Assembly: GCA_973895155.1 (NCBI GenBank)
Contig: OZ316894.1
Location: 5,294,944 to 5,358,943, forward strand
Length of the DNA stretch: 64,000 nucleotides
Origin: Marsupella aquatica
Lineage: Eukaryota; Plantae; Marchantiophyta
Reading direction: 5' to 3'
The notes under the pieces are model-generated. The model was not told where the DNA came from, did no database searches, and saw only the letters and a list, made by a program, of their open reading frames with translations. This document shows, in pieces, positions 1 through 64,000 of this stretch. Both the position numbers and the translations under genes were made by a program. Every line of letters begins with the position of its first letter. Position 1 is the first letter of the stretch.

Positions 1-2648
1 GGTCGGAATTGTGCATAGTTAATACGACCACCGACTTGGATCTCTCCTCGATCCATATACATCAGGAGCTCCAGAGGTCTAGAGTGGGACCGACCTGAAT
101 ACAAACTGAACAGTTTGCTTTGCGTAGAACAAGGGAATGTTGATGTAAATGGTGACAATTTAGTCTAAGATAAAACTGCGCATTGGTCACGCTGGCTAAA
201 AGAGGAAACTAGGTCGATCCTCCGTCTCTTCTTTCCCCTGGACTGCTGTGACTTCTGCAATTGCACATTCGAGATAATATCCGAACACATTGTTAGTGAT
301 CTCTGTCTCACAGCATGTGTGGTATGAAGACGACATAATTGTTCGCACTTGCGGGTGGACGACAGGGAATGCACGATGCAGTCGAGGTGGCAGAGAGACA
401 TTACTCAAAAACAAAAGCGGCGAACGACAATGGAATTTGAGGTGGGAAATGGACGAAGACATCTGTTTTTGAACACTGTCTGCCTCCGTCCAACGAGCCT
501 TTCTGAGCTCCAGAGATTCGGAGGTGAGGGTGAAGGTTGATCAGGGAACGACTTATTGAGAAGGTTGATCAGTTCATTAGAGATCAAAAATAAGTCACTG
601 TTTGGTCAGTTTCCTTCGGTACTCAAGGATCAGCCGGGCTGTCAACAGGTGAATAGCGTGATTAACTGAAATCTTCTGTAGATGAGCTTGCAAACCATAG
701 CTCTTCACGAATTGGGTGTCTAGCAGTCATCCCTATTGAACAGGCCCAAACGAAGTGGGGAACAACATCACGCGAAAATGAACCCAAAACGCACAATTTT
801 TGTGGCTAACCAAGAGCTAGAAGTATCGTGCAATACCTGATGAACGCGTTTTCTGGTTTCTCAAGCTCACGTAAAAAAATCGACCGTCCCACAGCACAGT
901 GAAGTTGACCTTGTCGAGGCCGTTCACGTCCCTTCAATATCATCAGTCGTCCGCACTGTAGAACAATTGGAAATCAGAAGGAATCACGAAAAGATAGAAG
1001 CAACTGACGATAATCTGATGCCACACGGTCACCTGGTACACCGGTTCTAATCCTAGAGCCTAGCGAAAGCCTGCAGAACAAGTGTGGACGGCTTGCATTG
1101 TGTGATGTTTGTACGAGAACAATTCCTTGGGATTGTGTGACTTTTGGTGCTTGGACCGATTGACCTGGCTTTAAAGTTTACCCTTCTAATGCTCATCCTA
1201 CCAAGTCAGCACTTGAAGGAATTGTAAACTATGAATTTTCCTAGGGGCCCACCGTCCAGCGAAGCTATGCCGGCCCTACTGAGGAGTCCACCGAGGGACC
1301 ATAGCGACTGTAAACCTGACGTGTTGAGTTTGTTCCCTTTTGCATTAGGTCGCCTGTTTGACTTGAACGAAAGGAAGGTTGCCCCTGCAGCAATCGGTTT
1401 TAGTGGACGAGAGATTTTTTTACATGATGATATAAGTTGAACTTTGTTGAACTGATGGATAATTTACAAGACCAAGCTAACTTGGAAAGTTGGTCAGTCC
1501 GGGTATTTTGCTCTTGCAACTTGAGAGCTTGTTGATATCAAGAATCATCTACAACCTTGTTTTGTAGACGATTAGCAGGTTGCAGTGTGTTCAGATCCGG
1601 CCACATCCATTTGTAGATTAAAATAGATTTCAAATCTTGTGCAATTTTGGCGGACAGCATTTCACACGTAGAATCGAAGGCAGATGCATGATGGATATCG
1701 ATGTAATATTCGGGTAGAGCTCATGAAAACACCTGCCAATTTTAAAGCAATTTGTTCAAAATTAAGGAGGCATATTTGGGTTTTCTTCCGGAACTTCTCC
1801 ATAGGAATACGAACTTAATGGATAGAAATTTGCAGGGCTTCAATCATTCCACAGCTTTGGTCAAGGAAAATTGCTGCTTGGAAATTTTTGCGTGTGGAAA
1901 TACAGTTTCTGAGAAGGGACAAGATTGAATTTCAATATTTCTGTCACCCACAAATTTTGCTGCATACCATCACCAGAATTGAGCCAGAGATATGCAAAAT
2001 GTGGAATTCTGTAGATCAATTGAACCACATATCTCCTGCCCGAACTCGCATTTGAAAAGTTAGACATTGGAGAGTGACCATAACTTGTCACTACTTGACC
2101 TCTTGCCCAAGCATGACAAAAGCACCTAATGCTAATGCCAGTTGCTTTGGATGAAATCCTGATTGCGTTAGTGAAGGGAGAGGAAATGGGAGACTGCACC
2201 ATCCACTCGGGCATTCACTCATCGCGGAGATTGTACCTTATTTTATTTCAGCATCCTCTGCGTTAGCTTCGTCTGCCGCTTCATGAAATGCGGACACGCA
2301 GTTCAAGACCTAGGGGTTTGGAAAAGGAGACACAACTCAAAATGACCTTCACTATCAGCTATGTATTGGTACTGCGATTGCCGTCGTAGCCACTTTCAGT
2401 AGAGATGTCCAAGCACTAAGGGCAGTGTTGTACTTCGTGGCACAGAAGTAGGCGACCATTGATTGACTATAAACTTAGACTGCCACAAATGGACTCAATC
2501 CGGGGTGAAAGGAAGACACTATTCATTTGGATCTCATCTGAGCACTGGTGGCTGCGGGAACTGGGAAACATGTACACCTATCCTCGTGAACGTTGTATGC
2601 AAGGACTCGACTGCCAGAGTCCACCCTGGAAGAAATGTAATTACCATC
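1..2648. repeat. Segmental-duplication block A, copy 1 (paralogous to 13079-15750 and, for its first ~1540 bp, to 56408-57965)
   Basis: Colinear near-identical sequence: ggtcggaattgtgc at 1, ggtcggtattgtgc at 13079, ggtcggaattgtgc at 56408. The same short ORF fragments (e.g. LLVISVSQHVW.EDDIIVRTCG) recur in all three copies. Confidence 0.93.
2475..2648 (-). pseudogene. 3' remnant of the F-box gene (paralogue of 15566-15740)
   Basis: The minus strand reads DGNYISSRVDSGSRVLAYNVHEDRCTCFPVPAATSAQMRSK*IVSSFHPGLSPFVAV*, colinear with the C-terminus of the F-box pseudogene. The rest of the gene is absent here. Confidence 0.75.
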
Positions 2649-5200
2649 GCAGGGTTGGTGATGACTTTCTGGTCAAATTCGTGGAGGCCTCTGTTCTCAT
2701 GGTGGTTGTTAGTAACCCACCTAGCCTGTGTTGTGCTCATGGTGGTTGTTAGTAACCCACCTAGCCTCTGTTGTTCTCAGGGTGGTTTGTTAGGAACCCA
2801 CCTAGCCTGTGTGCTCTTGAGCAGAAGTGAGATGGCCAGGCAATTGCATACTGCCTGGAGTAGGTGAGCTGTATGGCAAGTGGATTTCAATTAGTGTGCA
2901 AGTTGCAAGGAAAGTGATGGGTTGGACATGGAAATGGTGCACCCTACAGTGGGAGAGATATGCTTTTCTTGAAAAAGTTTGCTTAATCAACCCCCTCTAT
3001 ACTTTTCTCCAATCTGGACTGTTGATGGACCTTTCAATCTCAGATCTGGACCGTTCATAGACCTCAGGGGATCGATCAAGTAACAACTTTCATTTTGGGG
3101 GTTGATCAAGCAAATACCTCCCTACAGTGGCCCCTGAGGTTACCTTTCATAGTTAGGAAAAGATGTCCCATGAAATTCCTTCTCATGGTTAAGGAAAAGA
3201 TGTCAGTGTAATGCAACCTCACCTTACTCCAACTGCCAAGGAGGCTTCCCACCAGATGACATTTTGTAGAGCACACTTTGAGAAAGAAATAGTAGGATTG
3301 CACATTGTAGTGTTTAGAAAGATACGATTTCATATACTCTGAGTCCCTTTAATTTTCAGGCACTCTCTCGTGAGTTCCCTATCAGTCAAATTATCACTCA
3401 CTCCCCATCAGCTGTCTTGCTTGTTTAGAAAACTCTATCAGGCACTTCCCACTAGGCAAATTTCTTCTGGGCTGATCTTGCTGAATTGCCTTTCTTTCAG
3501 TAGTCTTGCCAAAGAGGAAAATTCCACTCAGCTGATCTTGCTGACTCATTGTTTTGCTTGGCGGCCTCAATGACTGAACATTTCTAGGGGAAAGAATCCA
3601 CTTGTCCAAACTTGTTGATTCACTCCTTCAACTCGGCAGCCTCGCTGAGGAGGACGGTTCTTTACAAAAAGCACTGATGGAAAGACTGATACCCGATTCC
3701 AAAGATTGATAACTTAATGGGGTTATGACACTCAATGTCATGTTAGTTGGATCACTTGGTCTGGGGAGTAAGGACGAGTGGAAAGATAGCTGAACACCTG
3801 AATGACAAGTATGACCTATTGATCACTCAACCTGGCAATTAAAGATTTGCTCTGAAACCAAGCTGTGAAGCTACAAAGTACTCTGTACTTAATGTTTTGC
3901 GTGTTAAGTTGAAGCAGGTATGCCCTGTTGAGAGGTTTGGAAAATCCTCCCCATTTGTTGAGAAGAAATGAGCTGCCTCTAATATATCTTTTCAAGTTAG
4001 CAAAACCCTTGAAAGAGGCCTTGCTATCTGCATGGTTGACCAATTTCAGAGGAGAAACCAGCCAGATGTCTTAGGTTCTATTAAGTTTTTTTCCCAAATC
4101 CCATGAGATTTTTCATTATTTTTCTTGCAGCTTTTACATCACATGAGACATTACTCAAGACATTACTTTTGGTAGCCATGAACTCCAAAGGTTTTTACTT
4201 TGAATTCTGTTGAGTTTTGAACTCTTGGGATATCTGGTCTAAAAATATTTATAGTCGCAGACTCCAACAACAAAATCTAGATATTTGGCATTTGAGTTCA
4301 AACTCAATTACCTACTGTCTTCTGGGTCATTCAAGGGGGCATTCTCTTCAGATAGAAAGTTTGGATCTTCAATTTGAGTTTCAACAATAAGTTTGAAACA
4401 TTTTTTCTATTGTAGTCAAACTTACCCACCAACTTCCCCTGAACAGGTGGTCCAGGCCTTGTATTCAAATAGTGCATGAAGGGGGAGTTCTACTGAAATC
4501 CAAAGCCCTACCGTAGACCTTCTATTTGCCTTTTTTAAGCAGTAAGTTCTGGCAAGGATCATATAGAGCCCTGTTTAAATCATGGCTTAGAACTTTTCTA
4601 AATGACAGAGACAATGCAGTGTTTGTCTCACTACATTGAAGACAAACATTGCATGTGCAAAGATAACTTCATATACCAGGCCTATCCTCCAACACAAGGT
4701 CCAGGTGTTGTATTACGGGATAGCTCATGTTTTAAGAGATAAAACTTTTGTCAGACTCTGTGTTTCTGTATTTTTTCACCTCTACAATGCATGTTAACTT
4801 AAATCCAAAAATTTCAAATCCTCATTTCTATCAATTTTGGGAAAGAGGGGCTTTACCAGGCCCCTCTTGTGCCTTGTGGACTTGATGGGCACCAAAGATA
4901 AATTTTAGACTTAACCAGCCTGTCTGATTGTGCAATGTCCAAAGCAGTTGAGATGTTGGTACACCTCACACTTGAAAGAAGTCTACACCAGGTCCTTCTC
5001 CACTACGCAGGGTGCGACCACTTGACTCAGAGCACAACTCAATCTGAAGAATATATATTAAGCCTTGGTAGGACTTAATATTTTACTGGATTACAGGTTG
5101 GAGCTGAAAACTGTTTGGTGTGATCTAGCTATGAAGTTCAAGTTACTTAACAGAAAATGTTTTGTACATCTCCAACACTCAATCCTTTACACATACTCAA
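2649..5200. repeat. Segmental-duplication block B, copy 1 (paralogous to ~19052-22065)
   Basis: Colinear matches, e.g. ggatttcaattagtgtgcaagttg at ~2882 and ~19274, and the shared antisense ORF MVNHA.SKASFKGFANLKRYIRG at 4043 and 20238. Confidence 0.9.
2692..2812. repeat. 40-bp tandem repeat, 3 copies (2 copies at 19094-19175)
   Basis: The unit tgttctcatggtggttgttagtaacccacctagcctgtgt is read directly in the sequence. Confidence 0.9.
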
Positions 5201-5919
5201 AATGTTTTCCCAAACTACTCTAGTGCAGTTTTCTTTAAATCATTTGTCATTCTAAAATGTATACAACATCGATCCAGTCCATCAGTTTTTGGAATTGTCA
5301 ACCCCCTTCAAGAACAAAATTTATGGCTTGCTGACTAAAGAAAAGTGTCCGAATGTATAGTTTCCAGTTTGTGAAAAATTAATTGTCTACTGTTACCTTG
5401 CTGCTAGTGGGTTTACAGCCTTCTAGGGATATGTTCACTGTAGACACTTAATAGGGTTTTACATGAAATAAGAAGGTGAAATAGTTCCCACACATTGAGC
5501 TAAGCCTGAAAATGGGTATTTAACCATAATAAACCCAATTTACCATAAAAACTCCCTTGAATTCTAATAAGTTAAATCATCCAGTGAACTTGGGGATGAG
5601 CCAACCATAAATATGGCTGACTCATTCTTTAGATTGAAGATGGTTTTTTGCTTATTGAGAGGCCCTTTGGGTATGCTTTTTGTTGCAGTGACGGGGCATT
5701 AAGGCTGGAAAAAGAATCAGTTTTCCAGGAGGGGCAGAAAGATCCCTCATCTTGGAACCTGTTTGTGATGGAGTCAAGCATTGTGCACATGGTACCAATT
5801 TAATGGTTTATCTAAAGGACAAATGACCCGACTTTAGTGAAATTGCCCAGTGAGATAGGGCTTGATGTTGCTTCATGCCTGATGTTTGTTTTGTTTCCAC
5901 CTTGTTTTTTTCAGGAATT

Positions 5920-6261
5920 ATTTATCTTGCACTTTCAGGTGTAAATGCCCTTGACAGCCTTGTCCAAAATACAAACCCAAAACATGGGGAGGGCTTAATG
6001 GATCAATTAAATCAGTTGCATAAGACGTCCAGTACTCACCTGAAGAAGAGTTCATTATCAACTACCCTGAGAATACAGCGGGTGTGTGTCAATAGCATAG
6101 ACTGTGGACAATCTGGAAAATCCATCAGCACTGATGTATCAATCCTATAGTTCTTTGACAAATAGTCATGGGTATGCAGGAGAGCAAACATTACCTTCAC
6201 AGTTAAACAACAAAAAACTACATTTTCCAACCTTGAGTTTCTTCATGAATTGGACCTCAAG
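5920..6261. repeat. Segmental-duplication block C (paralogous to 57969-58313)
   Basis: tttatcttgcactttcaggt...gacctcaag is colinear in both places. Matching ORF fragments MDNLENPSALMYQS and MDNPDNLSALMYQS. Confidence 0.88.
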
Positions 6262-7029
6262 ACCTTTGCAAATTCAGAAAGAGTTTCTTCTTTAAAATGT
6301 GGTGCCTTTATCCCTGTCATCGATAAATCTATCATGACCCAAAGCAACTTTTGGGATTGGTGAGTACTGCAGTGCTGGGTGACACAACCCAACAATCAAA
6401 TCAACTCCTTTTAACATGACATTATGCAGTTGTTTTTTGGCTTCACACAAATCACCTCCTTTCCGCATGGCATTTTTGCAAACATTTTTTGGCTTTGCAT
6501 GGGTACTAACAGTGACACTTCGGACTTATGCAAATACTGAGGGAACATGCTTTTCCAATTCAGGATACCCTTCTATATAATCTTTGAATGTTATTGTCTA
6601 ACTACCTTACCTTACCAGCATAGCCAGCTAGATTACCAAAAACAAAGGCATATGAGAACGATGCATACTATGAGATACAATAGATTGAATCCATGCACAA
6701 CATCTGCTATATCTGTAAATTTCAACTGCGTAAGAGCCTTGTGCAATGTCATCAGGCAAGCATTACACACATGTTGAGCCCAAGGCAAAATCCCTTCAGT
6801 CAGCTCCCCCTGCAAACCTGGAAAGTATTGGAAGCATTATATTGGTATCTAAGATTTAAGTGGCCCATACTTTCCAGCTCCAAGTCATCAAGTGAGGGAC
6901 ACTTGCAGGTCCTTCACTTGAGCCAGTCCAGAGAGACTCCGTGTGCTAGCGAAGTGGTGTCTATTTGAGTTTTTCCGTAGTATGACAAAAACGTTTGCCA
7001 CCGCCACCAAACATTCCTTGCAATGGTAC

Positions 7030-10000
7030 TTATACCCGGCTGTCCTCAACAGGTGGTTTCCTTCCGTAACATCTAGTTCCGAAAATATCAGAGGACACAT
7101 ACGTCCAGCCCAAACTTTCCATTTTCGAGTCGTCAAGTAAGGGACACATTCTTACGAAAACTCGCATGCCCTCTGTTTTCGTTGTCTGGGACGACTGCTC
7201 TGCTTGCAACCTGAGCTCGTCACTTTGCTCCCCTTGTGGCACTGCCACTTGAACCGAGGACGACCTTCCCAAGCTTTCTGGCAGCGTCTTCAGTCTACTG
7301 CAATACCCAAGTGTGACTTCTTTCAGAGAAGAGAGTTGCCCCAAACTGTCCGGAAGGCTCTCCAACGTACGACAACTCAAGATGGTGAGCCCTTCTAGAG
7401 AAGAGAGAGTTCCAAGCTCATCCGGCAATGTGTCCAAACTCCCCAACCTCTCCAGACTCAGGGCCCTTAATGACGAAAGGCTACCCAAACCTGCCGGGAG
7501 GATCCGTGTCTCCCGCCCTGTGAGAGTTAGCTCATGTTCAAAGCACCGAAAGTGTTCAAAAAGGTCGGGTGCCTCCTCATGCCCATCACAATCAAATGCA
7601 ACCTCTTGCAATGATGGAATTTGTCCGATGCCATCGAGTAGGCTTCTCGCGTTCTTTCCCGCCGCAAGAGTCACTAGCTTCAGAGACTGAAACTGCCGTA
7701 CGCTCTCCGGCAGGCTTTCCAAGCTTGTTGACCGGATAGAGAATTCTTCCAGGGAAGACAGGGTTCCAAAATCGTCGGGCAGCCTCTCCAATTTAGAGCA
7801 CTGCAATATCAACCTTTGAAGAGACTTCAGACGGGAAAAGCTGTCTGGTAGGGTCTGCAGCTCATCAGCATCAAAAATGTCCAAGTCCTGCAGCTCAAGG
7901 AGCTGGCCGAAATCCTCTGGCAACCTCTTCAATCTCTTAGCGTTTCTGAGTCTCAATTCTCTCAAATTATGGAGCCCCCCCAAGCTCTCTGGCAGGCAGT
8001 CCAAGGTTGATGAATCAATTGACAACTCTTCGAGTGAGGAGAGCTTTCCTAAAGTGTCCGGCAACTCCTTCAACTGGGGGCATTTTAATTCGAAAGTTTT
8101 CAATGAAGAAAGCTCCTCCATACTTTCAGGAAGAAGCTTAGCAACCGAAGACTTGAAAGTCAAATCACGCAGTGCATACAAGTTACCCACACTCAGAGGG
8201 AGAGTCTCCACCCTGTCGACATCAAGCTCCAATTTCTCCAGTAGAGCAAGGTCCCCTAGGTTTCCGGGCAATATCTCCAATTTTGGACACACTATCGTTA
8301 ACTGGCGGAGAGACTTCAGAGTGCAGAAACTTTCAGGGAAAGTCTCTAGGTGCGCAGATGAAATGTACAATTCCTTCAGTGCCGTCCATTCAGCGAAATC
8401 GTCGGGCAAGCTCCTTAGTTGTCCAGTCGTGCTAATGTGAAGTAATTCTAGTCCCGACAGAAGGCTGAAGCTCGGAGGGAGCCTTTCCAGCGCCACGCCA
8501 TTCAAATACAGTACTCGTAGAGAGACTAAGTTGCCAAAAGCATCCCCCAACTCTTCGAAGCCATGGCACCACTGTATCCTTAATTGCTTGAGTCGCGAAA
8601 GCCGGGAGAACGACTGCGGTAGACACTTGATCAACGGGCACGCCGTGATGCGCATTTTTTCCAATGACGTGAGTGAACTGCCAAAGGAGTCAGGGAGACC
8701 TGCAAGCTCTTCACAGTAAAGAATTTCTAACGTTGCAAGGCGGGATAGATTCCCTAAGGATTCAGGTAACGCCAAAGATTTTATACCGAAAAGTACAAGA
8801 TGTTCGAGGGCTCGAAGGTTGCCAAGTGATTTCGGCAAAGTGAGAGACCATAGATTCTTCAACTCCAACCGTCTCAACCGAGATAGATTCCCAAAATTCT
8901 CAGGCAGATGGACCAAACCTTGTAGGTTAGATAGACACAAAATGCGCAGATTGGTCAGGTTCCCCAATGCTTCCGGAAACTCCTCTGGAATCCAAAAATC
9001 CTCTAGTTCCAGCACAGCCAAATTCTCCATTTTGTTGAGGCTCAGCTCGAACTTTGACAATTTCCATGGGTCACATCCGACAACCTGTAGAAGCGATATC
9101 TTCCTCGTGAGACCATTTCCCGAACCTTCTGTGGACACACGATCAAGATCTATGTATTTCAATCCCTCCAGTTTGGCCAGCGAATCCAACTGAAGGGTTC
9201 AAAACGATACCAGAGCCTCAAACATTTTGTCCTTACCTCCACCTGCACATTTAAGGGTAATTATTAAATGATTATTTCCTAGCTACAAGTAGTGGTTTAC
9301 TAAGAAGGCAAATATAAGGAAAGTAAATAGGGTTGAATTTTCTCTTCTAGCCTACCTTGCATGATTTTAACAGGTACATCAGTTGACTGTACTGGAAAGA
9401 ACAGTTACCTCCTTGTCATTCAACCGATCCACTGCTGAGGCTGATGATGCATCATCAGTAGCCAAAACCATGATGTCATTGGAAATAGTCTGAGCCAAGT
9501 CTCGAAGCTGCTCATGGACCCATACTCTGTTGTTGATTTCTTTCACCAATGACCTGCTCACTAAGTTCTCCCACGTTGTTTGCATAGTTTGCGTTAGACT
9601 GCTCCATGCGGCAAGGGCCCGGTCCAATGGCTTTTCGAAGAAATATGACGCAGCCTCTGTGAACATCTCCTGTTCCTCTGGTAACACCGCATCGTAACTT
9701 ATCCTCAAGGAAGCCCACACTCTGTCCCTCTTCTCCCCAGTTATGGCTTGTGCTTCTCTCAACCTCTCTAGAGCTTCTATCCACAATTGAACATTTCTTC
9801 CACTGAGGTAAGTGCCGATAACTTCCAACGTCAACGGCAACCCACCACATTTTTTTACCACTGCATTGACTTTGTCAATGAGAAAGTCTGGAACATCCTT
9901 CGATTCAAATGCATGATGGCAGAATAGAGTCTTTGCATCATCGTCTTTCAAAAACTCTACCTCATGGACAATGCAACCTTTATAATATTTGAAAACTTCT

Positions 10001-12830
10001 TTGTCACGGCTTGTCATGATAACACAACTGCCCGCTCCAAAGTGCTCCAATTTTGGTAGAACTTTGAGCTGATCCTGCGCATCTACGTCATCCATGGCAA
10101 TTAAAGCTTTCTTGCTGCGCAAATGCTGCCACTTGATTGAACCCTTGTCTGATTCCTGCCCATTGTGATGAAAGTGACTGAGAACCCGATCCTGCAATTC
10201 GTGTGATGGGATGCCTTTTACATTATCCACAAAGCACGTGTATTCAAAGTCTTTGGAAAGAATGTTAAATGCTTGCCTTGCAAGAGCGGTCTTGCCAATC
10301 CCACCCATGCCAAAAATTCCAAGAATAGCTCGACCAACAAGCTTCTCCTTCACATCCAAGGGGCGTCTCTGCAAATCAAGAGGGAAGTTTGGAAGCCCAT
10401 GAACTTCATGAATAGGCACTTCCACCTGAAGAGATCAAATAATTTGGATCAGAACACTCGGAATTATAGATAGCAACTACAGTGTTCATATGACAACAAT
10501 CATTCATGTTGAAGGCAACAATCATTCATGGTTGAAGCCAACAATATACGTAGTTGTAAATCATTTTGAAGGTGGAAGAATGGTGAACTATGAAGGTATT
10601 TAGTTTTCACAGGATGTGAACGTTTAAGGAATCACTGTTACCACCAGCCACCTAGATTGAGCCTATCCAATTTTGCATATATAGGAAAAGTTTTGTCAAG
10701 AAAAGCAACAGATTTTTGGTCTATAGCCCTGGGGGACTCTATCAGTCCCACTCAAAGGTAGACCTTTGATGTATCCTGAACCGGTCAACATCTGTGGTCT
10801 TGCCCAGCCAAATATTGACCAACTGGGATTGTAACAACTGGAAGTGCATTATCTCAATAACACTGAAGTTACCACAGACCCTCGATATAGAATTCAGAAC
10901 AATCCGTAGCCACTGTCAGGCAGTGGTGTACGTCAAAACTCTCTCTATATCTTTAGGAGGCTTGCTCTTTCTATCGAGTCCTATTGTTTTTCTCATAGCC
11001 AAGTGTTGCAATAGCGCATCCATGTTGGTTATGTACGTTAAGCGAAAATATAAATCTTCAGTGTCTGCTTCATCCTTAATTTCCAATTACATTTACCATC
11101 AACAACTACTCTGATTTTTGTTGTGGACATTTCAGTACATACTCTGACAAATGCTTGCAATTCAGCAATGATTTCACTACGAACACATCACAAAGCCTAA
11201 CTTAGGTGATGCGCTTAAAGTGACGAATTGGGTCCCAACTAACGGCTGCATAATCCTACCTTCATTTCGTCAACAACGTGCATCAGGAAGTCCTTGAGCT
11301 TGTGGAAGCTCCTTGAGGACTTGCTCCTTGCTCGACAAATGGAAAAATGGTCTGTTCCGTCTACAATATTAAAATTATACTTCCTCACAGATGCCTCAGG
11401 GCCCACCATGACTTCCCCATCCTGCCCATCAATGACCAAAGGTTGAACTTCATTAGATCACAACTATGTACTTGTCTCCATTCTAGGCTTCGAGAGCAGA
11501 CTTCTCAACACCTCATAGTTGGCAATCCACAGGAACAAGTGCTTCTAAATTACTCAAACATCAAACGTTAATACTGCAATCAGTAAAATGCCGCTGGATA
11601 CCATATGCTATAGAAGGTTGAATGCTCCGACAGCATTAATTGTTACTTCATGCAGAATACTACCAATGGCTACTCAATTACAACAGTAAGCAAAACGAAA
11701 TTTTGACTAAATGATTAGGTAGCAAACGCCCTTGTACCAAATTTGTAGGGCGACCTTCACCAAGTGATGCGAACTGCCACTCATAGACTTTCGGTGGCAT
11801 CAAATCGACCATTCAGCCGTTCCGTGTCTTTACTCAACGTTGTGAAGAACTTTAACAAAGCACCTCCGATTTTATCTGCCAGACGGTCTGCAGCAGGGCT
11901 TCCGTGATGAGGGGTAGCATAATCAAATACCCCTCTCATGCTGTTAACAAACTTCTCCAACTTCGCCCTCTGAAAATCTCGGCTCACTTGGAGTCTCTCA
12001 TGCGCTTGGCAACATAATTCTTTGATCACCAATCCTCCAATGGAGTGGCCTACCAATACAATTGGACAATTCGACTCTTGCCCAATGTTTGCCATCAGAA
12101 GATCTGAGATCAGGTTTTCCCCTAAATTGAACATATCAATGTCATCGTTTGAAATATTTCTTAGGATTCCACTGTAAGACACTGAGAATATCTGAGCTTC
12201 AGGAATCTCCTCAACCAACCACTGCTGCGGCCAGATGCAGGAGTCATCCTCACATTTCCATGTAGACAGATGTGGGTCTCTGCTGTTTGGCCCCAACTGG
12301 AGGCCATGGAAAAACACAACCTGTATGCTTGGTCTGCCTGCAGGCTTGTACAACTGGTACACGGAGTCATTCACCTGAGAAAACCAATCACAATGAGAAA
12401 AAAGGGACTGCGAATGTCACCAGTCGTGCTCCGCATGGATGACAGAGGCTCGACACGGCTTAAAAGCAACGTCTTAAACAGCTATAATGGAATTGCTAAG
12501 GTATGACTATAGTTATGCTCAAGTGCTTTCCAAATGGACTCATCTACAAAAACAAACCTAAAGCGATTTGGACAAATAGACTCAACGAAAAATCAAAAAA
12601 CCTCGAAGCCCGATTTCAGGGGATCTGGACTGTGTATTACCTGCAAAATTTGAGAAGACCCTTGCGGTCTGGATGAGGAGGCACCCAACATTGGGTTGCA
12701 AGGACTTAAGAGCTTTGGGGACAATCAATGGGCCGTAGCCACAAGGGACCCACAAATAAGTTTATGGAAGGCTACTGAGAATCACCGTCTTGATCTTCAG
12801 CGTCTTTCTCATATCATTTAGGAGACTCAT
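7030..12830 (-). pseudogene. alpha/beta-hydrolase-NB-ARC-LRR (HNL) immune receptor, copy 1, frameshifted
   Basis: Predicted GT-AG exons: 12830-12786, optional 12640-12602, 12374-11738, 11421-11260, 10425-9409, 9242-7030. Hydrolase motifs VFFHGL, GHSIGG, ATPHHGS, DHFSIC. NB-ARC motifs GMGGIGKT, LIAMDD, IMTSRD, GGLPL, VHE. About 25 LRRs. Relative to copy 2 there is a net 5-bp loss giving TGA at 11783-11781 and a 19-bp deletion near 9197. Confidence 0.88.
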
Positions 12831-13078
12831 CCACTCACTTAAAAGTAGAGCAAGTGGTGTACTCAGTTCAGGGCTCGGTACTGAATTGGAAGAAGACTAT
12901 TTGAGAAGTTCAGGACCTGTCCGGTAGAAGTTTGTGACCCAAGACTAGAAATAAATTTGACATTTTCATGTCATTGTGAACTGGAGCAAAGTATGAATTA
13001 CATATGCCAAAGTCTAATTTCAGGAAAACCGTTCTAAGAAGAATGCCGCACGTGTAAATCCGCAATGGTGACGTAGTT

Positions 13079-15750
13079 GGTCGGTATTGTGCACAGTTTA
13101 TACGACCACCGACTTAAACTCTCCTCGATCCATATTCATCAGGAGCTCCAGAGGTCTAGAGTGGAACCGACCTGAATACAAACTGAATAGTTTGCTTTGC
13201 ATAGAACGAGGGAGTGACTTCTGCAATTGGACATTCGAGACAATTTCCAACACATTGTTAGTGATCTCTGTCTCACAGCATGTGTGGAATGAAGACGACA
13301 TAATTGTTCGCACTTGCGGGAGGACGACAGGGAATGCACGATGCAGTCGAGGTGGCAAAAAGACATTACTTAAAAACAAAAGCGGCGAACGACAATGGAA
13401 TTTGATCACATCAGCTAAGGGGAATCAGCCATGGAGTGATTTGAGGTGAACGACAATGATAATTGATATCATTTGGTAAGGGGAATCAGCCATGGAATGA
13501 ATTGAGGTGGGAAATGGACCAAGACATCTGTTCTTGAGCAGTGTCTGCCTCTGTCCATCGAGCCTTTCTGAGCTCCAGTGATTCGGAGGTGAGGGTGAAG
13601 TTTTGAGATCAGGGAACGATTTATTGAGAAGGTTGATCAGTTCATTAGAAGATCGAATCTCTTTTGAAGAAGTCACTGTTCGGTCAGTTGCCTTCGGTAC
13701 TCGAGGATCAGCCGGGCTCTCAACGTACAAGTGAATAGCGTGATTAACTGAAATCTTCTGGGGACGCAGATAGATGAGCTTGCAAACTATAGCTCTTCAC
13801 GAATTGGGTCTCTAGCAGTCCAGGACATTGGTATTGAACAGGCCCAAACGAAGTGGGGAACATCATCACGCGAAAATGAACCCAAAACGCACAATTTTTG
13901 TGGCTAACAAGATCTAGAAGTATCGTGCAATACCTGATAAGCATGTTTTCTGGTTCCTCAAGCTCACGAAAAGAAATCGACCGTCCCACAGCACAGTGAA
14001 GTTGACCTTGTCAAGTCGGTTCACATCCCTTCAATATCATCTCTCGTCCGCACTGTAGAACATTTGGAAATCAGCAGAAATCACGAAAAGATAGAAGAAA
14101 CTGAAGATAATGTGATGCCGCGTTCACCTGGTGCACCGGTTCTAATCCAAGAGCCTAGCGAAAGCCTGCAGAACAATTGTGGACGGGTTTGTGATGTTTG
14201 TACGAGAACAATTCATTGGGATTGTGTGACCTTTGGCGCTCGGACCGATTGACCTGGCTTTACAGTTTACCCTTCCAATGCCCACCCTAACAAGTCAGCA
14301 CTTGAAGGAATTGTAAATTATGAATTTTCCTAGGGGCCCACCTTCCAGCGAAGGTATACCGGCCCTAATGAGGATCCCACCGGGGGACCACAGCGACTGT
14401 AAACCTGACGTGTTGAGTTTGTTCCCTTTTGCACTAGGTCGCTGTTTCATTTGAACGAAAGGAAGGTTGCCCCGGCAGCGATCGGTTTTAGTGGACGAGA
14501 GATTTTTTTACATGATGATATGAGTTGAAGTTTGTTGAACTGATGGATAATTTACAAGACCAAGCTAACTTGGAAAGTTGGTCAGTCCGGGAATTTTGCT
14601 ATTGCAACTTGGAGCTTGTTGATATCAAGAATCATCCACAACCTTGTTTTGTAGACGATTAGCAGGTTGCAAGGTGTTCAGATCCGGCCAGATCGATTTG
14701 TAGATTAAAATAGATTTCAATTGTGCAATTTTGGCGGTAAGCATTTCACACGTAGAATCAAGGCAGATGAAGGAAATCGATGAAATATTCGGTAGAGCTG
14801 ATAAAAACCCCTCCCAATTTTAAAGCAATCTGTACAAAATTAAGGAGGCATATTTGGGTTTTCTTCCGAAACTTCTCCATAGGAATACGAAATTAATGGA
14901 TGGAAATTTGCCGGGCTCCTATCTTTCCACAGCTTTGGTCAAGGAAAATTGCTGCTTGGAAATTTTGCGTGTGGAAATACAGTTTCAGAGAAGGGACAAG
15001 ATTGAATTTCAATATTTCTGTCACCCACAAATTTTGCTGCTTACCATCACCAGAATTGAGCCAGAGATATGCAGAATGTGGAATTCTGTAGATCAATTGA
15101 ACCACATATCTCCTGCCCGACTCGCATTTGAAAAGTTAGACATTGGAAAGTGACCATAGCTTGTCACTACTTGACCTCTTGCTCAAGCACGACAAAAGCA
15201 CCTAATGCTAATGCCAGTTGCTTTGGATTACATCCTGAGTGCGCTGGTGAAGGCAGAGGGGATGGGAGACTGCACCATCCACTCGGGCATTCACTCGTCG
15301 CGGAGATTGTACCAGATTTTACTTCAGCATCCTCTGCGTTAGCTCCGTCTGCCGCTTCATGAAATGCGGACACGCAATTCAAGACCTAGTGATTTGGAAA
15401 AGGAGAGACAACTCAAAATGACCTTCACTATCAGCTATGTATTGGTACTGCGATTGCCGTCATAGCCACTTTCAGATGAAATGTCCAAGGTTTTTGAGTG
15501 ATAAACTAAAGGGCAGTGTTGTACTTCGTGGCACAGAAGTAGGCGACCATTGATTGACCATAAACTTAGACTGCCACAAATGGACTCAATCTGGGGTGAA
15601 AGGAAGACCCTATCCATTTGTATCTCATCTGAGCACTGGTGGCTGCGGGAACTGGGAAACAAGTCCACCCTCGTCAACGTTGTATGCAAGGACTCAACTG
15701 CCAGAGTCCACCCTGAAAAAAATGTAATTACCATCTCCCACAGGTTGACC
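13079..15750. repeat. Segmental-duplication block A, copy 2
   Basis: Colinear with 1-2648 apart from small indels, and directly abuts the 5' region of HNL copy 1. Confidence 0.93.
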
Positions 15751-16732
15751 AAATATATTGCCCACTTTCAGATCAGCAGGAGGGCCCCGAGCCAACTGCA
15801 CCAATCGTAGAGAATTTAGATCAATCCTCAGCACCTGCAGAGTCTCGGGATACAACCCCTTCGTAACCAACATCAGCCAATTCGACTTGCAAACCACCAC
15901 GTTGACGCTGACATTCTCGAGTACGTCGTCACACGACAACCTCAGTTCCTCGGAAGTCCCTTCCTCTGTGCTCATAACCAGGTCATTGACTGCCACCATG
16001 TAGAGAACTCCATTGAGATTCGTGGCAGTGGAAGGTCCCACAGAAAAATCCCCTGAAACAGCGAAATCTTTGCTGTTCCAGGTTTCTGACTTGGAGTCAT
16101 AGATCTGCGCAAAATAGCCACTCCCACCACAGGAGAGGAGGATCAGCTTGTATGTCTCCGTAGATGGGTCTATCACCAAATTGTTGCAGCTGACATAACT
16201 AGTCCTCAGCGGACAAGCTGGCAATAGCTTCCAGGTCCGGGTCAAAACGTTGGCCACATACAGATTATGCATCCCAGTCCCCATTTCCGACCAGGGAAAC
16301 CCATACAACAGAGTTCCTTCCATTCGCCAATATGACCTGGACAGGAACTGATTCCGGCTCCCCAGGAACAAATTGTCAGGCAAGAAAGAAAGCGAGGTCA
16401 GTTTGGCCGAATTTTGAGATGCCCTGTCGTAAGCAAGGGCATTCTCCTTGCCAATGAGGACAGGGGAGAAGCTCTCCCAAACTGGCAATGAGGACAGGGG
16501 AGAAGCTCTCCCAACTGTTGGACCACTTACCCACCTGATTCTGAAATGATGCAGCAAGGGACTTCTGGGCTTCGTCAGATTGCGATGGAATGGGCGAGAA
16601 TCTGGCCAGCCATGATTTCAAGAGGCCCCGAGCTTTGAATATGTACGGGAAAGGCACCATTGTAACAATCCTTTCTACTAAGTCCCCTGGTAAGATCTGA
16701 CTCACCTCCCCCAAGTTCTCTCCCACCACCAT
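15566..16732 (-). pseudogene. F-box protein with kelch/FBA-like beta-propeller C-terminus, intronless, disrupted
   Basis: F-box motif LPGDLVERIVTMVPFPYIFKARGLLKSW, then LYVANVLTRTWKLLP, YKLIL, AQIYDSKSETW and LNGVLY. A 34-bp tandem duplication at 16452-16519 shifts the frame. TGA at 15696-15694 is CGA in the paralogue, and there is a 4-bp deletion near 15665. Confidence 0.85.
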
Positions 16733-18967
16733 TTCTGTTGCTGTGGTGCAACTGCTCACTGTTGTGTTCTTTCTAGAAGACGCAAGTATCTCAGAACGTC
16801 TGTGATCCAATCCTCTCCGTGCAGCTGCTCACTGTTGTGTTCATTCTGGAAGACGCAAGCATTTCAGAACGTTTGTAATCCAATCCTCTCCCTCCGAGGT
16901 CGGATATCCATGACGATTAAGATTGAAAACCTTCAGGAATCAACCAGGGAGTCAGGCCAGCCACAACACTAACCCACAAAACAAATGTATTTGAGATTCG
17001 TTTCTATAAAATTCATTCACTCCCAGTTCTGCAGTCAGCTGGATGCTCTCCACAGCTCGGCATGGAAACCAGAAATGTAAGTGGCTGGGAGACAACGCAG
17101 AACTCGTATACTAGACTGAAAGGGAACCACTTTTGTTCCGCTAATTTCCCCATGGATTTCGTTGTAAGAGGTGGAGTAGACTAATCCACGAGAATTCCAG
17201 ACATGAGATTTCATGAGCGCTCCCAGCCACCTGTTCATCAGGACGGTGTGAGATCGCTTGCACAGATTTGGAGATTTGGGATGTTCAGTGAGAGGATGGC
17301 ATCACTGAGTGACAACATTCCATCATGCAGCTTCGATTGAGAGAACTACTCAATTTTTCGTACAATTAACATACTTCCACGGCGTCATTTGAGATCAGTT
17401 ACCTTTAAAATCAGAGGCCCAGGTGGGGCCTAATTCAAAGATCAATCGCATGATGGGGACCTCAAATCCATTTAGTGCATGACAGCCAAAGCTTTGAGAA
17501 GAGGTGAACGCACATTGCTCCTCCCTGGGAAGGTCTTTGCGAAACATGGTTGAGTGCAATTGATTGGTTTTACAACAAGATCTGTCTACCTTGACAAGAC
17601 CTGTCATTAGAAGAGACTGGTGCGCTAACAACTTCATCACGCGCAGCAGTCTAGACCCGTGAACAAAAATCTTCAGTTCAAGCAAAGACGAAGCTTCGGA
17701 TAGATTATGGAATACCTGATTGGTGCCTACTTTGATACTCCTAGATGACGATCAATCACCAATCCCGCCATGGCATACTGAACTTGACCGTGAAGAAGCC
17801 TTGCACTCTCACTTCATACCGTCAGACCTCCACACCATAGACCATTGAGAAATCAAGGAGACGAAGATGGATCACTGCCGGACGAGAGAAAGCATTGAGG
17901 TGCTGTTGTCACCGTAGATGTTCAGCTGAGGGCGCAGCGAGAGCCTGCAGAAGACCTCTAGAGGACAAAAGTGTGGACCTCTGATATTCTCATCAACCAT
18001 TTGTTTAACACCTTGGCATACCTTATTGGCGCTCGCCGAGCACATCGACGTATATTATTGAAGATTCTGATTGGTCCATTGGTAAAAATATTCGGGAATT
18101 CTCTAAACTCCATTGTTGAGGAGTATCTGAAGGACATATGAAAATTAAGGCATTGCCGGCTTTCCACTCTGGTGAGCACCCCTAAAAATTTCTTCCACTC
18201 TCCAGGAGAGCCACGGCGGGGCTAATTTAGCACATGTTGTGTACATTATCCTCTAACTAAAGGACCTCTTTCGCCCTTGTTTGGGACCAGCTCTCAACTT
18301 TTCACTTAATTTGCTTTCGTGCTTATTTGCGATGCGGTGAGGTAGACTCAGGAATTGAGGGATGAGGGATGTCGAAGATCGTATCACCTGAAGAACAATG
18401 GGCGTCCAGCCAACGAAGGTGTAGTGTCTGCTATTCAACAAGTACATGGAACAAGGTCCTGCCCAGGCTTCTCCTGCCAACGGGCTTGACGTATGCATGG
18501 CGTCAGCCCTTCCGGAAGCAAACCAATATTGAGCTTCTTCAAATTCACCAAGCAGGTTCATACCGCCATAGCCTGCAGGCATCCATGTGGCATTGCACAT
18601 CGTCAATTGAATCTTTGCGCTAGCCACTCTACCGGACGCCGAGATCTTAATTTCTGTTCCGATCGATCAATCGGCTCACAGATGAAACCATCGCGATCAC
18701 TTCGTCATAGCTATGTTGAATAACAAAAGAGACAGCGCTACCATTATCAAATTTCATGAGGGCTTTCTCACTCGGCATCTAAGTTCTAAGTAAGCTTCAG
18801 GGAGTGTCCAATCTACTCTTTGAATCAATAGCTCCGATCCGTCTGCTGGCGATGACTGAGAATCTACTTGGCTCGCCCTTGCTCGAGCTGTGGACAAGCA
18901 AGGAAGAGCTAGCTCATTGACGAACTCACTTGGACATGATCCCAGAGCAGATGTTGCCAGGGGATTG

Positions 18968-19059
18968 TGGGGAGAGCTGTGGCAGGAAGGGTTTTAGGTT
19001 TTCTCAAGGTTGGTGGGGAGAGCTGTGGCAGGAAGGGTTTTAGGTTTTCTCAAGGTTGG
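18968..19059. repeat. 46-bp tandem duplication
   Basis: tggggagagctgtggcaggaagggttttaggttttctcaaggttgg occurs twice in tandem. Confidence 0.9.
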
Positions 19060-22000
19060 TGGTGAGTTTCTGGGCCAAATTCATGGAGGCCTCTGTTCTC
19101 ATGGTGGTTGTTAGTAACCCACCTAGCCTGTGTTGTTCTCATGGTGGTTTGTTAGTATCCCACCTAGCTTGTGTTGTCAATAGTAACTGATGTTGAGCAG
19201 AAGTGCTCTTGGGGGGAAGTGAGATGGCCAGGCAATTGCATACTGCGGGGAGTTGGCAAGTCAGTCAATTAGTTGGATTTCAATTAGTGTGCAAGTTGAG
19301 GGGAAAGTGATGGGTTGGACATGGAAAAGGTGCACCCTACAGTGGCCTGTGAAGTTGCCGCTCATAGTTAGGAAAAGATGTCCTATGAAGGTACTTCTCA
19401 TGGTTAGTAAAAGATGTCAAAGTAATGCAACCTCACCTTAATCGAACTGCCAAGGATGCATGACATTTTGTAAAGCACACTATGAGAAAGAAATAGTAGG
19501 ATTGCACATTATAGTGTTTAGGAAGATACAATATCATATACTCTGAGTCCCTTCAATTTTCAGGCACTTTCATCAGTTCCCTATCAGTCAATTTATCATT
19601 CACTCCCATCAGAGGTCTTGCTTGTTTAGAAAACTCTATCAGGCAGTCCCTTAGGCAAATTTCTTCTCCGCTGATCTTGCTGAATGGCCTTTTCTTTCAG
19701 TAGTCTTGCCATGGAGGAAAATTCCACTCAGCTGATCTGGCCGACTCATTGTTTTGCTTGGCGGCCTCAATGACTGGACATTTTTAGGGGAAAGAATCCA
19801 CTTGTCCAAACTTCACTCCTTCAACTCGATAGCCCCGCTCAGGAGGACGGATCTTTACAAAAAGCACTGATGGAGAGACTGATACCTGATACCAACTACT
19901 GATAACCTAATGGGGTTATGACACTCGGTGTCATGTTAGTTGCATTGCTTGGTCTGGGAGTAAGGACGAGTGGAAAGGTAGCTGAACACCTGAGTCACAA
20001 GTATGACCTATTGATCACTCAACCTGGCAATTAAAGATTTGCTCTGGAGTCAAGCTATGAAGCTACAAAGTACTCTGTAGGTAATGTTTTGCGTGTTAAG
20101 TTGAAGTAACAGGTATGCCCTTTTGAGAGGTTTGGAAAATCCTCCCCATTTGTTGAGAAGAAATGAGCTGCCTCTAATATATCTTTTCAAGTTAGCAAAA
20201 CCCTTGAAGGAGGCCTTGCTATGTGCATGGTTAACCAATTTCAGAGGAGAAGCAAAGTGAGATCTTACCAGGGTATTTTCTAGGGTGTTTTTGTTGATTT
20301 GCCTAGGCAGTGAATGTTACCATGTGTCAAGGAGGAGATGCTACAAAATTCATGTGTCCATCCAAGTACCATTGTCAAACATTTTTGTCCGTCCCGCTTC
20401 CACTTCCAATAAATGTTTTATTGATCTTTTTCATGGTTTCTTTCCTTTCTTTACTATCCTATATATCCCCCACACTAGTGGAAATTACTAATCTGCCCCC
20501 AAAACTAAACTAATTATCAGATTGCCCCCATTTCGTGTACCGGCTGGCTTAGCTCGACTATACTGACCCAAGATTACTGGCATGCCAATGGGTTGCGCCC
20601 CACTTAAACGGCTGGAGGGGGTTAGCTTGGACAAATTATGTGCCTCAAACTATGAGCCTCCGTCCACTTGTCCCCAGACAAAATACGTGGCATCTTGGGC
20701 TTGTCTAGTCTGGTTGAGCCAAACCACATACAAAATGGGGGCATCCTGGTGATGCATTAGTTTTGGAGGCAGGTTATTAAATCTTCATATTTTCATTTGA
20801 GTTCAAACTCAATTACCTACTGTCTTCCGGGGTCATTCAAGGGGGCATTCTCTTCATATAGAAAGTCTGGACCTTCAATTTGAGTTTCAACAATAAATAT
20901 TGTAACATTTTTCTGTTGTAGGTCAAACTGACCTACCAACTTCCCCTGAACAGGTGGCCCAGGCCTTGTATTCGAATAGTGCATGAGGGGGGAGTTCTAC
21001 TGAAATCAAAAGCCCAATGGTAGACCTTCTATTTGCCTTTTTCAAACCATAAGTTCTGGCAAGAATCATATAGAGCCCTGTTTGAAACATGGCTTAGAAC
21101 TTTTCTAATGGAGACAAGGCCAAGTTTGTCTCACTACATTGAAGGAAAAGATTGCATGTGCAAACATAACAACAAAAATTCAATTCACTTCATATACCAG
21201 GCCTATCTTCCAACACAAAGTCCAGGTGTTCTATTACAGGATAGCCTCATGTTTTAAGAGATAACACTTTTTGTCGGACTCCATGTTTCTGTAATTTTTC
21301 AACTCTACAATGCATGTTAACTTCAAATCCTCATTTCCATCAATTTTGGGAAAGAGGGACTTAACCAGGTCCCTCCTGCGTCCGAATTTGAGGTTTTATA
21401 TGAAAAATTTGTATAAGAGATTGGAGATTCAAATCTCAAAAAGCTTGATAACCTATTGGAATTGTTAAATTCCATAGAAAAGGGATCACAAACACATTGA
21501 GTTGAATAAATGCTTTTTTGTAAATAGTCATTTTAATTTGAGCAGGTGTTGATTCTAAATCTAGTTTTGTGAATTTTATGCTAAATTCTTAAGGTCTTAA
21601 AACATGAGGCTATCCTGCCTCATGTTTTAAGAGATAACACTTTTTGTTGGACTCGGTGTTTCTTCAATTTTTCAACTCTACAATGCATGTTACAATCTAA
21701 CAGTTTGAAATCCTCATTTCCATCAATTTTGGGAAAGATGGACTTAACCAAGTCCCTCCTGTGTCTTGTGGACTAGATGGGCACCATAGATGGATTTTAG
21801 ACTTAACCAGCCAGTGGAATGTCCATAGTAGTTGAGATGTGGTTACACCCCTCACTTGAACGCAGTCAACACCAGGTTCTTCTCCACTACGCAGGGTGCG
21901 ACCACTTGACTCAGAGCACAACCCTTCTTTGGGAAGACTTAATATTTTACTGGTTACAAAATGACCCCTATTGGAGCTGAGAATTGCTTGGTGTGATCTA

Positions 22001-22065
22001 TGAAGTTCAAGCTACTTAACAAAAAACGTTTTGTACATTTCCAACACTCAATCCTATATACTCAA
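19052..22065. repeat. Segmental-duplication block B, copy 2
   Basis: Colinear with 2649-5200, with replaced or inserted segments at ~20250-20790 and ~21380-21720. Confidence 0.88.
20480..20786. mobile_element. Degenerate MITE/foldback element with ~95-bp imperfect TIRs (Mutator-like)
   Basis: Left ctgcccccaaaactaa...tgcccccattt...cccaagat pairs with right atcttggg...aaatgggggca...ttagttttggaggcag. The segment is absent from the paralogous block. No TSD seen. Confidence 0.65.
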
Positions 22066-22530
22066 AATCATGCCTAATCTGGCTTCGTAGTGCATAATTA
22101 TGTAGGACTCCACATAGCCAGCCAGTTTGCTAAGAGCATCCCCACCGGACGCGGCAAATACGGGGGAAAATAGCTGCCCGGTGAGGGTTTTACGGCAGGG
22201 AAGACTGTGGGGGGATATCTTCATCCCCACTGGGACACAATATTTTTAAAAACACCATCCCGTCTCGCCAAAATAGACCTCCCGCGCAGCATTCTGCCGC
22301 GCACTACCCCTGCCCACTCAAACACTCCATTTGAATCGCACGAAGGAGAGTCGTGAATCTGGGAAGAAATGGACGGCTCTGTCTTCACTAGGGGGGCGCC
22401 ATCCTTGTGGTGGAACTGGAGGACTATTGACAGACTGGTGGAACTGTGTTGCTACAGGTACGTGTGTTGTGCAGAAATTGCACAATAGAGAGCCTGCGGC
22501 ACGTTCCCCTCGTGACCAGAGATAGCAACA

Positions 22531-23734
22531 ATGGCAGACACAACCAAAGCAAGAGGCAGAATTTCTCATCTGCAGAGTTGAAGCAGTTGGTTTGTTCGTG
22601 GATGCATGTCTTGCAAGACCCAATCATCGGATCTGGGCAAAAGAATGATGCATTTTGGGATCGAACTACAATCCACTACAACGACAATCGACCCAAGGAC
22701 ACACAGAAGAGGAACTGTCCATCTCTGGGGAGCAAGTGGAGCGACTTGAAACACGACGTTGCCAAGTTTTAAGGGTCGTATGCATCTGTAGTTGATGCTC
22801 GTCATTCCGGTGAGAACAAGGAAGATACTGTGGCCAGGGCAAAGGAGTTGTATGTGACAAAGCATCCGAAGGCAAAGGATTTCAGCTACCTTGACCAGTG
22901 GTATTTGTTGAAAGATTGTCCTAGATTTGCAATGACTATGGATGACATGCAGCAAAAAGTTGCACAAAAGAAGGCTAGGAAGTAGAAGGGAAAGGGAAAG
23001 GGCTTCCCTGATGACAAAGAGAATGAGTCTCCAGATGCAGAGTGTGGTGGACAGCAGGTTGAGAATGAGCAAGGCCAAAGGCAGAGCACTGGAGAGCTTG
23101 ATCAAGAGAGTACCCATTTTGGTGAGTTGAGGCCACTAGGGAATAAGAATGCAAAGAAGCAGAAAGTTGATGAATGCAACTCAAGAATGGCAGCCTATGC
23201 ACAAAGAGAATGGCAGAAATAAGTGCTAGGCGATTGAAGCTTGCAAAATCGCAAGACAGGCAAAATTTATTCACACTCAGGCTTTGTGACATTGATGAGG
23301 ACTGCCGAGACTACTTCATCAAGAGTAGATAGAAGGAAATGAGAATTGCCATGTTGAAGCTGCAGAGGGAGGAGGAGGAAGAAGAGAGAGCTGCAGCTCG
23401 AGCTCTTAAGGTTGCTTCTAGGCGAGCTGCAACCCGAACCCCTATACCAACTCCGGTTGCAGCACCTCATTCCCCCCAGGTGATGTTGGTGCAGATAATG
23501 CCCCTCAAGAGAGTGCACCTGAAAATGTACAAGGGCACAACATTCCCACGAGGATACCTACAGAGAATTTGGTTATATAACTATGGCAACCCACCTCTGA
23601 ATTTCAGTATCTGGAATTCATTCCATGGTGCAACACCATATGTACCTTATACCCCATCAACAAATCCACAGGCTTACTATGGATTTAGATCTATGCTTGC
23701 AGAAATTGACCGTGACCTAGCACAAAATCCGTAG
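22531..23734 (+). pseudogene. Harbinger DNA-binding protein (Myb/SANT-like, NAM-associated-like), disrupted
   Basis: MADTTKARG (frameshift) QNFSSAELKQLVCSWMHVLQDPIIGSGQKNDAFWDR...SLGSKWSDLKHDVAKF*GSY...AKELY...FSYLDQWYLLKDCPRF is typical of PIF ORF1. Contains stops and frameshifts, and the 3' end is approximate. Confidence 0.82.
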
Positions 23735-24475
23735 TCCCTTTGGCTGAACCTATAGCACAATTTTTAATTGCCTCTTGAGATTGAGGATGTGCAATTGAGA
23801 ATGAGTTCCACATTTTAATTTTGCGTACTCAATTAGACTTGGATGTCCATATGCAAGTATCCAATTGCAATGATCTAATTTGAGTTTGTACATCATTATA
23901 ATTGCATCTTTTTTGACTCAATCATGAATTCAGTTGGTATTATTTTTTACAAAATTCCAGTTGTGATCACAAGCAATGGCATTTCAAATATGCACCATTG
24001 TATCACCTGCGCTAGTACAGACAAGTCACTTTGGTAATACCCAATACTGTGTATGTTTTCGGGGCATTTAATGAGTAGAGGCAAGTCACATCAGGAGAGA
24101 CTATCTCGTGTGTGTACATTCAGAGCACCTTCAGAAGCCACGAGTCTGGGCATTGGAATTGTGAAGGTCCTTTTTGTGCATTCATTGGCACAACTGTGAA
24201 CCTGCCTAGCACAAAGTTCTTTGTTATGGGCCGTGGCAGATTTGCCCTAGAAATGCTTCGGGAGCTGAGTCGTCTCTCTCATTCTTCCTACGAGTTCTTC
24301 CTTGCTGTGCAGTCAGGCTGTCTTTTCCATCGAGCTTTGTTGTGCACAATATGCATTTGCGGGGCTGGGCAATCAAGGTCAACTTTTCAATCTGAAAAAT
24401 GCCTCTGAAGCGAAGTGACAATGGCCAAAAAGGTCCTCACCATGGCTCCTTCTTGTGAACTTCTGCAGGCAACCC

Positions 24476-24799
24476 ATGAGCAGCAACAACAGGACCCCTC
24501 CTCCGCCGATGGGATTGAACATCATGCCGGTTCTGGTTGATTCTCCAGAGGAGCCTTTTCCTGATGAGGACCCGGTTGCGCTTGATCATGAGCAAAGAAG
24601 AGTGGGTAGGATCATGCGAATGATCCAGCACCTGGAAGAGGAAGAGGCTGGAGCAGCACGGAAGAAGAAGAGGGAAGCTCGACTGAAGAGAATTGAGAAG
24701 AGCCAGGAGAGGCGAGCAGAAAAGGCCAGGGAAGAGGAGATTGAGCATGACAGTGAGGGCAGTGATGGGGATGGCAGTCTAATTGATGGAGTTCGCTGA
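24476..24799 (+). CDS. Small charged/coiled-coil ORF inside the Harbinger element, function unknown
   Basis: Open frame MSSNNRTPPPPMG...EEEEAGAARKKKREARLKRIEK...DGVR*, purine-rich and coding-like, preceded by a ctgcag acceptor-like site. Confidence 0.35.
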   Translation: MSSNNRTPPPPMGLNIMPVLVDSPEEPFPDEDPVALDHEQRRVGRIMRMIQHLEEEEAGAARKKKREARLKRIEKSQERRAEKAREEEIEHDSEGSDGDGSLIDGVR

Positions 24800-25286
24800 C
24801 AGTATCCCCCACCTTAAGAGCTTCGAAGGGAAATCTCACATTGAAGAGATTCTTATTAGGTTTTGAATTAGCAGCGCAACGTCGAAGGGCAAGAGAAAGT
24901 TGTAGTTGCACATCAACTTTGCAATAGTTGAGGCTCCACTTCAGGTTTAGGTAGTGCCATCAAATCAACATAGGCAGTCACAATAGGTGACTTATTACTT
25001 AAATGTATTGCACTTCAGCAAAGGGTTTTTCTACCTACCTGAATACGGCATTCGTGAGAGCATTTTCACACTCTGCTCCACTTTTGTACATTTTGAGAAA
25101 GATGAATGATAGCACACACTTTTCTGTATATGATGAGTAACTATTGCCTTCACGTTTTGGCCAGAGTGCCCCTCTCGAGATTGGATGCAAATAGATTTTC
25201 AATTGCAATTGCAAGACAGATGTGATGCCATCAAATCACATTTTATTATAGACAAAGCAGACTCTGAACAATGAATAAACTAGGTA

Positions 25287-25446
25287 TCACAAGTCCTGAT
25301 TTCCCACATAGTCAAAACGGTGGCCTTGTCCTTTCAGGGACCAAAGGTGTGATACCAGGTCATTTCTCAACGAAAAATGAGTTTCAGCATCTTCAATGGC
25401 TCGTGTAGTAGCCAAGTATTCCGCCCAATTCTGCCTACCAAGGTCT
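25287..25446 (-). pseudogene. C-terminal piece of the Harbinger transposase, separated by the copia insertion
   Basis: Removing the copia element joins ...RAQTGKD to LGRQNWAEYLATTRAIEDAETHFSLRNDLVSHLWSLKG...QDL* in frame. H..LR.DLV.HLW is the usual plant PIF transposase C-terminal motif. Confidence 0.88.
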
Positions 25447-25789
25447 TGTTAGGTATTTACTCAAGGTCTAGGGTTATGACATGTAACCATAGTTAGACTA
25501 ACCGTAGTCGGAGACGTGGTTAGGTTAACTAGGATGCACACTATATGCCAAGCGGTGTTTGCTTGGATAAGTGGAACTTAGGCTCATTGTTATGGAGCCA
25601 CTTGAGAGATGAGGAGAGCTTACACTGTGGAGACTTGGTATGACCGACGGGCTTAGAGTTCAGTAAAGCTCTCTTGTGTGTTCCCGTGGACGTAGCCTCG
25701 AGGAGGTGAAACACATATCTCTTGTGTCGACTACTTGCGCGTTGAATGTGTCATGTGCTTATCGTTACGAGTGTCGTCTATGCTCAACA
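25447..25789 (+). repeat. copia 5' LTR
   Basis: tgttaggtat...tgctcaaca. About 10 substitutions relative to the 3' LTR by manual count. Confidence 0.96.
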
Positions 25790-25791
25790 AT

Positions 25792-25803
25792 TGGTATCAG
25801 AGC
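25792..25803 (+). promoter_or_regulatory. copia primer-binding site (tRNA-iMet)
   Basis: tggtatcagagc 2 nt after the 5' LTR, the canonical plant iMet PBS. Confidence 0.95.
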
Positions 25804-26995
25804 ATGCTTGGGAGGTGACGTGTGTTTGTGACGGGATTTTGTGACGGTTTTTCCAGCGTTGAGTGTTGGTGGATTTCCCAGAGTTTCGTCGCATGGAACT
25901 TGGAGTTTATGGGCTCAACGGATAGATCGGGGCAAGGACTTTCTAACGGTGTGAAGAAATTGCTGAATGGAGCTTGTGGTGCAGAGAGATCTAATTTTTC
26001 ATCGTTCTGGATTTTGTGAAGAAAGTCGGCAACATTCATGTTCGACGGTTTTTTGGAGGAGGGACCAGAGTTTGTTTTCTTGACGATGTGAGCTCTATGG
26101 TGAAGGAGGCATTGCATGCTGTAGCTCTGCTTGTAGATCGGGATGAGCTGTTTGTTTTGGTAGCTGATTTATTACCAAGTGAGTACCGTGTGCGACGGGA
26201 CGAGCAAAAGAAGCGTTCTGATTTTCTGACCGGTTATGGAGTCTTATTTTGCCTGAGAGGGGTTTCTTGTCGTGGCAATCGACTCGGAGGGAGAAACGTC
26301 AAGTGTTTTGACTCAACGGAGAGATTGAGGCAAGACGATTGTTTTGAGTCCGGGATTGGCTCTTTGATGCGAAGAGGAAGGCTAAGCAAAATCAATTACC
26401 TTGTTGGACTTGGTGACGGCACCAAGTGCAATTCATCAACATTCGTTGTTGACAAGGTACCATTTTTTTCTCTTTGAAAAACTGATTCAAAATTGGCTAT
26501 GGCGATTGAGAGAAATCTGTCATCTTTACTAATTTTTTTCTCCCTCGTTCTTTCTTCGTTTTGGGTGTTTCTTATATCGATCTTCACCGCCTCGGAGTCT
26601 AGTTTCCAAATCTGAAATTAGATCTTGATTTTGTGTGACGGGTACCCCGTCACGGGAAGTCACACATAACTGGTTGCAAAGGCCGATACCTTGTTAATAG
26701 TCAATGTAAATAAGCCATTTTTTAATTTTTAGTTAATTCCGTCATTATAGGTTGATGATGCCCCAGGTGACTTTATATTCTTTCTCTCATAATAGTTCTA
26801 AGATTTGCGGCGACCTAAGTGGGCAAATATTTTGGGACCTTGAAACTAGCCAGGACCAGCCCCATAGGACTTACCGTTTTGCTTCAAGAGCTATTGTTGA
26901 GACCCCCATTGCAAAGTCAGGAGAGGGGGGGGTTTTTTTTTAAATAAATCCCTCCTCAGGAGGGCGAGTCCCATTAGTGGCCGTCCGAGAGAAAG

Positions 26996-27316
26996 AGGGG
27001 CTGCCTCGCGAGCCCATAGGGCTGCGTGCCCGGGCGATTAATGGGGCTCCGCGAGCTGAAGGGGCTGCCTCGCGAGCCCATAGGGCTGCGTGCCCGGGCA
27101 ATTAATGAGGTCCCGCGAGCTGGGAGGATCACGCGAGCGGGGGGGAGTTAAAGGGCCTCCCGCGAGCTGGGAGGATCACGCGAGCGGGGGGGAGTTAAAG
27201 GGCCTCCCGCGAGCTGGGAGGATCACGCGAGCGGGGGGGAGTTAAAGGGCCTCCCGCGAGCTGGGAGGATCACGCGAGCGGGGGGGAGTTGAAGGGCCTC
27301 CCGCGAGCCGGGAGGA
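26996..27316. repeat. GC-rich tandem arrays in the gypsy LTR: 2 x 64 bp, then ~4.4 x 47 bp (copy at 37688-38008)
   Basis: The 47-bp unit tcccgcgagctgggaggatcacgcgagcgggggggagttaaagggcc starts at 27111, 27158, 27205, 27252 and, partially, 27299. Confidence 0.95.
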
Positions 27317-27739
27317 ATGGCCGCGCGCCCTGCATAGGGCCGCGCGCAGGAGGACGCAAGGGTAAGGCCCGAGAAATGGGCCGGGGCGCATGGCGAAGGC
27401 GCCAGGAGTTTTTTCGGTTCTATTTTTTTTTCCTTCCTTTTTCTTTCCCTCTTCCTTTTGCACGACCCTCTCATTGCCGAAAGCAAAAACGGGGTTCTTC
27501 TCTCTCTTGCCGGAAGCTCTCTCCAGATTCTAATTATTTTTGAAGCTCTCTCTTTCATGGTGGATTAGTGGGGCTTGCTGGCGTCATTCTTCCAGGCATT
27601 AGTGGCGGCCGCACGGAGTAGTGACGGGAAATTGAGAGAATTTAAGTGATCGGGCTACGGGGGCTGTTTCGGGCCAGGGAATTGACATTGCCACGGGTGA
27701 CGGGATTGGTGATTGAGAAATTGATTTCGGGATGCATGG

Positions 27740-29596
27740 ATGCTAGATCAACCAGAGTTTAGTGCGTCACGCATTCGGAGATACAAGGCTGCTTACCGTG
27801 ACTACGTGGAGACTCGGATTACACGGGAAAGGGAAGAGAGAGAAGTTATGATGAGCACGGGATTGGCAGCGGGTTCCTCACCGGTGGGTAGGAAGATTTT
27901 TCGTCAAATTTATCCCAAGACCTCCACCAAGGTGATGGAGGATTGTCGGAACATTTTCCAAGCCACCGGGCTTACAGAATTCATGAAGGTGGAGATTACC
28001 ATCCCTTCAGGGAAGAGCTGGGACATTGAGGCCGGGATGGAGTTCCGAACGGAGGGAATCTACTTTGAATGTCTCAAACGTGTAGTGCCCCATGTGGAGT
28101 TGGCTAAGCTATTGTTTCTTGAGAATCAGAAATTCTCATTCACACCTCGGAATATCAGGGGAGAACTCACGTTGAAAATGGTGGCCACTTGGGTGACCAA
28201 TCCTACCTCCACCACCGCCATCCCTCTTTCTGCTGTCAAGGATGTTGAGTATAAGGGCTTCCTGGCCAAGGTGCATCAACGGGTTCTTGGCAACGTGCAA
28301 TCCGGAGTGCTGAATGAGGAGCATTTCGTGGTAGCTATGGACATTAAGAACTACCCAGCCCATGTGTACGGATGGTGGTGCTACGGATTGAAGAAGCTAT
28401 TGGCCGCTGAGCCCGGGAGTGTGAAACCAGGTGGGGCTGTACATTTGATGGGGTCATTTGTATTGGCCAGGGCAGAAGGGTTGATTGGTTCTCCGGGGCA
28501 TGAAGACACGGGATCATCTCTCACCACGGAGATCCGGAGTATTGCCACTACCGTTTTAGGGAAGCTCACGGAGGAATCATTGTCTGCTGGTGGGGAGGAT
28601 AATAGAGAAGAAGAGAACCAGGAGGATGATTGCACATTGGAGTGGCTTGAATCACTCGTGGGAGATCCGAAACAGCCTCTGGAATACAACATTCCGGATG
28701 TTTACTTGGCAGAGCTACGGGATTTCAGAGAGGGAGTCCACGAGGGACTCAAGCTAGTCCACGCATTGAGGGAGTCTCTCAAGCACGCCACAGTCAAAGT
28801 AGAGACGTTAGAGCAGAGCATCCTGTCACTGAAGGAGGTGATCAAGACCAAGGAGCAGACCATTCATGAGAAGGTCAGGCACATCAATGCAGCTCACGTA
28901 GAGATCACCAACTTGAAGGGAGCTTTGTCCACCAAGGCCAAGGAAGCAGAAGAAGTAGGAGCGTTGAGGCAAGCATTGGCCAAAGAGAAGCAAAATTCTG
29001 GAGAAGTGATGGAGTGGAGGAACCAGGTGGGAGCACTACGGAGTCAGGTGGCAGCCTTTGAGACACGAGCGAAGAGAAGTGAGGCCCTGAGTCTAGGGAA
29101 ACGGAAGAGTCCCGGCACACCTGGCTCCACACTTTCCCCGGATGTGATCTCCCAAGCTATCGAGATGGTGGTGAAGGAGGTTAGTGGGAAGTATGGACCC
29201 TTGTTGGATGGAGCCAAGAAGAGTCAGGAGAAGAGTAAGAGCTTGGAGAAGAAGCTCCGGGAGGTACGGAAATCGTTACGGGAGGCTCAGGTCAGTACGG
29301 GGATGCCACCCAGGTCTGTCACCCCCGGGACTCCCATGGCCACGGGGCAAGTTCTACCGTTGGAGTTGCGGTCCGGAGAAGAGGCTACCCTCTGGAAGGA
29401 CACAATTGGTGAGGGGTACATCAAGGCGTGGCAGGCCTTGGCTGCTTTGAGGAAGCGCGGGAGCAGCAGCACTAAGAGTACTCCGTCGAAGAAGAAGAAA
29501 AGTACGGTGGCACTCACTCCCGTGAGTGATGAGGAGGAGGACCACTCACGGGGCACAAGTCCGGGCACCGAGAGCGAAGAAGAAGAGGAGGATTAG
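27740..29596 (+). CDS. LTR-encoded 618-aa accessory protein (globular N-domain, coiled coil, basic and acidic tail), 5' LTR copy
   Basis: Uninterrupted 1857-bp ORF entirely inside the LTR. Heptad-rich segment at about aa 325-515, KKKK basic patch, EEEEED C-terminus. Confidence 0.9.
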   Translation: MLDQPEFSASRIRRYKAAYRDYVETRITREREEREVMMSTGLAAGSSPVGRKIFRQIYPKTSTKVMEDCRNIFQATGLTEFMKVEITIPSGKSWDIEAGMEFRTEGIYFECLKRVVPHVELAKLLFLENQKFSFTPRNIRGELTLKMVATWVTNPTSTTAIPLSAVKDVEYKGFLAKVHQRVLGNVQSGVLNEEHFVVAMDIKNYPAHVYGWWCYGLKKLLAAEPGSVKPGGAVHLMGSFVLARAEGLIGSPGHEDTGSSLTTEIRSIATTVLGKLTEESLSAGGEDNREEENQEDDCTLEWLESLVGDPKQPLEYNIPDVYLAELRDFREGVHEGLKLVHALRESLKHATVKVETLEQSILSLKEVIKTKEQTIHEKVRHINAAHVEITNLKGALSTKAKEAEEVGALRQALAKEKQNSGEVMEWRNQVGALRSQVAAFETRAKRSEALSLGKRKSPGTPGSTLSPDVISQAIEMVVKEVSGKYGPLLDGAKKSQEKSKSLEKKLREVRKSLREAQVSTGMPPRSVTPGTPMATGQVLPLELRSGEEATLWKDTIGEGYIKAWQALAALRKRGSSSTKSTPSKKKKSTVALTPVSDEEEDHSRGTSPGTESEEEEED

Positions 29597-30727
29597 ATAG
29601 GCGTACGGACGTGGGTGTACGGCCTCCAGATTTCCAACATTTTAGTGGGGGGTCACTCATGGGCTTGTTGGGATGAGCTCGCGGAGCTGATTCCAACAAG
29701 AGGCGGCGCTCCTCAAACGGAGCCAGGATGAGCAAGTTATGGCCTGGAGAACTTATGTTTTTGCGGTACGGAAACGGCCATAACTCAGGCGTCTGAAGTC
29801 CGTTGAGGGAGCGACTTAGTGATTCGGAAGCAGGAAAAGAAGAGCTATCCAGGGGTGAGCTCAGGTGTGCACTTGGAAGGGCACCTAGTTTCGGCCATTT
29901 TGGGGTGCCTCTCACTTTCAGGGTTCACGTGTACTGTTGGGGCGCCGTCGAAGGCACCGTCGGCCCCCTTGTTTTGGGTTTAGGGTTTTAGCAGCATGTG
30001 TGTGCCGCATGCTCCTCTTCAGTTTAAGGATTTCTCTTAGTGCAAGGTTTTAGCGGCGCCGCTAGGGTAGCCGCCACCGTTGTGACCCTGTGAGGGGTGC
30101 TTTGGTGTGATTTTTCAGTATTTAGGGGGATAGCCCCGAAGTAGTTAGGGGGACTCAGTGTGAAGTTAGCAAGGAGGGATAGAGTGGAGCCTGAGGAGTT
30201 TGAAAGCGTGTTCAGAGTAGTGAGGGGGAGCCATACTCATTGTCCGGAGAGGCAGGAGTTGAGTAGACGGCAGGAGGCCGGGTTACTCATGCAATGTGTA
30301 TCGTTTTTCCCAAGAGATATGGATCTGTACATTTGACTTGATGGGCTTTTGTTGTGTGTTCCTTCTCCCTTTTTCGCTTTCCGAATTGTGTTCTCCCGTT
30401 CTATGATTTGAAGAAACTTGCTTGGTTTGAGTCGGCCTTGTGAGTAGGGGTGGTGACAGCACTCTTTGGGTGACTCCGAGTGAAGGTGTAGTGGGGTAGT
30501 CGGCAGGACTTGATCAAAAGCTGTGGGGTGAGGGTAGTCGGTAGACTTGATCAAAACCTACATTTCCGGGAGCGGAAACCAAAATACTCATCCTGGTGTG
30601 AAAAGAATCCAAATAGCGTCCCTCCACGACCCCGTAATACGATACCAACGGTTTAAGCGAAGAAAAGTGCGGTTTGCACGTATTAACCGTTGGAGAGGCA
30701 AGTGACATAAGTGAGGTCTTTTGTTTT

Positions 30728-30745
30728 TGGCGCCGCTGCCGGGGA
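30728..30745 (+). promoter_or_regulatory. gypsy primer-binding site, tRNA-Asp type
   Basis: tggcgccgctgccgggga differs by one base from the Athila-type TGGCGCCGTTGCCGGGGA and lies 20 nt downstream of the LTR end. Confidence 0.85.
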
Positions 30746-30962
30746 ATCCTTCTTCTTGTTTGACGACACGAAGGAGGGGAGCTACGTCTATTGGGAGTTC
30801 AAACCTATCAACCACAACGCAACTTGCGACGGTTGATACGTGAGAAGTTTGTTGGTTACTTTGTTATTGTACGTCAACCACAACGCATCGTGCGACGGTT
30901 GATGTTTACAAATATTGCTTTCTGAGACATTGGTGTAAGTTTGGAATGCAGGTCTCAATGGG

Positions 30963-33900
30963 ATGCCGAGAGGGAGAAGGGGAGGTAGAGGAAGTCCCCA
31001 ACACACACGTACCCCAAGATCAGAGCTAGAAGGGGGGCCCTCTTGGATTGGGACCAGACGACGAGTTGCTGCCGAAGAACGCTTACGGCTTGCAGAAGAG
31101 AGGAGGTTGCCACTGGTGCTGGAAGAACAAGTTGGTGTGCAACAGGAAGAGGCTCAACGTAATGAGGCCATATGCCCAGACGAAGAGCCAGACATAGATC
31201 ACGAGCGAGAAGAAGGAGAGCCCTTTGTGTTGGTGCAGTCTGAGTTACAAAATCTGATCCCAGAGCTCACTGCATTGCCACAAATCATCTCACACCTATC
31301 ATCGGTGCTGTTACCGGTGGCCCAACAAGCGCCATTACCACCTGTGTTGATACAGGCACCGGCTGCACCGATGGCAGCTGCACAACGTACCCGTGTTCAG
31401 TACGTACCCTTCAAGGGGAGACCAAAGGATGATCCAGACGAATGGATTGAGGAGTTTGAAGGGATTGCCGAAGCTAATGGGGAGTCTGCACATAAGCTCA
31501 CTATCATTCCTGGAATGATGAGAGGGGAGGCAGGTCCATGGTTCATTTCGTTGTTGGCCAACGTGAAAGCTGATTGGGCTCTGTTCAAGCAAGCCTTCTT
31601 GAAGGAGTTCAGATCCATAGGAGTGGAGGCCACCTCACTATTAAAGGTGGGCCAACTCAGGATGAAGAAGAAGGAGTCATTACGGAGGTTTTTGCAAAGG
31701 TTCCAAAAGCTGGTACGTCGGATCCAAGCCCGTACCGATGATGCTATGCGTCAAGCCTGGTTTGTGGCTGCCCTACCAAGCAAGATGGGGTTCTTTGTAC
31801 GTCAAGCCAAGCCAACCACATTGGCTGAAGCTATTGCAGCAGCGGAGTCATACACCGCAGCTGATGCCACAAGCAAGCGTTGCCGAAGAAAGAAGCTGAA
31901 GCCGGTTGACAGTTCCTCCAGTGAGGAGTCGAGTGGATCTGATTCAGATAGTAGTGATGAATCTGAGGATTCTGAGAGTACTACAGAGTCAGACACTACG
32001 GAGTCAGAAGCTGAAAGACGAAGGAGGAAGAAGAAGAAGTTGTCAAAGAAAGTCAAGAAGTCCTCTCACCGTGAAGTGATACTACCCACGGTGGCCGTTA
32101 CACCATTGTCTACGGCAAGACGCCTGAAGGAGCAAGAGGCCAGATATGATGAGCTGACGGAGCAAATGAAAGCGTTGAAAGTACATTTTGCCGGACTCAA
32201 ACCTGAGAGGAGAAAAGTTCCGGTGGAGAGAGCCAATGTGTGGTGCACCAAGTGCATGAAGTTTGGTCATGCCCCGAAGGAGTGCCCAGCGGGAGAACCA
32301 GCCAAGGTTTTCCAAGTACGGGAGGAGGATGTTGAGGGGGCAAGCTACTCAAATCCTTCATATGCAGCGGAAGGGCCAATAGAGTACTTCATGGAGGAGC
32401 CACCAGAGGCCAACGTGTATAGTGTACAACCTCTCAACCCGGGACCACGGAGCATTCATGGAGTTTCAACAAACGCCGGAGCACCCGCATACTCCAACTA
32501 TCCCAACGCTAACCCAGGGAATCGACCACCGTACCCTGGAGTGAGGAAGATCCCTATTTGTTACAATTGTAGAGTGGCGGGCCACTACGCTAATGTGTGC
32601 CCAGAGCCCACCCGTCAAGGCAATGGAGATTTTGCCCGGCTGTGTCAACTATGCAAGGGGGAGGGTCATCTTGCACCACACTGCCCAACCTTGGAGGCGT
32701 TCAAGGCTCAACCGATTGGGGCACAAGAGAAGAAGGGGCCGCCACCTCCTCTGAAAGAAGCTAGCGTCAACTTTCTCACCACGGAAGCAGTCGACACCCC
32801 TCTAATCACTAGAAGAGAAGAAACCGTAGTGAACATTCCCAAGCAAAGGATGACCACCATAACGGAGGAGGTGGTACCGCTAGTCGTTGTAGTATCTCCA
32901 GTTGTTGAGATACCGGTGGTTGTTGTTGCAACATCTACGGAAGTTGAAGTTGCTAACCCCTCACCCCCAAGTCATGAGTGGACTCATGCTGAGAATCTAC
33001 CGGAGGAAGACAGCGACGAGGAGAGAAGGCATTACTCTTGTTACCGAGTCTCCACTCGATCCGGCAAAAAGAAGGGCAAGTCCGAGCTCAAGCAGAAGTA
33101 CAAGGAGGTGCATCAAGCTTCCACATCGGGTACCTCACACGAACCGGAGGTGCCACCCATGGAGGATAGTGACTTTGATCGGGACAACCCCAAGTTGTTC
33201 TATCCGAAGGTGGGAGAAGAGGTACGTAAGCAGTTGGAGGAGCTAGAAGCACAAGCCATGCAAGCGGCCATTGACAAAGACATGGAGGAGGCAAAGGCCA
33301 GAAAGAAAGCGGAGGAGAGGGTTGTTCGTTGGAAACCGGGAGAAGAGGTCATCCCACCCATACCTCCTGCAACCGCGTACAACATTGCTCAAGACATTCT
33401 GGATTGCCCAGTCAGTGCCACAATTGGTCAACTATTACGGGATAGCTCCCTATACCGTCGCCAAGTCAAGGAGATTCTCATGAGGAGGAGACGTAGAAGA
33501 AGGTTACCCAAAGTTGGGGCTGACCCCATACAAGTCAACTGGGTCACGGAGGATTTGGGTGCCCCAGAACTCACGGTGGACATCAATGGATGTGCAATAC
33601 GGTTTGTACCGGTGGACGGGGGCTCGGGAGTCAACATCATGACTGAGGAGACGGCAAACCGGTTGGGGTATACAGAGTTAGAACCACCGGCACGTGCCAT
33701 GAGGTTGGCTGATGGTGCACGGGTGGTGCCGTTGGGGTGTCTCACCAAGATTCCAACAATGATTGGGGGAAAATCTTTCCCCCTCAACTATTTGGTGATG
33801 CGACCCGTTCGGCCGTACGGTTTTCCCATTTTAATTGGCAGGCCATGGTTGTATGTGGCCAAGGTCACAAGTGATTGGGGCAAACGGCAGTTTCGGTTTG

Positions 33901-36900
33901 GTATCCCCACTATCACTATTCCATGGTCAGCGGAGTCACCTCACGGGGAGACTACGACTATGGAGGAGGAATATGATTCAGAGGTCACCTCAGATGAAGA
34001 CGAGGATGAAGTATACATGGTGAAACTGATTTCTCACCTCACGGAGGAAGATGTTTTTGGCCCCGGAGTTGCTACTCAAGAGCATGCAGTAGAGGAATCA
34101 GTTAGCCAAGTGCACGCTGTTCTAGAAGAGATGGAAGACGAGCGAAGCAAAATTGTGGAGGCTGAACCTCTAGAGATTCATGATAGGGAGGCAGAGGATC
34201 ACCCCGAGGAGGTGGAAATGCAAGCCCACACGATCATGTTTGATGATGAGCAAAGAGAGCAGTTTTTGAATGACATCCTGGATGATGACTTTAGAGAGGA
34301 GCTATTGTCACATTACAAAGAATCTGACGTTGAAGAAATAATGGCCCATGTGACAAAGGATCCACCTCCATCCCGACCAGACCAGGAGGAGAGTGATGCA
34401 CCGGTGTATGGAGGGATGAGGCTCGCACGGTTGGAAGAAACCTTTGATGAGGAGACACGCAACAAGTTGGACGTGATCAGGCCGGAGCAGTACACAAAGG
34501 TGGAAGTGGGTGAGGGCAAGACACTCAACATTGGTAGTAAGTTGGATGCTACGGAGCAACGCACGATTCAGGAATTGTTGAAAGAGTACCAAGACGTATT
34601 TGCGTGGAGCCACCAAGATTTGAAAGGAGTGCCACCTGAGTTTGGTGAGCACAGCATTGACCTGATGTCAGGAGCACGACCTGTGAGGCAACGCCAATAC
34701 CGCCTCAACCCCAAATACTCACTCATGGTGAAGGAGGAGATTGACCGTTTGTTGGATGCAGGATTCATTTATCCGGTCATGCATAGTGAGTGGGTGTCAC
34801 CCATCGTAATCGTGCCCAAGAAAAAGGGGCCAGACGGGAAGGTGAAAATACGGGTGTGCCAAGATTTTCGAAAGTTGAATGATGCGACCAAGAAGGATCA
34901 CTACCCGCTACCGTTCACGGATATCGTGTTGGACATGGTAGCAGGTTGGGAGATATACAGCTTCTTGGATGGCTACTCTGGGTACAACCAAATCTGGATA
35001 CGGGAGGAGGACCAACTCAAGACGGCTTTCACAACAGAGTGGGGGATTTTTGCATTCCGGAGAATGCCTTTTGGGTTGTGCAATGCCCCTGGCATGTTCC
35101 AACGGCTCATGATGAATATATTTCATGACTTTTTACGCAGGTTCTTGGAGATCTTTATTGATGACTTTGCTGTCTACGGCAAACGAGTCAAGCATCCGGA
35201 ACACTTACGGTTGACTTTTCAGCGGTGCCGGGAGACTTGCCTGAAGCTGCATCCGGAGAAATGTTTCTTTGGAATTGAGGAGGGAATCCTATTGGGCCAC
35301 AAAGTGTCTGCACGAGGGATTGAAGTTGATCGTGAGAAGGTCGCCGTGTGGGTAGCAGTCTCATTTCCCAAGAATGTGAAGGAAGTGAGAGGGTTCTTGG
35401 GGTGTGTTGGCTACTACCGACGCTTCATCAAAGACTTTGCCAAGGTAGCCATGCCACTCACTTCCATGTTGAAAAAAGGAAGTGAGTTTGAACCTACTCC
35501 TTCCCGTCAGGCTGCTTTTGATGAATTGAAGAAACGATTGCTAGAGGCCCCCGTGCTCATTACGCCCAATTGGAATAAGGAATTCCATGTTTACGTAGAC
35601 GTATCAGGATTTTGCATCGGTGCCGTTTTGAGTCAGTTAGATGATGATGGAAGAGACCATCCCATCTACTTTGCCAGTAGGCAGTTGGCCCCGGCAGAGA
35701 AAAACTACTCACCCACCGATAGGGAGGCACTTGGTATCATCTACGCTTGTAAGAAGTATCGTCATTATTTGTTGGGGTACAAGGTTGTGTTCCACACGGA
35801 TCACAACAGCTTGAAATACATGGTCAACAAGCCAGATCTGTCCGGGAGAATTGCACGTTGGGTTTTGTTGCTACAAGAGTTCAACTATGAGGTGAGAGTA
35901 AGATCGGGGAAGAGTCATAGCAATGCAGACTTCTTCTCCCGTATTGAGGGAGCATCTGACTCCCAGGAGATTGATGATCGGTTCCCGGATGAGGAAGTAT
36001 TCAGCGTGAATACAGAGGCCACTACTTGGTATGGAGAAATTTTGGAATTTCTCCGCACGGCTAGAGTTCCCTCACGTTTGGGCCCGGAGAGAGCAGCAGT
36101 GTTTTTGCGTAAGACAGGTCCCTACTTGCTTGTGAAGGGAGTACTTCACAAGTACGGCATGGATGGCCGACTTCGTCGTTGTTTGGAGGAAGCGGAGATA
36201 CGTACAGTCATGGCAGCATTACATGAGGAGGAAGCTGGTGGCCACTTTGCACGGGAGACCACCGCAAGGAAAATACTAGATGCTGGATATTGGTGGCCAA
36301 CTCTCTTTCGGGATGTACACCGGTACATCCAGCGATGTGATCCGTGCCAGCGTCAAGGCAAACCAGGGCCCTCCTCACGACACCCATTGGTGCCCATACT
36401 TCCTCTTGCACCCTTTGAGAAGTGGGGGGTGGACTTCATTGGCCCTTTCACTCCCATCACACGAAGAGGGAGGAAGCGCTACATCATTCTTGCAACGGAC
36501 TATGCCACCAAGTGGGTGGAGGCCCGAGCTACTGCCAAGGATGATGCCAACACCACGGCACGTTTTTTGTATGAGCAGATTTTTACACGATTTGGTCCAC
36601 CATTGGAGTTGGTAAGTGACAGGGGTACTCACTTCCTCAATCATACGATTGAACGTTTGACGGAGAACTACTTGATCTCACATAGGAAGACCACTCCGTA
36701 CCACCCTCGAGCCAACGGGCTCACTGAGAGAGCCAACGGGATCATGGGCAAGATCCTCAACAAAACGGTATCCGCTCACAAGACCGATTGGGATTTGAAG
36801 TTGTTGGCTGCCACTTACGCTTACAACCTGGCTCACAAGACTACCACGGGCCACAGCCCCTATTTCCTTGTGTTTGGACAACACTCTCTTGTGCCGGTGG

Positions 36901-37361
36901 AATTTGAGGTTCCAACCATTCGAATCCTAACACGGGAAAGGGAAGGGGCAGAAGAAAGTGTCGCTTCACGGATCCAACAGTTGGAGCAACTCACGGAGAC
37001 ACGAGAAGAGGCTTTGACACATACGGAGCAGGAGCAAGGCAAACGCAAGTCACATTACGATTCCCGTCTCCGTCGTGTGTCCATTGAGGAGGGAGATTTG
37101 GTGCTCCTCTACGATAGCCGCTTCATGCATTTCCCCGGGAAGTTGCATACACGGTGGATGGGACCCTACGTAGTGGATGCCGTCTACTCCAACGGCTCGG
37201 TTCAACTCAAGACATTGGAGGGGCAACTACTCAACACACGGATCAATCAAGAGCGCCTAAAGAAGTACTACACGGAGGAAGAGTATGGTGCTCGCGGGGG
37301 CGCTTCGCAATTAAGAGAGGAGCTATGTGACGGGTACCCCGTCACGGGAAGTCACACATAA
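30963..37361 (+). CDS. Ty3/gypsy Gag-Pol polyprotein, intact
   Basis: Gag (FKGRPKDDPDEWIEEFE), three CCHC knuckles, protease VDGGSGVNI, RT (CQDFRKLN, MPFGLCNAP, FIDDF), RNase H (VDVSG, NYSPTDRE), integrase HHCC, DDE and GPY. No chromodomain. The stop codon lies inside the 3' LTR. Confidence 0.97.
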   Translation: MPRGRRGGRGSPQHTRTPRSELEGGPSWIGTRRRVAAEERLRLAEERRLPLVLEEQVGVQQEEAQRNEAICPDEEPDIDHEREEGEPFVLVQSELQNLIPELTALPQIISHLSSVLLPVAQQAPLPPVLIQAPAAPMAAAQRTRVQYVPFKGRPKDDPDEWIEEFEGIAEANGESAHKLTIIPGMMRGEAGPWFISLLANVKADWALFKQAFLKEFRSIGVEATSLLKVGQLRMKKKESLRRFLQRFQKLVRRIQARTDDAMRQAWFVAALPSKMGFFVRQAKPTTLAEAIAAAESYTAADATSKRCRRKKLKPVDSSSSEESSGSDSDSSDESEDSESTTESDTTESEAERRRRKKKKLSKKVKKSSHREVILPTVAVTPLSTARRLKEQEARYDELTEQMKALKVHFAGLKPERRKVPVERANVWCTKCMKFGHAPKECPAGEPAKVFQVREEDVEGASYSNPSYAAEGPIEYFMEEPPEANVYSVQPLNPGPRSIHGVSTNAGAPAYSNYPNANPGNRPPYPGVRKIPICYNCRVAGHYANVCPEPTRQGNGDFARLCQLCKGEGHLAPHCPTLEAFKAQPIGAQEKKGPPPPLKEASVNFLTTEAVDTPLITRREETVVNIPKQRMTTITEEVVPLVVVVSPVVEIPVVVVATSTEVEVANPSPPSHEWTHAENLPEEDSDEERRHYSCYRVSTRSGKKKGKSELKQKYKEVHQASTSGTSHEPEVPPMEDSDFDRDNPKLFYPKVGEEVRKQLEELEAQAMQAAIDKDMEEAKARKKAEERVVRWKPGEEVIPPIPPATAYNIAQDILDCPVSATIGQLLRDSSLYRRQVKEILMRRRRRRRLPKVGADPIQVNWVTEDLGAPELTVDINGCAIRFVPVDGGSGVNIMTEETANRLGYTELEPPARAMRLADGARVVPLGCLTKIPTMIGGKSFPLNYLVMRPVRPYGFPILIGRPWLYVAKVTSDWGKRQFRFGIPTITIPWSAESPHGETTTMEEEYDSEVTSDEDEDEVYMVKLISHLTEEDVFGPGVATQEHAVEESVSQVHAVLEEMEDERSKIVEAEPLEIHDREAEDHPEEVEMQAHTIMFDDEQREQFLNDILDDDFREELLSHYKESDVEEIMAHVTKDPPPSRPDQEESDAPVYGGMRLARLEETFDEETRNKLDVIRPEQYTKVEVGEGKTLNIGSKLDATEQRTIQELLKEYQDVFAWSHQDLKGVPPEFGEHSIDLMSGARPVRQRQYRLNPKYSLMVKEEIDRLLDAGFIYPVMHSEWVSPIVIVPKKKGPDGKVKIRVCQDFRKLNDATKKDHYPLPFTDIVLDMVAGWEIYSFLDGYSGYNQIWIREEDQLKTAFTTEWGIFAFRRMPFGLCNAPGMFQRLMMNIFHDFLRRFLEIFIDDFAVYGKRVKHPEHLRLTFQRCRETCLKLHPEKCFFGIEEGILLGHKVSARGIEVDREKVAVWVAVSFPKNVKEVRGFLGCVGYYRRFIKDFAKVAMPLTSMLKKGSEFEPTPSRQAAFDELKKRLLEAPVLITPNWNKEFHVYVDVSGFCIGAVLSQLDDDGRDHPIYFASRQLAPAEKNYSPTDREALGIIYACKKYRHYLLGYKVVFHTDHNSLKYMVNKPDLSGRIARWVLLLQEFNYEVRVRSGKSHSNADFFSRIEGASDSQEIDDRFPDEEVFSVNTEATTWYGEILEFLRTARVPSRLGPERAAVFLRKTGPYLLVKGVLHKYGMDGRLRRCLEEAEIRTVMAALHEEEAGGHFARETTARKILDAGYWWPTLFRDVHRYIQRCDPCQRQGKPGPSSRHPLVPILPLAPFEKWGVDFIGPFTPITRRGRKRYIILATDYATKWVEARATAKDDANTTARFLYEQIFTRFGPPLELVSDRGTHFLNHTIERLTENYLISHRKTTPYHPRANGLTERANGIMGKILNKTVSAHKTDWDLKLLAATYAYNLAHKTTTGHSPYFLVFGQHSLVPVEFEVPTIRILTREREGAEESVASRIQQLEQLTETREEALTHTEQEQGKRKSHYDSRLRRVSIEEGDLVLLYDSRFMHFPGKLHTRWMGPYVVDAVYSNGSVQLKTLEGQLLNTRINQERLKKYYTEEEYGARGGASQLREELCDGYPVTGSHT
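37313..37322 (+). promoter_or_regulatory. gypsy polypurine tract, inside the integrase coding sequence
   Basis: aagagaggag ends 3 nt before the 3' LTR start at 37326. Confidence 0.75.
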
Positions 37362-40300
37362 CTGGTTGCAAAGGCCGATACCTTGTTAATAGTCAATGTA
37401 AATAAGCCATTTTTTAATTTTTAGTTAATTCCGTCATTATAGGTTGATGATGCCCCAGGTGACTTTATATTCTTTCTCTCATAATAGTTCTAAGATTTGC
37501 GGCGACCTAAGTGGGCAAATATTTTGGGACCTTGAAACTAGCCAGGACCAGCCCCATAGGACTTACCGTTTTGCTTCAAGAGCTATTGTTGAGACCCCCA
37601 TTGCAAAGTCAGGAGAGGGGGGGGTTTTTTTTTAAATAAATCCCTCCTCAGGAGGGCGAGTCCCATTAGTGGCCGTCCGAGAGAAAGAGGGGCTGCCTCG
37701 CGAGCCCATAGGGCTGCGTGCCCGGGCGATTAATGGGGCTCCGCGAGCTGAAGGGGCTGCCTCGCGAGCCCATAGGGCTGCGTGCCCGGGCAATTAATGA
37801 GGTCCCGCGAGCTGGGAGGATCACGCGAGCGGGGGGGAGTTAAAGGGCCTCCCGCGAGCTGGGAGGATCACGCGAGCGGGGGGGAGTTAAAGGGCCTCCC
37901 GCGAGCTGGGAGGATCACGCGAGCGGGGGGGAGTTAAAGGGCCTCCCGCGAGCTGGGAGGATCACGCGAGCGGGGGGGAGTTGAAGGGCCTCCCGCGAGC
38001 CGGGAGGAATGGCCGCGCGCCCTGCATAGGGCCGCGCGCAGGAGGACGCAAGGGTAAGGCCCGAGAAATGGGCCGGGGCGCATGGCGAAGGCGCCAGGAG
38101 TTTTTTCGGTTCTATTTTTTTTTCCTTCCTTTTTCTTTCCCTCTTCCTTTTGCACGACCCTCTCATTGCCGAAAGCAAAAACGGGGTTCTTCTCTCTCTT
38201 GCCGGAAGCTCTCTCCAGATTCTAATTATTTTTGAAGCTCTCTCTTTCATGGTGGATTAGTGGGGCTTGCTGGCGTCATTCTTCCAGGCATTAGTGGCGG
38301 CCGCACGGAGTAGTGACGGGAAATTGAGAGAATTTAAGTGATCGGGCTACGGGGGCTGTTTCGGGCCAGGGAATTGACATTGCCACGGGTGACGGGATTG
38401 GTGATTGAGAAATTGATTTCGGGATGCATGGATGCTAGATCAACCAGAGTTTAGTGCGTCACGCATTCGGAGATACAAGGCTGCTTACCGTGACTACGTG
38501 GAGACTCGGATTACACGGGAAAGGGAAGAGAGAGAAGTTATGATGAGCACGGGATTGGCAGCGGGTTCCTCACCGGTGGGTAGGAAGATTTTTCGTCGAA
38601 TTTATCCCAAGACCTCCACCAAGGTGATGGAGGATTGTCGGAACATTTTCCAAGCCACCGGGCTTACAGAATTCATGAAGGTGGAGATTACCATCCCTTC
38701 AGGGAAGAGCTGGGACATTGAGGCCGGGATGGAGTTCCGAACGGAGGGAATCTACTTTGAATGTCTCAAACGTGTAGTGCCCCATGTGGAGTTGGCTAAG
38801 CTATTGTTTCTTGAGAATCAGAAATTCTCATTCACACCTCGGAATATCAGGGGAGAACTCACGTTGAAAATGGTGGCCACTTGGGTGACCAATCCTACCT
38901 CCACCACCGCCATCCCTCTTTCTGCTGTCAAGGATGTTGAGTATAAGGGCTTCCTGGCCAAGGTGCATCAACGGGTTCTTGGCAACGTGCAATCCGGAGT
39001 GCTGAATGAGGAGCATTTCGTGGTAGCTATGGACATCAAGAACTACCCAGCCCATGTGTACGGATGGTGGTGCTACGGATTGAAGAAGCTATTGGCCGCT
39101 GAGCCCGGGAGTGTGAAACCAGGTGGGGCTGTACATTTGATGGGGTCATTTGTATTGGCCAGGGCAGAAGGGTTGATTGGTTCTCCGGGGCATGAAGACA
39201 CGGGATCATCTCTCACCACGGAGATCCGGAGTATTGCCACTACCGTTTTAGGGAAGCTCACGGAGGAATCATTGTCTGCTGGTGGGGAGGATAATAGAGA
39301 AGAAGAGAACCAGGAGGATGATTGCACATTGGAGTGGCTTGAATCACTCGTGGGAGATCCGAAACAGCCTCTGGAATACAACATTCCGGATGTTTACTTG
39401 GCAGAGCTACGGGATTTCAGAGAGGGAGTCCACGAGGGACTCAAGCTAGTCCACGCATTGAGGGAGTCTCTCAAGCACGCCACAGTCAAAGTAGAGACGT
39501 TAGAGCAGAGCATCCTGTCACTGAAGGAGGTGATCAAGACCAAGGAGCAGACCATTCATGAGAAGGTCAGGCACATCAATGCAGCTCACGTAGAGATCAC
39601 CAACTTGAAGGGAGCTTTGTCCACCAAGGCCAAGGAAGCAGAAGAAGTAGGAGCGTTGAGGCAAGCATTGGCCAAAGAGAAGCAAAATTCTGGAGAAGTG
39701 ATGGAGTGGAGGAACCAGGTGGGAGCACTACGGAGTCAGGTGGCAGCCTTTGAGACACGAGCGAAGAGAAGTGAGGCCCTGAGTCTAGGGAAACGGAAGA
39801 GTCCCGGCACACCTGGCTCCACACTTTCCCCGGATGTGATCTCCCAAGCTATCGAGATGGTGGTGAAGGAGGTTAGTGGGAAGTATGGACCCTTGTTGGA
39901 TGGAGCCAAGAAGAGTCAGGAGAAGAGTAAGAGCTTGGAGAAGAAGCTCCGGGAGGTACGGAAATCGTTACGGGAGGCTCAGGTCAGTACGGGGATGCCA
40001 CCCAGGTCTGTCACCCCCGGGACTCCCATGGCCACGGGGCAAGTTCTACCGTTGGAGTTGCGGTCCGGAGAAGAGGCTACCCTCTGGAAGGACACAATTG
40101 GTGAGGGGTACATCAAGGCGTGGCAGGCCTTGGCTGCTTTGAGGAAGCGCGGGAGCAGCAGCACTAAGAGTACTCCGTCGAAGAAGAAGAAAAGTACGGT
40201 GGCACTCACTCCCGTGAGTGATGAGGAGGAGGACCACTCACGGGGCACAAGTCCGGGCACCGAGAGCGAAGAAGAAGAGGAGGATTAGATAGGCGTACGG

Positions 40301-41399
40301 ACGTGGGTGTACGGCCTCCAGATTTCCAACATTTTAGTGGGGGGTCACTCATGGGCTTGTTGGGATGAGCTCGCGGAGCTGATTCCAACAAGAGGCGGCG
40401 CTCCTCAAACGGAGCCAGGATGAGCAAGTTATGGCCTGGAGAACTTATGTTTTTGCGGTACGGAAACGGCCATAACTCAGGCGTCTGAAGTCCGTTGAGG
40501 GAGCGACTTAGTGATTCGGAAGCAGGAAAAGAAGAGCTATCCAGGGGTGAGCTCAGGTGTGCACTTGGAAGGGCACCTAGTTTCGGCCATTTTGGGGTGC
40601 CTCTCACTTTCAGGGTTCACGTGTACTGTTGGGGCGCCGTCGAAGGCACCGTCGGCCCCCTTGTTTTGGGTTTAGGGTTTTAGCAGCATGTGTGTGCCGC
40701 ATGCTCCTCTTCAGTTTAAGGATTTCTCTTAGTGCAAGGTTTTAGCGGCGCCGCTAGGGTAGCCGCCACCGTTGTGACCCTGTGAGGGGTGCTTTGGTGT
40801 GATTTTTCAGTATTTAGGGGGATAGCCCCGAAGTAGTTAGGGGGACTCAGTGTGAAGTTAGCAAGGAGGGATAGAGTGGAGCCTGAGGAGTTTGAAAGCG
40901 TGTTCAGAGTAGTGAGGGGGAGCCATACTCATTGTCCGGAGAGGCAGGAGTTGAGTAGACGGCAGGAGGCCGGGTTACTCATGCAATGTGTATCGTTTTT
41001 CCCAAGAGATATGGATCTGTACATTTGACTTGATGGGCTTTTGTTGTGTGTTCCTTCTCCCTTTTTCGCTTTCCGAATTGTGTTCTCCCGTTCTATGATT
41101 TGAAGAAACTTGCTTGGTTTGAGTCGGCCTTGTGAGTAGGGGTGGTGACAGCACTCTTTGGGTGACTCCGAGTGAAGGTGTAGTGGGGTAGTCGGCAGGA
41201 CTTGATCAAAAGCTGTGGGGTGAGGGTAGTCGGTAGACTTGATCAAAACCTACATTTCCGGGAGCGGAAACCAAAATACTCATCCTGGTGTGAAAAGAAT
41301 CCAAATAGCGTCCCTCCACGACCCCGTAATACGATACCAACGGTTTAAGCGAAGAAAAGTGCGGTTTGCACGTATTAACCGTTGGAGAGGCAAGTGACA
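37326..41399 (+). repeat. gypsy 3' LTR (4074 bp)
   Basis: Near-identical to 26634-30707 and followed by TSD TTTTG. Confidence 0.97.
38432..40288 (+). CDS. LTR-encoded 618-aa accessory protein, 3' LTR copy
   Basis: Same ORF as 27740-29596 apart from one Q/R change (FRQIY vs FRRIY) and one silent change. Confidence 0.9.
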   Translation: MLDQPEFSASRIRRYKAAYRDYVETRITREREEREVMMSTGLAAGSSPVGRKIFRRIYPKTSTKVMEDCRNIFQATGLTEFMKVEITIPSGKSWDIEAGMEFRTEGIYFECLKRVVPHVELAKLLFLENQKFSFTPRNIRGELTLKMVATWVTNPTSTTAIPLSAVKDVEYKGFLAKVHQRVLGNVQSGVLNEEHFVVAMDIKNYPAHVYGWWCYGLKKLLAAEPGSVKPGGAVHLMGSFVLARAEGLIGSPGHEDTGSSLTTEIRSIATTVLGKLTEESLSAGGEDNREEENQEDDCTLEWLESLVGDPKQPLEYNIPDVYLAELRDFREGVHEGLKLVHALRESLKHATVKVETLEQSILSLKEVIKTKEQTIHEKVRHINAAHVEITNLKGALSTKAKEAEEVGALRQALAKEKQNSGEVMEWRNQVGALRSQVAAFETRAKRSEALSLGKRKSPGTPGSTLSPDVISQAIEMVVKEVSGKYGPLLDGAKKSQEKSKSLEKKLREVRKSLREAQVSTGMPPRSVTPGTPMATGQVLPLELRSGEEATLWKDTIGEGYIKAWQALAALRKRGSSSTKSTPSKKKKSTVALTPVSDEEEDHSRGTSPGTESEEEEED

Positions 41400-41923
41400 T
41401 TTTGTCAAAACCTGAGTGAGATATCTTGCGTTTGGTGTTGAGGGGTACATTCTACCGTGTGTATTTTCTGCGCGCGCGACCAGATTTTGACGACGAAGGG
41501 TGCTAGGGGGTTTTGGGGGTTCGAGGACATGTGTCAGCCCCTCAATTGCTCTTCCAAAATCCCAGCAGGGCCTGTACAAGGGTCATAGAATATTCCAAAA
41601 AACCAGAGAGCTATTTTTTGTCCGTCCGTCAAAGATTCCGTCTGCCGGAAGATAATTTTTTTTGTTCGTCTTCGGCAAGTTGCTAGCCATCGGAGTTGGC
41701 AACGTGGTGCACAAATTTAATTGCATTTCAAACGTCGGGTACTAGTTCACATTTTGGTTATTCCCCGAGGTGGTCAAAACGGGGGAGAATTCCATGTTTT
41801 ACCCACCCCGACCGAAAAGTGAATAACTTTTACGTCGGAGTTTGGTTTTGATTTTAGTTTTCAGCATTGGAAAGCTAGGCTTGTGGGCTACGTTGCGGTG
41901 ATAACTTTTGAGTTTTTTAAGAA

Positions 41924-43791
41924 TGTAGTTTGCTATGAAGAACCAAAAACACACTTAAAGGTCTTCAAACTCGGTATTCGTTCCCATAAAGAACAAGATG
42001 GGGTTGGTTTGATAGATTTAAACAATAATAAAGAACTAAAAATGTTTTCCATACATAGTAATCAAGTTTGATTACTTTAATAAGGTATTTTGAAGATCGC
42101 TCCACAGCGGTGAGTAGTTTTCAATGATAACTCAGCATCAGGTAACCATAAATTAATGAAAAAAGAATGATTAACAAAACACAAGAGAAAATAATCTCAA
42201 AGTATGCTAAGGGAGTCTGGAATAGACCAAGGTTACTCCTTAGACATAAGTCAAAATGAAAAGACTTAAGGATTCAAATCCATATTGTTTTTCAGATCTA
42301 AACTGCTTACTAGAGTACCTTTTAAAATGCCGTCAACATGTCTTATCCTTTCTTTCTAAGTGGTACTCAGATAAGATCTAAAAGAGAGGCTACTTCAACA
42401 TTTAGATGGTACTAAGCAACATGAAAGAAAATCCATCAATTCCAATAAGACTTAAACTCAATGAGTTAACTTTAAGAACTCAGGAAATTGTAATGAGTTA
42501 CCAAAGAGGAATCTGTCATCACAAGATCCAAAGATTTCTTACAAATGGATTTTACTTCCTGTGTTTATAATCAAAGGTAAAAACACAAGAAGGAGGTAAG
42601 TCTCTCCAAATGTTAAACCTGATCTCAAACTCATAGATTCATGATCAACTAGTTTAACACAAGGAAAAGGCAAAAATGCATAACTTAACCATCCTTCTAC
42701 ACTAGTGGTGGAGGGGTCTTATAGTAAAAGCCTACAGGGTAAGAGGTCATAGGGTCGAAGAGACATGCCTCTTCATACTCCTCAAAAAGTCAAAACAGCG
42801 ATTCAGTAAGTGAAAAGCCGGGAAATGGCTAAGTAAGAACCCGTAAAAGCGTAAAAGCGTAAAGACGTAATCGCGTAAAAGCGTAAAGACGTAATCGCGT
42901 AAAAGCGTAATCTGGTGAATGCGGTAGACTTAAAGACTTACCGAATTCAACTATTTTTAACTTTCTACTCCTAGCTCGGAAAATTCTGAAATTTTGCCAG
43001 TAGGTTTTCCTAGGTACAGACTACACACTAAATAAGTTTCATAGCTTTTAAAGCTCTATAACACATTTTGAAAAATAGGAAAAGATGCACTATTCTTAAA
43101 ACTTAAATAAAAAGACTTAGATTCTGCCTCAAGCTTGTTGTCGGATGTCTTCTAGTTCGAGTAGCTCCACGAGAGTAACAGTCCGAGCTTGAGTAACTTC
43201 CATCAGCTCAGCCTGGCGTGGGGATCCTCGAGAGTAGGGTAGGCATCTCAATTGCCTTTGAGGATACATCAAAGGCATCCTCTTCATCAAATAACATGAG
43301 TCTATACGAAGAGCTTCTCTGTACATCCCGATCACATCATAGTTGTTGCAGGTAGCAGCATACACTTGGGGATAATGAGACAGGAACTCATCACTATTCA
43401 TCATCCTGGAATAGAAGGGTCGAAGTCTCCATTTGACATCTCTGAAATATCGGTTGAAGCTGGCCAGAGTTTGAGAGGTAAGGTGGAAGAAAAGTCAGTA
43501 ATGAGCGCCTATATCTTGCATTCCTTCCCTTCCAAGGTGAGCTCTTCATCCGTTGTGGAGTCCCGTTGAACTAGCCGTAAGATATCACGATCATAGGGTC
43601 GCCAACTCTTGAGGCGTAACTCGTAAAGCAGTGAACTAGTAAACTCGTAAACTGAGTTTACTCGTAACTTAGGAACTTAGTAACTTTGAATGTTGTTTCA
43701 GTTACAGTTAGCAATAATTGCAGTCTAAACACCATAAAAAATTTAAAAATTTTCAGTTTCTTCATGATTTTGGAATTACCCACTACTTACA
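41924..43791. mobile_element. Probable solo LTR (1868 bp) of a different retrotransposon family, in the copia 5' UTR
   Basis: Begins TGTA, ends TACA, and is flanked by the 5-bp direct repeat AAGAA (41919-41923, 43792-43796). AT-rich, with no RT or transposase. Orientation uncertain. Confidence 0.7.
42842..42913. repeat. 8-bp-period array, 9 x CGTAAnnn, with a 24-bp higher-order unit
   Basis: cgtaaaag cgtaaaag cgtaaaga cgtaatcg cgtaaaag cgtaaaga cgtaatcg cgtaaaag cgtaatct. Confidence 0.92.
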
Positions 43792-43942
43792 AAGAAGTTG
43801 AGAAAAATGTCATTTTTTCTTGATTTCTCACATGAGTGACTTGGAGGAGGGTTCTATTGAGTCACCGGAGAGAACAGAGGAGGAAGCAGAAGATCTAGCG
43901 GAATTGTGGTCACCGGTATTGCGGTGAGTGACAAGAAAAAGG

Positions 43943-46900
43943 ATGGGAACAATCAAGCTTGGAGGTCCCAAGTTTGAGGTTACGAAATACGATGGCCGTA
44001 TGGACTACTTGTTGTGGGAGCGACAAGTGAAGGGGGTACTCCGTGCGACCGGGCTTGGGAAATTGCTGAAGGACCAGCCAAATGATGTCGACAATGATAA
44101 CTGACATGACATGCAGGAGCAGGGTGTGAGCACCGTGATGCTCTATCTTCAGCCTAATGTCATCAAGCAGGTGGTAGACCATGTCGATTATGCATCATTG
44201 TTTGCCGCGTTGGAGCAAAAGTACCATCAGAAGGAGCTGTCAAATCGGCTCTACACGTCTTTGAAGCTGATGAGCTTCAAGATGAAGGAGGAAAGTGCAA
44301 AGATTCAGGACCATATCGATGGTTTCAACGACCTGGTCGTTGATTTGCAAAATCTGGGGGAGGATTTGAGTGATGAGAGACAGGCTCTTCACTTGCTTAG
44401 CTCTTTACCCTCGTCGTATCAGTCATTGTCACGAGTGTTGCTTCATCGTGACAAGAAGACTATCACTTACAATGAAGTTGTAAGTGCTCTATTGACTGAT
44501 GACTTGCAGCAAAAATTGACCATGCCCTCTCAGCCATCATCGTCGTCTGGTGCTGCCTTGAATGTGAATCATGGGAGGCCACAAAAGTATCCAGAGCAGC
44601 GCACGAATGGCAGGGGAATAAGTAAATCTACGACAAGATTTGCTTCAAGGGGGAAGTCCCAGGAGAGAAAGCTAGTAGTCTGCTGGAAGTGTCACAAGGT
44701 TGGTCACGTTAAGAGGGATTGTAAGGGTACGGCAGCTAAATCTTCATCAGCCAATGTGGCTAGTGCAGATGGAGAAGTTGATTTACTCAATGATGAGTAT
44801 GTTTTATGAAGCCAGGAGTATGCCCTGTGCACATCATCTAGGAGAGCAAACGATGTGTGGATTCTTGATTGTGCTTGCTCCTTTCACATTTGTTACATTC
44901 GTGAGTATTTCAATTCTTACTCTATTTCAAACGATTCAGTTCTGATGGGAAATGATCACTCCTGTCGAGTTGAGGGTATTGGGTCTGTAAAGATTCAAAT
45001 GTTTGGAGTCAGGTTTGTACCTGGCATGCGTAAAAATTTGATTTCACTCGGTGTGTTGGATACAAATGGTCATCAATGGCGAGTAGTTGATGGTGAACTT
45101 CAAGTCATGCCAGGAGAGACAGTGATTTTGAAGGGGAGCAGACAGAAGAATTTGTATGTGCTGCAGGGCAATACAGTATGTGGAGAGGCCAATGTAACCA
45201 AGTCTCACGAGGAAATGACTCAATTGTGGTATTCACGGCTAGGCCACATGAGTGAGAAGGGTTTGGCTATCTTGCGGAAGAATGAGCTCATTTTTGATTT
45301 GCAGTCTTGTAAATTGGAATTCTGTGAGCATTGCATTTTTGGAAAGCAGCATCGTCGTGCTTTCAATGTTGGAACTCATCATTCCAAAGCGGTTCTTGAG
45401 TACATACATAGTGACGTGTGGGGATCATCCCCGACTCCCTCACATTCTGGAAAATTGTACTATGTATCCTTCATTGACGATTACTCAAGATTTGTATGGA
45501 CTTATTTCATGACGCATAAGTCTGATATCTTGTCCATTTTTACAAAGTGGAAGGCCCAAGTGGAGAATCAGACAGGAAACACGGTTAAGTGTTTGGATAC
45601 CAGGGTGAAGAGTCTAAGGTCAGACAACGGCGGGGAGTACACTTCAATAGAATTTGAAGAGTATTGTGCAGAACAGGGGATAACTCGCCATCTCACCACA
45701 GTTTATAATCCGCAGCAAAATGATGTCGCTGAGAGGCTCAATCAAACACTATTGGAGCGGTCACGGAGTATGCTGAGCCAATCAGGTTTATCACAGGAAT
45801 TTTGGGCAGAAGCTGTCAATACTGCAGCTTATTTGGTAAATCTTTTTCCTTCTAGTGCAATCAATTTCGAAACGCCGTTTGAAATGCGTTATAAGCGGCA
45901 ATTAGACTATCATGGCTTGGTAGTTTTTGGAAGTGATGCATATGCTCTCACACCAAAGCAGAATAAGACCAAGTTGGATCCTACATCCAAGAAATATATT
46001 TTTCTTGGGTATCAAAGTGGTGTGAAGGCCTACAGGCTATGGGATCCTATTGCCTGTAAGCTTGTTGTCAGTAGGGATGTTTCCTTCAATGAATCCAGAT
46101 TATTGAAGGAGGGGGAGAATACTTAGGTCTCCCGAACTGACAAAGGAAAATCTCCTATCCCGGATCTCGTTGAGGGGGAGATTGATCATGAGGTACATGA
46201 TTGGAGAGAAGGAGGTGCTCCAAGCATGGAGCTGGTTCCTATGCCAGAGGAACAAGAGGAGTTTGTTGATGCTGGTGAGCAGCAAGTGGATGCTGCTGAG
46301 CTTCAAATTGTACCAGTAGACGCAATTCAACTGGAGTCATCGACTAGAAGAACATTTGGTCGCACTGTACGCGCTCCTCCTAGGTATGGACAATGGGTTG
46401 ATTCATCTCAATTGCAAGAGGACGATTTTGCAGCTGATGATGAGGATGATGCGTTGGTTTTAGAAGAAGGGGAACCTTCTTCATTTCATGAGGCAAGTGC
46501 TTCAAAGGAGAAGCAAGAGTGGACTGCAGCAATGCAAATGGAGATGCAGTCACTGAAGGACAACAAAACTTGGGAGCTTGTTAAGCTGCCTAAGGGTTAG
46601 CAAGTGGTGGACAACAAGTGGATTTACAAGCTGAAGGATAATTCTGTAGGAGGTGGATCGAAGGTCTACAAGGCTAGGTTGGTAGCAAAGGGATTCACAC
46701 AAGAGAAAGGTGTGGATTACAATGAGGTCTTTTCACCAGTTGCTAAGTACTCTACAATACGGCTATTGTGTGTGCTTGTTGTAATGTTTGGTCTGTTGCT
46801 AGATCAGATGGATGTTGTCACAACTTTCCTCTATGGCACCTTGGAAGAGGTGATCTTCATGAGACAACTGCTAGGTTTTGTGAAGAGAGGACAAGAAGAA

Positions 46901-48058
46901 TTGGTTTGCAGATTGCTGAAATCCTTGTATGGGTTGAAGCAGTCACCAAGATAGTGGAACAAGCGGTTTGACGATTGGATTCGGTCACAAGGTTTTCACA
47001 GGAGTGTGTTTGACCCTTGTGTATAATTGAAACCGATGAAGAATGCTGTCTTTGGGTTCATTGTTTTAGTACTTTATGTGGATGACATGCTTATTGCGGT
47101 CAAGGATAAGTCTGAGATTGTTAAGCTTAAGGTACTACTAAGTACAGAGTTTAAGATGAAGGACCTAGGGCCAGCTAAGAGGATTTTGGGTATGGAGATC
47201 ACTAGGGACTTGGAGGCTGGTAAGCTATGGTTGACACAAAGCAGTTATGCGAGGAAGGTAATTGCTAGGTTCAACATGGGGAATAGTAAGCCAGTAAGGA
47301 CCCCTTTGGCTGCACACTTCAAATTGTCATCAGCTTTTTGTCCCACAGATGCGACAGAGAAGGGGCTGATGTCAAAGGTTCCTTATGATAAGGCAGTGGG
47401 AAGTCTCATGTATTTGATGACTTGCACTAGACTTGATCTTGCCATGGCTATGAGCAAGGTGAGCAGGTACATGTCGAATCCAGGGAAGATACACTGGGAA
47501 GCAGTGAAGTGGATTATCAGGTACTTGAAGGGTACCGTGGATCATGGTCTTTTATTTGATGCAAATGCAAAGAATGCGAGATCATTGATTGGCTATGTAG
47601 ATTCTGACTATGGACAAGATCTGGACCAAAGGAGATCAACAACAGGGTACGTGTTCACACTTGGCGGTGGATGCATAAGTTGGAGGTCTACTTTGCAGAA
47701 GTGTATTGCTCAGTCTACTACAGAAGCGGAGTATGTTGCAGCAGCGGAAGCAGCGAAGGAAGCAATTTGGTTGGATAGACTTATCACTGAAATGAGATTG
47801 CCACAGGGGAATGTGAAGCTCCATTGTGATAGTCAAAGTGCGCTCCACCTTGCTGTGAACCAGGTGATGGACAGTAGAGTGAAGCACATAGACATCAGGT
47901 ACCATTTTATCAGGCAGACTGTGTCTGATAATTTGTTTGAGCTAGTCAAGATAGACGGTAAACTCAACCCAGCTGACGCATTTACCAAAGTGATTCCTTT
48001 GGAAAGTTTCTCTAGACATCGTGATGTGCTGCAAATTTTGCAATTGCGTCACAAGTAA
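43943..48058 (+). pseudogene. copia Gag-Pol, single frame with six in-frame stops
   Basis: Gag, CCHC knuckle CWKCHKVGHVKRDC, PR WILDCACSFH, IN (RLGHMSEKG, HSDVWG, SDNGGEY), RT (YKARLVAKG, LYVDDM), RH (STTEAEY, KHIDIRYHF). Stops at 44102, 44807, 46124, 46598, 46952 and 47024. Confidence 0.95.
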
Positions 48059-48250
48059 GGGTTTTTCTTAACATTCGCTGTAATTACTGATATATGCTCT
48101 TCTTCACTCCTAGTAATAGACTACGGCTTAGTTCTGGTTTGCTCTAGTTAGAGAGGGGAAACCATGTTGGTTTTCGTCCAAAACTTCCCGCTGAGGAATC
48201 ATATAGGTTAGCAGTATTACCCTCCCCTAGACCAGAGTCAAGGGGGAGAT

Positions 48251-48593
48251 TGTTAGGTATTTACTCAAGGTCTAGAGTTACGACATGTAACCATAGTTAG
48301 ACTAACCATAGTCGGAGACGTGGTTAGGTTAACTAGGATGCACACTATATGGCAAGCGGTGTTTGCTTGGATAAGTGAAACTTAGGCTCATTGTTATGGA
48401 GCCACTTGAGAGATGAGGAGAGCTTACACTGTGGAGACTTGGTATGACCGACGGACTTAGAGTTCAGTAAAGCTCTCTTGTGTGTTCCCGTGGACGTAGT
48501 CTCGAGGAGGTGAACCACATATCTCTTGTGTCGACTACTTGCGCGTTGGATGTGTCATGTGCTTATCATTACGAGTGTCGTCTATGCTCAACA
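48251..48593 (+). repeat. copia 3' LTR, preceded by PPT aagggggaga (48240-48249)
   Basis: Direct repeat of 25447-25789. Confidence 0.96.
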
Positions 48594-49804
48594 GGTCTTT
48601 TCCAGTTTGAGCTCTAGCTCTGTCTGAGAAGTCCCAATCAGCAGGCAATCTATCACATCTCTCATCCTCCACAGTCATGTTATGTAAAATGACACAAGCC
48701 AGAAGGATGTCCTTGATTTCATGTTGATAGTGCATTCGAACTGGGTTCTTCACAATTGCAAATCGCTGGTGCAAAACACCAAAAGCCCTCTCAACATCCT
48801 TCCGGGCCCCCTCTTGGCACTTAGCAAACCATTTTCTGGCAATTCCTTGTGACAATTGAATAGTTTTAATGAAGATGGACCAGTCTAGATAAATGCCATC
48901 AGTGAGCAAATAATACCTACCATAGTGGTGACCATTCATAGTAAAACCAACCTCATTAGCTTCACTTCTCAGGAAATTGTTGACCAAAGGGAAACGATCC
49001 AGCACATTCAAGTCGTTATTTTCACCAGGCAATCCAAAGTAGGCATGCCAAATCCACAGGGATTGATTTGCTTTGGCCTCCAAAACAATGGATTCCTCTC
49101 CGTCCTTGTTGGCGAAGAGCCCTTGCCAAGCCACAGGACAATTCTTCCACTCGTAGTGCATACAATCCAGAGATGCAAACATACTAGGGAAACCACGCTA
49201 TTCATTGATTTGTAATTGATTGATGATGTCCTCCTTGGTGGGCTGTCTGAGGTACTCCTCATAATGCTCTCTAACAGCAGAACAAAATCGCTTCAAGCAT
49301 TTCATGGCAGTGCTCTCTCCAATCCGCACATATTCATCAAGGGCATCAGCAGAGACACCATGAATGCATCCTTAAAGTAGCAGTCAATTTTTGGATTGAA
49401 GATAATCCAAGAATTCCCGCAGCATTTCGATTCTGGATGAAATACGGATCGACCTTGCACACAGCATCATGAATTCGCCAAAAGAGAGGTCTTCTCATTC
49501 TATACCTTCTTTTGAAATGTCTGTCAGTGTAGACTGGAGACAGCGAAATAGTCCTTCCAAATTCGCTCATGGCCTTGTACTCTGTCCCGATCAATGTTCC
49601 TTCCCTTTCCTGGCCTTGATCCACCAGTCCTCGCTTCCTTGGGCCCTGTTCGTAGTTGTTAAAAACTGATCCTGCCACCACAATAGTCTCCCACCATGTT
49701 TGCTCCTCATCATCCCATTCTTGATAAGCTTGCTCGATCTGCCTCTTCAAGTTTTCTCTCCATTGTATGAGTCGGTCAGATGCTGTGCTTCCAAGTCTGT
49801 TCAA
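48594..49804 (-). pseudogene. PIF/Harbinger DDE transposase (ALP1-like/Plant_tran type), disrupted
   Basis: FKRRYRMRRPLF, GLSSIQKLTATLR, SLDCMHYEWKNCP, LWIWHAYFG, NNDLNVL, YYLLTDGIY, RKDVERAFGVL, ACVILHNM. Frameshifts present; start position approximate. Confidence 0.92.
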
Positions 49805-50249
49805 TTCGCTTCCAATTCATTCAAATCAATATTTTGCAATGCATTGACCTCAATTGTTTGATTGCGCCTTGAAAATGTAGCGCCCATTTGCTTGACAATC
49901 CATGGTGTTCGATTTGAATTGCAGAGCTTCAAATGCTCCTGGACACCTTCGTGCGTCTGACAAGATTGTAGCCAGCAGATGGTGGGACTGTAGTTGTCTG
50001 GACTGGTGACCACAGTCGCTCCGTTTGCCGTGGTAGAATAGCAGGACCGGTGGGGTACCTTATTGGCAGGTACACACCAATTGGGCCCCACACGCCACTA
50101 ATGTAGCCAAAAAGCCCTTATACGGTGTCCTGGACTCCAGGTCCGGTGGGGATGCTCTAACCAGAAAAGGAGGAACAAAAATTAGGTTTTGTGGGCAATA
50201 TGACACAAATTGGGCTAGTGAGAGACTACGTGTGCTAGCGAAATGGTGT

Positions 50250-53200
50250 CTATTTGAGTTTTTCCCTCGTATGAAAAAAACATTTGCCATTGCGACTAAA
50301 AGGTTTGCCATTGCCTCTAAAAATTCCTCGCATGGTACTTATGCGCCGGCTGTCCTCATCAGGCGGTTGATGAGGCGGTTGCCTTTGATAACATGCCGTC
50401 TTGAAAATATCAGAGGACACATACGTCCAGCCCAAACTTTCCATTTTGGAGTCGTTGAGTAAGCGACATTTATATACGAAAACTCGCATGACATTCGTTT
50501 GCGTTGTCTGGGACGACTGCTCTACTTGCAACCTGAGCTCGTCACCTTGCTCCCCTTGTGGCAATGCTACTTGAACCGAGGACGACCTTCCCAAGCTTTC
50601 TGGCAGCGTCTTCAGTCTACTGCAATACCCAAGTGTGACTTGTTTCAGAGACGAGAGTTGCCCCAAACTGTCCGGAAGGCTCTCCAACCTATCACACTGG
50701 ACGATGGTGAGCCTTTCTAGAGAAGAGAGAGCTCCAAGCTCATCCGGCAATGTCTCCAAACTCCGCAACCACTGCAGATTCAGGGCCCTTAATGACGAAA
50801 GGCTACCCAAACCTGCCGGGAGGATCCGTGTATCCCGCCCTGTGAGAGTTGTTAGCTCATGCTCAAAGCACCGAAAGTGTTCAAAAAGGTCGGGTGCCTC
50901 CTCATGCCCATCACAATCAAATTCAACCTCTTGCAATGATGGAATTTGTCCGATGCAATCGAGTAGGCTTCTCGCGTTCTTTCCCACCGCAAGAGTCACT
51001 TTCTTCAGAGACTGAAACTGCTGTACGCTCTCCGGCAGGCTTTCCAATCTTCTTGACCGGATAGATAATTCTTGCAGGGAAGAGAGGGTTCCAAAATCGT
51101 CGGGCAGCCTCTCCAATTTAGAGCAGTCCAATATCAAGCTTTGAAGAGACTTCAGTCGGGAAAAGCTGTCTGGTAGGGTCTGCAGCAAAGGAGCATTAGA
51201 AATCTTCAAGTACTGCAGCTCAAGGAGCTGGCCGAAATCTTCTGGCAACCTCTTCAATCTCCTAGCTCTTCCGAGACTCAAGTCTCTCAAATTCTGGAGC
51301 CCCCCCAAGCTCTCTGGCAGGCAGTCAAAGGTTGATGAATCAATTGACAACACTTCCAGTGCGGAGAGCTGTCCTAAAGTGTCCGGGAACTCCTCCAACT
51401 TGGGGCATTGTAATTTGAAAGTTTTCAATGAAGAAAGCTCCTCCATACTTTCAGGAAGAAGCATAGCAACCGAAGACTTGAAAGTCAAATCACGCAGTGC
51501 ATACAAGTTACCCACACTCAGAGGGAGAGTCTCCACCCTATCGACATCAAGCTCCAATTCCTCCAGTAGAGCAAGCTCTCCTAGGCTTTCGGGCAACATC
51601 TCCAATTTTCGACAAACTATCGTTAACTGGCGGAGAGACTTCAGACAGCAGAAACTTTCAGGTAAAGTCTCTAGGTGCGCAGATGAAATGTACAATTCCT
51701 TCAGCGCCGTCCATTCAGCGAAATCGTCGGGCAAGCTCCTTAGTTGTCCAGCCGTGCTAATGTGAAGTGATTCTAGTCCCGACAGAAGGCTGAAGCTCGG
51801 AGGGAGCCTTTCCAGAGCCACGCCATTCAAATACAGTACTCGTAGCGAGGCTAAGTTGCCAAAAGCATCCCCCAACTCTTCGAAGCCACGGCACGACTGT
51901 ATGCTTAATTTCTTCAGTCCCGAAAGGCGGGAGAAAGACTGCGGTAGACACTTGATCAACGGGCAGCTCGTGATGTGCACTTCTTCCAATGACGTGAGTG
52001 AACTGCCAAAGGAGTCAGGGAGACCTGCAAGCTCTTCACAGTTTGTAATTGTTAACGTTGCAAGGCAGGATAGATTCCCTAAGGATTCAGGTAACGCCAA
52101 AGATTCTATGTTTTCAAGTTCAAGATGTTCGAGGGCTCGGAGGTTGCCAAATGATTTCGGCAAAGTGAGAGACCTTAGACTCCTCAACTCCAACCGTCTC
52201 AACCGAGGTAGATGCCCAAAATTCTCAGGCAGATGGGCCAAACCTTCTAGTTTAGATAGACACAAAATGCGCAGATTGGTCAGGTTCCCCAATGCTTCCG
52301 GAAACTCCATTGGAATCCAAAAATTCCACAGTTCCAGCACAGCCAAATTCTCCATTTTTTTGAGGCTCGGCTCGAACTTTGACGATTTCAATCTGTCACC
52401 TCCATCAAACCGTAGGAGCGATATTTCCCTCGTGAGATCATTTCCCGAACCTTCTGTGGAGACACGACAAAGATCTATGTATTTCAATCCCTCCAGTTTG
52501 GCCAGCGAATCCAACTGAAGGGTCCGTTGGCTCTTGTAGGGTTCAAAACGATACCAGAGCCTCAAAGATTTTGTCCTTACCTCCACCTGCACATTTAACG
52601 GTAATCATTAAATGATTATTTCCAAGCTACAAGAAGTGGTCGACTAAGAAGGCAAATATAAGGAAAGTCGATATGGTTGAATTTTCTCCTTCTAGCCTAC
52701 CTTGCATGATTTTAATAGGTACATCAGTTTACTGTACTGGAAAGAACAGTTACCTCGTTGTCATTCAACCGATCCACTGCTGAGTCTGATGATACATCAT
52801 CAGTAGCCAAAACCATGATGTCATTGGAAATATTCTGAGCCAAGTCTCGAAGCTGCTCATGGACCCATACTCGGTTCTTGATTTCTTTGACCAATGACCT
52901 GCTCACCAAGTTGTCCCACGTTGTTTGCATAGTTTGCGTGAGACTGCTCCATGCGGCAAGGGCCCGGTCCAATCGCCGTTCGAAGAAACATGACGCAGCC
53001 TCTGTGAACATCTCCTGTTCCTCTGGTAACAGGGCATCATAACTTATCCTCAAGGAAGCCCACACTCTGTCCCTCTTCTCCCCAGTTATGGCTTGTGCTT
53101 TTCTCAACCTCTGTAGAGCTTCTATCCACACTTCAACATTTCTTCCTCTGAGGTAAGTGCCGATAACTTCCAACGTCAACGGCAACCCACCACACTTTTT

Positions 53201-56155
53201 AACCACTGCATTGACTTTGTCAATCAGAAAGTCTGGAACGTGATTCAATTCAAATGCATGATGGCAGAATAGAGTCTTTGCATCATCGTGTTTCAAAAAC
53301 TCTACCTCATGGACAATGCAACCTTTATAATATTTGAAAACTTCTTTGTCACGGCTTGTCATGATAACACAACTGCCCGCTCCAAAGTGCTCCAATTTTG
53401 GTAGAGCTTTGAGCTGATCCTGCGCATCTATGTCATCCATGGCAATTAAAGCTTTCTTGCTGCGCAAATGCTGCCACTCCATTGAACCCTTGCCTGGTTT
53501 CTTCCCATTGTGATGAAAGTGACTGAGAACCCGATCCTGCAATTCGTGTGATGGGATGCCTTTTACATTATCCACAAAGCACGTGTATTCAAAGTCTTTG
53601 GAAAGAATGTTAAATGCTTGCCTTGCAAGAGTGGTCTTGCCAATCCCACCCATGCCGAAAATTCCAAGAGCAGCTCCACCAACAAGCTTCTCCTTCACAT
53701 CCAAGGCGCGTCTCTCCAAATCAAGAGGAAAGTTTGGAAGCCCAGGAACTTCATGAATAGGCACTCCCACCTGAAGAGATCAAATAGTTTGGATCAGAAC
53801 ACTCGGAATTATAGATAGCAACTACAGTGTTCATATGACAACAATCATTCATGGTTGAACCCAGCGATATTCTTAGCTCTAAAAACTTTCCGAAGCTAGA
53901 GGAGCATATGGTGAACTAGGAGGGTATTTGGGTTTTGGAGGATGTGAACATTTAACAAAACTTTGTTGCGACTAGGCAGCTAGATTGAGGCCATTTAACT
54001 TCAGAAATATGTGGAAAGCAAGAGACTTTTGGTCTATGGCCCTTGCGGACTCTTTCACACCTCAAAGGTGGACCTCTGATATGATCGATTTAACAAACTA
54101 TCCAGTCAATATCTATGGTCTTGCCCATGAAACTAGATGTTGACCAAGTGATATTATAACGACTGGAAGTAAATAATCTCACTACCACTGAACTTACCAC
54201 TTAAGGTACATATAGCATTCATAACAATCTGTGTAATTCTTCGTGGTGTACTTCAGAAAAGTTTGTATCATTTTAGGAGACTGACTCTGTCTATCCACTC
54301 TTCTTGTTTTTCCTCGAAGCAAAGTTTTGCAATGCAACACTTCATGTTGGCATTGCACATCCAGGTTGGTTATGTGCTTTGGGAGAGAACGAAAATCTTG
54401 AGTTTCTTCTTCATCCTAAATTTCCTATAACATATGTCACCAACAATTCCTATGATTATTTGTTGTCATCTTTGAAGGAAATACTCTTTGACACGCTTGC
54501 AACTCAACGTTAAAATGAAGCCAAACGTAGGAACAATTCAGTGCCAGCCATCGGCTGCATAATCCTACCTTCATATCGTCAACAATGTGTATGAGGAAGT
54601 CCTTCAGTTTGTGGAAGCTCCTGGACGACTTGGCCCTTGGTCGACAAATGGAAAAGTGGTCTGCTCCGTCTACAACATTAAAATTGTCCTTCCTCACAGA
54701 TGCCTCAGGGCCCACCATGACTTCCCCACCAAACCAGCCCTGCCCATCAATGGCCAAAGGTTGAACTTCATTAGATTACAACTGTGTGCCTGTGTCCATC
54801 TTAGGCTTTGAGAACAGACTTTTCCACACCTCAGAATCGGCAATCCAAAGGAACAGGTGCTTGTAGATTACTCAAATCTTACTCCAGCATTGAGAAAATG
54901 CCGCTGGAAACCATATGCTAGAAGGTTGAATGCTCTGACAGCATCAATTGTTACTTTATGCAGAATTCTACCAATTGCTACTCATACACAACAGTAGGCA
55001 ATGCGAGATTCTGATTAAATGATTGGGTAGCAATCGCAGTTGTACCAAATTTGTAGGGCGGCCTTCTCCAAGTCCTGCAAACTGCCATTTCTCATACACT
55101 TTACGTATGGTATCAAATCGACTATTCAGCCGTTCCGTGTCTCTACTCAATGTTTTGAAGAATTTTAACAAAGCACCTCCCATTTTATCTGCCAGACGGT
55201 CTGCAGCAGGGCTTCCGTGATGAGGGGTAGCATAATAGAATACCCCGCTCATGTTGTTCACCAACTTCTCCAACTTCTTCGTCTCGAAATCTCGGCGCAC
55301 TTGGAGTCTCTCATGCGCTTGGCAACACAATTCTTTGATAACCAATCCTCCAATGGAGTGGCCCACCAATACAATTGGACAATTCGACTCTTGCCCAATG
55401 TTGGCCATCAGAAGATCTGAGATCAGATTTTCCCCTAAATTGAACATATCAATGTTATCGTTCGAGTTCTCTCTTAGGATTGCACTGTAAGACACTGAAA
55501 ATATCTGAGCTTCAGGAATGTCCTCAACCAACCACTCCTGCGGCCAGATGCAGGAGTCATCCTCACATTTCCATGTAGACAGATGCGGGTCTCTGCTGTT
55601 TGGCCACAACTGGAGTCCATGGAAAAACACAACCTGTATGCTCGTTCTGCCTGCAGGCTTGTACAACTGGTACACGGAGTCATTCACCTGAGAAAACCAA
55701 TCACAATGAGAAAAAAGGGACTGCGAATGTCACCAGTCGTGCTCTGCAAGGATGACAGAGGCTCGACTCGGCTTAAAAGCAACGTGTTTAACAGCTTTAA
55801 TGGGATTGCTAAGGTATGACTATAGTGATGCTCAAGAGCTTTCCAAATTGACTCAACTACAAAAACAAACCTAAAGCGATTTGGACAAATAGACTCAACG
55901 AAAAAGCAACAAACCTCGAAGCCCGATTTCAGGGGATCTGGACTGCGTATTACCTTAAAAATTTGAGAAGACCCTTGCAGTCGGGATGAGGAGGCACCCA
56001 ACATTGGGTGACAAGGAATTAAGAGCTTTGGGGACAATCAATGGGCCGTAGTTACAAGGAACCCACAAATCAAGTTTAGGGAAGGCTACTAATATCGTAT
56101 AAGGAATCACCGTCTTGATCTTCAGAGTCTTTCTCATATCATTTAGGAGACTCAT
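50250..56155 (-). CDS. alpha/beta-hydrolase-NB-ARC-LRR (HNL) immune receptor, copy 2, apparently intact (~1400 aa)
   Basis: Predicted phase-0 GT-AG exons: 56155-56111, optional 55953-55915, 55687-55046, 54739-54569, 53770-52754, 52586-50250. All lengths are multiples of 3 with no internal stops. Motifs GHSIGG, DHFSIC, GMGGIGKTT, LIAMDD, GGLPL, VHE and about 25 LRRs. Confidence 0.92.
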
Positions 56156-56407
56156 GCACTCACTTAAAAGTAGAGCAAGTGGTGTACTCAGTTCAGGGCT
56201 CGGTACTCAATTGGAAGACGACTATTTGAGGAGTTCAGGACCTGTCCGGTAGAAGTTTGTGACCCAAGACTAGAAATAATTTGACATTTTTTAGTCATTG
56301 TGAACTGGAGCAAAGTATGAATTACATATGCCGAAGTCTGATTTCAGGAAAACGATTCTCAGAAGAATGCCGCGCGTATAAATCCGCAATGGTGACGTGG
56401 AGGCAAC

Positions 56408-58415
56408 GGTCGGAATTGTGCGTTGTTAATACGACCACCGACTTCGACTCTCCTCGATCCATATACATCAGGTGATCAGGAGCTCCAGAGGTCTAGAGTG
56501 GGACCGACTTGAATACAAACTGAACAGTTTGCTTTGCGTAGAACAAGGGGATGTTGATGTGAATGGTGACAATTTAGTCTAAGATAAGACTACGCATTGG
56601 TCACGCTGTTAAGAGAAAACTAGGCCGATCCTCCGCCTCTTCTTTCCCCTGGACTGCTGTGACTTCTGCAATTGCACATTCGAGACAATATCCGGACAAA
56701 TTGTTAGTGATCTCTGTCTCACAGCATGTGTGGTATGAAGACGACATAATTGTTCGCACTTGCGGGTGGACGACAGGGAATGCACGATGCAGTCGAGGTG
56801 GCAGAGAGACATTACTCAACAACAAAAGCGGCGAACGACAATGGAATTTGAGGTGGGAAATGGACGAAGACATCTGTTTTTGAACACTGTTTGCCTCTGT
56901 CCAACGAGCCTTGCTGAGCTCCAGAGATTCGGAGGCGATGGTGAAGGTTGGAGATCAGGGAACGATTTATTGAGAAGGTTGATCAGTTCATTAGAGATCA
57001 AATATCTTTTGAAGAAGTCACTGTTCGGTAAGTTTCCTTCGGTACTCGAGGATCAGCCGGGCTCTCAACGTACAGGTGAATAGCGTGATTAACTGAAATC
57101 TTCTGTAGATGAGCTTGCAAACTATAGCTTTCACGAATTGGGTCTCTAGCAGTCCAGGACATCGCTATTGAACATGCCCAAACGAAGTGGGGAACAACAT
57201 CACGCGAAAATGAAACCAAAACGCACAATTTTTGTGGCTAACCAAGATCTAGAAGTATCGTGCAAGACCTGATGAGCGCGTTTTCTGGTTCCTCAAGATC
57301 ACGTAAAAATATCGACCGTCCCACAGCACAGCGAAGTTGACCTTGTCGAGGCCGTTCACATCCCTTCAATATCATCAGTCGTCCGCACTGTAGAACAATT
57401 GGAAATCATAAGAAATCACGAAAAGATACAAGAAACTGACGATAATCTGATGCCACGGTCACCTGGTGCACCGGTTCTAATCCAAGAGCCTAGCGAAAGC
57501 CGGCAAAACAAATGTGGACGGCTTTGTGACGTTTGTACGAGAACAATTCCTTGGGATTGTGTGACTTTTGGTGCTTGGACCGATTGACCTGGCTTTAAGG
57601 TTTACCCTTCCAATGCTCATCCTACCAAGTCAGCACTTGAAGGAATTGTAAAACTATGAATTATCCTAGGGGCCCACCTTCCAGCGAAGCTATGCCGGCC
57701 CTACTGAGGAGTCCACCGAGGGACCATAGCGACTGTAAACCTGACGGTTTGAGTTTGTACCCTTTTGCACTAGGTCGCCTGTTTCACTTGGAACTAAAGG
57801 AAGGTTACCCCTGCAGCGATCGGTTTTAGTGGACGAGAGATTATTGTACATGATTGTATGAGTTGAACTTTGTTAAACTGATGGCTAATTTACGAGACCA
57901 GACTAACTTGGAAAGTTGTCCAGTCCGGGAATTTTGCTCTTGCAACTCGGAGCTTGTTGATATCACAAGTTTATCTTGCACTTTCAGGTTATGAGTGCCC
58001 TTGACAGCCTTTGCCCAAAATACAAACCCAACACACCGGGAGGGCTTAATGGATCAATTAAATCAGTTGCATAAGAGGTCCAGTACTCACTTGAAGAAGA
58101 GTTCATTATCAAACTATCGTGAGAATACAGCGGGTGAGTGTAGATAGCATAGAACGTGGACAATCCGGACAATTTATCAGCACTGATGTATCAATCCGAT
58201 AGTTCTTTGAACAATAGTCATGGGTATGCAGGAGAGCAAACATTACCTTCAGAATTAAACAGCAAAAAACTACATTTTCCAACCTTGAGTTTCTTCATTA
58301 CTTTGACCTCAAGGTTTTCTGGCAATATGACACAAATTGGGCTCGTGAGAGACTACATGTGCTAGTGAAGTGTGTATTTGGGTTTTTCCCTAGTATGACA
58401 AAAACGTTTGCCAAT
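56408..58415. repeat. Truncated third duplication unit: block A (56408-57965), block C (57969-58313) and HNL 3'-flank remnant (~58320-58413)
   Basis: Matches 1-1540, then 5920-6261, then gagagactac..gtgctag..gtatgacaaaaacgtttgcca as at ~6930-6999 and ~50195-50290. Confidence 0.88.
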
Positions 58416-59142
58416 GCTTATTGGTAAGTGGTGCATAAACTCAACTCTATGCACTTATTGTTTACTAGTCCATACCAAGGATAAGTGCAGGCCCAAGGCA
58501 TCTCCCCAATTTATGTGTATTCTCCCAAGGCATGGTCTGTCTACAAAATGACATTGAGGCAGGAATGAGCTCGGTCTGGCCATTGTAAGAAGGGTGCCTT
58601 TTTGTAGATCCCTCCATTAGATTTCCAAAGGGCAGCCAAGAAAGATCTAGATTTATTGTGCATTTTCAAGGGTTTCCAAGATTGGCAGGAAGGAAGGGTG
58701 GGGAAAGGGTGAGGGGAGGGTCTCATTGTTTCAACACTCTCAACAACTTACACACTTGACAACACTGCTTTGCTCCATCTCAAAATTTTCCATGCAACAC
58801 ACAGGCAGAGAACTAGTGACAACAAAGTATATATTATTTGTGCAAACCAGGATGGCACTAAATTAAATAAATAGGCTACCTCCCTAATTCACGAGATGTA
58901 CTTGATGGACCCCTACAATAAGAAGTGTTATTAATGAACCCCATGCGTGATCTAGACCCTTGTTGGTCCTTAAATCAATGGACCCAGAAATCACCTAAAT
59001 TGTAAAACTAATGCGAAACATCAAGCAACATTCCACTCATTCTTCTCCTCTCTGGCCATTTTGCTCCACAATGTCAGGAAAAGGGCACTATTTATGCTGA
59101 CACCTGGTGGATCCAGGTTTTGTCATGGTTGGAAATGGTTGA

Positions 59143-59361
59143 AAGGAATTTGGGAGAGAAATATACCCAATGGACACCTAAATTGAAAAATGTTGCTCTA
59201 TATATGTACCGCATGAGTTTTTGGGGAAGCCGAATGACCATAAATGTATTCTAATGGACACCTAAATTGAAAAAATATACTTTGATTTAGGTGTTCATTG
59301 AGTATATGTTTTTCAATTTACAGTAGGTGTCCATCGAGAATATTTCTCTCCCCAATTCCTT
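59143..59361. mobile_element. MITE/foldback element with ~38-bp imperfect TIRs
   Basis: aaggaatttgggagagaaatatacccaatggacaccta pairs with taggtgtccatcgagaatatttctctccccaattcctt. Internal subrepeats aatggacacctaaattgaaaaa. No TSD seen. Confidence 0.72.
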
Positions 59362-60651
59362 AATCAAAACCAAATGGGCCTGGACTTAGAGACACGCCTG
59401 TACCTGTCGTTGTGCTTTACCAGTACCTTATCTGGGCGCCGCGTCGCAATGCCGTCATTACGGTTTGTTCTCCAAAAGCTATTTGATTCCTTTCCTCAGA
59501 CTTTCCTTTCCCCAGTCTTTCCTTTCCTTTACTGTTCTTCTCTCACTGTTCTCGTCCAAGCTTTATCCTATGCAGAAGGTCGCGAAGGTCGGCCCTGCAG
59601 AGTCCAGACAGTCGACTGCCATGTCGGTTCAGGTTCAGGTTCATGTCCTTCCCAAGCTGCCACAGCACTCGAGAATGAGAAGCATGTCTTTGTGATGCAG
59701 TTCAATTCGCTACGGCTCGGAAATGAGCCGCATCGCCATGGGATGCTCCTCATTTCTACCTTTCATGTGTTGAGGTCTCGGCTTGAGTGCGGACTCGTCT
59801 TTCGGCTGCTCTTTCTTCCTCTGCTGTTGGCGTGTGTGTTGTCCGTGTGAGGATAGCTTGCTACATGCGAGCGAGATGCTAGGTTCCATTCTTTTCGATT
59901 CCCTATCGGCGCAATATGGGTTTGATTTCCAGCATCTTATAGTTAGCTATGCGTGAGCGAGATGCTAGGGTTTTGGGAAGCTCGGACCTGATCGGCACTG
60001 CCGTTGTCGAGACTTGTGCGTTGTTGCAGTAGGGGTTCAGCTTTAGAGTCAGGGTTGATATTTGTGGCAGGGATGATGATCTCGATTAGATGTATGAGGC
60101 AGCTTGATTCGAAACATTAACGAGGCATATCCATTCTATGACTGAATTGTCCTTCGCTAGTTTTAGTTTCAGTTTTCTCTTTCACTCCGTTTGTCTGCGG
60201 CTGACCGTCAGAGGACGAGCCACCGGCTGACATGGTAGTTGCAGAGTCTTGGGGTCCTTTGTTGCTTGGCCTGCAAATGAATTATCCACGCATAAGAAGA
60301 CTCGTCCTTATGCGTGGAGTCTTCTTGCCTCTTTACCACCTGTCTATTGCGCCAAATCCGGAGCATAAATTCTAAGTTAGTGGTGGATGAAGATTTCTAT
60401 CGCTATCGCTCTTTCGATTGGTGCTCGTTATTAGTATGCTACCTCCTTTGTTCCATCAGTTCAGTCAGCGGCCCTCTCTTTGATTGTCTCTGTCCTTAGA
60501 ATTGCTCAATTGCACAATTGCACTGTACAGTACCAGATTTGGGCCTTGTCCTTATTTCTAAACGTCTGAAATGGATGGCGCAGCGGTTCTTTTCGGCTCA
60601 CAGGATTTCTGTTGGCTCATGTGTGTATTGTAGGTAGATGCCAGAGCAGAA

Positions 60652-62398
60652 ATGAAAGGACGAGGAGGAGGAGGACAGGCAGTTGATGATCGTATTAAAG
60701 GACCTTGGTCACCAGAGGAGGACGTGATTCTCAACAAGCTGGTGGAGAAATTCGGGGCCAGGAATTGGAGCTTGATTGCCCGGGGAATACCGGGGCGTTC
60801 TGGGAAATCCTGTCGCTTACGCTGGTGCAATCAGCTGAACCCTGGTGTCAAACGCAAACCATTCACAGGTAACTGTGCTGCTGGGCCCATTTCCTTTTTG
60901 TACCCTTCTTTTCGTGTCTAGAGTTGAATTCTTGTCGTTTAACAGCTATGCCAGGACGCGGGGGTTATTCCTCGTATGTTAGTTGTGGTATTTCTGCTTT
61001 GGGGTTGAAAGCGCGAGGTGCTCACCATCAAGGTTCAAGTCTTGGTTTTTTGTGTTTCATTGTACGTGACTTCTTGTTTTCGATCCGATCAGTTGGCTTG
61101 CTTTGAGCTTTGTTATCGATTTGGGGCCCAGTGGATTATTTGTTCTAATAATCAGCTGCATTTGTATTGCAGAAGAAGAAGATCAGAAAATCGTCGATGC
61201 TCATGCTATTCATGGTAACAAATGGGCCTCAATAGCTAGGATGTTGCCTGGGCGCACTGACAATGCAATAAAAAATCATTGGAATTCTACATTGCGTCGC
61301 AAGTCCGCTGGTGATGATCGGGGCCGGAAGGAGGGCTCCTCAGATGGGTCTGAAAAGCCGAAAGAGGAACTAAGTGATACAGATCCAAGTAACAAGGGTG
61401 GGCATGAGGAGGAAATTGGGATTGATGGAGGCGAAGATGACTCTGGCCGAGACGGTGAGGAGCGGGATGTGTCATCTAAACGATCATGGCCTTCATTGCA
61501 GCATCTTAGTGCCGCGAGGAGTTTGAAGGTTGAGACACTCGACTCGAAGAACAATGCTGCAGGGGCTAGTTTTACACCAGACACTAAAAACATTATTCAT
61601 GCCCGTTTAGAAGGAAATGAGGAAGTGCTACCATTCTTCTCAGCATCATCAGCTGCTGCCGTACCCTTAATAAGACCAGTTCCGCAAGTTGTTCCCCGTG
61701 CAAGTGCTTTCAGCAGCTACAATCCAAACAAGATTAAGCCTCCAATTCTCAAGGAGGAGTCCGTTCTTCGCCCTTCTTATATCTTTCCTCCCGCCTGTAC
61801 GAAGTTTGCAGAAGAATGTTCAAAGCTTAATGCCCGCAAAGTTCTTTCGCCTTCGATGATGTACCCTCAGTTTGGGCGGAGTATCCCCGAAGTGCCCAGT
61901 CATTGCGGGAGGGGATGCTGTCCACCGCCAGCGGGTGGTGGCAAATTTGGTGATCACAACATCTCTCCACAGAGTCCGCTCATGGGACCTGACTATGTGG
62001 AGTTTGCAGAAGACGCGTTTTCAGCAGGCAGTGTATCAGGATTCAATGAGATCGGCGGAAGTTTTGGAGGATTGAGTAGCGGTTGGACGTCTGTTGGGAA
62101 CAGCCCTGTAGCCGGTGGAGGTGGAATGAACGGACCTTCCGAAGGCTCCGCGAAGCAAGCCTCGGAAGTTCTCTCTGCTGCCATCAATGCAGCTGTGGCC
62201 CAAATGATGCTGCCTGTGTTTCAGGCCCAGCTTTGCCCAGATAAATGGCCAATTCCAGATGCTCCTCTAACTCAAGGAGGCAATCAACTGGTGGAGATCA
62301 TGCGCGAAATTGTGGCTCGTGAAATTTCACAGTATACATCAATGATTGTTCAAGCCCACCACTCTGCTACCGATGGAACTAAACAGCAGAATCACTGA
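60652..62398 (+). CDS. R2R3-MYB transcription factor (MYB1/25/109-like, subgroup 22/23 type)
   Basis: Exon 60652-60868 encodes [12 protein letters not shown]...[28 protein letters not shown] intron 60869-61172 (phase 1). Exon 61173-62398 encodes [44 protein letters not shown] short upstream coding exon may start at 59621. Confidence 0.93.
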
Positions 62399-64000
62399 TG
62401 TTCTTTTTGTTCTTGTTCGCCTCAGGTTTGGTTGTTTGCAACCTGTAGTCCTTAGCCACATGTAACATATCCAAGAAACTGTCCAAGAGTCCACTCAGAT
62501 CTGTGGCAACCCATATCGCACCCACCTTGTAGTCTAGTTGTAAGGATCTTCTCACTCTCCTTTAGAGTTAGATTCTGAGATTTTTATTCAACAAACAGCA
62601 TTCGCCTTCATGAAGAGAACTGCAACAGTTCCACTTTCCAATGAAGTAGCTTTTATTCATCGTGAGTCTACTAATTTTCTTTAAGATCATAGGCCCAATT
62701 GAAACTCACAAGGGGTCATTTACCCCTCACCTTACAAATAGAGTGTCCCACTTGAGGACCTATAGCATTTAATATCATGGTCGCTTTGGTGGCATAATCC
62801 ACCCTTGAAGCCCGTCTCTTGTAGCACACAGTCAGATGAGCAAAGACACGTATGCGGACGAGAAGCAATTGGATCATTGCTTTATTCAAGTCTAAACCCC
62901 CGTCATTGTGGCTCATGTACTTGTTGGCTAACAAGAATACCTTTCGTTGGAAGTTGTCTTTGTTCAGTAGGTGTGCGCTTGAAGCTTTCTATGAAAAACT
63001 TACCAAACGGAGATGTACATTGTCTACTGTAGCGTATCATAGCAATCTGTGAAATATCGACTTTAACCTACACTCTCGCAACTTACTAGCAAGCATATTA
63101 CTGATCAACCTTAAACTTTCGATTAATATGGACGAATCATTGCTATCATTTTAAACCCAATTGGACCACATATGTGCATCACCTGGGCAAATTTGACCTT
63201 CGAGTTTTCTTTGATGCCCTCTGCAGTTGCATATACCTCAGTATTATGCAGGTCTGGAGCTTGTAGAGTACCAGTGCGGTGGTTATGGAATTGGTGCTTA
63301 TTTTGTAAGCCCTTTCCCTCATATGACTGGAAAAAGTCAATCAGGAAACGCTCTGGGGCGGCTGTCGGTTATGGGCACCGTAGTCCAATTGTTTATGTCT
63401 GGTGCATAGGACAGTCAGGGGAAGTTAATGGACGAAGTCAGGTTGAGGAATTTATACGTTTTGCAAGATTGGTTGCACGACTGTTGAAGGTGGATTGAAT
63501 AAACTGAGTGGTACTGATAACACGTCATCCACGTGACCTTGTCACTGGGAAGCATATCTCCTGCCCGGCGCAAGCTCTAAGCGATTTGCTCAGTCTGAAG
63601 GATATGTTTGTACAGTCCGTTGGATAAATTCAGTTGAAGACAGGGCGATTTCACTTCACAGGGGCAAAGGACAACGTAGATGAAGGCAAGAAAGCCTGCC
63701 AGGATAAAATTCGAAGAAATCATTCAGTAGAAACTCAGTGGATTGAATTGATTGAATCCATGAGGCGGCCACTATAACCCAACAACGGGGTGAGAACAAA
63801 CTAATAGGCATGAGACCTTGCCACAAAGGGAAAGGAAAACAACAGAGATAAGTAGCAAGAGAACATGTCGAGCCGCAAAAGTGCGTCAGAGGCCAAGAGC
63901 CACATTCCAAAACCCCCCATACCCCTAAAGAAACTACAGCTTTAGATCTACCCCGAAACTATCCTCAAGAGATTCAATTCAGAGGCAAAGAGCCAGATAC

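Follow-up and report, generated by a model that had tools for sequence, protein, structure and literature searches.

A Young Ty3/gypsy Retrotransposon With a Complete 618-aa Gene Inside Both Long Terminal Repeats in the Liverwort Marsupella aquatica

In the 64,000-bp stretch of Marsupella aquatica DNA analyzed here (hereafter the window), we found a young, intact, and multi-copy Ty3/gypsy retrotransposon that contains a complete 618-aa gene inside both of its LTRs (Table 1). Self-BLAST of the window aligned 26634-30708 with 37326-41400 over 4075 columns without gaps (99.95% identity); column 4075 is a chance T, which leaves LTRs of 4,074 bp each. The two LTRs differ at two positions, namely, 27906/38598 (A/G, Q>R) and 28345/39037 (T/C, silent), and the ORF copy in the 3′ LTR has the family-majority letters at both sites. 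The LTRs, TSD, PBS, PPT, and PR-RT-RH-INT order are those of a Ty3/gypsy element. The PBS, which we take to be of the tRNA-Asp type, is identical in a related locus (L001) with a spacer of 19 nt. The insertion interrupts an older copia element (LTRs at 25447-25789 and 48251-48593, with 10 of 343 bases different) that has its own TSD (GGTCT), PBS, and PPT, and this nesting confirms the insertion boundaries. A preliminary description of this locus had proposed the TG..CA-delimited LTRs with TSD, PBS, and PPT, the young age of the element, and a whole ORF with ~1.1 kb of flank on either side in each LTR. All of these hold, with flanks of 1,106 and 1,111 bp, and the intact ORF in both LTRs agrees with its further claim that each insertion delivers two gene copies.

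TABLE 1. Features of the retrotransposon and their positions in the window.
Feature	Position	Strand	Remarks
Target-site duplication TTTTG, 5′ copy	26629..26633	+	
5′ LTR	26634..30707	+	4,074 bp, TG..CA; self-BLAST
GC-rich tandem arrays, 64 bp x2 + 47 bp x4.4	26996..27316	+	Candidate enhancer or binding array for the LTR protein
Pyrimidine-rich stretch	27400..27560	+	Candidate core promoter or 5′ UTR of the LTR gene
Accessory ORF copy 1, 618 aa	27740..29596	+	LTR positions 1107-2963
N-terminal globular domain, aa 57-241	27908..28462	+	Predicted PMD/Transposase_32/ATHILA/DUF1985-like fold
Coiled-coil region, aa about 338-515	28751..29284	+	Generic coiled-coil matches below cut-off
Bipartite NLS-like basic motif (aa 571-587) and acidic tail (aa 593-618, 46% D/E)	29450..29596	+	
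GGCCC and one exact telobox (reverse AAACCCTAR, 29980-29988)	29962..29988	+	Candidate second promoter, for genomic RNA
TGTA and T-rich tract	30290..30430	+	Candidate poly(A) region
PBS-like TGGCGCCGCTGCCGGGGA	30728..30745	+	20 nt after 5′ LTR
Two near-identical leader hairpins	30806..30903	+	Candidate packaging/dimer signals; whole-leader z only -1.76
gag-pol, single ORF, 2,132 aa	30963..37361	+	GAG-PR-RT-RH-INT; 36 nt of 3′ LTR included
Polypurine tract AAGAGAGGAG	37313..37322	+	Inside integrase read-through tail; 3′ internal spacer absent
3′ LTR	37326..41399	+	4,074 bp, TG..CA; self-BLAST
Accessory ORF copy 2, 618 aa	38432..40288	+	LTR positions 1107-2963
Target-site duplication TTTTG, 3′ copy	41400..41404	+	

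The gag-pol ORF has an RH-INT gap of 103 aa, an acidic PR-RT linker, and no Pfam match to an aRH or a chromodomain at E ≤ 0.1. Its integrase extends 24 aa through the PPT beyond the point where the integrases of relatives stop. In RT-RH trees built without REXdb-labeled Athila, Tat, Phygy, or Selgy references (one set of 65 rows from 64 of 120 proteins and another of 32 of 33 chosen proteins), the element belongs to a 99/99 clade of eight rows that lies outside of a 100/99 angiosperm clade. The element has the dominant states of Athila in its 5-bp TSD, presumed tRNA-Asp PBS, single polyprotein ORF, and absence of aRH and chromodomain. However, the extra ORF that Athila has between pol and the 3′ LTR is found within the LTR, and there is no internal 3′ region. 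The best reading is an Athila-like bryophyte element in which the LTR has taken in what is usually a 3′ accessory gene. Placement in Tat/Ogre/Retand was rejected because there is no additional aRH domain, and placement in Phygy/Selgy because of the 5-bp TSD, the presumed tRNA-Asp-type PBS, and the extra ORF. Searches found no locus related to pol in viral or prokaryote contigs, and a PBS motif search of contigs found no related locus.

To assess the family as a whole, LTR depth was divided by mean gag-pol depth for each run, based on exact or one-difference pieces (seven of the eight rows listed; one diverged row per run was left out). The ratios are 2.22 and 2.16 in run X1; in run X2, they are 2.21, 2.26, and 2.26 inside the ORF and 2.01 at the LTR start. 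The survey covered 27500-38050, which represents the whole LTR except for about 140 bp, in four of eight runs; X7 and X8, which yielded nothing but conserved stretches of pol and pieces of low depth, were left out. One X1 piece begins exactly at LTR base 1, and the depth corresponds to a family of roughly 40-50 copies. The approximately two-fold LTR depth in two runs from two studies indicates that the layout is family-wide, consistent with the earlier view that this copy is no aberrant one-off. The 99.95% identity of the repeats is also what one would see if long LTRs had been imitated by an assembly error or a single duplication event, but given the TG..CA ends, TSD, PBS, PPT, nesting in the copia element, two-fold depth, and the piece starting at LTR base 1, the chance of this is close to negligible. 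The depth excess over 2, which bears on solo LTRs, is 0.0-0.26 and within the scatter of the pieces.

In X2, the summed depth rises from 11-15 thousand in the ORF to 28-35 thousand in the final 1.1 kb of the LTR. Summed depth is not equivalent to copy number, and the higher value may come from related elements that share this part.

The 618 codons of the accessory ORF far exceed the longest stop-free frames seen when the LTR bases were shuffled 300 times (maximum 275 codons, mean 153). Among 1.84 billion representatives, we found 13 homologs at E ≤ 0.001 (21-60% identity) that jointly cover all 618 positions, with conserved blocks and a poorly conserved linker; the four named ones (CAM6083533.1, CAM6090912.1, CAM6129071.1, and CAM6126659.1) are all from the liverwort Calypogeia fissa, and homolog P0001 begins at the same place as the ORF, in support of its start codon. 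Codon usage of the ORF correlates with that of gag-pol at 0.73, compared with 0.46 and 0.26 for the shifted frames and 0.30-0.41 between the ORF and the host genes of the window. Among the rows listed (12 of 34), the LTR has 11 indels; the single one within the ORF preserves the reading frame. From these homologs, codon usage, and the frame-keeping indel, we infer that the ORF is an old gene under selection. Word-index protein searches found no homolog, and the second of these was insensitive, missing the proteins of its own alignment; no related locus was found in viral or metagenome contigs. The presumed LTR tail of L001 (1,550 bp, up to the contig end) contains no homolog either, and placement of the gene in the LTR is established for the family of the window only.

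The fold of the protein was approached through the Calypogeia homolog P0009, of which residues 12-199 align to ORF residues 57-241 (28% identity). Of the 10 structure rows for its Atlas model, eight reach TM ≥ 0.60, among them clusters of Transposase_32 (0.69/0.65, 185 aa), ATHILA (0.71/0.59), PMD (0.65/0.57), and DUF1985/VANC (0.60/0.56); these rows align 168-185 aa, are all under the naming bar of the tool, and derive from a model with a mean pLDDT of 0.51. The ORF protein itself retrieves ATHILA and Transposase_32 at a feature score of 0.83, and such scores (0.83; 0.89-0.91) serve as leads only. Pfam found no family for the N-terminal part, with none of the ATHILA ORF-1, Transposase_32, PMD, and DUF1985 profiles above cut-off, and hhalign against one Transposase_32-bearing protein gave a probability of 0.1. 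Our own AlphaFold models are poor (pLDDT 34 from the single sequence and 48 from eight sequences), and fold searches with these two models found nothing at E ≤ 0.001. A PDB profile search gave four matches (best E 0.2), and Rfam gave one chance match (E 0.58). The P0009 model and the feature leads make the ORF protein a probable, distant relative within the known Athila-ORF1/Transposase_32/PMD/DUF1985 group. Because this protein class is already known, the novelty probably lies in the location of the gene inside plant LTRs. To our knowledge, Athila ORF1 and Transposase_32 themselves have no established function.

Upstream of the ORF in the 5′ LTR are 12 copies of CGCGAGC (27007-27308). All 27 matches of this motif in the window are in the gypsy element, and each LTR contributes 12, spread over two distinct repeat units; tandem duplication inflates this count, such that a shuffle control overstates the enrichment. 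The array could also be the site of a host factor. No canonical TATA box was found in the LTR. The two promoters and the poly(A) site in Table 1 are guesses, the last of these presumed from known plant signals. The telobox consensus was taken from the available text of 10.1101/2024.09.27.615353.

Our preferred reading, held at about even confidence, is that the product of the LTR gene works in the nucleus, binds DNA, and acts as a PMD/VANC/Athila-ORF-type transactivator or anti-silencing factor, as the modeled fold suggests. The gene may once have been the sense extra ORF that Athila-like elements usually have at the 3′ side; in the available part of PMC6317226 additional file 4, the Athila ORFs bearing this domain lie 3′ in sense orientation. 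If plus-strand priming shifted to the purine tract right behind the integrase, the gene would have become part of U3, and the entire 3′ spacer (tandem repeats and ORF) would thus be copied to both ends. The integrase read-through of the PPT, compared with the stop in relatives, counts for this origin, but no clean relic PPT followed by TG was found behind the ORF, which counts against it. An upstream U3 promoter would give an ORF mRNA ending at the LTR's own poly(A) site, and genomic RNA would start from a second promoter near the telobox, as in MMTV with sag. The protein may oligomerize via its coiled coil, bind the CGCGAGC array of its own LTR, and shield this LTR from DNA methylation or Polycomb marks; this positive loop would serve all family copies, and a solo LTR would retain promoter, array, gene, and poly(A) site. 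According to excerpts of two studies, the PMD of MAIL1 is similar to DUF1985, a domain of the anti-silencing protein VANC, and PMD proteins occupy DNA motifs and counteract H3K27me3 (10.1101/2024.09.27.615353; 10.1101/2024.04.02.587720). Marchantia TEs carry H3K27me3 (PMC11982613). More tentatively, and on the doubtful side, a VANC/PMD-like anti-silencing gene and its own target-motif array may have been folded into the LTR, such that each LTR or solo LTR would be a self-sustaining switch protecting the family in trans; Athila-type ORFs and VANC would then represent one ancient counter-silencing toolkit that dates back to liverworts.

Other roles for the protein have to be weighed. The same gene and fold may serve as a particle or integration helper, acting as an oligomeric scaffold or in nuclear import or target-site choice. 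The long coiled coil fits this role, Athila-domain proteins are predicted to be pentameric (available text of PMC13547354), and roles in import to the nucleus have been proposed for plant extra ORFs (PMC7264820). However, VANC likewise oligomerizes by a coiled coil (excerpts of PMC13547354; 10.1101/2024.04.02.587720), the only characterized fold relatives act on chromatin (available text of 10.1101/2024.09.27.615353), and the acidic tail and upstream motif array suit a regulator, which make the helper role rather unlikely. It is improbable that the ORF is a host gene picked up by the element or a neutral passenger that only the element's youth has preserved: L001 did take up a host Elf1 gene and the named homologs are annotated as C. 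fissa proteins, but the homologs are scattered, divergent fragments as in a transposon family, the codon usage is nearer to gag-pol than to host genes, and the fold matches are transposon domains. An env-like fusion protein, a term once applied to the sense extra ORFs of Athila (PMC7264820), appears very improbable. The protein has no transmembrane helix (highest 19-residue hydropathy 1.09), which argues against env, and it has a basic NLS-like motif and no viral fold match, the latter with a low-confidence model.

A further alternative, possible but not favored, touches transcript placement only and can be combined with an anti-silencing role. The ORF would lie in a 3-kb R region, genomic RNA would start upstream and double as ORF mRNA, and gag-pol would come from a spliced RNA that skips the ORF and PBS. 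The strongest promoter-like stretch is indeed upstream of the ORF; a GGTAAG at 27361 resembles a splice donor and, shortly before the gag ATG, a TGCAGG at 30947 resembles an acceptor. However, motif matches by themselves prove nothing, under this plan the RNA would have to be 14 kb long and to pass a poly(A) site that lies 3 kb from the cap, and the telobox and GGCCC behind the ORF offer a conventional second promoter.

This element may help to show what extra ORFs do in Athila, Ogre, and Retand. In the Arabidopsis reference, no intact ATHILA polyprotein was found among 145 expressed elements (available text of 10.1101/2024.04.02.587720). The present element is intact and very young, with gene, candidate target array, and candidate promoter in one 4-kb unit that is testable as a reporter, and Marchantia is a suitable test host in that Polycomb silences transposons there too. 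A coding LTR also alters the outcome of solo-LTR formation, since the host's usual deletion of the element would leave the regulator behind. Annotation pipelines that seek extra ORFs only between LTRs would overlook such genes.

Among known systems, foamy virus bel/bet and HIV nef are ORFs that overlap an LTR. Cassandra TRIM elements carry 5S rRNA sequence as a gene-like unit inside plant LTRs; unlike the LTR gene here, this unit is non-coding, tiny, and non-autonomous. For plant LTR elements, extra ORFs are described as internal in the available sections of two reviews (PMC7264820, PMC6317226), as the preliminary description had stated. Our literature search found no report of such a gene inside plant LTRs, and the available text of PMC1560396, PMC5408684, and PMC6431247 describes no LTR-internal ORF. 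The closest layout is MMTV sag/naf in U3, a coding ORF doubled inside both LTRs with its own U3 promoter (P2; available text of PMC9412291), but MMTV is a vertebrate retrovirus with an unrelated protein of immune function, whereas the present element is a plant Ty3/gypsy with a larger ORF. The bryophyte/lycophyte non-chromoviruses Phygy and Selgy similarly have a polyprotein that fills almost the whole internal region; as far as the available part of PMC6317226 additional file 5 describes them, they differ in their 4-bp TSD, tRNA-Trp or -Ala PBS, size of 4.4-10 kb, and lack of reported extra ORFs. VANC of VANDAL and the host PMD proteins MAIN/MAIL1/MAIL2 are predicted to share the N-terminal fold (DUF1985/PMD clusters at TM 0.60-0.65) and likewise have a coiled coil and a repeated short motif near the promoter (excerpts of 10.1101/2024.09.27.615353, 10.1101/2024.04.02.587720). 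In these excerpts, they are flowering-plant DNA-transposon or host genes with tested activity, whereas the gene reported here is in a retrotransposon LTR and has a predicted activity. Athila (non-chromovirus OTA; ATHILA ORF-1 PF03078/Transposase_32 PF20167) resembles the element in its common 5-bp TSD, tRNA-Asp-type PBS, single GAG-PROT-RT-RH-INT ORF without aRH or chromodomain, size (14.8 kb here), and accessory ORF, which is in sense orientation, has an NLS and a domain predicted to be related, and is preceded by tandem repeats (available parts of PMC6317226, PMC11728184). It differs in that the ORF of the window is wholly within both LTRs with no 3′ internal spacer, has no Pfam-level match, and accompanies a pol that falls outside the angiosperm clade.

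The gypsy element is bounded by two direct repeats that, in a self-comparison of the window, match over 4,074 bp with 0 gaps and two mismatches. Both LTR copies start with TG and end with CA, and the element is flanked by TTTTG. Between the LTRs are a PBS-like 18-mer, a single 2,132-aa gag-pol ORF with the domain order of gypsy elements, and a purine tract 3 nt 5′ of the second copy. Each LTR contains a 618-codon ORF (LTR positions 1107-2963), whereas the longest stop-free run in LTR shuffles (n = 300) was 275 codons. The preliminary description had placed a complete gene inside each 4-kb LTR, and all of its coordinates were reproduced when repeats, ORFs, and boundaries were re-analyzed. LTR dating used rates of 1.3e-8 and 3e-9 per site per year; the 2/4,074 bp divergence gives an age of about 19,000 years (95% range 2,000-68,000) with the former and about 80,000 years with the latter.

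The gypsy element is inserted within a copia leader, and the copia element in turn may have inserted into a Harbinger-type transposase fragment, whose end overlaps the 3′ LTR of the copia. This leader is unusually long (about 3.5 kb without the gypsy insertion) and the copia ORFs are split over three frames. Two near-identical hairpins with different loop triplets, found in the leader of the gypsy element, are candidate packaging or dimer signals. These nested elements are flanked by two immune-receptor-like genes (87.6% identical) of the hydrolase-NB-ARC-LRR type, which is typical of liverworts.

Positions of the gypsy element, neighboring features, and features of the related element on contig L001
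Feature	Sequence	Position	Details
Gypsy element	window	26634-41399	
First LTR copy	window	26634-30707	
Second LTR copy	window	37326-41399	
Spacer between LTR and PBS	window	30708-30727	
Hairpin pair	window	30806-30903	
Copia element	window	25447-48593	343-bp LTRs, 97% identical (10/343 differ); TSD GGTCT
8/24-bp array in copia leader	window	42842-42910	
Harbinger-type transposase fragment	window	48535-49182	PF04827, E 3.4e-68
Alpha/beta-hydrolase-NB-ARC-LRR gene	window	6931-13212	minus strand
Alpha/beta-hydrolase-NB-ARC-LRR gene	window	50220-56549	minus strand
F-box-associated propeller ORF	window	15694-16323	
Myb-type gene exon	window	61241-62398	
Spacer between LTR and PBS	L001	1551-1569	
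Elf1/ELOF1 ORF	L001	1998-2237	80 aa; PF05129, E 2.8e-28

Parts of this element were found in eight public sequencing runs, six of which contain half or more of its words, and four were compared piecewise with the element. Depth ratios were calculated from exact or one-difference pieces only (for both X1 and X2, two runs from different studies, 7/8 listed rows). Among the rows listed (32 of about 4,950), two non-coding LTR pieces have 2.22 and 2.16 times the gag-pol depth in X1, and in X2 the LTR-start piece has 2.01 times. An ORF that is internal in other family copies, the case raised against the initial reading, is expected to have a ratio of 1; the three pieces inside the ORF, among the rows listed, have 2.21, 2.26, and 2.26 in X2. 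The ORF-in-LTR layout is family-wide. One X1 piece starts exactly at LTR base 1, as would be expected at a junction with many different flanks. The LTR depth excess over 2 is within scatter and thus gives no sign of solo LTRs, which would number about a quarter per full element at most. When a single diverged piece in each run is set as the single-copy reference, gag-pol depth suggests roughly 43 and 48 copies in these two runs; depth is no true copy number, and the source sample may be X1 itself. The runs match the 3′ LTR letter at both LTR mismatch sites.

Among named polyproteins, the closest matches come from Riccia sorocarpa (57-59%) and Marchantia polymorpha (49%), followed by flowering plants (mostly about 44%). 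Together with the flanking hydrolase-NB-ARC-LRR gene pair, this makes a liverwort host likely. In RT-RH trees built without a labelled REXdb reference, the element groups with environmental sequences; this clade is well supported and falls outside that of the angiosperms, whereas the deeper order has no such support. The related element on contig L001 has a gag 44% identical to that of our element and the same PBS, with a spacer of 19 nt vs. 20 nt; both spacers end with TTGTTTT. In most elements, the PBS-LTR distance is 0-5 nt. The L001 element also has an intact transcription elongation factor ORF between PBS and gag, which is a captured host gene as a 5′ extra ORF. Compared with PMC6317226 additional file 5, the length of the TSD, the type of PBS, the single ORF, and the absence of aRH match Athila and do not fit Phygy, Selgy, or Tat. 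The element is called Athila-like here rather than Athila.

A search of 1.84 billion representatives found 13 homologs of the LTR ORF protein (E ≤ 0.001; identity 21-60%) that jointly span every position. The four named ones are all from the leafy liverwort Calypogeia fissa and the other nine are fragments. Conservation is highest in the N-terminal domain and C-terminal blocks and lowest in the acidic linker, and homolog P0001 begins at the same methionine. Codon use has a correlation of 0.73 with gag-pol vs. 0.30-0.41 with host genes in the window. One of 11 LTR indels, among the rows listed (12 of 34), lies within the ORF and is a whole codon; these indels are clustered and the signal is weak. 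A diverged in-frame relative was seen in X2 as a loose end at window position 28326, so the gene is present in at least two families of that genome.

The protein consists of a globular domain (57-241), an acidic linker, a conserved W..L.GD...P motif, and a long coiled coil, with an NLS-like basic motif and then an acidic tail in its C-terminal part. It is not an env protein because a sequence scan found no membrane helix. No family emerged from searches of Pfam, NCBIfam, and PDB or from a single profile comparison. An Atlas feature search linked the protein to ATHILA and Transposase_32 clusters at 0.83, as a lead only. Residues 12-199 of the Calypogeia homolog P0009 align with 57-241 of our query, and eight of 10 structure rows for its Atlas model, which is of middling confidence, reach TM values (by query) of 0.60-0.71 across 168-185 residues, all below the threshold for assigning a family name. 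The labelled rows are Transposase_32, ATHILA, PMD, DUF1985, and PF29561; they agree with one another, with the query's own Atlas result, and with the lineage. Based on these results, the N-terminal domain is quite likely to have a Transposase_32/ATHILA/PMD/DUF1985-type fold.

Each LTR has 12 copies of CGCGAGC in two different repeat units, 430-730 bp upstream of the ORF start codon; across the whole window the motif matches 27 times, always inside the element. According to two preprints (10.1101/2024.09.27.615353; 10.1101/2024.04.02.587720), the MAIL1 PMD is similar to DUF1985 as found in VANC, a DNA-binding protein with which transposons counter silencing; PMD proteins are bound at DNA motifs and counteract H3K27me3, a mark carried by transposons in Marchantia (PMC11982613). 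Coiled-coil oligomerization has been predicted for VANC and the Athila domain (PMC13547354). Our proposal is that the LTR would produce the accessory protein, which may bind the CGCGAGC array and keep the LTR active in cis and in trans, forming a loop. The main alternative is a structural or targeting role instead of such regulation. As for the transcript, a telobox with GGCCC 3′ of the ORF suggests a candidate second promoter, and a T-rich TGTA region further downstream suggests a candidate poly(A) site. With both behind it, the ORF would lie in U3, which we consider moderately probable; a long R that contains the ORF, with gag-pol expressed from spliced RNA, seems rather unlikely.

Regarding the origin of the ORF's position in the LTR, the integrase reads 24 residues past the end of its relatives, through the PPT into the LTR, with no 3′ spacer in between. 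Genes with the Athila ORF-1 domain are 3′ and in sense orientation (166 hits among 167 elements; PMC6317226 additional file 4). The simplest path would be that plus-strand priming moved to the purine tract behind the integrase, which would make the former spacer part of U3. A search for a relic PPT behind the ORF turned up no clean one.

A review (PMC7264820) and the REXdb survey (PMC6317226) describe plant extra ORFs as internal, in agreement with the background of the preliminary description, and LTRs of up to about 5 kb with no mention of genes in them. In the literature searched, mainly papers outside subscription journals, no retrotransposon was described whose LTRs contain a complete protein gene. 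The family-wide gene-in-LTR layout is real and probably undescribed in plants; the class of gene is likely already known, and what is probably new is its position. The location of this gene next to a candidate target array, in an element that is young and intact, makes it possible to test directly what Athila-type accessory genes do. The one LTR ORF confirmed in the literature searched is MMTV sag, which is located in U3 (PMC9412291), like the placement proposed here.

Follow-up and report, generated by a model that had tools for sequence, protein, structure and literature searches.

VANC21 binds a short motif that is amplified in the tandem repeats of its own transposon, and causes demethylation (available text of PMC5735166). 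VANC proteins resemble the plant mobile domain (PMD) of MAIN and MAIL1, which oppose Polycomb silencing at DNA motifs (available text of bioRxiv 10.1101/2024.09.27.615353 and PMC13547354). The accessible portion of PMC13547354 describes VANC as dicot-specific and reports that, in silico, the Athila domain oligomerises through coiled coils. What the extra ORFs of non-chromovirus retrotransposons do in plants is a long-standing question, and a 2026 paper lists, in its available part, a role of the Athila ORF in modulating silencing as uninvestigated (PMC12844716). As far as their accessible sections go, reviews locate the extra ORFs of plant elements within the internal region (PMC7264820, PMC6317226, PMC3485330, PMC1142308, PMC11728184, PMC12885004). 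In the literature that we searched, with partial coverage, there was no description of an LTR-located plant accessory ORF, of a liverwort case or of a link between VANC and a retrotransposon.

The window, i.e., the whole 64-kb stretch of Marsupella aquatica DNA that was analysed, contains a full-length LTR retrotransposon at 26634-41399. Its two LTRs of 4,074 bp have TG...CA ends and show only two differences, one non-synonymous (27906) and one silent (28345). The parts of the element are as follows.

26629..26633: left target-site duplication, TTTTG, 5 bp
26634..30707, plus strand: 5' LTR, 4,074 bp, TG...CA, with the accessory ORF within
26996..27316, plus strand: GC-rich tandem arrays, 64 bp x2.0 and 47 bp x4.4, with 14 CGCGAG matches; candidate binding sites
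27740..29596, plus strand: accessory ORF, 618 aa, first copy
30728..30745, plus strand: primer-binding site, beginning 20 nt beyond the LTR end
30963..37361, plus strand: single gag-pol ORF with Gag, zinc knuckles, protease, RT, RNase H and integrase
37289..37325, plus strand: conserved CGCG box and polypurine tract (PPT), adjoining the 3' LTR, within the integrase reading frame
37326..41399, plus strand: 3' LTR, 4,074 bp
38432..40288, plus strand: accessory ORF, second intact copy, with one amino-acid difference
41400..41404: right target-site duplication, TTTTG, 5 bp

The retrotransposon is a young, intact Ty3/gypsy non-chromovirus with Athila-like traits. Pfam searches of gag-pol for a chromodomain and an additional RNase H (aRH) found neither. 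The primer-binding site, which we take to be complementary to tRNA-Asp, is identical in sequence in four related loci. The final 12 codons of the gag-pol ORF reach into the 3' LTR, and the internal part of the element lacks a non-coding region at its 3' end; the PPT and the first 36 nt of the 3' LTR (37289-37361) encode the last integrase codons. In RT trees, the pol fell together with metagenomic rows and those of Riccia and Marchantia (SH-aLRT 96); adjacent to them were seed-plant rows, for which the Athila label is our own. The first of these trees kept 87 of 120 hits, arachnid and short rows being dropped, and the second was a quick IQ-TREE search on 38 chosen rows.

The gypsy element sits within the leader of a copia element that is older (LTRs at 25446-25789 and 48250-48593, internal part at 25790-48249), whose LTRs are 97% identical and whose gag, integrase and RT pieces at 44105-48058 are interrupted by stops. 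Next to the copia 3' LTR lies a Plant_tran / DDE_Tnp_4 transposase fragment (48535-49197, minus strand). Two copies of a hydrolase (DUF676)-NB-ARC-LRR gene arrangement, about 43.3 kb apart (7030-12416 and 50250-55729, both on the minus strand), are part of a tandemly duplicated block; this arrangement is that of the HNL class of NLRs, which liverworts and mosses are known to have. The window also holds a Myb-domain ORF (61070-62398, plus strand) and a weak F-box-type beta-propeller ORF (15694-16617, minus strand). In one run, near-identical LTR contigs were covered about twice as deeply as an internal contig, although depth in that run does not equal copy number.

Each of the two LTRs contains the whole 618-aa ORF, and the copy in the 3' LTR is intact as well. 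Such an ORF is not expected by chance, since the probability of 618 codons without a stop is ~3e-14, the remaining five frames across it contain 17 to 34 stops each, and its codon usage correlates with that of gag-pol at r 0.72, versus 0.46 and 0.26 for the shifted frames. A search of representative proteins returned 13 homologues with 27-62% identity, spanning both protein ends, and one homologue shares the start Met. Four of the eight homologues whose source was looked up are Calypogeia fissa proteins, the other four coming from assembled runs, and an alignment-based protein search added one further Calypogeia fissa homologue. Together with the flanking hydrolase-NLR genes, these homologues point to a liverwort host. 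A word-indexed protein search retrieved none of 7,995 candidates with the single ORF sequence and two of 7,993 with an alignment. When DNA contigs were aligned to the region, seven of the ten ORF substitutions among the variant rows displayed (40 of 460) were silent. Both displayed indels within the ORF were of 3 nt, and none of ten outside it was a multiple of 3 (12 of 49 rows shown); these tallies are small displayed subsets, not a dN/dS. Given the silent-biased variants and the homologues at this range of identity, the ORF looks constrained.

A first reading of this DNA, made from the letters alone and hereafter called the sequence-only reading, had proposed a nuclear rather than an envelope-like product. 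Its description of the protein held up: the acidic linker, coiled coil, S/T-P motifs, basic NLS-like patches and acidic tail were all found, and every peptide that it quoted is in the translation. The layout comprises an N-domain (residues ~50-255), an acidic linker (~271-300), a conserved W..L.GD..P block (~300-345), coiled coils (322-450 and 468-518), an NLS-like motif and an acidic tail. Heptad checks placed L/I/V/M in 14 of 21 a/d positions versus 8 of 50 elsewhere for residues 322-392, and in 8 of 14 versus 6 of 37 for residues 468-518. There are 11 S/T-P sites, a KRK at 454-456 and a bipartite NLS-like match at 571-587. The 19-residue Kyte-Doolittle mean peaks at 1.09; thus, the protein has no transmembrane or signal-like stretch, in agreement with the claim that it is not envelope-like. 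The hydropathy maxima of four relatives' ORFs, from the elements described below, were 0.84-1.30, and only one of these four ORFs, one of which is truncated, had basic NLS-type patterns. Among eight family proteins scanned, only the homologue P0012 had a hydrophobic N-terminus (2.73), which lies outside its aligned part. Residues ~50-255 are the most conserved part of the protein, from which we infer that they are globular; the low-confidence AF2 model gave no confirmation of this.

The N-domain had also been likened to the Athila accessory ORF, Transposase_32 or PMD fold. For the query protein itself, the profile comparison did not bear this idea out, as Pfam ATHILA, Transposase_32, PMD, Transposase_28 and DUF1985 matched neither the protein nor its N-domain nor the 13 homologues (E<=10); the Pfam returns for the query were coiled-coil noise only. 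The structure comparison that had been suggested was uninformative: the AF2 model of residues 1-285 had a pLDDT of 46, and with this low-confidence model Foldseek gave no match and VIA gave helical-hairpin matches only. PDB sequence searches produced no match for the ORF or A5, and coiled-coil or weak unrelated rows only for A3 and A6. What survives for the query is a lead from the Atlas ranking, in which the ATHILA and Transposase_32 clusters took ranks 2-3 (0.83 and 0.82), scores below 0.9 being leads that shuffled proteins reach about a third of the time. Both families had been named by the sequence-only reading before this ranking.

A pol-based metagenome scan yielded 46 loci, and the nine closest long metagenomic loci, with pol 57-63% identical to that of our element, were examined. 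A sense ORF follows pol in seven of the nine, and all seven ORFs form one protein family; L003 ends too early to show the ORF, and L009 stops inside pol. The LTR of L001 and of L002 appears to begin directly after pol and to contain the ORF, since the sequence that follows the PPT agrees with the inverted LTR end preceding the PBS (9/9 and 12/13 nt). L005, L006 and L008 have the same PPT and TG start (identified by eye; the regex caught L005 and L006). We infer that the accessory ORF lies inside the LTR in these five relatives, whose LTR boundaries were drawn from motifs in short-read contigs and not from paired LTRs. In L004, the ORF sits between two PPT motifs and the LTR is roughly 1 kb long, as it is in L009. 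The tail of the upstream ORF of L009 had no significant similarity to the L004 ORF.

In the RT tree, our element joins the loci with an LTR-borne ORF, with support that stays below the starred level (SH-aLRT 93), and the L004 clade falls outside. More distant elements carry the relatives' domain behind pol (E 7e-8 and 1e-4); P0100 and P0177, whose pol has ~45% identity, are still detectably related to the relatives' ORF family. On these grounds, the LTR location looks like a derived, clade-wide state. This goes beyond the sequence-only reading: the location is common to a clade of relatives and appears to derive from an internal 3' ORF. In P0100 (residues ~2135-2335) and P0178 (~2900-3070), the accessory domain stands in frame behind the integrase in one predicted polyprotein, through read-through or fusion.

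Two candidate ideas about these elements were considered and not retained. One was that the first PPT simply took over from the second; however, the post-pol motif of the LTR-ORF elements is closer to the LTR-abutting motif of L004 and L009 than to the first motif of L004. The other was a conserved splice acceptor ahead of gag, but all five elements inspected have a YAG close to the ATG, regardless of ORF position. TATA-like boxes followed by pyrimidine-rich leaders occur 150-310 nt upstream of the ORF start in four of the five relatives (L001, L002, L006 and L008), so that the ORF may lie downstream of the main LTR start site (in R or U5) and not in U3. The LTR of our element has no TATA-like box and has GGCCC/TGGGCC boxes. 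Scans of viral contigs revealed no relatives, their four PBS-pattern matches being unrelated phage-like contigs, and seven PBS-pattern matches in genome contigs told us nothing about the accessory ORF. The latter (L047-L053) show the primer-site pattern of plant retrotransposons, stem from short contigs in the records of seven bacterial genomes and are probably contaminating plant DNA; a related pol is encoded by L051.

The accessory domain of L008 could be modelled with a pLDDT of 92.9 from a nine-row alignment. Compared with 48,161 chains, this model matched VANC21 bound to DNA (9lnk_A) with Z 6.6 and rmsd 4.3 over 194 of 211 residues, at 12% sequence identity; a Z of 6.6 is moderate and below the caution level of the tool for helical folds. 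The next-best match had Z 2.5, and just two of the 48,161 chains reached Z>=2. The VANC21 match covers the domain, stands alone and concerns a protein class that had been predicted in advance. Foldseek with the L008 model returned nothing at E<=0.001 against PDB and viral libraries and missed VANC21. The accessory domain of the relatives is therefore predicted, from the model, to share the VANC21 fold, and the fold guess of the sequence-only reading found indirect support here too, in the positionally equivalent ORF of related elements.

The link from the relatives to the query ORF is less direct. Comparisons of the two families with hhalign were not significant (P 0.39, 0.12 with 4/60 shuffles as high, 0.38, and 0.11 with 4/30). 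In threading, seven L008 helix blocks fell in order on predicted query helices, with 0-4 of 120 shuffles scoring as high (similar to the 2/60 of one positive control); among the decoys, 11 of 19 pol windows scored as high, and the reversed profile reached 77.6 versus 82.2 for the real one. Seed-plant Athila-like loci were too degenerate to help, 19 of 54 ORFs scanned and P0177 giving no ATHILA/Transposase_32 sequence. Thus, either the query ORF belongs to the relatives' family and has diverged fast, or it is a replacement. By our judgement, its domain probably shares the VANC21-like fold of the relatives.

The replacement reading holds that the query ORF was captured separately and has a different fold, for instance that of an RNA-binding or structural coiled-coil helper, in the same LTR slot. 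It is suggested by the fact that elements with a more distant pol still detectably match the relatives' family and the query does not, every profile comparison being non-significant and the query's own model reaching a pLDDT of 46; moreover, plant extra ORFs form hundreds of unrelated groups (accessible part of PMC6317226). However, the Atlas lead to ATHILA and Transposase_32 is independent, and both the helix order and the layout (domain, acidic linker, coiled coil) are as in L005 and L008, so that we regard a replacement as unlikely, albeit a serious contender.

If the query protein is VANC-like, its candidate targets lie nearby. The word CGCGAG has 14 matches upstream of the ORF versus 0.7 expected, and it is common to the 64-bp and 47-bp arrays; the first LTR and internal region together contain 16, and a copy also lies in the box beside the PPT. 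The relatives L001, L002, L005 and L006 have their own CG-containing words, ATCCGG/TCCGGA, clustered in the non-coding LTR, and motif clusters are present in the internal-ORF clade too. In L002 (1-1395, the 3' part of the LTR), ATCCGG occurs 35 times versus 1.8 expected. Family-specific motif arrays in non-coding parts, a feature of VANC-type systems, were thus found here as well. Such arrays fit a co-evolution of protein and motif and are not diagnostic alone; family-specific tandem arrays are common in Retand elements (available text of PMC11963269).

Our leading reading, to which we give slightly less than an even chance, is that the element carries an intact LTR-borne accessory gene for what is likely a nuclear protein that has a coiled coil, binds DNA and is of the VANC, plant-mobile-domain or Athila-ORF type; it would keep the element's chromatin active via the upstream repeats. 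An Athila-type accessory gene would have been absorbed into the LTR, the likely product being an activator or anti-silencer that binds DNA and targets the CGCGAG repeats; in short, the element likely encodes its own putative nuclear on-switch. A shared fold in itself shows no function. The gene would have moved from an internal position between pol and the PPT into the LTR in an ancestor of the clade. Each replication would then copy the LTR-borne gene twice, and solo LTRs would keep the gene and its target sites together, so that its action in trans could extend to the whole family. Transcription would start from a promoter upstream of the ORF in the LTR, and the protein would be imported into the nucleus, oligomerise through the coiled coil, bind to the LTR motif arrays and relieve the silencing of family copies. 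Since PRC2 represses transposons in bryophytes (bioRxiv 10.1101/2022.10.24.513474, available text), either mark, DNA methylation or Polycomb, could be the target. A bolder version, possible though on balance doubtful, is that a bryophyte Ty3/gypsy clade moved a VANC-like anti-silencing gene into the LTR beside its own targets, which would make each LTR, solo LTRs included, a unit of promoter, binding sites and trans-acting de-silencer. If true, a VANC-type system would exist in a retrotransposon and outside flowering plants, and Athila-type "env-like" ORFs, PMD and VANC would share one old DNA-binding fold.

A protein of the same fold, likewise nuclear, might instead anchor the pre-integration complex, or the ends of the cDNA, to selected chromatin and thereby serve targeting or nuclear import. 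The integrase indeed lacks a chromodomain, a CGCGAG copy lies in the box adjoining the PPT, and nuclear import roles have been proposed for plant extra ORFs (accessible part of PMC7264820). The related domain in frame behind pol in the distant P0100 and P0178 points the same way, but these fusions may be gene-call read-through. The proteins known to have this fold influence transcription and the state of chromatin, and our copy, which lies in the leader of a copia element inside a cluster of NLR genes, is one insertion and shows no targeting. We therefore consider a targeting role rather improbable, though worth keeping in mind. The reverse of the leading reading, namely that a VANC/PMD-like protein limits the element as a form of copy-number control, would draw on the first description of MAIN/MAIL1 in gene silencing (available text of PMC5418596) and on the fact that a gene in every LTR would scale with copy number. 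However, VANC and PMD-C proteins counteract silencing where their motifs occur, and the element was recently active, its LTRs differing at 2 of 4,074 nt, which leaves repression quite improbable. A young copy keeps any frame open, so that the ORF might be a non-functional passenger of the element's youth, but silent-biased variants, in-frame indels and homologues down to 27% identity make this very improbable. An envelope-like or movement protein, a reading that was already disfavoured, is barely credible in view of the hydropathy maxima of the query and the four relatives' ORFs, even though the post-pol sense ORFs of Athila relatives are traditionally called env-like (available text of PMC7264820 and PMC1142308), retroviral Env has coiled coils and one of the eight family proteins scanned has a hydrophobic N-terminus.

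Under the leading reading of a nuclear, VANC-type activator, the predicted VANC21-like fold in this lineage leads to a specific testable hypothesis with candidate binding motifs, for which a very young, intact element is well suited to a direct test. Family-specific pairs of protein and motif would also be candidate tools for targeted de-silencing.

The LTR-borne ORF is real and unusual, and represents a variant of accessory-ORF and VANC-type systems. The MMTV LTR ORF, which encodes a superantigen, is likewise a protein-coding ORF inside an LTR; the analogy is positional only, the superantigen being a membrane protein of an animal retrovirus that is unrelated to our ORF. Retand TRP28, Grande gene23 and Retrosat2 ORF0 resemble it as extra Ty3/gypsy ORFs with nuclear or predicted DNA-binding products beside tandem arrays. 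However, those of Retand and Grande are antisense and internal, Retrosat2 ORF0 is internal and upstream of gag, and none is duplicated in LTRs. Unlike Phygy and Selgy, which have a 4-bp target-site duplication and no extra ORF (accessible part of PMC6317226), our element has a 5-bp duplication and an extra ORF. With Athila it shares the 5-bp duplication, a single GAG-PROT-RT-RH-INT ORF without aRH or chromodomain and, probably, the PBS type (PMC6317226 supplementary file 3, in its available part), and the Atlas lead of the accessory ORF points to the Athila accessory ORFs (ATHILA PF03078, Transposase_32 PF20167). In contrast to Athila, the ORF has no Pfam match and lies inside the LTR, no internal region follows pol, and the pol belongs to a cryptogam and metagenome clade outside the seed-plant rows. 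The PMD proteins (MAIN, MAIL1, MAIL2 and the PMD of Ogre elements) are structurally similar to the VANC domain and act at short DNA motifs against Polycomb silencing, but they are host genes or internal ORFs, and their likeness to the relatives of our ORF runs via VANC by published description. VANC21 (VANDAL21, a MuDR DNA transposon; PDB 9lnk) is likewise a transposon-encoded protein with a domain and a coiled coil, accompanied by family-specific short motifs in tandem arrays of non-coding parts, and its fold is the one predicted for the domain of the relatives, a prediction that comes from a model of one relative (L008) only. Unlike VANC21, the gene described here belongs to an LTR retrotransposon of a liverwort, sits inside the LTR and has no sequence similarity to its counterpart.
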